Assembly: GCA_973895155.1 (NCBI GenBank)
Contig: OZ316897.1
Span: 1,452,515-1,516,514 of the forward strand
Origin: Marsupella aquatica
Taxonomy: Eukaryota > Plantae > Marchantiophyta
DNA length: 64,000 bases
Direction of reading: 5' to 3'
Shown here: in pieces, positions 1-64,000 of the stretch
How positions within the stretch are numbered: the first letter of the stretch is position 1
Layout: every line of letters begins with the position of its first letter
Made by a program: the position numbers and the translations under genes
Notes under the pieces: generated by a model
What the model was told of the DNA's origin: nothing
Databases searched by the model: none
What the model saw: only the letters and a program-made list of their open reading frames with translations

Positions 1-3000
1 GACGGAGGACTTGCCGATGTAGCAACCAGGCATGCAGAACCTGCTGAAATTGCTGGAGAGAGAAAAGAGAACAGCAACGGCAACGGCAACAATACAAAAC
101 ACTGCTCCAGAGGTTGGCCTAAACCGGCTTACAAAGGAAAACCCCTTTACTGGAGTCAAGGAGAGAAGGAGGCCGGAACATGAGCCGGGAGTCCGGATGT
201 ATGTAGGAGCCTCTAGTCCCGAAGCCGAGGAGAAGCAGGCCGTAGCTCCCGGCCACGACAAGGAGAACAAGAGATCAACACGGGAGCCGGAGGAGGAACC
301 AAGACCGATGAGAGGTGAAGCCGTGTTCACAACAAAACCAGGAGAACGGCGGGAGAAGCCGGTAGTCCAAACCGAGGAGGAGGTGGTGGACTACAGCAAT
401 GATGACTCCGGCTACGGGTCGGATCATCATGTTCCAGGAGTAAGGACCTGTGGTCGCTTCATCCCCACGCTCCCAAGAGTAGTCCGAGGGGACCCCAACC
501 AGCAGAGTAGCCCCGAGTCTCCCCCACCAGAGATTGCTCCCCCGAGCTTTGACGGCATAAAACAGACGGCACAGGAATTTCAAGAGCGACTTAGGGAGGA
601 TGAGAAAGCGGCCCTAGCTAGGGAGAAGGATTTACCAGGAGGAGATTGGCCGGAGGACATCATGCGGCTTGCCGAAAAAAGAAGCAACCCTCTTGCCACC
701 ATAGAAGAAATACGCAAGACAGCTTGGGAGCAGAGGCCGCGATGGATGATGCCGATGACTTCTACTTCCTCCACCTATGCTAAAGATAGAGCCATGGAGT
801 ACGGGGAGATGTGTGGGGAATTGGCGCTCAGCATCTTTGGGGAGGAGTTGGAGCAGGGACCCTTTTTCCAGAGGGAGATGTTGGACAAACGCCAATTAGA
901 AGAAGCGATGGCCTTGGAAAGAAGCAAGAAGGAGGAGGTCATCCGTCGGCTTAGGGCAAGGGAAGCCAAAATTGAAGATCTGAGGGCGGCCAGGAAAGCC
1001 CAAGATGAGCTGTGGATTAAGCGGCATGAGCTAAATATCATGCAGGGCCAGTTAGATACCGCACAGTCAGATAACCGGATTATCAAGAATAAACTGCCGC
1101 GGACCCAAGGAGAGTTGGCCGATGCGATCAAGGAGCGGGAGAAGTGGAAGCGAGAACTAAGGGATGTAGAGGAGGCCCACATAACAGCCAACAACCGGGC
1201 CATGGTAGAGACCCAGAGAAGGGAAAGGGCGTTGAAGGGGGAGCTCAAGGATATCCGCGGAGCCCTTGAGCAGAAGGAGGCCGAGTTAGGGAAATCCTAT
1301 CAAGGGATTATTGCGTTGCAACAGGAGCTTGCGTCCCTGACGGCCAGCTTCAAGGCCGACCTACGGGAGAAAGACGACCAGCTCGACCAGACTTATGCCA
1401 AGATGAATAAAATGGAGTCTGTGGTCGTAACGGAGCTCGACAAAGAACTAAGAGCAACCCAGGAGGAGAGGGCTACCTTGAAAAAGGAATTGAAGGAAGC
1501 CCACAGGGAGCTGGAGGAATCCCAGAAAGAACTGGAGGAGGCACGCAAGGACCTGGACGAGGTGCAGGAGGAGTTGGAGGAAAGCACACGGAGGCTGGAG
1601 AACTTACAACGACGAGCCAACAACCAAACGGAGCGACTGAAGAAACAAGCCGCATTATTTAAGTGCTTGGCTTCATCAGGCCCAACTCCAATTGGGGCAA
1701 CCAAGCTACCAGGAGTGGTACTGACCAAAGGACAAGCCGCGCCACTTGCACCAGTGCCGGAAGTAAGTGGGAAGGGGAAGGGACCAGCTGCCGAACCAGA
1801 GAAGAAGAAGAAGCGGAAAACTTATGGGTCAAGGAGTAATGCGGCTCCACAGGCCGAGGTGACCAAGGAGGTAAACCCAGCACCGACCCCAGGCAGGGTC
1901 ACGGCAGAGGATCCAACTACCCTAGAAGAAGGGGATGCCGAGGCCTTGGCTCAAGCCGAAGCCGTGGCTGATGCCAAAACCGATGTCGAGGCCAAAGCCG
2001 GGGGTGGACCTAGTCAGGCCGATGAAGAGTTGACTCGGTCAAGGGCAGGTAATCTGTCAGTAGACGGGCCAACGGCAGTGGCTGAGGAGGAAACGCAGGG
2101 GCGTCCACTGAGGAACAGACACCGCTGCCATGACGGTGGTGGGGGGCCGCTCCTTTCAAGGAGGGCGGACATGGAGGGAGGAGGCGTGAGTTGGCAGGGC
2201 GGGCTCAGATCTCTAAGTTTAGGATTAGGATCAGGACCAGGAGGCGGCCCTGACACTTAGCTTAGTGGGATTGCGGTTCCACTGGTAAGAGCAACACTTG
2301 TACCTTGCCTCGCTGTACATAGGTAGATTCAGTTAGGTAGATTAGGCTTACGCTGCAAAGAATTAGGCGGATCCACTACCAGGATAAATACCTGGGCAGC
2401 GGGGAGCTCAGGGCCTCTTCCTTAGCAAGTTTTTAGTTGCACCAGCCGGGCTGGGATCAAGTAGTAAGAGAAGCTCTCGGTTAGTCATACAGTGACCCTT
2501 GTATATATTCATGTTTCCTCATGCCTAAGAACTGAATAGAGTTGGCCTCACGGCTTAGTTCGCAGATCTTGTGTATGAGAAGTACTGTTTGTATGGCAAG
2601 TGCATGATATAACTCAGTGAGAAGGAGTCATTTTGCTATTTGTGTGTCGCATTAACTTGTGTGAAGAGTGCCCACATCAAAGGAAAGTAAGCAAGGGAGT
2701 GAGAGTTGGATGTGTCGAGCTGAGAGAGGTCTTAGCGGCTTAACCAAGCCTATTGGGGATCATTCCGGCGGCGGAATCCAAACATACCTAAACAGAAGGA
2801 GGGGAAGACAAGGGAAGGCCTAGATTAGGCCGGCTATGTATCTCATGACCCGATGAAGGATCTGTCCAGTATATGTGTGTAAAAGGTTAATAGTAGTAGA
2901 GGAAGAAGTTAGCAGCGTCCCATGCCGCTAAGCCGCAAAAATGGCCTCGCCAAGCGCGAAACCTGCGGGAATCGGCTTGTGCTGGGGGATTTCTTGGGTT

Positions 3001-3024
3001 TAGGGAGCCATGGGGCGCACCACA
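1..3024 (+). mobile_element. LTR-like unit A carrying a long ORF (left part outside window)
   Basis: Collinear with 55393-58244. Homology between the two copies stops exactly at ...CACCACA (3024 and 58244), an LTR-type CA terminus. Confidence 0.75.
32..2260 (+). CDS. Coiled-coil protein encoded inside LTR-like unit A
   Basis: 742-aa open frame with a long E/K/R-rich heptad region and a KKKKRK basic patch. A disrupted paralogue lies in unit B. The frame may extend upstream of the window. Confidence 0.7.
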   Translation: MQNLLKLLEREKRTATATATIQNTAPEVGLNRLTKENPFTGVKERRRPEHEPGVRMYVGASSPEAEEKQAVAPGHDKENKRSTREPEEEPRPMRGEAVFTTKPGERREKPVVQTEEEVVDYSNDDSGYGSDHHVPGVRTCGRFIPTLPRVVRGDPNQQSSPESPPPEIAPPSFDGIKQTAQEFQERLREDEKAALAREKDLPGGDWPEDIMRLAEKRSNPLATIEEIRKTAWEQRPRWMMPMTSTSSTYAKDRAMEYGEMCGELALSIFGEELEQGPFFQREMLDKRQLEEAMALERSKKEEVIRRLRAREAKIEDLRAARKAQDELWIKRHELNIMQGQLDTAQSDNRIIKNKLPRTQGELADAIKEREKWKRELRDVEEAHITANNRAMVETQRRERALKGELKDIRGALEQKEAELGKSYQGIIALQQELASLTASFKADLREKDDQLDQTYAKMNKMESVVVTELDKELRATQEERATLKKELKEAHRELEESQKELEEARKDLDEVQEELEESTRRLENLQRRANNQTERLKKQAALFKCLASSGPTPIGATKLPGVVLTKGQAAPLAPVPEVSGKGKGPAAEPEKKKKRKTYGSRSNAAPQAEVTKEVNPAPTPGRVTAEDPTTLEEGDAEALAQAEAVADAKTDVEAKAGGGPSQADEELTRSRAGNLSVDGPTAVAEEETQGRPLRNRHRCHDGGGGPLLSRRADMEGGGVSWQGGLRSLSLGLGSGPGGGPDT

Positions 3025-4471
3025 CATACTTTTCTACCGTGGAGTTGACTATGGTGTGGGACTTTTTTCTACTTTGGAGGCCAACATTCTTAGATTTCAC
3101 CCTAAACTCCTCTTTACTAAAACAAAACCCTAAACATAGTTGGCTGCCTTTATTCAAGTCTCCTCCAACATACCCTCCTCCAACAAACCCTCCTCGACCT
3201 TCTCAACTCCTTTGTGGTTTTCCCCCTAACCCCAATTTTGGGAATACCAGTATATTGGTTAAATTCAAGTTTTCTCTAAATATAATATAGTTTATCATCT
3301 TTAATTAAATTAATCACTTTAACTGATAATGGAGTTTAGAACATCATCAAACTTCACACGAAGAATAAGTAATGATCTAAGTTGAGGGATATTGCTTTGA
3401 CATCCATAGTGGGAAAGAATCATGTGAAACCAACTTATGAACTCGCTTATGAATACAACAACCAAATTGTACAAATAACTTACAGATCTTTTCACATAAA
3501 TATGAATGTAATTAAATGGGGCAATACATATTTACATCAATTTGTGTACTAAGTGACACTTAGAACTAGAAATAATGATTGAAACCTTCCCATGTTAGTG
3601 TGTGTCACGCAAAAAGATTTGTCTTTACGCGGATTTTGGCTTAGGCGGCCATAAGCTCTGTTAGTATTGAGGTTTCGGGCAAGGAGGGATGTGCAGACTT
3701 TCCTTTATTCCCGTAACTTGATGCTAATCACGTCTGATCCTATTCTTACATGCATCATAGGTATACTTTGTGTTTTGCCGCCAGAACGTACCTTAAGTTG
3801 ATAGGTGGATCAACCCTGGCTTAAGGACTTCTAAGCCTTCACCCTATCCGCCTCCGATCCAAATCCAATGATATGGGTATCTAACCCGGGCTCGCAACCA
3901 CTATCCGCAGCCGTCACCCCGTGCACAGCTCGTATAATACATTTGGCCAAGCATTCTCTACCCGTATACAAAATTTATGACTACAGCCGATTTTACAACA
4001 TACAATCTCAGTTTACACGAAGAAAATGATGGGGGGAAAGACTTTACTTCAAAATCCGTCATAGTACACATATACACAGTTGGCTTGACTTCTTCAAAAA
4101 TAAATAGACCCAACAGCAGGAAGGTGCACAATACAACGGAGCTTGGCTCCGCACTCGCCCAACAAGCTTAGTACGTTGTACCCTCCCTCCTTGGTGGCAC
4201 TCTTTTATTTGCTAAGGTTGGCTCTCCCCGCACATCCTGCGGACATCCAATTCTGAACCTAAAATCCCTCTTGCCTCTACCGGGGGATGCACTAAATACT
4301 AATTGAGAGCCGTGGCCTGGAACGGTCACGTGCTTGAATCTAGTCAACCCTAAATTCAACTAAATGTCAGGCCGCAAAGTAGCGTGTCTTATCCTAAGAT
4401 TCTATGCTAAAAGGAGGTTAATCAAGTAGGACAGTGTCGCTAATTAGTTTCTACGCTTGTTCTCAGCGTCT

Positions 4472-4836
4472 GACGGGTATAACCATCGTGACAGCAAACA
4501 GCAAACAACAAATAATTACTCGTAATAGCAAACGGGTGGTAAAAATTTTGGAAGTTTTTTTTGGAAGTTTTTTTTTGGGAATTTTTTTGGGGGAAAAAAT
4601 ATTAAATTTTTTTTGTGAGTCGATATTTTTTGGCTAGCGCCCGGAGCTAGTAATAGTATCGCCTTACACTAGCAAAAAATTGTCATGTTTTAAATTATTT
4701 TGAAAATTGTGACTTTTAATGACACATTTATAGATTGTCTAGTTTTCTCGTAACAGTAAATTTTTTCTCGTAACAAGAAATTTTTTGCTTGTAACAGTAA
4801 ATCTGTTTGCTATTTGCTGTCATGGTGAAAACCCTC
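4472..4836. mobile_element. MITE with ~35-bp imperfect TIRs
   Basis: Left end GACGGGTATAACCATCGTGACAGCAAACAGCAAAC. Reverse complement of right end GAGGGTTTTCACCATGACAGCAAATAGCAAAC. GCGTCT on both flanks (4466-4471, 4837-4842). Absent from homologous unit C. Confidence 0.7.
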
Positions 4837-5948
4837 GCGTCTAATCATCCTATCTAAACCTACTCTATTCTAAACTTGTCGTGCCGCTAATGTCTGGCAC
4901 GTTTTCCAAACCCGCTCAAGCTAGACTTGGAGCGGCCGTCCCGTTGTCTCCTCAGCCGGTCGGCGTCTTGCTTGAGGATCTGGACTTGGTCCAAGAGAGA
5001 CAGTTCGTTCTCTTGCTTCACAGCATCCATCTCCTCCGCTGCCTCCTGGCACGCCTCTTCCAACTGCTGGTCATTGCTAGTCAGCTGCACCACCAATTGG
5101 TTGTGCTTCGTGGCTTCCTGTAGAAGCCGTGCCACTTCCGCTTTCAGGGCATCCACCTTGGCTGCATCCCTCTACACCCAAGTGTTGGCCTCCTCTGTGT
5201 CCTTCTGCCACATGATGGCTTGCCCCTTCAAGCTGTCAATCTAAGCCCGAAGCCGTGAGATTTTGGCGTCCTTTCTGGCTCTCGCTTGTTCAACCAAGGC
5301 TAACTTGGCTTCAGCGTTGGTGACCAGGGCTAGAGGGGTCGCAAGCTAAGACCGAAGAAGTTGCAGCTTGGTGTCTCGGCTGGAGGCTTCATCTAAGAGC
5401 TTGGTTGCCTCAACCCGATACCGCTCAATCTTGGCTGTAGCTTGAGCTTGAGCTCGCCCTACCTTTATTGCCACCACCAGCTCTTGGCTAAAGAAGTGAG
5501 CCACCTTGCGGGCCATGAACTCCCCATGTCCCGACCAACTTGTTGGGAAAAGTCGCCCAACAACCCATTCAGATACGTGCCCAGTGCAAAGAGTTCCGGG
5601 TTCACCAAGCTGTCCCTAGTCGGGTTAGGCCAGGGACAAACCTTGACTCGGGCAAAGGCCGATGTCATTTCTTCCAGCCCCGAGGTGGTAAGAGTAGAGG
5701 GGGAGGGGTTCCTAGAAGGGAAAGGGGGACCCGCTTGTACAGTTGTGGAGGGTACCAAGGTTTCCTCCGGGATCACGGCCTCTAGTTCGGGGCTAGCTTC
5801 AACACGCTTGGCTGTGATTGCACGGGCCTGATTTTGAGCATCCAGGGTTGCAATGAATACCAAGTCTGGCACCGAAGGAGGTGCCTCAATAGTTGTTTGT
5901 GGGATCGGGGCGGTCACCGCAGGCATTGAACTTTGGCTCTTGAGTTGT

Positions 5949-8900
5949 TGTAGCAAGGTGATAAAGAGATAAATGACTATTTACTCCTTAACAACTCGAT
6001 TTCATTCCCGATAGGAGTGGATGAGATCGAAAAGACTTAATTTAACACAGTTTGAGAAGTTTTCACCAACATTCTTAGGTTGGAGAGATTTCTAATGATC
6101 TCCTTAACATAAGTGTTTAACCACAAACTCAAGTGGGTAATCCTTAGGATTCACAATGCAGTAATAAAGACTAGAATTAACGAAGATTGAAACTAGAGGG
6201 AGAGTAGATAGGAGTTTTCAAAGTGCAAGGGAATTGAATTTCTGACCATCACCACTCCTTCAATAAGGATTATGGCCTAATTTAAGATTCAGAAATCAAC
6301 ATTTTCTATGCTTTTTGATTTCTCGTAGCAACTCTTCTCCATCTATTGAATTTAGAAGACAACAATGTAAATCAACCCGGGACACCTTTCTGGTCTTGTT
6401 AAGGACGGTACTCGGATACTCAAATTGGCTTACTTCTCCTACAATCCTTAAGATTGCTTGTTTGAGTTTTGTGCAAATGTCAATTTCCTCTTTGGTGAAT
6501 CTTCCAAATGTATTGATCACAAATCTCATTGATCTTTCAACATCATTAAAGCACACTCTAGCATTCATTGAACACTTAACACAACAACTCAAGGGTTGCT
6601 AAAACTTCTTCCTTTTACTCAACCATAATAAAAAAAGGGAAGAAAAGGCATAGATTTCTCCAAAAATCAAAATGGGGAAATCAAATGTATCTCTCTCCTC
6701 TCGGTTGACTTTGGGTTCTCCTCCTTTTGTACTAAAAGAGGGGATTATGAAAAGACATGCCTTTTCAAAATCCAAGTCTAAAGGAATATGTAAACAAGAG
6801 TAAACTATCCTAGTCAAAAGTGGAGTAGAGTCTCCAATACATACATCAACAAAATATTGGAGTCTACTTACTCATGTGCTAATCTATATAGCTATTTTTA
6901 GGTCTAAGCTAATGTGGCTCTAACTCTCTAAATATAACTCTATTCTGGTCCTAGCTTTTGGGAAGGAACCTCCTCAGGGTTAGCCATAGCAAGGGGTTCT
7001 GGTCGAAGGAAAACTCCCTGCTGGCCAGTGGTAAAAGGGATGGACGGGTCAATATCCATGTTCTCCTGATGGGCACTTGGGTCATGAGAATAAGTGTAAG
7101 AATGAGAATGGAAGTGGGTACTGGGAGTGGGGAAACCAGGAGGGTTGAGGGGTGATGAGGGGCCAGTGGAATAGACTCCTTCATGAGGACTAGGAGAGAA
7201 AGATCTGGTAGTAAAGGGAGGAATCTCAGTATCAGCTAATAGCTCCTCTGTAGTCAAGTCACTCATCTCCCTTAAGGCTTCACAGGTCTTTGAGAGGCCT
7301 GTAAGTGCATCATCCACCTTGGTACTCACATCTACCACTAAATGGTTAATCTTGGAGAAAAGGATGGGTGTGGTGTTCTTGGCCAAATACTCATCATAAA
7401 TTTGGGCCTTAAGAAGATCCAGAGAAGCTATCTTAGTCAAGGGCTCAATCAGATCCAAAGATTGAGTGATACTGAGTTGGAGAGTATGCTCAAGCTCATT
7501 CTTCTTCTTACTCCATTCCAACTGCTGTTTGAGTTCAGATACCTTCTTCTTGAGGAACTCATTCTCCTTTTCCAACTTCCTCTTATCTGTGGCATCACTC
7601 ATGGTGGAGATCTTCTCAAGGATCTGCCCTGGTTTCACTCCTAACTTCTGAGAAATATCAGTAATGGCCTTCTCCATCACAAAGGTCTTCCTCTTCACCT
7701 TCTAGAATGTGTCTGAGATGATCTGGAAGTCAGCTAGAGTGTCTTGGGAGGCATGGCCGGGTGCATCCGGAAATTCAGCTGGGTCAATGAAGGCCGGGTC
7801 GGAAAAGTCCGGGTCGAGGTTCCGGGCAACAGACCGGGTCGTTCGAGGATTTTTCTCTGCTGGTTCCTCATCCTCACTATCATCAGAGGTGGCCTGGGTG
7901 ATATCTGGGTCTGTTTCTCCATACTTTATGAAGTTGAACTTGGCCAATAGTAACTCTTCTCTTCTCTGAACAAGACTCCTTCAAAACTATATAGATGTAC
8001 TAGGTAGCAGGAGAGGGGAGTAGGACTCTTATTGGACAGGTTCTGTACCAACTTCCTTATCAGATCAAAGATAAGCTTAGCCCAGTTGACTTTCCTTTCT
8101 CCTTTGTAAGCAGCAACAATGGTAGAGCCAACTCCAACAGTAACTCTTCTTGGCTTCTCAGGATACAGCAGGGGTAGTAGGAAGCTGAAGACTCATTTCA
8201 AATCAGGATCCAAACACTTAGAAACATTGAACCCGTCCTTGCTGTTGATGGCTCCTTTGAAGTAAGGAAGGATTAGGTTGACGGTTCTCCCCACTGGACC
8301 TTCTCCTTCATCTTCCAATACAAAAGCTCCTGCAACCATCATCTGAGTCCATCGCTCAGGTCGGCCTCTGGAGGTATCCTTAAACTCAGCCGGACACTCC
8401 TTATATCGGATCTCCCTGATCATATCTTCGCTCTGATAACTCCAGGGGAGCTCCATCAGAGACTCACAGCCCATCCTGAGCAAAGACTCTCTCAATTTGA
8501 CCTTATCAGTTTCACTGTTCGGAATAGCTGGCCTCAGAATTTTCATGGCAACGGGGACCTCTTTTCTCTTCGATCATCTGACAGGGGCTTTAACCGGAGT
8601 GGGTGCAGGTGATGTGGAGGTCGAATGCCCTTTAGAAACTCGAGAAGTGGACATTCCGGCTGCATCCATCCCTTGCTCCATAGAGTTGATGAAAGCCAGA
8701 AGATGATTTCTGATAAGTGGGCTAACTCCTTTACGGCAAGCTCTACAATGCTACGACTTCAAAATATTCAATCTCTCCGGTGTCGACCGATGGTAGAAAT
8801 ATCTGGGTCGACCTGGCCGCCCTTCTCACAACCGATGTATCCACGATCAGGATCTCAAACTTCCTACCTTCACCCCCAGCGGTGGAGTAGGCATTCCCCT

Positions 8901-9412
8901 TACAACGAATCAGTCAGTACCCTCATATCCAGGCTCTCATCAAGCAATGCAAGATTGGTCCTATAATCCGGACCCAAGATCCTCTACCAAAAGGGTAGAG
9001 CCTCCTCACTCTACTGCTTAAACAGCCTAATAAACTTGGGAGCTCAAAACCTACTTAGTTCAGCTTTGAGAGGTGTGAGAGGCCGAATCGACTCTCCTTC
9101 CTTATATCCGGATTCTGCTGTGGTCGTGCCTGTGTTTGACTTATGGTTTTAAAAACTTTGGCAATGGACAGCTGTTGTTGAGTAGAGTCTCGGTATAAGC
9201 TTTATATCTCATTCAAGGCTTATAGTAAAAAGTTCCGGGTCGATCCTCCTTCTCTAATATCAATCCGGGTTGATCTCAGATGGGCTTGAAAGACTCATAA
9301 CACGTCAAAGTAGTTTCCAGGTCCTTCTTCAACCTCATTTGAGATCTTAAACTCAAAAATTCTAAAATTTATGGCTAGTTAACCCTTCTTCCATAAACAT
9401 CTTTATCTCACA
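5949..9412 (-). mobile_element. Solo-LTR-like unit E (3464 bp) nested in unit D
   Basis: TGTAGC...CTCACA ends with 5-bp TSD GTTGT (5944-5948, 9413-9417). Removing it restores ...ERRPQLKSQ... in the D ORF. No internal LTR pair, gag or pol seen. Confidence 0.88.
6940..8681 (-). pseudogene. Retrotransposon accessory ORF (ATHILA-ORF1/plant-transposon-protein-like domain plus coiled coil) with in-frame stops
   Basis: ORF pieces 8193-8546, 7702-7947 and 6940-7698 plus intervening sequence. Motifs MGCESLMELPW...RGRP, LYPEKP.RVTV and VNWA resemble the GFEHLTSLPW...LRGR segment of unit C. Confidence 0.6.
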
Positions 9413-11618
9413 GTTGTGGCCGCCTCTCCTGAGCCAGGAAGACCCATCTTGTCGGGGTGAGTTTGGGCTTGTTGCACCTTGGGAGGGTTCGGTCAAAATG
9501 GGCGTACCACTCGATGATGATCTTGATGTGGCTTTTGAGGTATGCCTTCCCTCCAAGGTACAAGGTCTTCCTTCGTCGTTCCAACTCGTCGTGGAACTTC
9601 TTGACAAAGAAAAAAGCCCACTTCCTAGGCCGGTAGTTCTTGACCTGGATCGCCTGGGCGTGCGGGTATCTCGCCCCGCAGCTCCATCATGTGGAGGGCA
9701 TACCTATGAAACTCCAGCCGCTCTGCAATCTTTGGGATGAGGCATGTCCTCATCAAGAAGCCGTTGCCCATCGCACCCTCGGTCGGGAAACTGGAAGAGT
9801 GGTACTTGGCTATCTCATCATCTCAACAGGTACTTGCTTTTGAACGGAAGATTAAGGTTGTTGTTGTAGTGAGAACGCCTGTTCAAACGTATAAGTTGTT
9901 CGTACTGCCTTTTGGCTTTGTACGTGCGCAGATTGTGCCTGGCAAGCGAGGCCACAAGGTGGTTGCCAATGCTTAAGAATTGAAACCAAAAGCGGATGGC
10001 AGAATTAGACATAACCGTGACAGACACATGGCAAGGTGTGCAGGATCACTAAGGGGAAGACGGAGGAGCTGATAGCAAAGTTGGCGCACGGAGTGAACTG
10101 ATGATTAGAGGCAAGGAAGAGGCTCTCGCCTTTTATACCATTGCGGGGCATCGACCAATTGGCTCCTCCTACTCTCATAGGCCAAGTCCCTCATGCCCAA
10201 AGTGTACCGACCACTCCTCAAGTCCGGATCAGGGCGTGTTGGCGGGCCGCCTCCGGATCAATTATACGGATCCGAGGTAGATGGCCATAACGCGCCCCTA
10301 ATCGGGCGGTACATTTGGTGCAACGCCGCCAACCCAAGCGTGAATGCTCATCATTGACTAAACTTGTCCTAAACATCATGACTAGCACGGGTTAAGCCGT
10401 ATTACTCATTACTAGCCGTGCTGGCGGCGTCAGAGTGTGCATCTGATTAGTACGTCGCCAAAGTCCACTCTAGACCCTATTAAAGTAATTAAAATTGTAC
10501 TTTTATTGGGCCCTGCATACATTGGTCTGACCTCGATCATTCCTAGTTTAACCACACCAGCCTCTACTTGTTTGCATCTCTCAAGATTATCTTGTGCTCT
10601 AGCAATAACACTATTCACCGTTATTGTGAGGCACTGGATATTCTTGTTCATCCCGCTCGGGATCCGGCTCCCATTTTTTACTCCAACAATTTTTCCATCT
10701 TTCTTTTTGCCCCACTTCACTCTTGCCCTGGATATGAGGCCGAAACCACTTCACAGAACACATGCTCAAGCTTGTTCTCATCATTCAATTATCCTTCTTC
10801 CACATCGCTCACCACTCGTCCCAAATGAATATGATATTTCTCTATATCATTCATTGCTGGTCTTTGCAAGATAAAATGGCCCTTGACAATATCTAATCTT
10901 GGTTGAAAGGCTTCTCGTGGCCTATTCTTCACAGGTCCAACATAGTCCTCTCTTGCATCCAACTCACATGTAACATTTCAAAAAGTGATAGGCACATTCT
11001 CTCTCCAGTTTGTCTACAGCCAAAATCCACCTTTCAACTTTTCTCCATCTTCTGGCCTATATTGTACAACCTCTTTTTCCAATGTCGCTAAGACAACCGT
11101 CCAATATTGGATGAGATTGTCCCCAAGATTCTCTTAATACCTCCATCTTTCTTCTATCCACGATCAATTGGAAGAACTTTAAATGTTTTTGTATCCCTAC
11201 CCGAACATCAGCCAATACGCTTATTTTCATCATATGAAGTCTTTTTGGTATATCCCACATGAAAGGTTTGGACATCCATCTTCTCCCCAAGACCATATTT
11301 CAATAGTCACCCTATTCATTAAAAGTGTATTTTATTTTGTTCACTTTTAGGCCTCTAAATGTTCACTTTTTGGTCTCTAAATGTACACTTTTTAAATCCA
11401 AAAGGTACACTATGGTACAATACTCTACACCTAAATGATCAATTGAAAACTTGAGGTGACAAAAATGATCTTGACTAGAAGGAGTCTCATCCTAGTTCAT
11501 TTACAAAGGATGAACATGGTGGTACATCTGATGGCCATCATATTTATTTCTTGCCTAATTGTACACTTTTTGAAGGCCAAATGTACACTTTCTATTGCCC
11601 AAATGCTCGCCCAAATGT

Positions 11619-12066
11619 TCATAAATTGAATAATAATTCACTTTTAATGAATATATTGATAATACCTTTCTTTGGCACCCATGGGACACCATCATTGGAC
11701 TTTAGCTTATACTGAAAGCATGGCATACTGTCCTCTTGAACATAGAATCTAAATAGGCAGGGATTTCCATGGCCCACCAATAAGTTTGGGCCTCTTAGTA
11801 GAAAAGGCTCTACGTATCCTTTGAAGTCAGGTACTTCTTGTACAAATTGCAGAACCAGACTTGGCGTTCTTGCTTTCATGAACAAGCTCATGATCAAAAC
11901 AAGAAATGTCCATGTGGGATTGTGCATAAGAGATTCAATCAAAGAAGTTCCCAGACATGGCATCAACAACCTCATGAGTATGCCCACCATAAGGAATCCA
12001 AGCTGAACATCCTCAAAGGCCTTCCTTGTTGTTAACAATGATAAATAAGTCATAACAAATCTGTTC
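11619..12066 (-). pseudogene. Transposase-like fragment (NRFV..YLSLL...FLMVGHTHE.VDA; DUF7869-type)
   Basis: The motif is recovered after correcting a 1-nt deletion near 11983. The fragment is truncated at the CACTA border. Confidence 0.55.
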
Positions 12067-12742
12067 GTGCATCACTAGAAGGAAATTGAGAATTTATCAC
12101 TACCTAATTCACTTGTTTTAGAGGAATAACGGACAATTTACAACTCAATGGTTTGAGTGCACTAAATAATGTCAGTCACTTTAGACAATGGCATCGCAAC
12201 ACCATGGTAAACTGCGAAGCTGAGAGGTTCGCAAGATTCAATATCGCGTGGGCGTCGATATTTGAGAAGGATTTACCATCGCATCATATTTGCGAAAGAT
12301 ACTGGTTCAATTGTTTTGATGGGGATTGTATGACAAAGAGCGATACCGGTGATTTCAGAAGTTTGTGAACGGTTTCGATTAGGAAAGTGCGATCCTAGAA
12401 GTATCACAAAACCCGACATATTTGGATCTGAAGTTCTGAAGTTAATTGACTCAAAAAGTGCGACGCCTTGGGGTTTATATTGTGCGATGGGAATGAGTTC
12501 TTAAAGGGTTTGCAAAATTATGATCACAGAGGATTCAATACATTATTTGCGAGGGGTTTTCCTTGGGACCCAATGTGGAAGGCAAAATTGTTGTTTTATA
12601 AAATGGAAAAGCATGAACAAAATGATAGGGCTTCAAAGAACCCTATACATGGACAAGAGGGGGGAAATATCTGATGCTAGGTCCGCCCTTCTAAACCTAT
12701 GCTGCCTCTTCCTACCCTAAGCTTCGGCATGACAAGTCACTC

Positions 12743-14803
12743 TCATGCATGTATCTCTACAAAATAACTAGAATGGGCTCTTGCGGCTCCTCTTGGTTGG
12801 CTTTTTGGCTGGCTTCTTGCCCTTATCCTTCCGGGGATCCTGTTGGTGACGGGTGCGTGATGGCCGTTGGCGCTCCTCCTCCTGCTGCTCCTCTGGCTCC
12901 TCCTGCCCCTCCTGCTCCTCCTCCTCATCCTCAGGGTCCTCCTCCTCCCCCTGGTCATCAACGTGTGCTGATGACACACGACTACCACCACTACCACGGT
13001 GGGAAGAACCTACCTCACGACTACTCCCCCCAAGCACCACTAGTACCAGAAGTAGCCCCCTCATCGTCATCACTACTGCTCACATCAGCACCCGACCCCT
13101 CAGGCTCATCCAAATCCTGCATCCATTACATATCATTAGTTTCCGCAAGACATAAAGGGTCACTCACAATGTTCGCATGCTAATCATATGCTTCACACTT
13201 AGACACTTACAGTAGCCAACTTGGCATCTACCATTGCAAAGAGGTACTTTTGTCCATGCTCTATCGCCACCTCAATATGCTTTTTTGATATCTTCCTTTT
13301 GTACCTCCGATACTGCCATGCATAAAACCAATTAAAATTGGTTAAATTTGCCCTTAAGCATACCCTATAGCCACAAGTGACGCCTAAATCCTCAACTACT
13401 AAACACGACCCAGAAAATTTTTTTAATTCAAATTTGCGAACCTATAAGCATGGCAACTTGCGAACCACATTTTTTGCAAAGGCGTTGCGATGGAGTTTGC
13501 AATGCGCATCTGTTCGCAAAGGCATCGGAAAATTGAAATGGAAAAAGTCCATGAGACTTTGCGAGGGGTTTGCGAACAAATGCGCATCGCAACACCTTTG
13601 CAAACTGTGTTCCCAAGAGTTTTTAAAAATTTGCCAAAAATTCTAAGTGTCAGAGTTGCCCTAAACTAGTAACCAAGCAAGCATGCACAACAGCAAGAAC
13701 ATTTGGGGATGTCATTCACTTGCATTGCACAACTCTGAAAGGAATAGAGAGGTTAGGGAGGAGCAAGAGGCACTCACAAAGTGTGACTTGAGGCCGGGGA
13801 GCCCGCCTTGACCCAACTTGTGGACTGGATTGGGGGTGGATTTCACTCGTTTGGCTGCATCTGTGAAACGCTTGGGTGGCTTTCCCTCCTGGTTGGCCAC
13901 CTTCTGCATCTCAGCTACCTTCTGCTCAAGTGGCTTCAGGTCGTGGTCAGAGGGGAGCTTCCCGGCCTCCTTTGCTTTCAAGGCTCGATCTAGATTGCCC
14001 TTCCACTCTTCCAACTCGTGAGCTGCCTTAATTTGCACCTCAATCTTGTAAAACAAATTCCAGATGTCCTCGGTGAAGTGGAGGGGTTTGTGCAAGTTCC
14101 TGTATGATCTCAAGTCTTTCAGGTGGGCTCTAATCTTCATCCTGTCATGGTATCGCATTTGAGACATAGAATTTGAAATCTTATCTGCCAACCATTGCTC
14201 ATCTATGTTAGGCCCATTGCAAAATGCATCCTTGATTTGGTTGATGACCCTCTTTCGCTCTGGCTTCTCAATCTTCCCCACTGCATGCCTCGTGAGAAAT
14301 TGCTTGTGATAATCTGCTTGATTGTGCTCTTAGCCCCTGCATACGCTAGCTCAATTGGAGTCCCACTCGTCTCCAAGGCAATGAATGGAAGTTTTTTTTC
14401 TTGCTTCCTCTTTCTGACGTTGCTCCTCCCTCTGTTTTTGAATTGAATCTCTCTCCTCTCTTCTCTTCTGCTTCTCTAGGGCTTGAGGAGAGGCAACTCC
14501 CGACTTAGTTCTTTCCTCTCTCTTCCTTTTTTTCTCTCTAGCCTTCTCTTCAGCTGCGGCCCTCTCCTCCCCCTCTCTAGTAGCTTGTCCTGCTACAATC
14601 CCAGTTTGCAAAACCTGTCCAAGAATGGCACTCAAAGAGGCAAGCCCTGCTGGAGAATTGAGATTCACTTCTCCCAATTGTGCAGCATTGAGATGTTGGG
14701 CCACTAAGTCTGCCCAGGCATTCTTCTCTTTCTCTGGATTTCCCCCATTGCCACTATCACTACCACTACCACCTTGCCCTCCACTCCCCTCACCGGTAGC
14801 CAT
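12743..14803 (-). pseudogene. TnpA-like/ORF2 accessory gene of CACTA 1, divergent from the transposase
   Basis: ORF pieces 14351-14803 and 13712-14281 (HKLGQGG motif) and an acidic tail at 12768-13073. Frameshifted and probably spliced. Confidence 0.5.
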
Positions 14804-15229
14804 AGCTCCCCTCTCTCACAGTCTCCCTCGTACTGTCACGCACGCCCCGGCCACTCTCGCCCGAATGCGAGCTCCCGCCAATGTTTACGCCGTTCAAAAA
14901 CGGGTTTGCAATGACATACGCATGGGAAACTGCGAAGCCAACGCCCTCACAAATAGTCTCGCAACTTGCGAGGCACTTCCAAATCTATTCCCTTCGCAAG
15001 GCCATCGCAACCCGCAAAAGACCCCAAAAATCGTTCTCAGCCTCTGTTTTTGCGAAGTAAGTGCGAAGGCCGTAGGTTTGCAAAAAGATTCTCTAACTTG
15101 TGAAATAATTTGCGAGGCAGGTCTTATCGGTTTAGGGTTGGAAAACACTTTGGGGTGTCAAACGGCTATTAAGGTTTGTCAAACGGCATTTAAGGTATGT
15201 TAAGTGCCCATAAGTTAACATGGAAGGGG

Positions 15230-16216
15230 TGTCAATGGATGTTTGGGTTGTAAGGATAACTAGAATATAAGTTAACAAAGGTTTGGGTTTAATTAAAAGT
15301 TAGGTTTATATTTGGTTTTAATCTAGGAGTATTTGGTTTAATTAAGGGGGTTAAAACTTGGGTTAGGTTGGAATAAAAGGGTTGGGTTTAAATTAATGGG
15401 TTTGGCTTAGGGTTCAAGGTAGAGGTTTGCATTAGGTTGTGAGTAATTACAGGGGTTGGGTTTGGTTTTAGTTGAGGGGTTGAATTGTGGTTTTTTTTTT
15501 AAGGGATTGGGTTTGGTTTTTAGTTGGGGGGTTTAATTGTGGTTTTTTTAAAGGGGTTGGGTTTCTAATGTAAGTGTTTGGTTTGGGGTGTAACATGATA
15601 TAGGGTTGGATTTGGTTCTAATTGAGGGGGTACAATTTTTGCTTAAGTTTTAAAAAAGGGCCTCAATTTAGGGGTTAGGGTGAAGTTTAGAATAACTATA
15701 GGGGTGGGGGTTGGCCTATATAGGTAAAGTAAGGTGTAGATAGGGTAAGGGTTTTATATGTAATTAGGGGATTTGGGTTGGGTTTAGGGTAAAGGTTTGA
15801 ATTTTTAATGAGGGATTTGGGTATTGGTTAGGATAAGGGTAAGGGTTTAGGGTGCTTGAGGGATTTGGGTTAGGTTTTAATGAAGGGTTTCATTTCATGG
15901 TTTGGGTTTAGGGGAGGGGTTTGGGTTTAGGGTAAAGGTTTGAATTTTTAATGAGAGATTTGGGTATTGGTTAGGATAAGGGTAAGGGTTTAGGGTGATT
16001 GAGGGATTTGGGTTAGGTTTTAATGAAGGGTTTCATTTCATGGTTTGGGTTTAGGGTAGGGGTTTGGGTTTAGGGTAAAGGTTTGAATTTTTAATGAGGG
16101 ATTTGGGTATTGGTTAGGGTGAGGGTAAGGGTAAGGGTTTAGGGTGATTGAGGGATTTGGGTTAGGTTTTAATGAAGGTTTCATTTCATGGTTTGGGTTT
16201 AGGGTAGGGTTTGGGT
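15230..16216 (+). repeat. G/T-rich telomere-like tract with three ~143-bp tandem units
   Basis: Many GGGTTTAGGG/GGGTT motifs. Units start at about 15781, 15924 and 16067. Confidence 0.85.
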
Positions 16217-16652
16217 TACTTATATTTCTTTCTCTATCTCATTAACATGGAGTGGAAAACTCTTTGGCGTTGTAGGGCACTTCCCCATGTTTTTTAAAGT
16301 TTCGGCTAATGCATGATAATGCCTTGCGAGAGCCCGGGCATATGAAAGGTATAACGTTTTCTCATGCATTTCTAGTCATTGCTGTAAATATGGAGGGTTA
16401 CAATCTATCATCCTTTTTTTCTGGTTCACCATAAGGCATGGCTTAATTCATTGTATATTGGCAGATTTTCCCCTCCTTCTTCCAGATTTGGTTCATGAAA
16501 TTTGAGCCACAAGATCCGTCAAGGAATTGCTAAGCCCGGGTCTCATAAAGGTATTTTTCTGTCAATTCTTTTTAATATGTTTAGGTAGGGATTATCAATG
16601 ATGGTTTTGGTGAAGTTTTTACTAATCGCCTTCCAATTGCTATACTTGTCAG

Positions 16653-16886
16653 ATGTCTTCATCCTCTACAACTTCCACCACATCAGATTCCTCTTCTGAT
16701 GAAGAAAGTCGTCCTCCTCCTCAACCTGAACCAACCGTACGTCGACCTAGTGGTCCACCACGCCAACTTTGTGGTTGTAAAAAATGTGTGGGGATGGTTG
16801 TCCAAAAGTCATATGTATGTGCGGAGCACATTGCTCAATATGGCCAACATCGAGGTCTTACACCGGGAGCTTCTTCATCCCGTATG
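16653..16886 (+). CDS. First exon of the CACTA transposase gene: transposase-associated Zn-finger
   Basis: LCGCKKC...CAEHIAQYG, similar to RCPCAIC...VWRHIAVHG in CACTA 2. Ends at a phase-0 GTGAGT donor. Confidence 0.65.
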
Positions 16887-17191
16887 GTGAGTTGTAAACT
16901 TACTGTGATTTCCATTTTATTTTGTAAATCTTGCTAGGTAGCATAAAATAAAATTTGGGAGGTTCATCACACTCACTTGGTTCCATTTCTTCCTATAGGT
17001 ATCCAGTAGGCCTACACCTACTACACCAACACCCTATGTTCCCTCACAAGGAGTTCTAGATGCTATAGGCTTGGCACTTTCACAAGCTTTTCGTTTAGTG
17101 GCAGCAGGGCAAGGTAATGTTGGGACAATTCAGGGTGACGGTATTGTTACAAGAGGGAAAAAAAAGTCAAAAAGACAGCCTAGAGGGGAAG

Positions 17192-19520
17192 TGTCACGCG
17201 ATTGACATGGGTCTTAACACCAAAGACGTCACTATGGGTGCCAAAACCATCTCCTTGTACCTGAGGATCACGAAGGGATGTTGTGAAGGCCGGTAAACAC
17301 CAATTTATGCCCTTAACACCAGACTATCATAGCAAAGCTCTATCACACATCACCCAAGCTCAATCCCAAGGAACCAAGGTTGGGGATCAGATCAGCGCTC
17401 ATGATAGTTCTGGTGAGAAGGGGTCTTCATATCGGGCCCGTACACACAGGGCCTAGCGCTACGGTGCGCATAGGTCTATACGTATGCTTACTGTCATAGG
17501 TATGTTTCTATTCCGCCGCCGGAATGTACCCATAAACCAGTGACTCCTGACTGATTCCCAGCTTAGGGACTTCTAAGCCATTGCCCCACCACTCTGCCAT
17601 TCCACTCTCAGCAATCAGAGCTGTGACAGCCCTCACCCAACCCACTTCAATGCACCCGGTACACCTCTCAGTGGCGCTGCTAGTCTCATCATACACTCAG
17701 ATTGCCTCACACACACACACATCCATGAGAGAAATGAGGCCTGAAAGGAAAACTCAATTGGATTCAAAGATGTGCACAATAGTTCACTGAGAACACTTGA
17801 TCCGAACACTAGGCCCGAAGGCTGTCTCCTCCAGATTGCGACGTGCTTGCCCTGCAAGCCCCGTGCTTGCCATGCAAGCTCAATCCTGAACTCAACCTCC
17901 TTCACTGCACTTCATTCTTGGGGGCACATACAGATCTCACACCTCCAATTCAGAACGTCAAGTTACGCATGCATAGTTGACTCGACTTCAAAGCTGGTAC
18001 CAGGCCTAACCGCGATCTACCCCAGACTGCAATGAGGCCCGGCCTCACGCTTGCCCTGCAAGCTCAGCTCTGGCCATAGATCCCTTAGTGCTCTCCACCA
18101 GACAAAGGCCGGGACTCCCCATGGGTCACGTAGCCTTGCCAGACTGAACTGTAAATGCTCCTCCTGCTGCCCCTTAATCAGTACCTCAGCCTCCCTAATG
18201 TGCCCACCGCAAATCGAATTGAAATCCTCCCCACAGTTTACAATCACCAATACATCACCTATCACCAAGGCTCTGTATCGGGGGAAAAGAACCCAGTTGT
18301 GCTGCCCACTAGAAAGAGCCACAATCCAGCTCGCAAACCTAGCAACCCGTTGTTGTGAAGCTTGGCTGATTACTCCCTGAGTAATAGCACAACCAAGCTC
18401 TCCCCAACATGCAGCGTCCAAGTCCAGCCTTGCTTGCACAGAGCTCCTCCCCGCTGCTCAGTCTAAGTGAGATCACACAACTGAAGTCCCCCCCATCTCT
18501 ACCGGGGGGCTACTCTATATACTCTCATACTGAGCCCAAATGGTTGGGTACTACGCTGCTGGAGCCCCATCCCAGCCCTAACAGAGCCGCCACTATCTCT
18601 AACTACTGAACCCTAACTCGCAACTTTATTTCTATCTCGAATTGGCTATGTACTTCGGATTCGGCCCTCCTCCATGGTTTTCGCGAGCTTGCACCTCCTC
18701 TCCCGATTTCTCTATTTAACCATTTTCTACGTGGATAGCAGCGTTGGAAGCGGCTTGAGCTCCTCTTTCCAACGAGGTCAATTATAGCCGATTTGGTCAA
18801 ATACATAGAGAGTTATGCCCCCGCAACCGAGAGGGGGTACTCACTGCTGCGCTAACCCGAGTTACATAGCTAACCCGAGTTTGGCTAACCTAGCTATCCT
18901 ATCTAACCCGAGTAGAGCTAACCCGTGGTCTCGGGTTAGGCTGCTACCCGCTATCCGCTATCCGCTAACCTAGCCTAAGCTGAGCCCGAATCCGAGCTTA
19001 CCTATGCTAACCTGAGCTAAGCTGAAGCCGTGTTGACCTGAGCTAAGCTGAAGCCGTTCTTACCTAAGATAAGCTGAAGCCGTGCTTACCTAAGCTAAGC
19101 TGAAGCCGTGCTGACCTGAGCTAAGCTGAAGCCGTGCTCACATAAGCTAAGCCGTGGTCGAGCTTGGGTTAACCCGAAACTGAAGCCGAATCCGCTAATT
19201 CCGGCCACAAGTTAACCCGTCACACTAATCAGGCCGTATCTTTCTTAATACACCTCTGTTTCCCAAGTGTTTTATATCGATTTTACTCGCCTTGACCAGA
19301 TCTTTCCAATGCTCTTTACAGATCCGGATTTGGTGACATATTGAAAGAGATATGGTCACCAACCACCTGCGGCATAGCTTTTATTTCCCTACTCTTAACG
19401 CCATGATTGCCCTTATTCTTGCCATCTTGCTAATTGTTATGTAATATCAATAGCTACTCCTTGCATACAGCAACCTACTTAATCAGATTACAAAATAAGG
19501 ACCATGTCATTGGCGTCACA
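17192..19520 (-). mobile_element. Solo-LTR-like unit F (2329 bp)
   Basis: TGTCACGC...GCGTCACA ends with TSD GGAAG (17187-17191, 19521-19525). Same termini as unit D. No convincing ORF. Confidence 0.88.
19010..19157 (+). repeat. 26-bp tandem repeat (ACCTGAGCTAAGCTGAAGCCGTGCTG), about 5.5 copies
   Basis: Directly visible, preceded by degenerate GCTAACCCGAG repeats from about 18850. Confidence 0.9.
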
Positions 19521-19663
19521 GGAAGTGGATCAGTACACTTGTAGGTTGATGGTAGATGGGGCCCTTGTACCTTCACAGGGAAGTGTGTTCCTATCATAAA
19601 GGATTGGAATCCGGAGTACCTTGGTTTGCCATGTGATATAACCTATGGTGAGGAGATAGAAGT

Positions 19664-20146
19664 TTGGGGAAGACGTTGGTTGTCAAGAGTTTGACCCTAG
19701 GGGAGAGGCATGGGTATGGGATTTTCTCTTGTCAGGACATTATTGTGGATGATATGGGTGGAAAAGGGCGCTCTTTGGATGGACCAACGTTGTTCCCGTA
19801 TGGTGGACCCATTTACAAGAGGAGACATTGGAACATGATCCTTGTTCAACACCCTGAGTGGAAGACTTATGCATTGGACATGGATACTTTTGATGGTTGC
19901 ACCAGAAATTATTGTGACCAGCGTATAATTGATGGTGATCCCATCCATAGTGGGAATATTGCCGGTTTCATCAATAGTACTGTGGGGACCCGGCCTAAGC
20001 GTAGGAAAACCTGTGAATGGATTTTTGTTGATGGTCCCCCTCCAGCCCCTTATGGGCAGAGATATCATCATGACCATTGTCTAGTTCTAGCTAATAGGAC
20101 CATTCTGGCTGGAGAGGAGTTGTTTACATATTATGAATGGGATTAG
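19664..20146 (+). CDS. SET-domain protein segment (lysine methyltransferase-like) inside CACTA 1
   Basis: SET motifs in the correct order: GYGIFS.QDI; YGG; IIDG...GNIAGFINS; LANRTILAGEELFTYY. The upstream part of the exon is disrupted by unit F and a frameshift. Confidence 0.85.
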   Translation: MGKTLVVKSLTLGERHGYGIFSCQDIIVDDMGGKGRSLDGPTLFPYGGPIYKRRHWNMILVQHPEWKTYALDMDTFDGCTRNYCDQRIIDGDPIHSGNIAGFINSTVGTRPKRRKTCEWIFVDGPPPAPYGQRYHHDHCLVLANRTILAGEELFTYYEWD

Positions 20147-20296
20147 GATTACTTTAGGGACATGTATTATATGTTCATCGTATGTGAACGTATGTTTTGT
20201 AATGACATGTTCTTTTTATATTGTTAATAATATGTTTCGAGCACTACTATATTTGGAGTTAATTTCATTGTGAATGCTTTATTGTATTGTCTATAG

Positions 20297-23200
20297 AATG
20301 TGCAGCCTAGTCAAGATATGTTGCCAAGGAGGTTGAGAGCTACATATCAAGAAATGGACTTGCCACAAGACGGGGAAACATCATCAGTAGATTCCTCATC
20401 AAGTGACAATGATAATGACAGTCCAGATGAAGGGGCACCTCGGACAGATTATGAGGTCATGCAAGACCAAGAGTCAACCATGGATGACTTCATGACAGAT
20501 TGGTTTGGTGTAGACATTGGTGGTGAAGGAGGTGTCCCACCCAATGAAGGAGATCCTCCACCAAATGTTGCACATGATCCAAGGCCTCAACGTACACCTG
20601 AAGGACAAAAACAATGGGAAGAAGCTGAGGCACATGCTAGAACACCTATTTATGGGGGTGCTCGTTTGAATAGACTATCTGCCATCTTGGCATTGATGAA
20701 TCTTCAGGCAAAACACAAGGCAAGCAATGCGCTACTATCGGATTTGTTTGCAATTTGCCATGATCTCTTGTTACCCAGTGAAAATGTGTTGCCAGGAACT
20801 TGGAAGGAGGCAAAGAGGGTTCTATCATCCATTGGCATGGAATACCATATCATTCATGCTTGTGTGAATGATTGCATTCTCTATCATGAGACCAATGCCA
20901 GCGCAATTGAGTGTCCAATTTGTCAAGAGCCTCGATATGAAACCAACATGTTGACCTCAAAGGTGCCTAGAAAAGCTGTTCATTGGTTTCCTATTATTCC
21001 TCAATTGTTGCACATGTACCGATGTTTTGACTTGGCAGAATTGATGGTATGGCATAAGACACATCGATCAGAGGCCGGAGTCATGCGGTTGCCAGTTGAT
21101 TCCCCTGCTCACAAGCATGTGGAGTCACAATGGCCAAAGTTTGCACGTGACCCTCGTCATGTGAGGTTGGGGTTGGCATCAGATGGGGTGAGCCCACATT
21201 CCCTTGGAGGGAAAGGGCGCCCTACTTTGGTTTGGCCGGTGGTTGTTATGAATTACAACCTTCCCCCATGGTTGTCCATGAAACAGGGATTCTTATTGCT
21301 ATCATTGATTATCCCAGGTCCATCTAAGGTAAAAAAACATGGACACCTACTTGGCGCTCTTGGTTGGGGAACTCCATAAATTATGGGGGGGTGTATGGGC
21401 ATATGATGGTCGGACAACTACAGGAGGGTTACCACGTGTCTTCCAATTGAAGGGAATCATTATGTGGACCATGCATGACTATCCAGGTGAGTGGTATGGA
21501 TTTGTATTTTTTTCATGTATTGGAGATCAGGTTTGTTTGGAAGGAAGTCCCTCTTTAATTCTATGTACATGAACTTTTCAATTCCTTTGACTCTAATTGA
21601 GAATGTTATTTTGTGAGCAGGGTTTGGGTTTGTTTCTGGGTTCCAAACTCAAGGGTACAAGGCATGCTCCACTTGTGGTCCAAGCCTTCACGATATGGCC
21701 AAGTACTCAAAATGGCTGCACAAGATAATCTACCTTGGTCATACCAAGTTTCTTCCACTTGGGCATCACATGAGGTCTGACCCCCTTTTGTTTTCAGACT
21801 TTGACATGATCAATGGTGATGAGCGTGAGATACCTGACCGCACAACATTTTCGTATTGAAAATCCATAGCTGATAGGGTGGCAGACCCTGAAGATGCCAT
21901 GGGATTTGATGGTAGTGGATTGACAAGGTGGAGTATACTGGACACTTTGCCCTATTGGCCTGAGTTGAAGATTCATCACTTGTTAGACCCCATGCATATA
22001 GAGGGAAATGTTGGGAAGGCTTTGATCAAGCACTTTTATGGGGAAAAGAACATTAATTTTAGGGAGGCATGCCAGGATCTAGAACGACATCCAGATGTAT
22101 GGATAACAGTTGATGAATCCACAGGGATGGAACATCGTCCTTCAGCTCCATGGGTTTTGAGTGTTGGTGAAAGAAGAGAGTTTCGACAACGCATAGGGCA
22201 GATGCGGTTTCCTACAGGCTATGGTGCCAATCTACGTAAGGCTTTTGGGATGGAGGACAGTCATAAATGGCCAATGTATCTCAAGACACATGACTATCAT
22301 CGTTTACTACAACATATACTTCTTGTGGCAATCATAGGTTTGGGGAATGAAGAAGTGCAAGACGCCCTTTGGTCACTGGGCACTTTGTTGAGATGGATAT
22401 GCTCAAAGGAAATATATGAAGAAGAGATACCACGGATGGAGGTATTGGCAGCAGAGGTGGTATGCAAGTTGGAGAAGGCCCTCCCTCCTTCCTTCTTTGA
22501 TTGTTAGGTGCATCTTCTCGTTCATCTTGTGAGGGAGGTTGCCATTGCCGGTCCGGTGCATTGTAGGTGGATGTATTGGCTGGAAAGGTATATGGCCGTG
22601 TTAAAGGCTTATGTACGGAACCGTGCACGAGTGGAGGGGAGCATGGCAACTAGATACTTGGCAGCTGAGAGTATGTTTTATTGTAGTAACATCTTAGCTA
22701 CCATTGATCCTAGTTGTCCACGCACTTGGATGGAAGAGAGGGAAGTGGAGGAGGACCGTTTAACAGGTGCAAAAAAAACACGCTTACTAACCGCAGTGGA
22801 GTTGACACAGGTTAGTACTTTCATGTTGAGTAACAGCAATGTGATGGAAGATTGGAGAGAGTTTTATGAGGATGCAAAGAGGGAGAGTCGTCGCCCAAGG
22901 ATCTTTCCAAAGTTCCTTGAGTATATGAAGGAGAAAGTACTTCAGTTGGATGCTATGGTGGCCCAAGGTGAGAATGTATCACATTTTCCAGATATGACTC
23001 CTGAGGTTCGAAACAATTGTTCATGGTCCTTTAAGACTTGTTCAGACCATAACAGCAATGTGGACACAAGAGAGGCATTTCAGGATTTCTGACCTTGATG
23101 AGAAGAGGGGAAGAACTTTTGATTGTGGAGTTCAAGGGCAGTTCATGCAAGATTCACAAAGTAGTCGTCGTGACACTAATGTGATCAAAGATGTGGTGCC

Positions 23201-23522
23201 TCACTATGGGAAGATTGAGGAGATCTTGATCATATCCTATGATGCCGATTCCAAATTTGAAGAGTATGTCTTCAAGTGTAAGTGGTTCAAAATTCACCTG
23301 GTTGGTGATAATCGCACGATACTTCTTGATGAGTGTGAGTTTACTCGACTGAAGACATCAGCAACTAGCTTTCAACCATCTCATTGGCAAACATCTGAAC
23401 CATTTATATTCCCACGTCACCTTGAGCAGTGTTTCTATATTTCGTACCCACCAGACCCAGAGTGGTCAATTGTTATACCGTTATGTGCCACGGTCCCATT
23501 CCATTATCTCGGAAAAACCTGA
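20297..23522 (+). pseudogene. CACTA Tnp2/TnpD transposase (Transposase_21, DUF4218, DUF4216 regions)
   Basis: IHACVNDCILY, RHVRLGLASDG, NYNLPPW, DPMHIEGNV, KTHDYHRL, PPSFFD, HLLVHLV, WMYWLER. Contains frameshifts and stops. Confidence 0.93.
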
Positions 23523-24040
23523 CGTTATTATTGTGTCAAATGGAGGAGAGGATGAGGACCAGGTTTGATGCACTAGTAGTAAAACTTGTTGTGGCCCCAG
23601 AATTTGACCCTAAACTAACTATCATGGTTTTATTTATATTAACATATTAATTTTCTTCTTTTGTTTTACAAACACTTAATTGGACTTTGAAATTTTATCT
23701 CACTGTTATATATGCAACCCTAGCCGTTTCCAAAGCTATCCTCATGCATGCCACCTTTTTGAAAACCCTAGCTGTAACCTAAACACATGCATTCTCCATC
23801 TTGTAAAGAAACTCTCTCAAACATTTCCATTCTACAAACTTTTCAAACAACTCTCTTTGCAAAACATTTTCAAGCTTGTCAAGAAACAACTTCTGAACAC
23901 TTTGTGAATAACACACCATCAGTAATTGTGATGCCAATGGGTTCTCAACTTTGCGAATCAACTGGCTTCAGTAACTTGCGACTATTTATACTTCACAATA
24001 TTGTGCAAAGCTAATAGATTCACAAGATATATTTGAGTAC

Positions 24041-24210
24041 TGTTGGACCATGACAAGATGGAAAAAGATCTCGTGTATACTCCCAAGGAGAAGAATAAGT
24101 ACATGCGGCTTGAAGGCCGTTGCCCTGAGGCAGTTATCCTAACTGAGTTAGGTAGAACTCTAGTTAGGCAAGTAGAACTATGGTAAGTAGGTTTAACCTG
24201 GGTTACAACA
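24041..24210 (-). repeat. Copia 3' LTR
   Basis: Direct repeat of 29747-29916 with one visible mismatch. Confidence 0.95.
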
Positions 24211-24755
24211 CTCCCCCTTGGGTATGACATTTTCCAGGGAAACAGTTGTACCCATTCTAAACCTGCTTTGTTTCTACTGTATTCTTCTGCTTTCTCCTAT
24301 TTTATTTTCTCATCATGATATAGTTAGGGAATAGGATGTGACCTCCCTAAAACCTCCCCATCAATGGGAGGAAAGAGTATCACCATCCATGTTCCAAAAA
24401 CAGTTGTAGACTAATCAGAATCCTAAAAAGAATTATGTCCTGAATAAACAGGGGTACTAAGGGTGTGTATGCCGTAACATGTGTGTATAGAGACGGTATC
24501 GTGAGTAAAGTCGTGTCATTTTAGTGGTGAGTAGTCGTATGGAAACCGCATCGTAAGCCCTAAAGTTAGTCGTGGTGGGCCGCATTCGCTCGAGGCTCGT
24601 GGAGATGGTGGGCCATACTTCGGATGGTCGTGAGATGGTGGGTCGCACAGCGTTTGGTCGAGCCCGTGAGCGCGGCTTTTTCGGACGTTGCGTGCATGTT
24701 GCTACGTAGACTCTCCAGGTGATGTGCTCCCCCTGGAACGTGGGGTCGATGAATA

Positions 24756-26561
24756 TCAGGGCTGCAACAAAACTTTTAGGCTGCGCATTCCAATGGAGAA
24801 GGTTAATTTCTGATGCATAGCAGGTGGTAGGGCCTTGGTGAGTAGATCAGTTGAGTTCTCTGCACTCGAAATCCATCGCACATCGATTTGGTGTCCATTT
24901 TGTTCATGTGCAAAGAAAAATTTCGGTGCAATGTGCTTTGTTTTGTCGCCTTTGATGAAACCTGCTGCTATCTGTTCGACACAAGGCCGGTTGTCTTCAA
25001 AGATGACAGTAGGCGCAGTTAGTGTATTCGTTCCTGTGCATTCGGCAATATGGTTGATTACATTCCTTAACCAAATGCACTCACGACTCGCTTCATACAG
25101 TGCTATGATTTCAGAATGGTTGGATGACGTCGTCGTTAATGTCTGCTTTGTGCTCTTCCAAGAGATTGCAGTGTTTCCTGTGAGAAAGATGTATCCCGTT
25201 TGTGATTTTGCGTCTGCAGGGTCTGACAAATATCCTGCATCGGCAAACCCGGTTAGTGTGATGCGAGATTGTCGGGGGTAAAAGAGGCCCAGATCAGATG
25301 TACCGTGGAGGTATTTGAAGATCCGTTTGATTCCATTCCAATGCCGAATAGTCGGTTGTGAACTGTGCCTGGCGAGTAGATTGACTGCGAAGGCTATGTC
25401 TGGGCGGGTTTGGTTGGCAACAAACATGAGCGCCCCTATGGCTGACAGGTAAGGTTTCTCTGAACCAAGAAGTGGTTCTATTTCCTCTCTTTTGCGAAAG
25501 ATATCCTTTTCTTTGTCCAACGACCGTAGGTCCATTGGGGATCTTACTGCTTTGCTTGTCGACATGTGGAATTGTTGGAGCATTTTCTTGACGTACGTGG
25601 TCTGGTGGAGTAGTATTCCACTCGGGAGATGCTCAAACTGTAGGCCAAGGCAAAAAGTAGTTTGCCCCATGTCTCGCATTTCGAAAACACGTTTGAGTAT
25701 GTGTATCGTTTCTAGCATAATCTTAGCGGTTCCGAACAGATTAAGATCGTCAACATATATAGCGACGATTATGAGTTCACTGCCCTCGCGTTTGATAAAC
25801 ACGCAGGGAGCTATCTCGCTGTTCTTGAAACCCATAGCTAGCATTTCATCCTTGAATTTGTAGTACCAGGTCCGGCCACTTTGCTTGAGGCCATACAGAG
25901 AACGTAAAACTTGTACAACAAATTTTGTCTTAGCAGGAAGTGCGCCCGTGGCGGGGTGTGCAGATTGCTGAATGAATGCAATTGCTTTTGAAGTCTTCTG
26001 TAGTATGGCATGATCAGTATGCCTGAATGAGTAGTCGTTGTTCTGGCTGACGTTTTCTGTGTTATTCTCCCCCTGACTATGATAATGTACTCTAGATATC
26101 AATTCTGGTGGGGCTTCCATGTGTATCGTTTTATCTAACGTGCCGTAGAAATAAGCTGTGACTATATCCATTTGATGCATGGATAATTGATGGTGGAGTG
26201 CGAACGCAGTTAAATACCGGTACGTAATGACGTCCATGACTGGAGAATAGGTGAGGTCATAGTCTTTGCCGGGAATTTGTGTAAATCCCCTGGCCACTAA
26301 TCGGGCCTTGTATCTCACGATTGTCCCTTTGGAATCTCGTTTCTTTACGAACACCCACTTATATCCCGTAAGGTGTGTCTGTGGAGGGGCCCGAGTGATT
26401 GGTCCGAAGACCTGTCGGGAGATCAGTGAGTCTAGCTCAGATTTGATGGCTCTCTCCCAATGTTCCCAATCTTCTTGTTTCTGGGCTTCTACAATCGTTC
26501 TGGGATCGGGTAAGTCCGCTATGATGTTTTTTGAGATTTGGAAAGCGAATCTATCGTCCAT
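24756..26561 (-). CDS. Copia reverse transcriptase / RNase H
   Basis: YKARLVARGF, SLYGLKQSGR, YVDD, GFADA, IFEDN, TKHI. Separated from the integrase by an in-frame TAA. Confidence 0.95.
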   Translation of the reverse strand: MDDRFAFQISKNIIADLPDPRTIVEAQKQEDWEHWERAIKSELDSLISRQVFGPITRAPPQTHLTGYKWVFVKKRDSKGTIVRYKARLVARGFTQIPGKDYDLTYSPVMDVITYRYLTAFALHHQLSMHQMDIVTAYFYGTLDKTIHMEAPPELISRVHYHSQGENNTENVSQNNDYSFRHTDHAILQKTSKAIAFIQQSAHPATGALPAKTKFVVQVLRSLYGLKQSGRTWYYKFKDEMLAMGFKNSEIAPCVFIKREGSELIIVAIYVDDLNLFGTAKIMLETIHILKRVFEMRDMGQTTFCLGLQFEHLPSGILLHQTTYVKKMLQQFHMSTSKAVRSPMDLRSLDKEKDIFRKREEIEPLLGSEKPYLSAIGALMFVANQTRPDIAFAVNLLARHSSQPTIRHWNGIKRIFKYLHGTSDLGLFYPRQSRITLTGFADAGYLSDPADAKSQTGYIFLTGNTAISWKSTKQTLTTTSSNHSEIIALYEASRECIWLRNVINHIAECTGTNTLTAPTVIFEDNRPCVEQIAAGFIKGDKTKHIAPKFFFAHEQNGHQIDVRWISSAENSTDLLTKALPPAMHQKLTFSIGMRSLKVLLQP

Positions 26562-26624
26562 CTTTAAAGTAGATCGATCCCAGATGTGTTCGGTTTTATT
26601 ATAATGTATGGAGATTTCCTCTCC

Positions 26625-27997
26625 TTATTCTAATGATGGTGGCTGGAGTATGGCATTATTGACTGCAAGAATGGTGGGTTTTCTTTGGCGCGGGCGTTTG
26701 TCAGTGGAACCGAGTGGCCTGCCTCGTTTCTGCCTTGGGACTACCTCGGCTGATGGCTGTCCATCGGTCTCAATTCTCGAAGGGGTATTGGCGGCTGGTA
26801 CGTGCGATCGGGTGACCTGGGCTACATCCGCGAAGGAATCTGGGAGGTCTCCAAGTACCTTGGTAAGGTGGAGGATCCTTTGTACCTCGCGATCCGCTAG
26901 TGGGGTCCGAGGGTCATTCCAAAATTTGGAGTCAATCTGCCATTTTAATTGTTGGTTGTTCGTATTCTCGAGGTTTTGTGTGGTTCCCAGTTTAGGGAAT
27001 ACTGACTCATAGAAATGGCAATCTGCCATTCGTGCCTTATAAAGATCTGTCGTGGTCGGGTCGAGATATCGTATGATGGACGGTGAGTCCAAACCAACAT
27101 AAACGCCTTTCTGGCGTTGTGGACCAAGTTTGGTTCGTTTGGGACCCATGATCGGAACGAGGACTTCGCAGCCAAAGGTGCGAAAGTGTGATAAGTTGGG
27201 ATTGGATCCGAAGGCTAAACTATGAGGAGATGCATCGTTAAATGCGGAGGGGCGATATTGTAGTAGAGTTGCTGCGTGAAGGACTGCGTGTCCCCAGGCT
27301 GTTTGTGGAAGGTTGGTCTGCATGAGGAGTGGCCTCGCTACGGTTTGTATACGCTTAATCAATGATTCGGCCATCCCGTTTTGAAAGTGAACGTAGGGGA
27401 CTGGGTACTCTAAGTCAATTCCAGCAGTCATGCAAAAATCTTCGAATGTTTTTGATGTAAATTCACCAGCGTTATCTACTTGAAGAGTTCTAATGGGATG
27501 CTCCGGGAACTGTGTCTTAAGTTTAAGTATATGGGCAAGGAGTCTGGAGAATACTAAATTTTGGGTGGAAAGGAGTGAAATTTGAGACCATTTCGAGGAG
27601 GCATCTACTATGGCCAGAAAGAATCGGAAGGGGCCACTGGGGGGTCCACCGGTCCACATACGTCTGCATGAATTCTTTCTAGGAACTTGGGTATCCTTTT
27701 GTCAGTCTTCGTTGGGGATGGGCGAAGGACTAGCTTCCCTTGCGAGCAAGGTAAGCATGGTTCTTTCAATGAGGCTGGGTGCACTGAGGCGGGGATGCCT
27801 CGAGAATCTTTGAGGATCCTCTGGAACATTCGTAGGCCTGGGTGGCCGAGACGTCGATGCCATAGTTCTGTGGTGCTAATCAGTTGGGATATTACGTGGT
27901 AATTGTCTATTTTTGTTATATAAAAGCCTAATGGGAACGCCTTTAATGTTTCTTTGATCGTAGTTCCTGATGCAGTGGTCTCTAGTATATTCAACAC
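26625..27997 (-). pseudogene. Copia integrase (frameshifted)
   Basis: WHRRLGHP...C..C..GK zinc finger; VDNAGEF; QNGMAE. Frameshift near 27640. Confidence 0.92.
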
Positions 27998-28059
27998 CTC
28001 TTGGCCACTAATAGTGTTTGTCTGGATGTGGAATCCGTTCTCTCGGATATCCTTGAAAC

Positions 28060-29322
28060 TTAGTAAGTTTCTTGTGGCTCGGGGGCATAGATTGCAGAGC
28101 GTATGTGTATGGTTGTTTTCTGTGGTAAGATTACCATCGCAGGGCCATTTCCCTCTTCTAATTGATGGTTGCCTAGGATAGTCGTGACACTTCTATCGGA
28201 TGGATCAATGTATTTGAAATGTTTGCGCTCCCTGAGGATGGAGTGGGAAGTCCCACTGTCGACTATGCAACAAGTAGGATCATCTAATGGATTATGTGCA
28301 TCTGAAATAGGAGCTAAGTGTATTTCTGGTCTTATCTCAGTGGAATCAAGAAATGCCCCATGTGATTCTCGTGCGCCTTCGCCGATACTGGCTTTATAGA
28401 GCGCGACCAGATGTGCAGGTGCTCTACATTGTTTCTGGACATGACCTTTCGTTCCACATCTGTAATAGGTCATGGCTTCTTCTGGTTTCTGTGGGTGGCT
28501 GCGAGGATTTGATCTGACTTGCTGTGGCTGTTTCCAGGTATTGCTATTGTAGGTGTTTCGTGAACGGCCGCGGCCCCTGCCTGATGCGCGAAATTGGCCT
28601 CGACCGTCACTCCTAAAATCGCCCCATCGGCCTCTAGAGGTATTTCTACCCCGTCCGTTGCCACGCCCTCTGTAGGAACTTCTGGGGTCAGTGCGTGGAT
28701 TATTAAAATGGGTCTCCGTGTGGGGTTGGGGTGGTAAGGTACCCGGAGGCCTCTGCTTGGTGTTTTCCAGCAAAAGTATCTGGTGCTTTTCGGCAAGCAG
28801 CATATGGGCTATGAGCTCCGAGTATTTGGTAAAGTTCATGTTTCGGTATTGTGTTGAAATGACCATGTTCGTAGAATGGAGTGTAGAAAGAGTTTTTTCG
28901 ATCTGTTCCTGATCATTCACCGGTTTTTGACAGACTACGAGTTGGGAGGTAATGCAGAACAGCTCACTATTGTAAGCTGCGATGGTTTTGTGATCTTGCA
29001 CCCTCAGATTGATCCAATCGTGTAGGGCCGCCGGGAGGAAGATTGTTCGGGTATGGTCAAATCTAGAAAGGAGTGCTTCCCACAATCGGCGTGGGTTGAG
29101 CTCGTTTAGATATTGAAGCTTTAGTGGTTCAGTCAAATGTCGCCTGATTAAGATCAGCGCTTGAGCTTGCTCCTGTAAAGTAGATCCTGTGTCGAAGGTG
29201 ATCGTGTCTGCAATGTCTTTGGATGTCAAGTATGCCTCTATGTCCAATTGCCAAGAAAGATAGTTGGCGCCATCAATACTTAATGGCTGGAAATATAACT
29301 TTTCCATGGCTGCCGGAGGCAT
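28060..29322 (-). CDS. Copia gag plus aspartic protease
   Basis: NYLSW.LD.E, degenerate zinc knuckle (YRCGTKGHVQKQC), VDSGTSH protease motif. Confidence 0.92.
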   Translation of the reverse strand: MPPAAMEKLYFQPLSIDGANYLSWQLDIEAYLTSKDIADTITFDTGSTLQEQAQALILIRRHLTEPLKLQYLNELNPRRLWEALLSRFDHTRTIFLPAALHDWINLRVQDHKTIAAYNSELFCITSQLVVCQKPVNDQEQIEKTLSTLHSTNMVISTQYRNMNFTKYSELIAHMLLAEKHQILLLENTKQRPPGTLPPQPHTETHFNNPRTDPRSSYRGRGNGRGRNTSRGRWGDFRSDGRGQFRASGRGRGRSRNTYNSNTWKQPQQVRSNPRSHPQKPEEAMTYYRCGTKGHVQKQCRAPAHLVALYKASIGEGARESHGAFLDSTEIRPEIHLAPISDAHNPLDDPTCCIVDSGTSHSILRERKHFKYIDPSDRSVTTILGNHQLEEGNGPAMVILPQKTTIHIRSAIYAPEPQETY

Positions 29323-29746
29323 GATTACTATGATTATATGTAGTATGCGTTTCAGTGGCGGAAATACAATTTGTCTAGATTGATGAATTCACAAATTGAT
29401 GACATGAATAAATGGAATGTGAAGAGCTTTCGTAATTGGAGGTGTTAGCTGGAGTGGTCGATTGTAATTTGCGTTGGTTGCTGCACTCCAGCCTCTCGCT
29501 TTGTCTGATTGTCCGATCGCGTTGTGCACGGCTGCTTGCACGCTCGCCTTGCCTCTGTTCGTAGTCTTGAAAACTTCACGCGGCGAGTATATTGCGTGCG
29601 CGTTGGACGTTCATGAGACGCAACACTTCGTGCAAAACCTTCACGCGGTGACTAAAGATCGGACAAGTGTGAGCGTGGTTCGTAGAAGGGCGGAGGAAAA
29701 AAAAATTTAAAGGAAAAAAACCAGAGCACTACTCGTGCTGATAACG

Positions 29747-29916
29747 TGTTGGACCATGACAAGATGGAAAAAGATCTCGTGTATACTCCCAAGGAGAAGA
29801 ATAAGTACATGCGGCTTGAAGGCCGTTGCCCTGAGGCAGTTATCCTAACTGGGTTAGGTAGAACTCTAGTTAGGCAAGTAGAACTATGGTAAGTAGGTTT
29901 AACCTGGGTTACAACA
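29747..29916 (-). repeat. Copia 5' LTR
   Basis: Adjacent to the PBS; flanked by TSD AGTAC at 29917-29921. Confidence 0.95.
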
Positions 29917-32900
29917 AGTACATTATTATTGCTAAATTATGAAACAAAAGAGATCCAAATGCAATCGCAATGGTCGCGGATCCACAAATACTTTGCGAGA
30001 CAAATAGTATCTGAAAGAGTTGCAAATTCAATCCGATCTCAAACAAATTGCGAGGTATTTAGCTTCGCAACATTATGTTGCAAACCTTTGAGCATGGTTT
30101 ATTGTGATGCGTGTTTGATCACAAAATATCTGAAGTCGATGACATCGCAAGACCATCCCGGCGTAAAAAAAACTTTGCACAAGGGGCCAATATGTAGTAG
30201 TGGTTATTGTTGGGTCCGATTGTGCCCATCAGAGTTTCCTGAACCATTCTTTAGGTCTATGAGGGCTTTTCTCTAGGGTTTCGAGATCTAGAAACTCCTT
30301 CTCAGGAATCTAAGCAGCCGTATCTTTTCTTGATTTTGTGCTCGATCTTTGTGATTCCTTGTTTTCATGTTTGCTTCATTGAAATTGGAGCTCACTGTTC
30401 TCTTCATGGTCTACTACTGCACTATCTAAATTTTCTGTAGTCCATTTGTTATAAAGTTTGCACCTCAAGTGTCTGTGGAATCTCTCTGGTTTCAAGGGGA
30501 TTATGCTAACCGTGCCTTTCAACTTTCAATGGAAAAGTGAGCTGACCTATAGCCTACATCGTGCGCCTATAGTCATACACCCTACAAGCAAACTTTGTAA
30601 GTTTTTCTCGTACTATGAGAATACTGCTCTGTATCAATTGTATGATTGTGCGAAGAGCATTTTTGGAATGGAATGATCCACCAAATTAAAAGTGATTGGA
30701 TGGTTGAAAGTCTACCTTCCTGCGCTACATCTCTATGATGCACCACATAGGGTTCACTCAAACCTGTAGTTGTCATCCTGCTCTTTTTTATGATTATCCT
30801 CAAGTCCAATGGAAAAGGGAGGGCTATTGTTCTTCTCGGGCTATCCTATCGGGAATCCTAATTGGAAATCTATGATCCATGCAATTGATCAAAATCTACT
30901 ATTGACAGGTTTAAGACCAATTTCAGCCTCGACGCAATGAACCTCAATCTCCTTGTTGTACGCTTTATATATCTAATATATCCTTTTGTGGTTTTAACTT
31001 TACGACTAGCTTCCATTCGCTCCCGTTGAATTATTTGCTCCCGTTGAATTCCAGTAGATCCTTAGTGGAAATTTGTCTAACGTGTGGACAATCAAATCTC
31101 TGTGTTTCCTCACACCTCCAGTGTTTGAACTTCCTATCCGTTTGATCGGTGTTGCTGCTCGGGGTGCTGCTCCCTCAATGGATGAGAGTGCTAATATTTC
31201 TGACTATGCAGTGCTATCTGGACTGCATTTGAGCTATCTCCAACAGTCCTCAAATTATTTTTGACTCGGAGTCCAGCCCTGAATATAAGTTGAACTTGCA
31301 CATCAGTGTCACTTATTCGAGATTACGTACCTAGTGCGTTAGTTAGTGTCAAAAGTCAGTGTCTTCAAATTAAATGGCTTGGAAACTTAAGAACCTGGCA
31401 AGGTATTCCCAATACAGTATCTAATGACGTAGACTCATATTTCAAAAAGTTGTTGTTGATTGTTTCCGAAGCAACTTCATTCATAAGTGAATGAAATTAA
31501 ACATTGCTTGAAACGGTGCTGGAATACTTTGTCATTGGAGTGACATAATTGAACTTCATTTAACACCAGTTGACCAGCTCGGCTATACTTGTTGCACAAC
31601 ACTTACCTAGGTGCACAGTTTCCGCCATCAGCTATTAATTTTGAATTGATAGCAGCCGTGGATAGTCCTTGTGAGAGGTTGTTAGCTTTCCAATGAACCA
31701 TGTGCGACAGACTTAGCAGAATTGCAGAAAGAGTACATATATTACCCGCAATGGAAGAGGATTTGCCGCTCATTACAGTTAGTTTGGGATCGATCAAGGA
31801 AATGACAAATGGTCACGGAGGGTTCAATCAGTAGTGCTTACTTACGCATACATAAGGCCTTTCCAATTACTTGCAGCAGGCAAGGGTTTACTGCTTGTGA
31901 AAGGGTTCATGTAATTGTTTGTGCTACTTACTTAAGTTCTCTTCAGAGCACCGTCTTCACGCCCAATTGGGATCAGAGCACTCTCTGGTCAATCATTTGT
32001 GTTTGTTGCCCAGGTAAACAGCTAGTGACTGTAGCTACTGAATATCTTTATACAGTAGAGTTAGAATTTTTTCTCGCTCAATAGAGTGGCCGGCTCCATA
32101 GAAATTGTCAACCAGGATATATTGCAGCAGTGGGAACATCAGAGAACATTAGACAGCGGCATGCCGTCTGGGAAAACATCTCTTCTCCTTTAGTGAGCAC
32201 CTATCCTATACAGTCAAGTGCATTCCGGCGACCGTCCACTTTAGCAACCTGCTCAACTTCCTGTTGGAAGCCATTGCTGGGAAGGAGAACAAAATCATGT
32301 CATACGGTCCAAAAAGAGTATTGCTTGGGACCTTCAAATTGGCAAACACGCTATAAATCCTGATCGCTTTTCTGTCATCAAACTGTTTGTTTGGGGAGCA
32401 GGTTAATGAATATGCACTAGAGGTTTGCATATATGCGGTTTGAATATCGCACCTACACTAGAGAAAGACAACAGAATATGGTTGAGCTAAGATTTGGCAT
32501 ACACCTTTGTGACAGGTAGCTGCACTAGGGGATGACAACAAAACGTGGTTGAAGCTAAGGCTTGACATACACCTATATTATAGGTATTTGCATGTGTATC
32601 AGTCAAGGGATGCTATATCTTGCAGTTTGAGTTTCCTGTGGTCAACAATACATTGACTAGGGCTTTGAAGAAGGGCTCTCTGCTAAGGAAGAGAGAGGAA
32701 GTGTCCATGGCAGTGTACTCACAACCATTGCAATAGGCATTAATTTTCTATGCCTTTTATATCCCGTTCAATCCATCCTTGGTTGTGTGGTCTATGGAAA
32801 ATAACCTAACCTTTTTTGGGTATCATGTTTCTAAGTTTTTTGTGTTATCCACTTGCAGATTGTGGACAACCTTGAAAGTTGGAACTTTATGAGAGTAAAT

Positions 32901-33010
32901 AGACCTTTTGCTACGAGGCACATTTACTCTTCTCCTTCATACAAACAGCGCCAAGAAAGTAAGTATATCATGAGCCCCCGTTGGCAAAGAAAGTCTTGTC
33001 CTTGAAATAA

Positions 33011-33350
33011 CAAAATACATGTTTGAAAAAATTCTAAGACTTAGTTACAAATCAAGGCATTGTGGTACACACATCCGAAAGGGTCGGTGTACTGTTTGAC
33101 CTTAGTTGTAAATTTACAAACCTAAAAAAAATATGTTTGAAAAAACTATGAAAAGTTACAAATTAAGGCATTTCGGTACACACATCCAAAAGGGTCGGTG
33201 TACTGTTTGACCCGAGTTGTAACTTTACAAACCTAAAAATATATGTTTGAATTTTTTTTAAAAGTTACAAATTAAAGCATTCTTGTACACACACATTTGT
33301 AAGAGTTGGCGTCTTGTTTGACCCAAGTTGTAACTTTATGAACTTAATAA
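33011..33350 (+). repeat. Three tandem ~110-116-bp units in a probable intron
   Basis: Unit contains ATGTTTG...GTTACAAAT...GTACACACAT...TGTTTGACC..AGTTGTAA. Lies between GTAAGT (~32960) and TTGTAG (33367). Confidence 0.85.
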
Positions 33351-33367
33351 TTTTTGTTTTCTTGTAG

Positions 33368-34765
33368 ATGGTCAAACAAAAAACAACTCACCTGATTGAA
33401 AATAAATGTGAAGCATGGGGAGATGATTTTTCTGTTAATTTATTTGTTCAAATTTGGGTATACTTGAGCAAATTGCACCTTGGAAAAGAAAGGTTTGCAC
33501 TGTCTTGGATTCTAAGAGACGAAAAAGTTCTTGTACTTTTTGTTACAAAAGTACTCAATATCACGCTCAATAGATCCTCAAAGTTTTCCAAAGCTATATT
33601 TTGGAATGGGTTTAAAAATTGCAAGGAAAGACAAAATGAAGTTCCTGTGTTCTGTCCGGATACACGGAAAGAAATTGATGAAATGTTTTCCAATCATCAA
33701 TGTAGGTTGAACTTACCAAAACCCATACGTCAGTTCATTGGAATATTTTCTCACTATACTCAAAGAAAACTTCAAACTATGAGAAAAGTTCAAGAAACCT
33801 CTTGTGCTACAAGTAGTTTTTTTTCTAAAGTAGAAGTAACTGTCCACCGTATCTCTTCCTCTCGTGTTGCACATTACAAAGGGTGCATCCTTGGAACATG
33901 GAATGGTAAGAAGACTAGTTCTTCCTCTGCTAATGTTCGGTTTATATTTAGGGACTTCCCTAATGATTTTGTGGTTATGGACAAAACCCATAACTGTACA
34001 TATTTTTACGATAGGTCAGGATCCAAGCCTTATCTTATAGCAGTGGTTGTAGGCCATCAAAAACTATAATGTGAAACTATGAGTTTGATTTGAAGTTTAT
34101 TAGTTTCCTTATTTGATTCACATTACGAGATTAAAAGGGGAAAAAACAAGGCATCATTCGAGAGTTACATGACAGGATTTGGTCCTTTTGATAATCCATA
34201 CAAGTCCAAAAGAGTATCTTTTTATACTCACAAAACAAAAATCAGACATCTCTTAACAGACTGTGCACAATCCATGACTTCCGCTTTTGAGGATTTAGTT
34301 GATAAGTACTCTCATCTTGAGCTTGTCAACATCATTTTGGCTCTTTATATGTGGTGGTGCCCTAGAGTGTTGGAAAGTTATTTCAAATACTCCCACCCAT
34401 ATCTTGCTCCTGAAGACCACGATATGTCATTTTTTGAGAAAGAATTGGAAAGTAAAGGGCCAAGCCCTTATCAACTATACATCAGCAAAGATTTCTACAC
34501 CAAAATGCACGAAGATGAAGACATGGCAGAGTTTACATTATGTTATGCTAGTCATCTAGATTCAACAATTTTGCCAATTGATTTTGTGATTCCTGAATAT
34601 GGAATGTGTCTGGGAATTGAAGATGGCAACCTCTTTGCTTTCCGTAGTGATGTTGTACATGGCACAACATACATGAGCTCAACTAGTAATGCCGCTTATG
34701 TAGGTGCTCTTACGATAAATAAAAAATTGGATAGATTGTTACAAAGGAATCATAGAAATACTTAA
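33368..34765 (+). pseudogene. TET/JBP-like Fe(II) dioxygenase with two premature stops
   Basis: ORFs 33368-34069 and 34169-34765 are in one frame, broken by TAA (34067) and TGA (34091). C-terminal motifs KMHEDED...FVIPEYG..L....GNLFAFRSDVVHGT give an HxD...H metal triad. Confidence 0.7.
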
Positions 34766-35856
34766 ATTTGTTAGATTGTACATCCACTTATAAAACTTTC
34801 AAAAATGATTTCTTTGTAGTCTCTAGTAGTGATCATAAAAACTTAACATTGCTAGACCTTTACAAATGATTAAAAACATTTTTTCAGTCTATTTTGCACT
34901 ACATTTTTGACAACTTCTATTCTCAACTATTTGATAAACATCCCAAAGCTCTTCCAAAAGTTCCATACGAGCCTCTTCTTCCTCGAATGTTGGCTTGAAA
35001 AACATTTTCAGCAACCGATCATATTTCCATCGATACATGGATTTTCCTTCACAACCTCCGCTGACTAGCCCACTACGATGAATTCTTGGATTGTCTATGC
35101 ATTCAGTTTGAGTACTAGTATTCATGCTGTAAACAGTCATAACACTACTGTCACATGAACTGCAACCAGACTCTTCACCTGAAACACATTTAAATTAACA
35201 ATCCTATCAAATTCACAGTATTACTCAAAATGCAGTAATCTAGATTGTCTCACAAAGATATACTTGTCATAGTGACTATTCACTCAGGCCCGGGGTCCTC
35301 ACTTCTTTTCTTCCGACCCATCATGCGCGAATAAGTATAGGGTTTTTTTATTGGCTTTAGTGAAATACTTTTAAATTTTTGTTTAAGAAGATTAGGGTTA
35401 TTTTAATCCAATTTTGAGAATTATAAGAATCATAGGGTTTTTTATTATCAAATATGGGAATATTCTTGGAATATTCCATTAATTTAGGGGTAAAAAAAGT
35501 CATAAAAAAAACTTTATTGACTTAACTTTTAGGGTGTTTATTCCCCCAAAACTTTGAGCGTGATATGGGACACCCCTTGGATTGAGGCCCCCGAGCACTC
35601 AGGCAATTACTTTTTCTGTCACCGAATCAGTCATGTACTTAAAAGGTAGTACAATATAGCATGGTGAAATGTTTTGTGTGTGCTGATCTTTACAAATTAA
35701 AGTAGCAAATAGTCTCACGCTTATGATAGCATCCACATAACACTACATGTAGTTAAAACGTATGTGTTCTATGTACATTTACGTTTTCTTGGAGATACTT
35801 CTATCTTAATACTTCCAGGAAAGCTAGAAGTAGCACCATCATCAAACAAAGAATGC

Positions 35857-36616
35857 TTAGGAATATATATCTCGTAATCCACCTGCATCTCGTTTGTTGT
35901 TCATTTGAGCAATGACTTTCCCTGCCTGGTTTGCTGTCAAATTGACCAAAATGTCCACAGGTACTTTGAATGAATGACGTAGCTGTCTCAACTGATCTAT
36001 TGCTTCTCCTCTTGTATGACATTTCAGTAATTTCATGCGCTCTTTCCTTGTCAGTGTTTCATTATCAAATGAAACATGTTTGTAACGTAGACATTCTTTT
36101 ACAATGCCTGCACACAAGTCCAGATGTACATAAGAATCACACAATATATAATCTAGTATAAAAAGAATTTGCCGTGTATATATAGCTAAACAATTTAGAA
36201 AGTAAGATTCATACCAGATGTCGGATACTCTCCATGCATATCCAAAAACATTTGTTGTCATTCCTTTTTAGCATCAATGAGAAGACTCATGCCCTTCACA
36301 CTTATACCACCTTCCCACTCTGTCATCTCTATCCCCAATGAATCTGCATAGCTAATTTGTTTTGGTGTAGGCTCCTTCATTGGTTCCTCCCCTTTATCTT
36401 CTGTGTCTTCATCCTTGATATCAACAAGGATCATTCGTAAAAACTCTTTGGCTGTCGGGGTTCCGTGTTCTGTTGCCGTTGCTCTTACTTTCACTTCAGG
36501 CGACAATTCAGATCCCAAGTTGACTGGAGATTGTTGTGTACCATTTCCGTAATTGGAAAAAACATTCTCAGTTGCTTTCAAGTTCTCTATGTTGTGCAAG
36601 TTCCTCTTCGGTGCCA
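35857..36616 (-). pseudogene. Hypothetical protein, two ORFs probably joined across a frameshift
   Basis: MAPKRN... ORF ends in an A-run where the next ORF begins. No recognisable domain. Confidence 0.35.
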
Positions 36617-36658
36617 TTTCAAAAGATCTGCACATGTCATTCCCCAACTTACTACATC

Positions 36659-36900
36659 TCATTCTCTGTAGACAGTAAAATCCACAGGAGATAACTTACC
36701 CACAAATTTTAAATTCTTCCTGTTTGTAACACGACTTAACATCACATATGTTAGACCAGGAGCAAACGCTTCAGTTAGCACAACCAGAACTTTTCCAGTT
36801 AAAGTACATCCTTGTGATTTATGTCCCGTAATCAAATATCCTAACATTAGTGGAAATGTTGACTTCTGGTAACTAATCATGTTCTTGATTCTTTTGTATT
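36659..36900 (-). pseudogene. PIF1-family (SF1B) helicase C-terminal fragment, Helitron-type
   Basis: FPLMLGYLITGHKSQG (motif V) and GLTYVMLSRV (motif VI). Confidence 0.85.
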
Positions 36901-38528
36901 TAGTACATGTGACGGGGTTCCCGTCACTAAAAATTCTCGATAATTGTTTAGCTGGGTTGTGCCATGTAAATAACCATTGTAAATACCGTTTTTAAAACTT
37001 TTTGAAGTTACTTCCGTCATTATAAGTTGGTAATGCCCCGGCGGGCTTAACTTATTCTTTTTTCTCTCTCGCAATAGTTCTGAGGTTTACGACGACCTAA
37101 GCAAGCACCTGTAGGATTTACCGTTTAACTTGGGCTATTTTTGAGACCCCAATAGCAAGGTTTAAGGAGACAAACTTTAAGTTTTATGGTTTAAGGGGGG
37201 TTTAAACAAATAAAGGGGGAAACCCCTTGTAAACAATGGGGGCTAAGAAGGGGTAGAATTGAGTGGGGCCAGGTGGAGCCCGGGAAGGCAAGCCCCCTCA
37301 CTAAAGGGCTGCTGGGCCATAAGGGGCACCCCTAGGGCTTGACATGTGGAATCTTGGGGGCTAAGGAGGGAGCTCTGCAAGTAATAAGGATGAGAAGGGC
37401 GAGTGCCAGGGCGTGAGCCGGGCCGACGCACGGAGAGAGCCGGGAGGCGCAGCAGACAGAGCGCAGGAAGTCGGGGGGAGGCTAATTTTACCCTCCCAGG
37501 AGGGGGCCAAACGGCAGCCGAGGCAAGCAAGCAGCCGGGAGGTGCAACAGATGGGGCGAAGACTGCCGGGGCAAAAAGGAAACGCACCCTGCATAGGGTG
37601 GCGTGAAGGAAGGGGGGAAAATTAAATTCCCCCAGCCTCGGAGGTGATAGGGCGCAGTGCGAGCCCTGCATAGGGCCGTGTGCTGCCAGGTGGACGCTCC
37701 CGCGAGTTGTGTGAGAGGGGGACGTGGGGCCGCAAGTTGGGGCACGCATTAGCTGTGTGGAGGGGGATTAAACCCCCCGATTAAAGGAAGGATGGGGCAC
37801 ACAATTAGGTCCTCCCAGGAGGAGGCCGCAAGGCAGCAGCCGGGGCACCTGCCGGCAGCTGAGTGAGGAAACCGGGAGGGCTTATGGAGGCGAGAGAGAG
37901 AGAGAGAGGTACGAGGGGGAGTAAATGCTCCCCGACTAGTGGGAGGCAGGTACGGGGTACAGCGAGGGCGCGAGGTGGCAGCTGTGGACCGGGGCGCGAG
38001 TGAGGTACAGACAGGAGGCATCAGGCCGAGGCGCAACTGAATAAAGGGGGACAAGTGGCGCTCGATGGGAAGCCGCAAGCTAAGAAGGGCCGGCCTTAAG
38101 TTAGTAAGGAAGGGGTTCTCCCCCTTCGTTTATTCTTTGGTTTTTTTCTTCTTCTCGTCTTTCTCCGCCGCGCGCGACTCATTCCATTGCTGAAAGCAAA
38201 CTTTGAGTTCTCACATCCCATGGCCGAAAGCTCTTGAGTGTCTCCCCAACCTTCTCAAGTGCCCCCTTGGTGCTTGGCTTGGAGAGCTAGGAAGTTGAAT
38301 TGAGACCTCGTGACGGTAGCACACCGACAACATCATTGAGTGACTTCTGGGAAATTGAGAGTGGTTCTTGATCGTGATACGGGGGCCGTTCGGGCCAGGA
38401 TTTAAATTCAGTGACGGGATTTTGTGATTGAGCTTTTTTCTGGAGCATGGATGCTTGATCAGCCTAAGTTCAATGCGGCTTGCATTCGTAGATACAAGGC
38501 CGCTTACCGTGAGTACATTGGGATACTA

Positions 38529-39465
38529 ATTTTATTTTATTTTAATTTCATTTATTCCGCGTGAACCCCACGGATGGGGGAAGCAAGCAGGCCAAAAGGC
38601 AGAAGTTCCTCAAAGAGGGCAAAAAGAGCATGAAAGAAAGACCAATTATGAGTTTGTGTACCAAGGACACAAGGACCAAATAAGGCAACCGAGCAGTCTA
38701 AATCTATCCGAACGAGGTGCTAGAGAAAGGCTTTGTTTCTACACCGAGCTAAGCCATACAACAACGATGCATGCTCTGTCATAAAGATTCTATCTGTCTG
38801 GCACCAGACCTCAAAATCCTATCGCGTTCTCCTTCCAAGAGAGAAGTAGCACCAAGTAATCGGGTGTGTTTATGGTTGGAGCCAACTGAAGCAGCAACTC
38901 CAGACAAATGATCTAAAGTCTCACAGATAGCTGAGATAGGATTGAAGACACGCTTCCGAGCAAGATCAAAGGTCTGGCCGTTTCTTGCTAGCCAGATAGA
39001 CCAAAGAATCTCATATATCAGAAATGCCCGTAACGAACACAGAGGTGATCTCCTTTGGAAGGACAGAATCAAGCCGACAATAGTCACAGTCTGGACAATA
39101 AGCTGTCCATTCAACCATCCTCTTACCTCCTCCCAGCACCTGGTCGCATGCCTGCATTGAAAGAAGAGATGTGGAATGGTCTCCACCACCCCACATCTCA
39201 GAACACACAGTCCATCAGACTTTGCAATCCGCAGGGCTCTAGAACCAGAGAAAAGGCCCTGTGCAATTATTCTCCAAATGAAAGTCTTCGCCCTAGAAGA
39301 TAAATCCGAAGTCCATAGTGCTTGCCAGACTTCACTCCATTCAGGAACAGATAGGGATATGCTCCAGATCCTGTTGAGTCTAAGGTAATCAGATCCCTTA
39401 GTGCGCAATAATTCATATATTCTGTGATTAGGTAATGCAAATGATTTAAGCTGAGAATCTACATC
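38529..39465 (-). mobile_element. 5'-truncated L1-type LINE (zf-RVT region, 3' UTR, A-rich tail)
   Basis: ORF 38779-39408: W..LW...K.FIWR...C..C...ETIPHLFFQC...CW. T-rich tract at ~38530-38556 on the + strand. No TSD identified. Confidence 0.85.
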
Positions 39466-39499
39466 ATTCCAACGCCACTTCCTTGCAGAGGGACACTAA

Positions 39500-41198
39500 T
39501 TGAGGAGGAGAGAAGAAAGAAGGGCAACAATGAGCACTGGACCAGCAACAAGCCCCGCACCGGTTATGAGGAAGGTTTTTTGTCGAATTTACCCCAAGAC
39601 CTCTGCCAAGGTGATGGAAGATTGCAAAGCTATGTTCCAGGCCATCGGGCTCACCGACTTCATGAGAGTAGAGATTAGAATCCCTCCAGGGAAGAGTTGG
39701 GACTTGGAGGCTGGAATGGAATTGGGCACAGAGGGGATTTATTTTGCATGTATTCAGCGTTTGGCAACTCATGCAAAATTGGCTAAGCTTCTATTTTTGG
39801 AGAACCAGCAGTTCTCATTCACCCCTCGGAATTTAGTCGAGGATCTCACATTGACAATGGTGGCCTGTTGGGTGAACAATCCCACCTCCACCATGGCCAT
39901 TCATCTCTCGGCTGTCAAGGATGCAGCACACAAGGGATTTCTGGCCAAGGTTCACCAACGGGTCCTTGGTAATGTGCAATCCGGGGTAGTGAACGGGGAG
40001 CATTTCATAATTGCTCTAGATATTTGGAAATATCTAGCCCATGCTTACGGATGGTGGTATTACGGATTGACCAAGCTATTGGCCGCTGATCCTGTGAGTC
40101 TGAAACCAGAGGAGCTTTGCATTTGATGGGGTCATTTTTGTTGGCCAGGGCAGAAGGATTGATTGCCTCCCCGGGACCCAAAGAAGCTGGGTCATCCCTT
40201 ACCACATAAATCTGCAACATTGCCACTACCATCTTGGGGAAACTCACGGAGGTGCCAACAGTGTCAGCAGGAATGGGAAAAAGTCAAGTCGAGGAAGAAA
40301 TCCAGGATGAGGAGTACACGATGGAGTGGCTAGAATCTCTGGTGGGGAACCTCGAGGAGCCCCTTGCTTACGTCATTCCAGAGGTCTACTTGGCGGAATT
40401 ACGGGATTTTTGTGAGGGGGCCCATGAGGGGCTCTAAAAGTTAGCCCACACATTGAGAGATGCGCTCAAGTAGGCCAACACAAGGGTGGAAACATTGCAG
40501 CAGGGTACCGCGTCGATGAAGGAGGTGATCAAAGCTAAGGAGGAGGCCACAAAAGAGAATGCCAAGCTTCTCCAGGCGGCTCAAGTGGAGATTTCTCACT
40601 TGAGGGGGGCCTTGTCTACCAAGGCCAAAGAAGCGGAGGAAGTTGGGGTGCTGAGGGAAGCATTGGCCAAAGAGAAGCAGAATACGAGAGAAGTGGAGAG
40701 GTTAAGAGGTCAGATTGCAGAACTACGGAGTCAGGTGGGGATCTTTGAGACTAGGGCCAAAAGGAGTGAGGCCTTGAGTTTGGGGAAGCAGAAGAGTCCC
40801 TGCCCACCTTTCCCCTGACCTGGTCTCCAAGACCATTGAAGTACGGTCCCCTGCTGGAAGCAGCCAAGAAGAATCAGGAGAAGAATAAGAGCTTGGAGAA
40901 GAAGCTCAAGGAGGTACGTAAGTCATTACGGGAGGCCCAGGTCAATACGGGAACCCCGGGGATGCCGCCCAGATCTGTGACACCAGGGACTCCTATGGCC
41001 ACCGGGCAGGTTTTACCGTTAGAGTTGCAGTCCGGGGAGGAGGGTGCTTTGTGGAAGGATACCATCAGTGAGGGCTATGTCAGGGCTTGGCAAGCCTTGG
41101 CGGCGTTGAGGAAGCAAGGGAGCACTAGCGGGAGGAGTACACCTATGAAGAAGAAGAGAAGTACAAAAGATTTGCGACACAGTCGTTGTTCATGTTGA
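39500..41198 (+). pseudogene. Degraded TE protein with a globular N-terminal part and a coiled coil, possibly upstream exons of the MTase-like gene
   Basis: Consecutive + strand ORFs 39500-40126, 40234-40437, 40486-40818 and 40836-41198. Confidence 0.45.
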
Positions 41199-41394
41199 TA
41201 GAAGCCGGAAGCCTCGTGGGAAGGTTAAAGTTGACACTGCTATGCCAAGTGCGTCAACTCGATCTGGGAGGAAACGTAGGTTTTATCTATCATCTTTCTG
41301 CAGATTTGTGCTAGCGCCCGGCGCTACTATTGTGTGTTTCCATTTTCCGTCAAGTAATTCACTAATTATGTAGTTGTTGAACTCTTACCTCAGG

Positions 41395-42734
41395 TCAGAA
41401 GATATCGGACGCGACAAATGATACCAAGGTTACGCCAGAAGGATCTAAAGCAAATACTAGTACTTTACCAGATCCAATTACCCCTATGAATTTGGGGAAA
41501 TGGACCAAACCTATCGATGCAACCAGCACAAAGAAAAAGAATAAGAAGACGCGTGAGGTTGGGCATTCGGAAAGAGATAGTCTATCTGCCACGGGACTTC
41601 AAAGGGATGTTGGGAATTTTAAATCCAAAGCATCTCGGCATTGTTTAGTTGAGTCCAACGTTACTGAATTTTATGATAGTGTTTTCAATAAGGAAGAGAA
41701 GCCAGATTGGGTTACTAATGCCGAGAAGTGGGTTAAAGACCTCGTCAAATCAGGATGCCGTCCAAAGGGAGTCATGAGGGGTCGGAAGGAGAGGCCTTTT
41801 GGTGTTGACGCTGGTTTCATCTATCTACCAACTGGGTTGAAGCCAACATTGCTCGACCGGAAAGTTCCGAAATGGAACATTCCTGACTACACCATAGCTC
41901 AATATTTTTTCCGAGCGATGGATCCTTTCTTGGCTGATGATGGAATGATTGCAATCCTCCATACGGGGATTATGATCAGATTTCGCAAGTCATCTCAGCG
42001 TGTCAAGAGTCAAAGAAATTCCAGTGTCTCTCGACATATAATGTGGTGATGGGGTTCCCTATGTACCGGGCCAAGTCCGATGTTCAGGTAAATACACAAA
42101 CATTACTAAAACTTTTGCTAGCGCCTGGCGCTGTTAATCTCTCTGGGTCATAACCTGACATTATTTTGTTCATTTCAGGTATTCACTTTGCGATTAGGTA
42201 TTTTTTCTTGAATCTCATCAAAAGTGAAAATCCCCAAGGACCCAAAGTTCAGGCCCCTATCAAAAACCAAGGATCCCTCTAGCACAAATTTGATAGGACT
42301 TCCGTTTGCAAAGGTGGATACTAGTCCCGAGCTTGATTTTGCCGGAAATGCTAGACTCCATCCTGGATTTATGCAGTCGGTACTGGAGTTAATTAAACCC
42401 TAAACCCTAAACCCGCAGTACTTTTGTGGCCGGGGACTATTGTGGCCGATTTGTTCTTGGGGTGGAAAACAGGAAGGAGTTCTTTGAAACAGCCTCAAGG
42501 ATATTTTTGAATCTTCTAACTCCAACAGTTCCTCCAATAATAGCTCCTCCCACAAATGTGGTTGTGAAGAGGAAGAGAGACAAGCTTAGATCAGTACTGA
42601 ATTTTGATTCCGACGATGAAGAGGATGCGGAGGAAGGGGAGGAAGAGCCGGAATCTGTCATTCCCATAGGATCTCAAATTGGAGACGATCACAAAATTGA
42701 TGAAGGTAGCGACAGCAGAGATTCTTCTGAGTAA
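41395..42734 (+). pseudogene. Beta-class N4-cytosine/N6-adenine DNA methyltransferase-like gene
   Basis: Degenerate motif IV (VDAGFIYLPTG), then FLADDGMIAI. After an intron (42088-42178) HPGFMQSVLELI, then STFVAGDYCGRFVLGVE..KEFFETASRI (post-motif-I to motif III). This order matches beta-class amino-MTases. Confidence 0.65.
42394..42414 (+). repeat. (TAAACCC)3 interstitial telomeric repeat
   Basis: Three perfect plant telomere units inside a coding exon. Confidence 0.9.
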
Positions 42735-44036
42735 TGCTCGTAAGCTTCTTGTCAAGCTCCCTCATCCGGAATTCACTCTTCGCTTTCGCTTTCCAATCCT
42801 TTTTTAGATATATTGTCAGAAAATGGATTGTGTTGACATACCACCGGAAATTCTCATCCTCAGGTCTGACTGGAATCAACGAAGGCATTTCCAACTGAGG
42901 AGGAAAGTTGCCAGGAGTTATGTTGGGACTCCGGAAAAACCATTCGTTTTACCTTCGTACGCTGAGAATGCGGCGAGGAGAGTAGATAGTGTGAGGACGC
43001 TCCAATGGGAGAATAAAGGCCTTAGACTGAGGAGGGGTTCTGATGTTGATGATATATGCAATGTTGATGATATATGCAAAAGCAAATTCATAGACGACAA
43101 AGCAGAGTCCACCAATAGGTCTAAATCAAGCGGGTCAGAGTTATCTGATGAGGTTAGTTCAGAATATTAATTACCTTCATTTTGAGGTTATGCTAGCGTC
43201 GGGCGCTACTCAAATGAGAACTCATGTAATGTGGTTTGGGAAATATAACTATCTATTGCAACATGCTTAGGCTCGTTACTTTCATTACTACCTTACAATG
43301 TTATAGTAGTGTCGGGCGCTACTATAATTTTACTCCTTACTCTATTTTTGTTATACTAACGGATATATTCCCGTAATTATCGGCTGACGTCAGTCACAAA
43401 GTTGCCGTTTATGTTTTGTCTCTTTTGAATGTCCAACTGACATATTGAACGTTTCCTTCCACGCACCATTTGAGGCAACCACGGTCTCAATTGTTCCGTA
43501 TATCCTTGTGTTTGCGTTTCATCCTGATCATTTTGTACTGCGATCTCGGTTTTGGATTTTTGTTACCTAATCTCTTTTGCTTCCACTTGTTTCCGAATCG
43601 CCATCGCTGACCTAAAATGGATCACCGAACCAAAGTTCCTAGTTTGTCTCAGATGATTTTTGTGACGCCACCGGTATGGCGGTTAATGAGTGATTTGGTC
43701 TAACTGCGCTCGGCACACGCGTTAGGTGTGTCTGAGGCCGCTATTATTAGCATAACGACAGTATTTAGGTAATCATTAGGGGTAGGACATCATTAGGGGT
43801 AGGACATCATTAGGCAATAAGGGGGACTTCAGGTTCGGACTGGCGGCGGGTCGCTATTCGCACACCCGGGTTACGAGCGTGGAAGGGCCCCTCCCTCGGG
43901 TCCGTATAACGAACTTAAGGAAGCGGCCACTGACGCACGCTGACTCAGACCGGCGGAGTGGCCGGTACACCACAAGCGTGAGCAGTTCAGCCTATGGGCG
44001 TCGAGGAGACGTCGGGGGATCGACAAGCCCTCAAAG

Positions 44037-44045
44037 TATAAAAGG
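44037..44045 (+). promoter_or_regulatory. Putative TATA box of unit C
   Basis: TATAAAAGG about 110 nt before the ATG at 44145. Conserved in unit D (CCTTTTATA at ~10129-10137). Confidence 0.55.
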
Positions 44046-44144
44046 GGAGCCAACCCTTTGTAGTGCACCAGTCCATCAGTCCGCGCGCCAGCTTCGACCC
44101 CAGCTCTCTTGTTCTCTCTAGGTCGCCACTACTATCTCCTCTGA

Positions 44145-46713
44145 ATGTCGCACACGATCCTCTCCAGCTCGGCCATTCGATTCTGGACGCAGTTCCTATC
44201 TACCGGAAGGCACTTGGCCGATTCATTGAAACACGCCAACCCGCGACGATACGAAATCGAACGCAAGTACGAGAGAGCCATCCGCTTGGCAGGATGACAC
44301 CACTACATCCTTAACTTTGACTACCCGGCTCAGAGCGAGCTTTACCGACCAGCAGAGGTATCTGGGTACTTCTTCAACGGAGACAAATATATCGGTTTCT
44401 GGGAAGCATTGCTTCGGCTTCCGGACGAGGTCTTCAATATCCCGGGTACAATCGACCTGCAGCGACATCACTTCGACCACATCCCTGCCCAGGTTCGGGC
44501 TGTCATTAACAGCGAGTCCAGTACCAACCGTTCGACAAGGGCGTCCGCACTCGCTTCGGAGAACTTCTACCAGCACCTGTAGAGCTTCATGGGAACTCGG
44601 CCATCAACCAACATGACTAACTCAGTCGTGCCCGTACCCGTACCCGTGCCCATGCAACCCCAGCCTCAACCTCAGGCTCAGCTTCAGCTTCAGCCTCAGC
44701 CGCAGCCTAGCCAATACCCACCACCTATCGCCCAGCCAGCACAGGTACGCTCCATCATCAACGCTGTGGATCTTAGCGATGACGACGAGGCTACCCTACC
44801 CTTGACCAGGCGGCCCAGAGGAACAAGCGCTCGGGGGGCCGACACTATATCATCCCCACCCCCTGCTCTGACCCCAGGAGCGGCCCCGGCAGACAACATG
44901 GTGACCGTGGCCGCCCCGGGCCCGTTACCAATGGCAGTGGCACTACCCAGGCCCGATCGGGAGGATGGGGAAGTGTCATCTTCCCCGAGCCAGTCACGGG
45001 GAAAGAAGAGGAAGGAATCTGCCACTGCATCCAGGTTACCGTTGGCCACGGTAGCCGTAGCCAAGGTGACGATGCACCGCATGGGGGAAAACGTTCACAA
45101 CAACATCCTCCATCCTAAGCATGCAGTGTACCTGAAGACTCAGGGATTTGAGCATCTCACCTCTCTCCCCTGGAACACTTGCAGGTACTACGGGGAGGAC
45201 ATGACAGAATTCGTCAAGAATTATGACGACGTACGTCAACAGACTCGGCTGCGGGGAAGGAATATGTCCCTCATAGAAGAACGGCTCAAGATGATCTTCG
45301 GGTTACCCGAAGGTGACCATCGAGTCGAATCACGGGCTCATGCCCGAGATAGCTGAGCGGCTGGAGTTCCAAAGGTACGCTCTCCACATGATGGAACCCC
45401 GGGGGGAGATCTCCGCCGCCCAGGTTATCCAGGTCGAGAACTATCGACCTAGGAAATGGGCGTCGTACTTCGCTAAGAAATTCCATGAAGAGATGGAGCG
45501 ACGAAGGAAGACGCTGTACATTGGCGGGAAGGCGTATTTTGCTAGCCACATCGAAATCATTCTTGAGTGGTACGCCCAGTTTGATCGACGAACCCTTCCC
45601 CGCATCAACGTCACAAAGTTGGTCCCAGCTAGGTGGGTTTTTCCGGCATTGGAGAGACGGCCCCAACCCGAGGCCCGAAGTCCAGCGGGCACGCCAGCTT
45701 CACCCACCCCACCTCCACAGATAGCTGTAATCGTAACCGAGGAGGCGCCGGATGAGTCGGTTGTCGCAACCGTTGATGCGACCCAACTAGTCGGGCTAAG
45801 TATAGAAGTTGGTATGGCAGAGGTCTTACCCGAGCCCGGGTCTCCCAAGGACCCACCGGTGGCAATTCCGGAGAACCGGACATTGCTGCAGGAGGACACT
45901 CCAGCCCCTTCCAACGTTATGTCCCCAGGGCTGGACGTCACTGCCCCAGCCCCCGTGCGTGTTGACGTCTGCCCGTGCCCAAATCCGGACAGGCACAACT
46001 TGGACCACCCGGAACTCTTTGTACAGGGTACGTTTCTGAACGGGCTTCTGGGAGGTTTCTCTCATCAAATTGCCCCAGATACCGGGGAGTTCATGGCCCG
46101 AAAGGTAGCCTGTTTCTTCAATCAGGAGTTGGTTGCCGCAGTAAAGGCAGGTCGGGCCCAGTCGGAGGCCCTTCAGAGGATAGAACGGTACCGGGTGGAG
46201 TCCGTGTACCTAAAGAATGAAGTGGTGGCTCAAGAGGCTGAGCTTCTACAACTACGACCCAAGGTTGCAGCCGCCGATGAGTTGTTAGCAAAGGCGCACG
46301 CTCTTACCGCCCTAGCCGAACAGGCCAAAGCTGGGAATGAGGCCAAGATTACACGACTCCGGAACCAGATTGACAGTTTGAAGAATCAAGCTGTCACCTG
46401 GCAGAAAGACCTAGAGGAGGCCGAGGAACGAGCCCAGCGGGACACGGCGGAGATAGCCACGCTGCAGGCCGAGATGGCGCGGCTCCAAACCGAGGCCGAG
46501 AAGCAGGACCAGATGGCGGGTAAACTGACGAGCGACGCCCAGCAGCTGGAGGAGGCATGTCAGGAGGCAGCAGAGGAGACGGACGAGGCGAGGCGAGAGA
46601 ACGAATCTCTGCTGGACTAGGTCCAGCTCCTCAAAGCGGACAATGATAGGCTTTGAAGGCAGCGGGATGGCCGTTCCCATTCGGGCGGCTCTGGCAAGCG
46701 TGCCAGACATTAG
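44145..46713 (+). pseudogene. ~850-aa accessory ORF (ATHILA-ORF1/plant-transposon-protein-like domain plus C-terminal coiled coil)
   Basis: Single frame from ATG 44145 through stops at 44295 and 44580 into 44589-45356. One frameshift leads to 45313-46620, ending GKRARH*. Motif GFEHLTSLPW...EFVKN...LRGR...IFGLP. Confidence 0.75.
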
Positions 46714-49700
46714 CGGCGGAGTAGGAATAGATTAGGATTAGGATTGGCTTAGTCAGGCTCTTGGGACAGGCACCTGCCTTAGGTACAGCAGCACTGCCAT
46801 GCTGTCTAGCCTGCGTAGATTAGGATCTCCTAATAAGACACAGCCGTTTTCCGGCCTGATTGTCAGCTTAGTTAGGACCTTAGTCAGCGAATCTTTGGCA
46901 AGAGGACACCCCGTCCCTCGGCTCTTAGTATTTAGTGCACCCCTCGGTAGAGGAGGGGGGGTTTTAGTTTCAGAGTTGGACATCCGCGGTATATGCGGGG
47001 AGTCCCGACCTCTGGGAATGAAAGAGTACCAAGGGGGGGTAGGACTAAGCTCGCCGGGCGAGTGCGGAGCCGGGCTCCATTGTAGTATGCACCCTCGGCC
47101 TTGAACCTATTCATTCCAGGGCTGTCGGGTCAACTAAGTGTACGCATATGTTCCCTTTGTAGTAAAATCCTTTCCCATCATTTTCCTTCGTGTAAATCAA
47201 GATTGTATGCATGTGTGCGCATATGTGTGTGGGTTTCTCGTATATGGGTGGCAGCGCCAGGCCGAACGCACTACCCGAGACGTGCACAGGGTGCAGCCTG
47301 CGGGTAAGTGGTTGCGAGCACGGGTTGAGGACCTGTATCATCGAATCCGGATCGAAGACGGACAGCACGAAGGCTTAGAAGCCCTTAAGCCGGGGTCGAT
47401 CCTGCTATCGACTAAGGTACGTTCTGGCGGCGGAACACAAACCATACCTAGGAGGTGTCCGTATTTAGCAGTATGCGCACTTAGCGCTAGTTTACGAGAA
47501 TAAGGTGCATTACGTGCTTCCCTTCCTGCCTGAACCCTCAGATTTATGAGGGATGTGCCCGTCTAAGCTGAAGTCTGAGTTAAGGCCGAAGCCGACGACG
47601 TGACAGTTTTGGAGGAGGGTCCGCTGCCCGTCACTGAAGAGCCTGAGTGGAGCAAGACGAGTGATTTTCGAAACAGGCTGAAGCTTCCTCCATGCGAGGC
47701 TATTAGCCCGGGCGAGACGCTTATCCCATGGCTCAAAGATTCCCCGCCAAGGCATTTTTTGGAAAGATTTACAATTCATTGTCCTCCTCTTCCTCACAGC
47801 CCGACTCGTCAGGATGACATGCGCACCCAGGAGGACCTAGGGAGGATTGATTTCCAGAATACAACCATTCCTGGCAAGGACTCTCGAAGAGGTGTGGAGA
47901 TTACGCCATCCTTGGCATTTATCAGCAATCGTGAGCACGGTTTTGTTCCCGACAGAGCCCGATCTATGGCTGGAATCGATGATGAGTGCGGTTCATCCAC
48001 GACCGACAGAACTAGCGCCCGACGCTAGTGTGCTCACTTTCCTGATGGAGGCACCCAATGTTCTCTAATCTCCCGATGCACAAAGACGGCAATGTGTTTT
48101 GTGTGTGGGCAATGTGTAACCAATGTGTTCAGGACTAGCCCCTTTCATTTGTGGTACTGGATGAGAGACTACATTAGGATTTTCTAATCGCTATCGTATT
48201 TTGATTCGCTTGTGTAAAGAGTAGATAGCGGACATTTATAAACTAGTTTTGGTAGCGCCTGGTGCGAGCCTATACTTTCTGGGAATACTCGGGTTTAAAT
48301 GTACTGTTCCCAAAATTTTATAAAACAAGCGCCTAGCGCTACTCTCGGTCTCGACCATTTCTCCTGGATTTGACACGAATCTTTGAAATTCCTGTTTCCT
48401 GTGTAATGGAAATGCCCTCTACGAATCTTCGGTAGTAGCCCACCATGCCAAGGAATCCCCTTACTTCTTTCACACTATCTATAAAAGGTCTCCATCTATA
48501 AAAGGTCAAGATGCACAAAGGTAGATTTGTACCGGTCCTTTTTCATACATTAGAGCTAGGTCACATTCTTGCACCGGGAATATTGCATTTTAGGACCGGA
48601 TATAATGTTGGGCAACCTTAATCCTGATTACAGCGTGCAATAAAATGTCACTACCGACCATGTATGTGCAAATATGACCATTCATTGCCTAAGTTGGCCA
48701 TGCAGTAACACTTTGTAGCTTTGTCCCACTTTGGGTGACACTCAACGGCTCACTCAAACGGTAAGGCTGAGTGGCTTCCCCTAATTCGGTTTTAGGCACT
48801 AAACTTCACTTTGGGAGTCTCTTTGGAGTTTTCGCCATTGTCATTGAACTTAGAACATGAGGGGTGGAGTGTTCGGGGTTTTACGTAGGATTTTCCTTTT
48901 AGTGTTGCCCACTTTTTGCGACCATTGCGGAGTGAACTTCCCGCGTGTTATGTGCTTATTTATGCTCTCGAGGAGCAGTGTTCAGGCAATTGCGGCGATC
49001 TAACCTTGCGCTTGCAGTCTACTCATATACCTGCATTCTTGCTCAATCTCCTTTAGGGACATTTAGTTTTTGGCTGGTAGGGCAAAGAAGGTTGTGGCTG
49101 CTGCAACGTTCGTGAGGAGCTTGTCGGAGTTTGAGGAGTCGGAGGTTGGGGTTTCTTCAAGGTTTTGGGTGACAATCTCGGTCACAGTTGTGGTATAGAC
49201 CCTTTTGCTGCACCCATAACAAGCATCGACAGGCCGTGAGGCTCATTGGGAGGTCCTTCAGTTGTCAAGCTACCGTTGAGCTGGTGAAGCTGCATGTGGG
49301 TTGCATCTGTTTTGTTGACACAGTCAGTGTGGGAATCCATATTTTCATAGTGCTTGTTCTTGCAAACTGGGAGCCGAGAGTTTGGAGTCGGGAGCTAAGA
49401 AGGGTATTGTTAGGCTTCAATTACTCTGTGGTTTTCTCCAGCTCCATGGTACAGTTTCAATGTTAATGCTTTGTCCTTGTGCTGGTCTAGGTAGCGCGAG
49501 CTTCTACCTATTGCGCCCTCTTGCTGTAAGCGTATCGAGCTGCCAACTGAGTGATTCATACCTGTAGCTGCTTACGCGTGATCAAGAGATTGGACAAATG
49601 CCTAGTGCTGTCCAGCAGGAGAAAACTCTTTTTGGTCACGATCGGGCATTGGAATATAACTAAGTGCGGCAGAGCAACACGGGGAGCTGTAGAGTTGCAG

Positions 49701-52700
49701 ACAAGACACAACTACAGAGGAGGCATTGGGAAGGACACAAAGGTGCGGTGAAGGTACAAGGACCGTGGATCCTAACTTGTTTGCTGCCTTGGGAGGATCT
49801 GGAGAGCCCGAGGCGACATGCTTCATTGAGCCTGAGCTAGCTAAATCCAATCCAGGAGTTGTTGCGCTAAGGTGAGACTTTGAGTTTAGGGTTGCTTCAG
49901 TGTCCGAGTAGGTTTTCTCTTTGCGTCGGCAGCTAGAAGGTAAGCTCGGGGGCTTTACAAAGGGTTAGTGTTGCGGACTTTCCCTCCTGGACATTGTGTG
50001 TCTTCATTTGCAACTTGTTTGTGGACCTGTGATCCTGAGACTGTCAAAATTGTTGTGGCCGCACCGACAACTTGATGACGCGTTTTGTGGATGCACCGTT
50101 AGTAATTGCGAGTATAGCTCTCCAACGATTGCACTTACCATTTTTGACCACCTTGCATGATGTCCATCCGTGGGCTGGACCCCAAGAAGTAGATTTTGGT
50201 AGATTTTGGTAGATTTTGTCTCTGCTTGGTTTCATTCCTGTGGAGCACTGCTGTGATGGATGAATAGTGTTGTCTTGCCTTGAAGTGGGACATTGGATGA
50301 ATCCCTCATGCCTTGTCTTTTTCAAAAGCTCACAGTGTTTACCTTCAGCTATGGGCAGTTGACATCTTTTAGCATTCTTTGTGGTGGTGCCTTTGTTGCA
50401 GAGCTCCTGCTCCAACTGCCCCTTTTTCCTGGTAAGTTGTGCAACCTTGATTCCAGTATAGATTGAAGTATTCTTGTCTTAATTGTGTCTATGTACATAG
50501 TGTCCTTCATTGCAACTGTCGCTTTGACCTGCTGAGTTTTAGCAAAGTGAATAAGGCATTCTGCCATCATTCCAATCAACTTAAACAAAAATTGAGCTTC
50601 AATATGAACTGAGAGCATTTATCCCCTCCCTAGACTGATCAAAGTTTCCTAGCGAAAGTTTATATGTTTTAACTGTCCAAGTGTAGGTTTAACCGTGAAA
50701 GTTCAGGCCGCTACACCAAGTGCTGGTTGGTGGCCTAAGTGCAGGGTGGTAGGCGGAGTACGTTGCCCAACCTTGTTACTTTTGCATTGTTTGCCTATGG
50801 TGTTGGCATTTTCCTCACACTCATTCTCATCCTGCTATAATTGGCAATTCAACTATCCTCTAGAATTCAGTCAGAAGGTGAAGTATTAGTAAGACTACAT
50901 TTTCCCTTTGCTCACAATTGAATTTCATAATCCTACTTGTCGTAGCATTCTGCAAACGATCATGGTTTGCTTATGGCCATTATTTGCAATTTTCTGCTAC
51001 TAAGATGTCTTCTTCTGAGCAGCATACACCGGAAGTAAGCAATAGTGGAGGTTTAACTGCACATCAACACATCCAGTGAACTACCTCTCTGTTGCGAACT
51101 GCAGGGTGAGACTTTCACTCTTTTTGGATATTGTAGTTTGTAAGCAAGTTGATTAGGACTGTTTCATGCTATGTTTATACTGTGACCTCTAACTGGAACC
51201 AAGGGAATGACACAGTGAGTGGGAACTGATAATTTAAGGTTGGTTGTTGTTGGTGAGGCAAGTATAGCTCCTGCTCACCTTGCTGATCGAAGGTGCTTAT
51301 CAGAGGACGTGAAAAGAGGACATCTCCACAAAAGTAGCACTTATGGTGAGGACCCGCAATGCTAAACATGTGCGGCTTGCACGCAAGGCAGAGATGTTGC
51401 GCCTTGAGTATGTCAGATCGACTGGGGATCCTTCCAGCCCAGTCTACATGGTACTTTGAGTACCCTATTCTTGCCAGGAACAACTACAGTCGGCCTCTAC
51501 CTGCTTCAGTACCCTTCCCAACATCCTTGGTATTTGTGTCTCTTGTACATGACCCACCACAAATTAGGTGCCAAGGGTGTGTGCACAGTTGCCAATATGA
51601 CTGTCCTGCCTGTAGGGCTTCTGGCCGAGAGTTGGATGAGCGTTCTCTTGGATGTCGGTTTTTGCACAAAGCACAATGTATCATCTGGAACCACTCGCCA
51701 TCCTGCAGTGTGCCTGGCGATGTCACTTGTCCTGCCCTCCCAGACCCCAACACCGGTGCCTTTGGTGTCTACACATGTTTGGATCACACGCTCTAGAGGA
51801 CCACTTGTCTCACCGCATGCACAGACCAGAGACCATTGACCTATAACTTAACACTCTGACTTGAATAGAGAGGATATTTACTTAAAATTTTGAATTATGA
51901 GCAATTTTGGGTCCAGGGTTTAGGGTCAACAGTACATAACTTATCCTATTATGGCTGCACTAAGTACAATATCCTAATTTAAGAGGCTAGCAAGCTCACT
52001 TAAAAGTCTCCTTTCAAAGACTGGAATTTATGGGCCATGTGATAACCTGGAAAAAGTGATTTATGCCTAACTTATTTGTCTCATTCACTATCATAGCCTA
52101 TTTAGGATGTATAAATTACAACCCTGATCACACTGCTTGATACCAATCCTGTTCGAAAAATGCCTGTTTTACATGTCACGACTATTGTATGTGATTCAAA
52201 TGCATTAAATCTTGTTGCAGATCTCCTTTGGTGAATCATAGCCACAAAATTGAGGTGTAGGTGGAGCTATTGTACTAGGGGATCAGTTTTCAGAGTGGGC
52301 TCAACAAACCAAAAAGTATGTATACTCTGCATCTGTGTGTGATCATTTCATTGCAGTAGCAATTGCCACTCTAGTCTATATGCTACATTGTACTTTTTGT
52401 ACACTGCTAAATTGTATTGTCTGTGCACTTTGCTAAATTGTACTATCTGTCTCATGGGTAGGCATGGCACGCCCTAAAATCCGAGCCAAGAAGCGGGGGA
52501 CACTAGAAGAATCCGAGGTGAATTGAGACCGCAATATGTGACTCATTTTGGCTCATGTGACTTCATTGTGACTCAACGTGACTTGACCCACGCTGTGACC
52601 CTTGGAGTTGCAAAAGTTGAGACCAAAAAATGGAAGTCACTATTGATACTGGGCTTTGTGACTTCCTTGATACCCATTTGTGACTGATCTGTGACTTTAT

Positions 52701-53355
52701 TGTGGAGTCTAGCCTTGTTTCTACGTGACTGCAATATGACTTAAAGGAGTCACATGGTAAGTCACATACATGACTTACCCGCATTCAACAACGACTAGCG
52801 TGTGACCATTTAGTGTCACAGGAGAGACCAATGGAGACCCTGGCCCGGGTCACACAACAAAACCATTTGGGACTCTATATCATCATGTTTATAACTAATA
52901 AGGTTCACATGCAAGTTGTGACCATGACTAATGAACACAGAGGTATAGTTCATAAGGAGAGAGAGCACTCCACATTACAATACATAGAAACCTGATGTTC
53001 TAACTTTAGAAATATAACACATTGAATACAAGAAATGAACATAGCATGAATGACATTCACATGAAACAAAGCATCATATAAGGAGATCCTACACAAAACA
53101 TTAATAAGAATTAAACAGAATCACAATCTTGCTCAAAAATGTAGATCATTTGAATTCCAATGGAATAGTTTACAATGTGATTAATGTAATTCAGACAAAA
53201 CAGGAACTCATAATTGATGACTGCATGATGAGATAACTGAAAGCACATGCATGATACTAAGAATCTCCAAGAGGACATGATTCTTGTACTCCTTGTTGAC
53301 ATCTAAAATCTACATAACATGACTCACACTACGAACAAATAATGGCATGACATTG

Positions 53356-56300
53356 TTATGGATCCTCTATGAACTTGCTTGGCCATAATACCAAAGAACC
53401 TGCAGCATCTCCAAGTGTCTTTTGAGGAGGATCATCATTTGTGTTTGGAATGGGAAGGACAGCTTTAGGTTTCACTAGTAATGTGACTAACACTACTGAA
53501 TAACCTGGGGGAATCCTCTTGCCATGGAACGTTGTGGAACCAACCTGCACTCTGCCAAATCCTACTCATGTTCCACTCTCATCAACAGCTAACAAGCCAC
53601 TTTGTCCCTCAGCATTAGGTGCTTTCTCCACTTCCACCTTAGATCTTTCTGCCAGCACCGTTCTTGGAGGTTTGTATGAAACCTTTGACGTGGCTCTGCT
53701 CCCACCAGCAGACTTGCTTCGTTTGCGCATGCTTCCTCTCTTCACAGTAGTGAAGCTAGGCTCAGTAGGTTCCTCTGTTAGGACTGTCACAGTAGCAAGT
53801 TCACCACCTGGGAGTGTCATACCAACTAACTCTTTGGTTGGATTTATCTCAACAAGAGGCACACTTGTCATTGAGAATGATACATTCTGCAAATCATTTA
53901 ACTCTGCAATGGAGTCAAGATCTACATAGCATGAATCTGGCTCAATGGTATCATTGTCATGCTTGCTAATATCCTCATTTGCCCCAACATTGATATCATC
54001 CACTCCCTTGCCAATGTCATCCTCATCCAAACATGTTTGACTACCCTCTGTCAAACAAGTTGCTTGTACAGACTGCAACTTTGTTGCCTCTAAATTACAG
54101 CGAGTATTTGCCAGGTTCTCATACTTCTTCTCTGCAGCACCTGTCTTATTCTCTATGGACACAACAACCACAATATATGTTACTGAAAATAACACATTCA
54201 ACAAACTATGTCAATTCAAACTATACATTTACTAATCATATCCCACACAATTGTAAAGGCCTTACCTTCAAGCCTACATGTCGTTGGCATGCCAGAAGAG
54301 TGCATCGACTTTGCCACCTCAAGTGGTGACGGTGGAACTCCTGCAAAATTGGAATCAATTTTATCTCTCACCGACACAACAGCTTCCATTAATGTCTTGA
54401 AGTTCACATGGAACAAGTCAGTCAATGAATTCAAACGTTCATTGATCTCTGGAAGACATGTTTTGACAGCCTTCAAACGACCACTTATCTTTGTAAGTGA
54501 AGATCCACCTCCCTACATGACACAGGGGTATAGGTTCAATCACTCCATATGAAATGTTGGGCAATATATGCACAATCAATGTTATATACAGTGTACACCT
54601 GAAATTCAACGCAGGTCATTCAATTACCAATCAGAACTCATATAACTTACATGCTTGGAGGATTCAGATGCACCCTCTTGAGCCTGGGTGTTCACAATTT
54701 CAGCCCTCAACTCTTCTTTTGAAGGGCTTTGCCCCAATTGGGCTTTCTGCACATGCATGGCAAACACAAGTTATCATTATTATTCATGGAACGTACACTA
54801 AAAAACAAAGTTTACATGTATGGGTTTACACTAAAAAACAGTACATAGTGTAGCATAAATTACATACCTAGGCCATTGATTCTTACCAAACGTTTTGCTA
54901 TCGGTGCAGTGCCGGTCCTTCCTGTCAGATTAGGGTTCTGAACACTCAACCTGGCCTCGGTCATCTGTGAACTCTTCTTTTTCGAAGCATCTGTTACAAA
55001 ATAAGCTACTAACCTTGCCCACACTTTATCATCACAACTGGCTGGTGGAGGCATATCTGGCTTCTCCCCACCTTCCTTCCAAGCCTTATGCATTCTCCAC
55101 CTCTCTTGCTTTATGATTTAACCTGCTGTACTCTCTAGGAAACCTATGTCCACGCCATCATCACTGCCCACATAATTCCATTTGGCAGCAACATTTTCAC
55201 ATACAGTCTTCCAATCTTTTGGATGTTGTTTTTTAAAATTAATAACACTCACATCTAACCAACGCAATACTTCAGCTTTCAAATCAGCATGCCAACGGTT
55301 CTTACGAGGACACTCATCATCCACCCATTGTCTCTCATTCAACTTTACGTTCCCTTTCTTTGTCACCTCCCCTCGTGCACTGCTCTCGGTCAACCTAAGC
55401 AGACTTAGAAGGGAAAACCCCTTTACCGGAAATAAGGAGAGAAACAGGCCAAAATCCAAGCCGGGTGTTCGAATGTACGTAGGAGTCTCAAGCTCTGAAT
55501 CTGAGGAAGAATTGCCTGAAGCTCCTACCGACGAAGAAGAGAGAGAGAAGCCGGAAGTCCAAGAAGTAGAGGAGGCAGTGGAGGACTGCAGCCAGGATAA
55601 CTCCGGCTATGGGTCGGACCATCACGTTCCAGGAGTAAGGACCTGTGGCCGGTTTATCCCCACACTTCCAAGGGTAGTACGAGGGGACCCCAACCAGCAG
55701 AGTAGCCCTGAGTCTCCCCCACCAGATGTTGCTCCCCCGAGCTTTGACGGCATAACACAGACGGCACTGGAATTTCAGGAGCGAATCAGGCAGGAAGAGG
55801 AGGCAGCCCTGGCTAGGGAAAAGGATTTACCAGGAGGAGATTGGCCGGAGGACATCAGGTGGCTAGCTGAAAGAGGAAGCAAACCTCTAGCCACGATTGA
55901 AGAGATCCGCAAGACGGCTTGGGAGCAGAGGCCGCGATGGACGATGCCGATCACTTCTACTTACTCCACCTACGCTAAGAATAGAGCCATGGAGTATGGT
56001 GAGATGTGTGGGGAACTTGCGCTCGGCATCTTTGGGGAGGAGTTGGAGGTCTAGGACCCTTTTTCCATAGGGAGCAGTTGGAGAAGCACCAATTAGATGA
56101 AGCGGTGGCTTTAGAGAGAAGCAAGAAGGACGAGGTCATCCGGCGGCTTAGAAGGATGGAAGCCGAGATGGAAGATCTAAGGACGGCCAAGAAAACCCAA
56201 GATGAACTGCGGATTAAGCGGCATGAGCTAAACATCATGCAGGGGCAGTTGGACACAGCGCAGGCTGATGGTCAGATTATCAAGGATAAACTGACTCAGA

Positions 56301-58689
56301 CCCAGGGAGATTTGGCCGACGCAATCAAGGACAGGGAGAAATGGAAGAAGGAGTTGAGAGACGCAGAGGACTCGAGGATATCCACGGAGCCCTTGAGCAG
56401 AAGGAGGCCGAGTTAGGGAAATCCTATCAAGGGATTATTGCGCTGCAGCAGGAGCTTGCGTCCCTAACGGCCAGCTTCAAGGCCGACCTAAGGGAGAAGG
56501 ACGGGATGCTCGATCAGACTTATGCCAAGATGAATAAAATGGAGTCTGAGGTCGTAGCGGAGCTCGACAAGGAACTAAGAGCAACCCAGGAGGAGGGGGC
56601 TACCTTGAAAAAGGAATTGGAGGAAGCCCAGGCGGAGCGAGAGGAAGTCAAAATCGAGCTGGAGAGGGCACGTAAGGACCTGGATGAGACCCAGGAGGAG
56701 TTGGAGGAAATCATGAGGAAGATGGAGAATCTACAGCGGCAGGCCGACAACCAAACAGAGCGGCTGAAGAAACAAGCCGCAGTATTTAAATGCTTAGCTA
56801 CAGCAGGTCCATCTCCCGTTGGGGTGAACCAGTTACCAGGGGTGGTAATTGCCGAAGGACCAGCCGTGACACACGGCCCGGTGCCGGACATGGGCGGCAA
56901 AGGGAAGGAACCAGTTGTGGAAATCGTGAAGAAGAAGAAGCGGAAACCTTCGGGGTCCGGAGGTTATTTGACCCCTCAAGCCTTACCCAAACCGACACCA
57001 ACCTCCGGCATGAACACGGCAATTGATTCCGCTATCACCAAGGGTGGGGATGGCGCGGCCCAAGCCGAGCTACTCAGTAATGAGGCCGGTATTCCAAATC
57101 CACCTCTTGAGCAGGCCGGGGAGACACTGGCCGAAACCGTGGCCGAAGCTGAGGCCGTAGCCGAGAATGATTCTCGAGCCGATGCCGAAGCCGAGGGTGG
57201 GCCTAGTCAGGCCGATGGAGAGTTGACTCAGTCAAGGGCAGGTAATCTGTCAGTAGATGGGCCAACGGCAGTGGCTGAGGAGGAAGCGTTGGGGGCGTCC
57301 ATTGGGGATCCACCACCGGTGTCGTGACGGTGCAAGGGCGCCGTTCCTTTTAGGAAGGGCGGACGTGGAGGTAGGAGGCGTGAGTGGGCAGGGCGGGCAC
57401 TGATCTCCAAGTTTAAGATTAGGATCAGGACTAGGAAGCGGCCCTGACACTTTGCTTAGTGGGATTGCGGTTCCACTGGTAGGAGCAACACTTGTGCTCC
57501 TGCCTCGTTGTACATAGGTAGATCTGGGCAGGTAGATTACTATTAGGTAGATTAGGCTTACGCTGCAAAGATTAGGCGAATCCGCTACCAAGATAAGTAC
57601 CTGGGCTGCGGGGAGCTCAGGGCCTCTTCTTTAGCAAGTTTTTAGTTTGCACCAGCCGGGCTGGGATCAAGTAGTAAGAGAAGCTCTCGGTTAGTCATAC
57701 TGTGACCTTGTGTATATTCATGTTTCCTCATGCCTAAGAGTTGAATAGAGTTGGCCTCACGGCTTAGTTCGCAGAGCTTGTGTATGAGATGTACTGTTTG
57801 TATGGCAAGTGCATGGTATGACTCAGTCAAAAGGAGTCATTTTACTATTTGTGTGTCGCATTAACTTGTGTGAAGAGTGCCCACATCAACTAATAGGAGA
57901 AGGAAAGTAAGCAAGGGAGTGAGAGTTGGATGTGTCGAGCTGAGAGAGGTCTTAGCGGCTTAACCAAGCCTATTGGGGATCATTCCGGCGGCGGAATCCA
58001 AATATACCCAACCAGAAGGAGAGGAAGACAAGGGAAGGCCTAGAGTAGGCCGGCTTCATATCTCAGGACCCGATGAAGGATCTGTCCAGTATATGTGTGT
58101 AAATTGTTAATAGTAGTAGTAGAAGGAGGTTAGCAGCGTCCCATGCCGCTAAGCCGCGGAAACGGCCCCGCCCAGCGCAAAACCTGTAGGAATCGGCTTG
58201 TGCTGGGGGTTTCTTGGGTTTAGGGAGCCGTGGGACACACCACACACAGCATCCATGTCATCTCCACATTCTGCCATTGTAGGTACGACCTTCTTGCTCA
58301 ACCTGTCACTCCGACGCACAGGCCCAAAGATAGTGCTGGTCACCCTTCTTGCATACTCCTTTTGTTTCTCTGAAAAACCTGTTGCTCTGCGACATTCCAA
58401 TATGAGAATACAGTCACAATTTCAGTGCCACATTGAACTATTCATGTCACACAAACTCAGCGGAGGGGTGTAGTTGAGAATCGTTCCCTTACAATTTAGC
58501 CACATCCTTTTCCAGATCCAGTTCTGCAATTTTGGCTTTCACGTATGCTCGTTGTTCCATAGCTTTCCTTTCATACTCACACATCTCTGTGTCACTCTGT
58601 TCCATCCTACTGGACCACAAAAACATGTCATCTATGGTCACTCCGTATAACACAATGCAACCACAGTCACCAGGCATCCATCCATACAT
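53356..58689 (-). pseudogene. TnpA-like spliced gene of CACTA 2, interrupted by unit B
   Basis: MCEYER N-terminus; W..LV.YF...KKKS.QM..AR; C-terminal FHGKRIPPGYSVV...LPIP...TLGDA.GS.VLW. Confidence 0.75.
55393..58244 (+). mobile_element. LTR-like unit B, paralogue of A with its left end deleted
   Basis: Ends CACCACA followed by CACAG. Only CA of the expected left TSD remains (55391-55392). ORF pieces 55182-56054, 56006-56416 and 56341-57327 match the A protein. Confidence 0.8.
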
Positions 58690-58757
58690 CTGTGTTGCTT
58701 CAGAATTACTTTATTACACATCCCCTCACTAATGTCCATGCAAACAATTCATATTAC

Positions 58758-61700
58758 TCATGGCACAGGCACACTGTTGGTATCTGCATCTCTGAATTCG
58801 CCTCCTTCAGCAAATGCATCTACCCTTGTCACAGGAATGAAGTCCCCGCTATCATGAACTACAGGCACTTGGTCTGAACGCCGACGATCAAAGGCACTAT
58901 GAGAGTGTAAATGAAACTCAAGGTTTGATCCTTCCATCCGATGTTGCCTGGCCTGTTTATGACACACTACACGCCAACTTGGGGAGTCTTCCACATCCAG
59001 GAAAAAAGCTTGCTCCACCTGACTGGGAAACACAAATGGCTCAGACCATTCGGGCAATTTCCCTCTGAAATTGGCCAACAAGAAACCGTCATTGTCTCTC
59101 TTCATGGTAGCCCTATTACCAAGCCAATCCTACCGCACCCATGAACCTTTCATAAGAATCACAGGACTGGACACCGCCCCATAGTCCAGAGCCCATATGT
59201 CAACTAATTCTCCCACATATCCCATCTCCATCCAGGCCCTGTCGTGATTGTGGCTCTGTTGCTCAAATACAGTGATGAGCCCACAGTCATTTGTCACCCT
59301 GTAGGCACTATCACCATCCTTCACTCGAAAGTGATTCCCATATGCTCTCATCCGTTTGTAAGTCTTCACTTTCAGGCTAGGGGTATTAGACAATAGGTAA
59401 CCGTCTGCATCCATGTCTGGGTGGGTCTCGTGATGCTCTCTAATTGCCACTCTAATCCACTCCATGAAACCTGGAAAAGTTGTTCCTGCAGTGGGATGGG
59501 CCGCCTTGAATGACTCATACTCCCTGAACACACAACCACATAGCATTAGCTTGGGTAAATATGAACAGGCTGAAGGAGAAAATCACATGCACACAACATT
59601 TAAGCTCATGAACTGGATTATAGCACATGTATGCACTCACTGTATCCAAGGTTCCATCACCACAGTGTTGTGCAATACAAAGTCATGTGCCAAGTCTCTC
59701 ATAGATGTGGTTAGCTTCTTTGTGGTTGCAGCCCCTTCCAGTACTTCACCTATCACCCCTTCCTCCTCATCAGAATTCCACACCCTGGTCTTCACATGCT
59801 CATATTGTGCTATGTATTCGGTCAGAAATCCCAGAGTCTCATCCTTGATGTAACCTTTAGCCATGCTTGCTTCAGGTTTGTAATATGTTCTCACGTGACC
59901 TTTGAGTAGCTTCATGTACCGTTCCAAAGGGTACAACCAACGAGCACTCATAGGCCCAAATTGGTGTACCTCTTCCACAACATGGACAAGTAGGTGGGTC
60001 ATGACATCAAAAAATGCGGGAGGAAAATAAATCTCCAGGTCACACAGCACCTGAGCGACATCTTCTATCAGTTGTGGGAAGTGTGTTTCATCCCAAACCT
60101 TCACACAAATACGACGAAACACATCACTGAGTCGCATGATCACATTACAAACAGGCTTCTGCAACAGGCCCCTCAGACATAAAGGCAACACCTGTTGCAT
60201 CAACATATGGTAGTCATGGCTTTTCATACTACCAAGCTTTCTAGTCATGATATGCTTCTTGAAAGCACTGCCATAGTTTGAAGGAACCTTCAAAGAACTC
60301 AACCTCTGCACAAATAATTGCCACTCTGTGTCTGTCAGAACATAGGGCGCTTGGCACTTCAAGAGCACATCAGCTCTGTGGGCATGTGGCCTCAACCAAA
60401 GATGGGGTTTCATTCCCCTCTGTTCAAGATCCAATCTCACTGAACCAGTGTCTTTCTCTCCACACAAGAATCTGAGTAGACTCTCACAAATATTCTTCTC
60501 AATGTGCATAACATCAATGTTATGTTTGCTTGGCTCAAACTCCTGCACCGTTGCAATGCAAAAGCGTCAACAAATGCCTCAAGTTTAGTCTCTCTCTTCA
60601 AAATGAATGCACATGCTCTGAACCAAAACATGTATCCCAATTAGCATCAACTCCAAGAGGCTTACCCTCCAATACTTGAGCTCCAAGTCCAATATGCTCA
60701 GTCTTTTTACACCATATCGCTTTATTGGATCACTCACTCCATCTTCCCTGCCCCCTCGTTTGATATAGTCATCCCTCAGTGCTCCCCACTGCCTGATCTC
60801 CTCTTTGGTCACTCGTGCCGGGGGTCCACGTTGCTCAATCTCATTGCCAAAGTGTGCAATTAGTGCCTGCCTTTCTCTGTAAGGGTGATCTGCCTTCAAA
60901 AAACGACAATGGCCCATGTATATCACTTTCTGCAGGGCTCTGGAGTACTCACTGGTGACATTGCGCCCACGGATAGTACAAGCACAATATCCTTTTGTTG
61001 TTTGGCCTGATATCATCCCATGGGCTGGGTAGTCAGCTATAGTCAGAATGACGATGGCTCTAAGGATGAATGGGTTTAACCTCCCAAGCCTCTGTAGGAC
61101 ATCATATGTGAGGACTCCTTCCTCCCAAAGATTTCTCAATTCCTCCACTAGGGGAGCCGGAAACACATCTATGTTGGCAGATATAGCACTGTCTGGCCCT
61201 GGTATCAGTAGAACCATCAGAACAAAAAATCGCTTTGTAGTCATCCAAGGAGGAAGGTTATAATTCAAAATAGTTACAGGCCAACACAAAAATTTGTTGT
61301 TCTTGTCTCCAAATGGGTTTACCCCATCCAATGACAGCCCAAGTCTGACATTCCTTGGCTCAGCAGCAAATTCGGGATACATCTCATCTATGAGTTTCCA
61401 TTGCCTTGAATCTGCAGCATGTCGTTGTAGCCCATCATCACTTTTCTTGTCAGTTGCCCAAGTCATCATCTCCGAGATGGCACGGCTTCTGAACATCCGC
61501 TGAAGTCTGGGAATGAGTGGAAAATGACGAAGTACCTTGGCGGGAACCATAGACTTTCCTGAGTTCCGATACCTGTGCTTCCCACACATAGGGCATGTCA
61601 ACAATTCTCCATACTCCTTTCTGAAAAGAACATGCCCATCAGGACAAGCATGGATCAAATCATAGTTCAATCCAAGATTAGATATGCATCTTTTTGCCTC

Positions 61701-62446
61701 GTACATGTTCTTGGGCAAAATATTACCATCTGGTAGCACAGTTGTTCGCAAGAATGCCAACAACTCAGAAACCAAAATGTTGGGGACATTGTGGTTGCCG
61801 CAAATGTTCAAGAACATGATGACAAATCCCAGTTTAGAACATTTGCTACCAGGGTACAAAGACTTCTTGCCTTCCTGTATTTGCAGGGGAGAGCCAAACA
61901 TCTGATCATGCCCAGGGGTTTCCTGCCCTATCTCAAACTCATCAAGAGGCTCTTTGACAGGGGGCACACTTGCATCTGCAGCTGTATCCTCTTCGTTGTC
62001 CAACCCATCGTGAAATGCATCCAAGTCTTGGAAGATGTCTCTCACCATCTCTTCCACATGAATTCCTTCGTCACGTGGTGCTGCCTGAGCACCATCCCGT
62101 TGGAGAGCTGACAACTCACAGAGCCCAGCTACAACATTTTCAAATGCACCAAGCAGAACCTCCACTCCTCGTCGGAAGAATCTTCCTCTGCAGGATCATT
62201 CCAAACTTGATGTCGTGGATCTCTTCCATGAACCGCAATATGCCGCCAAACCTCATTCAGACCCCTGGTACGGGATCCTTGGCAGATTGCACAAGGACAT
62301 CTCATCCTACTGGCTCCTGAAAGTCTGGTTTGTAACCTTTCACGCTGCCAAAGCTTATTATCATGGCGTGATATCCTTGTGGGATGATGCAAAGGCAGTG
62401 CCTGTGCCCTGGGCTGGGTCTGGGGAGGGTGGTGACCAGGGTGCAT
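58758..62446 (-). pseudogene. CACTA Tnp2/TnpD transposase of element 2
   Basis: RCPCAIC zinc finger, IHACPDG, RNVRLGLSLDG, NYNLPPW, DVMHIEKN, MKSHDYH, FPPAFFDVMTHL, EPFVFPSQVEQ. Spliced; at least one frameshift near 62165. Confidence 0.93.
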
Positions 62447-62791
62447 TGTAACAGGTTGGGAGCTCTGCAGTCATGGACAGCAGTGAACAAGGATGCCTAA
62501 TGGTGGTATTTGTGTTCCATATATCCCTGACTGTATCTGCCAAAAGAGTTAACATAACGTGTACTAAATTCTCACAAACCCTAAACCACCCCAAAAGAAA
62601 AAACAGGTTCGCGAGTAGTGTACCTATTGTCGAGTGAATGACACAAAATTCCTAAATGTTGGAGGGTGTCACCACCTCCTCCGCTGTCCTCAAATGTACC
62701 GCCTCTGCATGTACACCCATGACCATATCAGAGTCCAATCATGTATAGTCACAGGCACAGGTGTGAGAGCGGTATCACATATCTCACCTTA

Positions 62792-63319
62792 TTACCAGGT
62801 GAGATATGGGTACCAACCCTGTTCTCGATGCCACTCAGACCTCAGGTACTCAGGCATGTACATTAAATCATCAAGGTCTAAACCCTGCTCATGCCATGGG
62901 GGTCTTGCATCCGTGCCTACAAGCAGTGGATGCAATGCCCTCCACTGGGGGCAAGTTGCTACCAAGTCCCTCCACCGTGTATTAATTTGTCTATATTTGC
63001 AGATATCTTGTGCACAGGACACCACAAGAACCCTCGGCCATACATGTGAAAGAACTATATCATCTGCCAAATCAGGCAACAAGGAACCACCTACAACATT
63101 GGGCTTGTCTAACTCATCTGCTGAAAAGTAGATGTCCACTTCGGACTGTGCATCCTCATTCACGATAGATTCAGCATCTCTTGCATCCTCAGGCGGTGCC
63201 AAGAAATATTTTAGCACCAACCCATGCAAGAGAGTCCTAACTGTGGCCAGCCATATGGCAACCCGGAGGAGGAGCCGTAATAGCGCCTGTTGATCTAGGA
63301 AAGGGAACATACCCACCAA
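62792..63319 (-). CDS. F-box-like protein
   Basis: LLPDLADDIVLSHVWPRV...KYRQINTRWRDLV fits the F-box pattern LP.L..D+...+..R+...R.V...W..LV. Confidence 0.6.
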   Translation of the reverse strand: MVGMFPFLDQQALLRLLLRVAIWLATVRTLLHGLVLKYFLAPPEDARDAESIVNEDAQSEVDIYFSADELDKPNVVGGSLLPDLADDIVLSHVWPRVLVVSCAQDICKYRQINTRWRDLVATCPQWRALHPLLVGTDARPPWHEQGLDLDDLMYMPEYLRSEWHREQGWYPYLTW

Positions 63320-63516
63320 AGTCTACCGCCGAGATTTGAGCCCACCCAGTACGTTTACAGTGACACCCCCAGGCAGCAGGAAACAACAATCCGCCAACAA
63401 TAAAATAAGCCCAACTGCCACCAACCATAACAAGGTACATTAGTTCAAAGATCACATTTATTTCAATGATCTGATTTATACAAAAAAACTTGTGTCCAAA
63501 CTGATGCTACTACTCC

Positions 63517-63930
63517 TCACTCTGATTCAGAATCGCTAATGACCCATTCCTCACTTGTTGTCTCATAGTCCTCTCTGTAAGGATCCTGACCCTTCCGTGG
63601 CCAGGCCTCAAAAAGATCATAATCCATTGGGCTTTGACGCTTCCCAACTGCTACTGATTCCACAAGCCAAGCATATGAAACCACAAACACATTATGGGAC
63701 ATGACATAAAAGCGAATGTCTCCCTTCCCAAACTTGCGGCAGGCTTTGGGATATGACTGAGTAATGACATGAGTGGTGTCCTCTGTTATATTCTCCTCCA
63801 CTGTCCCACCTAGGTCAAGCACTGTGGACTTGTACACTTTGCACTTAACCTCTCCAATTCCCGCCTCCACAAATACCATGCTCAGCCCTTTCAGAATGGG
63901 GGTTGGTTGCTTTGTCTCCTCAGCCAACAT
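63517..63930 (-). CDS. Stand-alone BRCT-domain protein (DNA polymerase lambda-like BRCT)
   Basis: LKGLSMVFV...LGGTVEE.....TTHVI...VVSYAWLVES...G.....DY BRCT signature. Confidence 0.8.
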   Translation of the reverse strand: MLAEETKQPTPILKGLSMVFVEAGIGEVKCKVYKSTVLDLGGTVEENITEDTTHVITQSYPKACRKFGKGDIRFYVMSHNVFVVSYAWLVESVAVGKRQSPMDYDLFEAWPRKGQDPYREDYETTSEEWVISDSESE

Positions 63931-64000
63931 ACTCTTCAGCCTTGTAGAGCTTTGTCCTTTGTTGAGTACAGGTCCATATTGGAGATCAGCAAGCCGTGCC

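What the first reader, a model, noticed from the sequence alone, without database searches (positions are those of the whole stretch)
33368..34765. TET/JBP-like dioxygenase in a land-plant TE nest, lacking the usual 2-oxoglutarate-binding Arg
Seen: one 465-codon frame broken only by two C-to-T-type stops. It has HxD (His codon 34508), F.IPEYG, G.LF.F and a distal HGT (34658), and the last strand (AYVGALTINKK) has no Arg. Established: TET/JBP genes travel on KDZ-type DNA transposons in fungi and algae; flowering plants lack canonical TETs; algal CMD1 keeps the iron triad and uses ascorbate to glycerylate 5mC. Inference: a mobile 5mC-modifying gene family, possibly CMD1-like, acting against silencing. 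A PIF1 helicase remnant lies ~2 kb away.
Basis: partly seen in the sequence, partly recalled or inferred. Interest (0 to 1): 0.85.

Follow-up and report, generated by a model that had tools for sequence, protein, structure and literature searches.

The report
Decayed mobile TET-like DNA dioxygenase gene
This is a broken copy of a gene for a TET-type enzyme (the kind that chemically alters methylated cytosine in DNA), lying tail-to-tail with a helicase gene remnant in a pile of plant-type transposons; it belongs to an unannotated enzyme family, which is notable because land plants are generally said to have no TET enzymes.

Summary
Window 33368-34765 (+) is one 465-codon frame with two in-frame stops, against about 33 expected by chance. 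The HxD and distal His motifs sit at the stated codons.

No Pfam or PDB sequence match reaches threshold. A profile search found about 57 real relatives, mostly fragments from short metagenome or read-assembly contigs, including intact ORFs of 447-449 aa. AlphaFold models of an intact relative (pLDDT 89.5) and of the window's C-terminal piece (92.5) match TET2, CcTet, CMD1 and NgTET1 best. It is therefore a TET/JBP-fold dioxygenase, dead in this copy.

- **The missing Arg.** The last strand lacks the canonical 2-oxoglutarate Arg in the whole core clade. All intact full-length relatives carry an Arg 4-6 residues after the distal His. The window has Met there, so part of the "missing Arg" is decay. 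An ascorbate-using, CMD1-like chemistry is unproven.
- **The transposon link.** No KDZ transposase is present. The gene is convergent with a PIF1-like helicase gene, and that pair recurs in an independent contig (partner 52% identical). This suggests a Helitron-like two-gene module. Its ends could not be found.
- **Setting.** It is nested among CACTA, copia and LINE elements.

It is a new variant of a known kind, of moderately high interest.

The parts
33368..34765 (+). Pseudogene of a TET/JBP-fold Fe(II) dioxygenase: 465 codons, with in-frame stops at 34067-34069 (TAA) and 34091-34093 (TGA). The two pieces, 33368-34066 and 34094-34762, were analysed apart.
   Evidence: frame. (homologues at 37-58% identity). 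(fold).
34136..34138 (+). Arg codon of the conserved 'h-P-x-h-x-R-G' motif (R239 in P0002 numbering, 26 of 28 members). It is probably the equivalent of TET2 R1261, CcTet R205 and CMD1 R244.
   Evidence: conservation. It lies 124 residues before the HxD His, against 121 in TET2 and CcTet (residue numbers). The equivalence is inferred from spacing only.
34508..34522 (+). Iron-binding H-x-D (His 34508-34510, Asp 34514-34516), plus a second, nearly invariant Asp (34520-34522).
   Evidence: H in 35/37, D in 35/38 and the second D in 33/36 members. The profile alignment to CMD1 places the second Asp on CMD1 D350, the residue that contacts N4 of 5mC.
34658..34675 (+). Distal iron-binding His (34658-34660, H-G-T). 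A Met codon (34673-34675) sits at His+5, where 16 of 28 relatives, including five of the seven distinct intact full-length ORFs, have Arg (the other two have it at +4 and +6).
34691..34723 (+). Last beta-strand (AAYVGALTIN). It has no Arg or Lys at the canonical 2-oxoglutarate C5-carboxylate position. It carries a conserved Tyr and a terminal Asn.
   Evidence: Canonical positions were taken from PMC7854593 and PMC11040006.
33012..33359 (+). A 111-bp tandem repeat (3.1 copies) directly upstream of the ATG. Each unit holds a core of about 75 nt that is also found upstream of a related gene in another contig (L007).
35857..37074 (-). Remnant of a convergent PIF1-like helicase gene. It comprises the helicase C-terminal motifs (36659-36880) and a conserved C-terminal extension (35860-36261). 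The frames are broken, and the N-terminal helicase part is missing beyond about 37100.
   Evidence: PIF1 hits in the PDB. (frames). (the extension is 52% identical, E 3e-28, to the gene convergent with P0002 in L002).
32800..37150 (.). AT-rich block (31-41% GC) that holds both genes. It is bounded on the right by a jump to 60-64% GC. This is the likely extent of the surviving fragment of the carrier element. No termini were identified.
   Evidence: composition. (no terminal repeats, no second copy in the window).

Best explanation
The frame is a decayed copy of a gene of about 450 codons. The ORF itself has no intron. It encodes a TET/JBP-fold, iron-dependent nucleic-acid dioxygenase of a family that no current profile library covers.

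Shown here:
- The fold and the iron triad.
- A conserved second Asp that aligns with the residue contacting the amino group of 5-methylcytosine in CMD1.
- Inactivation of this copy by two stops.
- A conserved convergent pairing with a PIF1-like helicase gene.

Inferred:
- The two genes were a module of a mobile element, most likely Helitron-like. TET-carrying Helitrons are known in fungi. The module landed in a nest of CACTA, copia and LINE elements and was truncated on the helicase side.
- When intact, the enzyme flips out 5mC in the element's own (and other) DNA and oxidises its methyl group, which counteracts methylation-based silencing.
- The clade has lost the canonical Arg on the last strand. 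It most likely still uses 2-oxoglutarate, binding the distal carboxylate with a relocated Arg 4-6 residues after the distal His (present in every intact full-length member) and perhaps a conserved Tyr.
- The window copy has Met at the relocated-Arg position and is non-functional.
For: Frame and motifs.

Family:
- 58 profile hits at E<=1e-3, one of them spurious. They include intact ORFs P0002 (447 aa) and P0003 (449 aa). Identity to the window is 37-58%.
- Sub-threshold Pfam hits of family members go almost only to Tet-like families: PF20515 in 5 members and PF12851 in 2.

Fold:
- The P0002 model has pLDDT 89.5 and pTM 0.90.
- The top 25 Foldseek PDB hits are all TET2, CcTet, CMD1 or NgTET1, at E 1e-8 to 1.6e-5. 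The next class, IPNS and others, starts at 1.5e-4.
- The top viral hits are annotated JBP1/TET oxygenases.
- The window's own C-terminal piece gives a model with pLDDT 92.5, and its top 10 hits are CcTet and CMD1.
- A profile of the divergent members hits CMD1 in the PDB by sequence at E 0.0029, aligned across HxD...H.

Conservation: R239, H363, D365, D367, H414, G415, T416, Y427 and N434 (P0002 numbering). The window keeps 69 of 77 conserved columns.

Relocated Arg: present at His+4 to +6 in all intact full-length ORFs (P0001, P0002, P0003, P0012/60/62, P0026, P0042). It is absent only in the window and in short fragments.

Gene pair: L002 carries a convergent gene 175 bp after P0002. Its product is 52% identical (E 3e-28) to the window's minus-strand ORF at 35860-36261, which runs on from the PIF1 motifs.

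Other decayed copies exist elsewhere: L007 has stops and a frameshift.

Precedent: fungal Helitron and EnSpm elements carry TET/JBP genes (PMC12730594).
Against: - No element termini, target-site duplication or Rep/HUH domain could be found. The carrier type is therefore unproven.
- The gene pair is seen in only one other contig. The other contigs are too short to tell.
- The most distant named relative, in the chytrid Geranomyces, sits among ordinary host genes.
- That Arg is present in only 16 of 28 members that cover the position.
- The canonical R-x5-aromatic-x-[H/R] motif of the last strand, shared by TET2, NgTET1, CMD1 and CcTet, is not recognisable. Base recognition may therefore differ.
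- The substrate (5mC, T, RNA) is untested.
- I could not identify the host species. 'Land plant' rests on the types of transposon domains present.
Confidence: 0.6

Rival explanations
1. CMD1-like chemistry. The clade gave up 2-oxoglutarate. With the last-strand Arg gone and an aromatic residue in the pocket, it uses ascorbate or another cosubstrate and adds a group to 5mC.
For: - There is no Arg or Lys on the last strand anywhere in the core clade.
- In the profile alignment to CMD1, the family's conserved Tyr (Y375 in P0002; Y in the window's TLCY) falls on CMD1 W358. That is the residue said to occupy the place of TET2 R1896 and to clash with 2-oxoglutarate.
- Canonical TETs have Leu or Val at that position.
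- CMD1 is the only PDB sequence hit of the divergent-member profile.
Against: - CMD1 itself retains the Arg in sequence (R410). Loss of the Arg is therefore not its signature.
- All intact full-length members keep an Arg at His+4 to +6, which could serve 2-oxoglutarate.
- A Tyr, unlike a Trp, commonly hydrogen-bonds the C5-carboxylate in 2-oxoglutarate oxygenases (general knowledge).
- Foldseek ranks TET2, CcTet and CMD1 equally.
- No assay has been done.
Confidence: 0.15
2. The dioxygenase gene is a passenger of the CACTA element whose transposase lies on the same strand at 20300-23522. A young copia (24041-29916) inserted between them, and the helicase remnant is an unrelated neighbour.
For: - The transposase is on the same strand and about 4 kb upstream once the copia is removed.
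- Fungal EnSpm/CACTA elements are known to carry TET/JBP genes.
- A SET-like ORF sits at the 5' side of the same transposase. This would fit an element that collects chromatin genes.
Against: - No CACTA-type terminal inverted repeat pair encloses both.
- There is a composition break at about 32.8 kb between the two.
- The conserved neighbour in an independent contig is the helicase-linked gene, not a transposase.
- The second CACTA transposase in the window (59637-62165) has no dioxygenase gene. It is, however, only 32-54% identical to the first, so this says little.
Confidence: 0.15
3. It is a former host gene, not mobile, which died and was buried by transposon insertions.
For: - A distant relative in Geranomyces variabilis lies among housekeeping genes.
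- Only one copy is present in the 64-kb window.
Against: - Relatives occur as several diverged paralogues per sample, including two in ERZ22866046 and several in the SRR18067xxx runs. Some of these are decayed.
- The gene is conserved in a pair with a PIF1-like helicase gene.
- It sits in an AT-rich block that differs from its surroundings.
- The family is absent from annotated plant proteomes in the protein collection. Only one member, a chytrid protein, carries a species name.
Confidence: 0.08

Closest known systems
CcTet of Coprinopsis cinerea (fungal TET/JBP enzymes, many of them transposon-associated)
   Same: - It is the best or near-best structural match (7vpn E 2.4e-8, TMt 0.51; top hits for the window's own piece).
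- The H-x-D...H spacing is 50 residues, against 50-52 here.
- An upstream Arg lies about 121-124 residues before the HxD.
   Different: - CcTet has the last-strand motif R385-x5-F391-x-R393, and R385 is essential. The family here has Ala or Val at that place and no such motif.
- No significant sequence similarity was found.
- An extra N-terminal helical domain of about 130 residues is present here.
CMD1 of Chlamydomonas reinhardtii (ascorbate-dependent 5mC glyceryl-transferase)
   Same: - It is the only solved structure reached by sequence (E 0.0029), and it is among the top structural hits.
- The second Asp aligns with D350.
- An aromatic residue sits at the W358 position.
- It has the H-G-T distal motif.
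- It comes from the green lineage.
   Different: - CMD1 keeps Arg410, Phe416 and Arg418 on the last strand; this family does not.
- The aromatic residue is Tyr here, not Trp.
- CMD1 is a host gene and is not known to be paired with a helicase.
- Ascorbate use here is untested.
Human TET2 and Naegleria NgTET1 (canonical 2-oxoglutarate-dependent 5mC oxidases)
   Same: - The fold (4nm6 E 1.9e-8; 4lt5 E 1.6e-5, TMt 0.55).
- The iron triad.
- An Asp or Asn just after the HxD for the cytosine amino group.
- An upstream Arg.
   Different: - There is no equivalent of R1896 / R289, Y1902 / F295 or H1904 / H297 on the last strand.
- There is no Cys-rich domain.
- The Pfam Tet_JBP model is matched only below threshold, and only by two relatives.
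TET-carrying Helitron and EnSpm transposons of fungi (Kojima 2025, PMC12730594)
   Same: - A TET/JBP gene is linked to a PIF1-type helicase gene inside repetitive DNA.
- The proposed role is escape from methylation silencing.
   Different: - Those elements are reported only from three fungal lineages; here the setting is a plant-type transposon nest.
- The Rep domain and the termini were not found here.
- The protein family is different, with no Pfam-level match.

Membership tests
TET/JBP superfamily (fold and ancestry) | Double-stranded beta-helix fold whose nearest structural relatives are TET/JBP nucleic-acid dioxygenases | tested here: met
   the top 25 PDB hits are all TET2, CcTet, CMD1 or NgTET1; the same holds for the window's own C-terminal piece; the top viral hits are annotated JBP1/TET oxygenases.
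TET/JBP superfamily (fold and ancestry) | H-x-D ... H iron-binding triad with about 50-residue spacing | tested here: met
   spacing is 50 in the window and 49-54 in relatives. NgTET1 and CcTet have 50 and CMD1 has 52.
TET/JBP superfamily (fold and ancestry) | Match to Pfam Tet_JBP (PF12851) or the Tet-like PF20515 at the curated threshold | tested here: not met
   The window pieces, P0001 and P0002 give no hit. Among 61 members, 5 reach PF20515 (best E 0.0014, 19 bits against a cut-off of 27) and 2 reach PF12851 (best E 2.9e-4). All are below the cut-off.
TET/JBP superfamily (fold and ancestry) | Asp or Asn shortly after the HxD that contacts N4 of the flipped cytosine | tested here: met
   The second Asp (33/36 Asp, 3/36 Asn) is aligned by HMMER with CMD1 D350. 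This is by alignment only; no structure with DNA is available.
Canonical 2-oxoglutarate-dependent TET 5mC oxidase | Arg at the start of the last beta-strand binding the 2-oxoglutarate C5-carboxylate (TET2 R1896, NgTET1 R289, CcTet R385), within R-x5-[FY]-x-[HR] | tested here: not met
   No Arg or Lys is conserved at His+9 to +20 in the core clade or in the window. Only the two most divergent members (P0042, P0055) have an Arg there. Caveat: an Arg at His+4 to +6 in all intact full-length members may substitute for it. The geometry was not testable.
Canonical 2-oxoglutarate-dependent TET 5mC oxidase | Upstream Arg (TET2 R1261, CMD1 R244, CcTet R205) over the base and cosubstrate | tested here: inconclusive
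   R239 is conserved in 26/28 members and is present in the window (34136-34138). It lies 124 residues before the HxD, against 121 in TET2 and CcTet. The equivalence rests on spacing only.
Canonical 2-oxoglutarate-dependent TET 5mC oxidase | Oxidation of 5mC to 5hmC, 5fC and 5caC with 2-oxoglutarate | not testable with these tools
   A biochemical assay is needed.
   The aligned position holds a conserved Tyr (25/35), not a Trp, and there is no Arg on the last strand at all.
CMD1-type ascorbate-dependent 5mC modifier | Ascorbate as cosubstrate and 5gmC as product | not testable with these tools
   An assay and LC-MS are needed.
Helitron (carrier element) | PIF1-family helicase gene linked to the cargo | tested here: met
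   (PDB PIF1 hits at E 1.6e-6). The linkage is conserved in L002.
Helitron (carrier element) | Rep/HUH nuclease domain upstream of the helicase | tested here: inconclusive
   None was found among the ORFs scanned. The helicase gene is cut off at about 37100 by GC-rich foreign sequence, so absence says little.
Helitron (carrier element) | 5'-TC ... hairpin-CTRR-3' termini with insertion at AT | tested here: inconclusive
   The left flank 32300-33100 was read. No convincing terminus can be called from a single degenerate copy.
KDZ or CACTA DNA transposon (carrier element) | KDZ transposase next to the TET gene | tested here: not met
   No KDZ domain was found among the ORFs scanned. The transposases present are Transposase_21 + DUF4218 + DUF4216 (CACTA), at 20300-23522 (+) and 59637-62165 (-).
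KDZ or CACTA DNA transposon (carrier element) | Terminal inverted repeats (CACTA...TAGTG) enclosing the transposase and the dioxygenase gene | tested here: not met
   No inverted repeat of 40 nt or more was found in 14000-40000. No CACT[AG] 20-mer pair with fewer than 5 mismatches was found.

The most novel reading that the evidence does not exclude
A streptophyte or land-plant lineage carries, on a helicase-encoding mobile element, a TET/JBP clade that has rebuilt its cosubstrate pocket: the canonical Arg is lost and a Tyr sits where CMD1 has Trp. Its intact members would modify 5mC with a cosubstrate other than 2-oxoglutarate, or give an unusual product. That would provide an enzymatic source for the oxidised or otherwise modified methylcytosines measured in plants that are said to lack TET enzymes.
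Probability: 0.12. Interest if true: 0.9.

Novelty: new variant of a known kind. Interest (0 to 1): 0.62.

Why it matters
[quoted passage not shown] Yet 5hmC, 5fC and 5caC are repeatedly measured in plant DNA. A TET-fold gene family sitting in plant-type transposon DNA, with intact relatives available for expression, makes that contradiction directly testable.
- **Range of TET-carrying transposons.** It would also extend the phenomenon of transposons that carry their own demethylation enzyme beyond fungi.
- **Active-site variant.** The family offers a natural variant of the TET active site without the Arg that is essential in CcTet.
- **Limits.** This copy is dead, the host species was not identified, and no activity is shown.

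Tried and rejected
- **Direct Pfam and PDB sequence searches.** Searches with the two window pieces, P0001, P0002, P0026, P0042 and the profiles A1 and A2 gave nothing relevant. Only the profile of divergent members (A5) reached CMD1.
- **Word-indexed protein searches (all three used).** They found only P0001, P0002 and a few fragments.
- **The search for related loci.** The run with A2 failed because no stretch was conserved enough. The run with A3 on the metagenome contigs found no relatives, so no long contexts were obtained.
- **Contigs of relatives.** Most are 1-4 kb, too short to show a carrier element.
- **Element boundaries.** No terminal repeats were found, no second copy or shared flank exists in the window, and there are no CACTA ends.
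- **Comparison of the two CACTA transposases.** They are only 32-54% identical with no shared DNA, so the comparison is uninformative for the passenger hypothesis.
- **Rfam scan of the window.** No hit.
- **Literature searches.** A search for the sample accessions found nothing. One badly posed literature search was wasted.
- **SET-like ORF.** Pfam is borderline and there is no PDB support.
- **P0037.** This Pacearchaeota repeat protein was discarded as a spurious hit.
- **Intron reading of the stops, rejected.** Homologues align through the two stops in frame.
- **Chance ORF, rejected**.
- **Residue-level geometry.** This could not be examined because model coordinates are not exposed.
Full report
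**1. The observation**

Window 33368-34765 (+) translates as one frame of 465 codons. It has two internal stops, TAA at 34067-34069 and TGA at 34091-34093. From the composition of the stretch, 33.5 stops are expected. The other five frames hold 20-46, and the lowest count in 2000 shuffles was 16.

- H-E-D with the His at 34508.
- FVIPEYG and GNLFAF.
- H-G-T at 34658.
- A last strand, AYVGALTINKK, without Arg.

An intact homologue aligns across both stops in the same frame. They are therefore breaks, not an intron. The tools take no read-through, so I analysed the pieces 33368-34066 and 34094-34762 apart.

**2. What the protein is**

Neither piece matches any Pfam family or any PDB chain by sequence. 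The word-indexed protein search found two relatives from one ENA metagenome assembly:
- P0001: 319 aa, 43% identical.
- P0002: 447 aa, an intact single ORF.

A profile of these was run exhaustively against 1.84 billion cluster representatives. It gave 58 hits at E<=1e-3, of which 13 were at E<=1e-30.
- Most hits are ORF fragments on contigs of 1-4 kb from Logan read assemblies, JGI metagenomes and ENA.
- P0003 (449 aa), the P0012 group (427-439 aa), P0026 (457 aa) and P0042 (416 aa) are full-length.
- Only one real relative carries a species name, a hypothetical protein of the chytrid Geranomyces variabilis.
- One hit, P0037, is a repeat protein and was discarded.
- The closest relatives of the window copy are 43-58% identical.

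Each of the 61 members was scanned alone against Pfam. The only recurrent families are PF20515 ('Tet-like 2OG-Fe(II) oxygenase', 5 members, best E 0.0014) and PF12851 (Tet_JBP, 2 members, best E 2.9e-4). All are below the curated thresholds.

**3. The fold**

AlphaFold2 on P0002 with the 61-sequence alignment gave pLDDT 89.5 and pTM 0.90. The model has an N-terminal helical domain of about 130 residues followed by a beta-rich core.

Foldseek against the PDB:

| Target | Entry | E-value | TM-score (target) |
|---|---|---|---|
| TET2 | 7ne6, 4nm6 | 1e-8 to 1.9e-8 | 0.41-0.44 |
| CcTet | 7vpn | 2.4e-8 | 0.51 |
| CMD1 | 7cy7 | 2.8e-8 | 0.22 |
| NgTET1 | 4lt5 | 1.6e-5 | 0.55 |

These four enzymes fill ranks 1-25. 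Other 2-oxoglutarate oxygenases (IPNS, DAO1, NMAD-1, ALKBH1) start at 1.5e-4.

Against viral models, the top hits with a name are 'JBP1/TET oxygenase domain' proteins of phages and a giant virus.

The window's own C-terminal piece folds with pLDDT 92.5, and its ten best PDB hits are CcTet and CMD1.

A profile of the eleven most divergent members reaches CMD1 in the PDB by sequence (E 0.0029). The alignment runs from before the HxD to just after the distal His.

The protein is a TET/JBP-fold dioxygenase.

**4. The active site and the Arg question**

Reference residues, taken from the papers:

| Enzyme | Fe ligands | Upstream Arg | Last-strand motif | N4 contact |
|---|---|---|---|---|
| TET2 | H1382, D1384, H1881 | R1261 | R1896, Y1902, H1904 | N1387 |
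| NgTET1 | H229, D231, H279 | R224 | R289, F295, H297 | D234 |
| CMD1 | H345, D347, H397 | R244 | R410, F416, R418 | D350 |
| CcTet | H326, D328, H376 | R205 | R385, F391, R393 | not noted |

In the family studied here (P0002 numbering):
- H363 occurs in 35/37 members, D365 in 35/38 and H414 in 32/35. An upstream R239 occurs in 26/28.
- R239 lies 124 residues before the HxD, against 121 in TET2 and CcTet.
- A second Asp, D367, occurs in 33/36 members. HMMER aligns it with CMD1 D350, the residue that contacts N4 of 5mC.
- The window copy keeps all of these. It matches the consensus in 69 of 77 conserved columns.

The last strand reads A-x-Y-h-G-x-h-x-h-N across the clade. It has no Arg or Lys, and the R-x5-aromatic-x-[H/R] motif is not recognisable. 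Only the two most divergent members (P0042, P0055) have an Arg just before that strand.

Two further facts change the reading.
- **An Arg close to the distal His.** An Arg sits 5 residues after the distal His (H-G-T-x-[YF]-R) in 16 of 28 members. An Arg at +4 to +6 is present in every intact full-length ORF. It is absent only from the window, which has Met at 34673-34675, and from short fragments that may themselves be decayed.
- **CMD1 keeps its Arg.** CMD1 does not lack the Arg in sequence. In the profile alignment, the family's conserved Tyr (Y375; the window's TLCY) falls on W358. CcTet and TET2 have Leu and Val there.

Whether the +5 Arg or the Tyr lines the cosubstrate pocket cannot be decided without model coordinates. 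I judge a relocated 2-oxoglutarate site more likely (about 0.5) than a CMD1-like change of cosubstrate (about 0.15). Both are inference.

**5. The neighbourhood**

The gene lies in an AT-rich block, about 32800-37150 at 31-41% GC. The block ends on the right in a jump to 60-64% GC.

Downstream, on the opposite strand:
- ORFs 36877-37074, 36659-36880, 36258-36662 and 35857-36261 lie head to tail in three different frames.
- The piece at 36659-36880 matches PIF1-family helicases at E 1.6e-6 to 4e-5, and Helraiser weakly.
- The N-terminal helicase part is missing.

In contig L002, the intact P0002 gene is followed after 175 bp by a convergent gene. Its product is 52% identical (E 3e-28) to the window's 35860-36261 ORF. 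That is at least as conserved as the dioxygenases themselves (37-42%). The dioxygenase and the helicase-linked gene therefore form a conserved tail-to-tail pair. The helicase is not an incidental neighbour.

Fungal Helitrons, and also EnSpm, KDZ and other elements, are known to carry TET/JBP genes (PMC12730594). A Helitron-like carrier is therefore the most economical reading. No Rep domain, termini or target-site duplication could be identified.

The wider setting:
- A CACTA transposase (Transposase_21, DUF4218, DUF4216) at 20300-23522 (+).
- A young copia at 24041-29916, with 170-nt LTR segments 99% identical.
- A LINE remnant with zf-RVT at 38779-39408 (-).
- A second, unrelated CACTA transposase at 59637-62165 (-).

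No KDZ transposase is present. These domain families are typical of land-plant transposons. I could not identify the species.

**6. Other copies**

The window holds one copy. Relatives occur as several diverged paralogues per sample. At least one of them, L007, is itself broken by stops and a frameshift. This fits a repeated, decaying, element-borne gene better than a host gene. The distant chytrid relative, in contrast, sits among housekeeping genes.

**7. Comparison with the literature**

[quoted passage not shown] My literature searches found no report of a TET/JBP gene in a land-plant genome or transposon. The library is incomplete, so this is absence of evidence only.

**8. Verdict**

- **Observation:** confirmed.
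- **Interpretation:** partly supported. The TET/JBP fold is confirmed. The KDZ link is not supported. CMD1-like chemistry is unproven, and part of the argument for it is an effect of decay.
- **The thing itself:** a dead copy.
- **Novelty:** it reveals an unannotated TET/JBP clade with an altered last strand and a conserved helicase partner, in plant-type repetitive DNA. It is a new variant of a known kind.

Noticed in passing
window 33012-33359 (cores 33043-33118, 33154-33229, 33263-33340); L007:509-584: The 111-bp tandem repeat just upstream of the ATG contains a core of about 75 nt. The core is 78-79% identical in DNA to a stretch about 85 nt upstream of the ATG of the closest N-terminal relative (P0006 in L007). 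The coding regions of the two are only 57% (nt) and 45% (aa) identical. The core includes a short palindrome and a 6-bp hairpin stem. It was not found in the other five small loci. It may be a promoter or another cis element of the module.
   Followed up: partly
window 32959-33367; L007 about 446-666: In both loci, splice-acceptor-like sequence directly precedes the ATG (polypyrimidine followed by TAG or CAG). A GTAAGT or GTGAGT donor lies 220-410 nt upstream. The ORF may therefore be preceded by a 5' UTR intron that contains the conserved element. No transcript evidence is available.
   Followed up: no
window 19664-20146 (+): A 160-aa ORF immediately upstream of the CACTA transposase ORFs matches the Pfam SET domain at the edge of the threshold (E 2.2e-4, 22.1 bits against 22.4). 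It has no PDB sequence support. It may be a captured histone-methyltransferase fragment, as reported for some oomycete transposons.
   Followed up: partly
window 24041-24210 and 29747-29916: These are direct repeats of 170 nt at 99% identity. They flank copia gag, integrase and RT ORFs on the minus strand (24756-29322). This is a young LTR retrotransposon, inserted between the CACTA transposase and the region that holds the dioxygenase gene.
   Followed up: partly
window 59637-62165 (-): This is a second CACTA transposase (Transposase_21 E 4.5e-65, DUF4218 E 3e-27). It is only 32-54% identical in protein to the one at 20300-23522 and shares no DNA similarity with it. It therefore belongs to a different family.
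   Followed up: partly
window 37200-38200: A block of 60-64% GC with strong purine skew abuts the truncated end of the helicase remnant. Its ORFs are low-complexity. What it is remains unknown; it may be the insertion that cut the helicase gene.
   Followed up: no
window 15447-16203 and 18979-19186: Tandem arrays upstream of the CACTA transposase: 143-bp units (3 copies) with 51-nt G/T-rich sub-repeats, and a 26-bp unit (about 8 copies). They may be subterminal repeats of the CACTA element.
   Followed up: no
window 32-2260 (+) and 45313-46620 (+): Long ORFs of 742 and 435 aa with only weak coiled-coil-type Pfam hits. Their function is unknown.
   Followed up: no
L007:667-1681: The relative in this Logan contig is itself a pseudogene. 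Stops follow residue 213, and the frame shifts twice before the catalytic half.
   Followed up: partly
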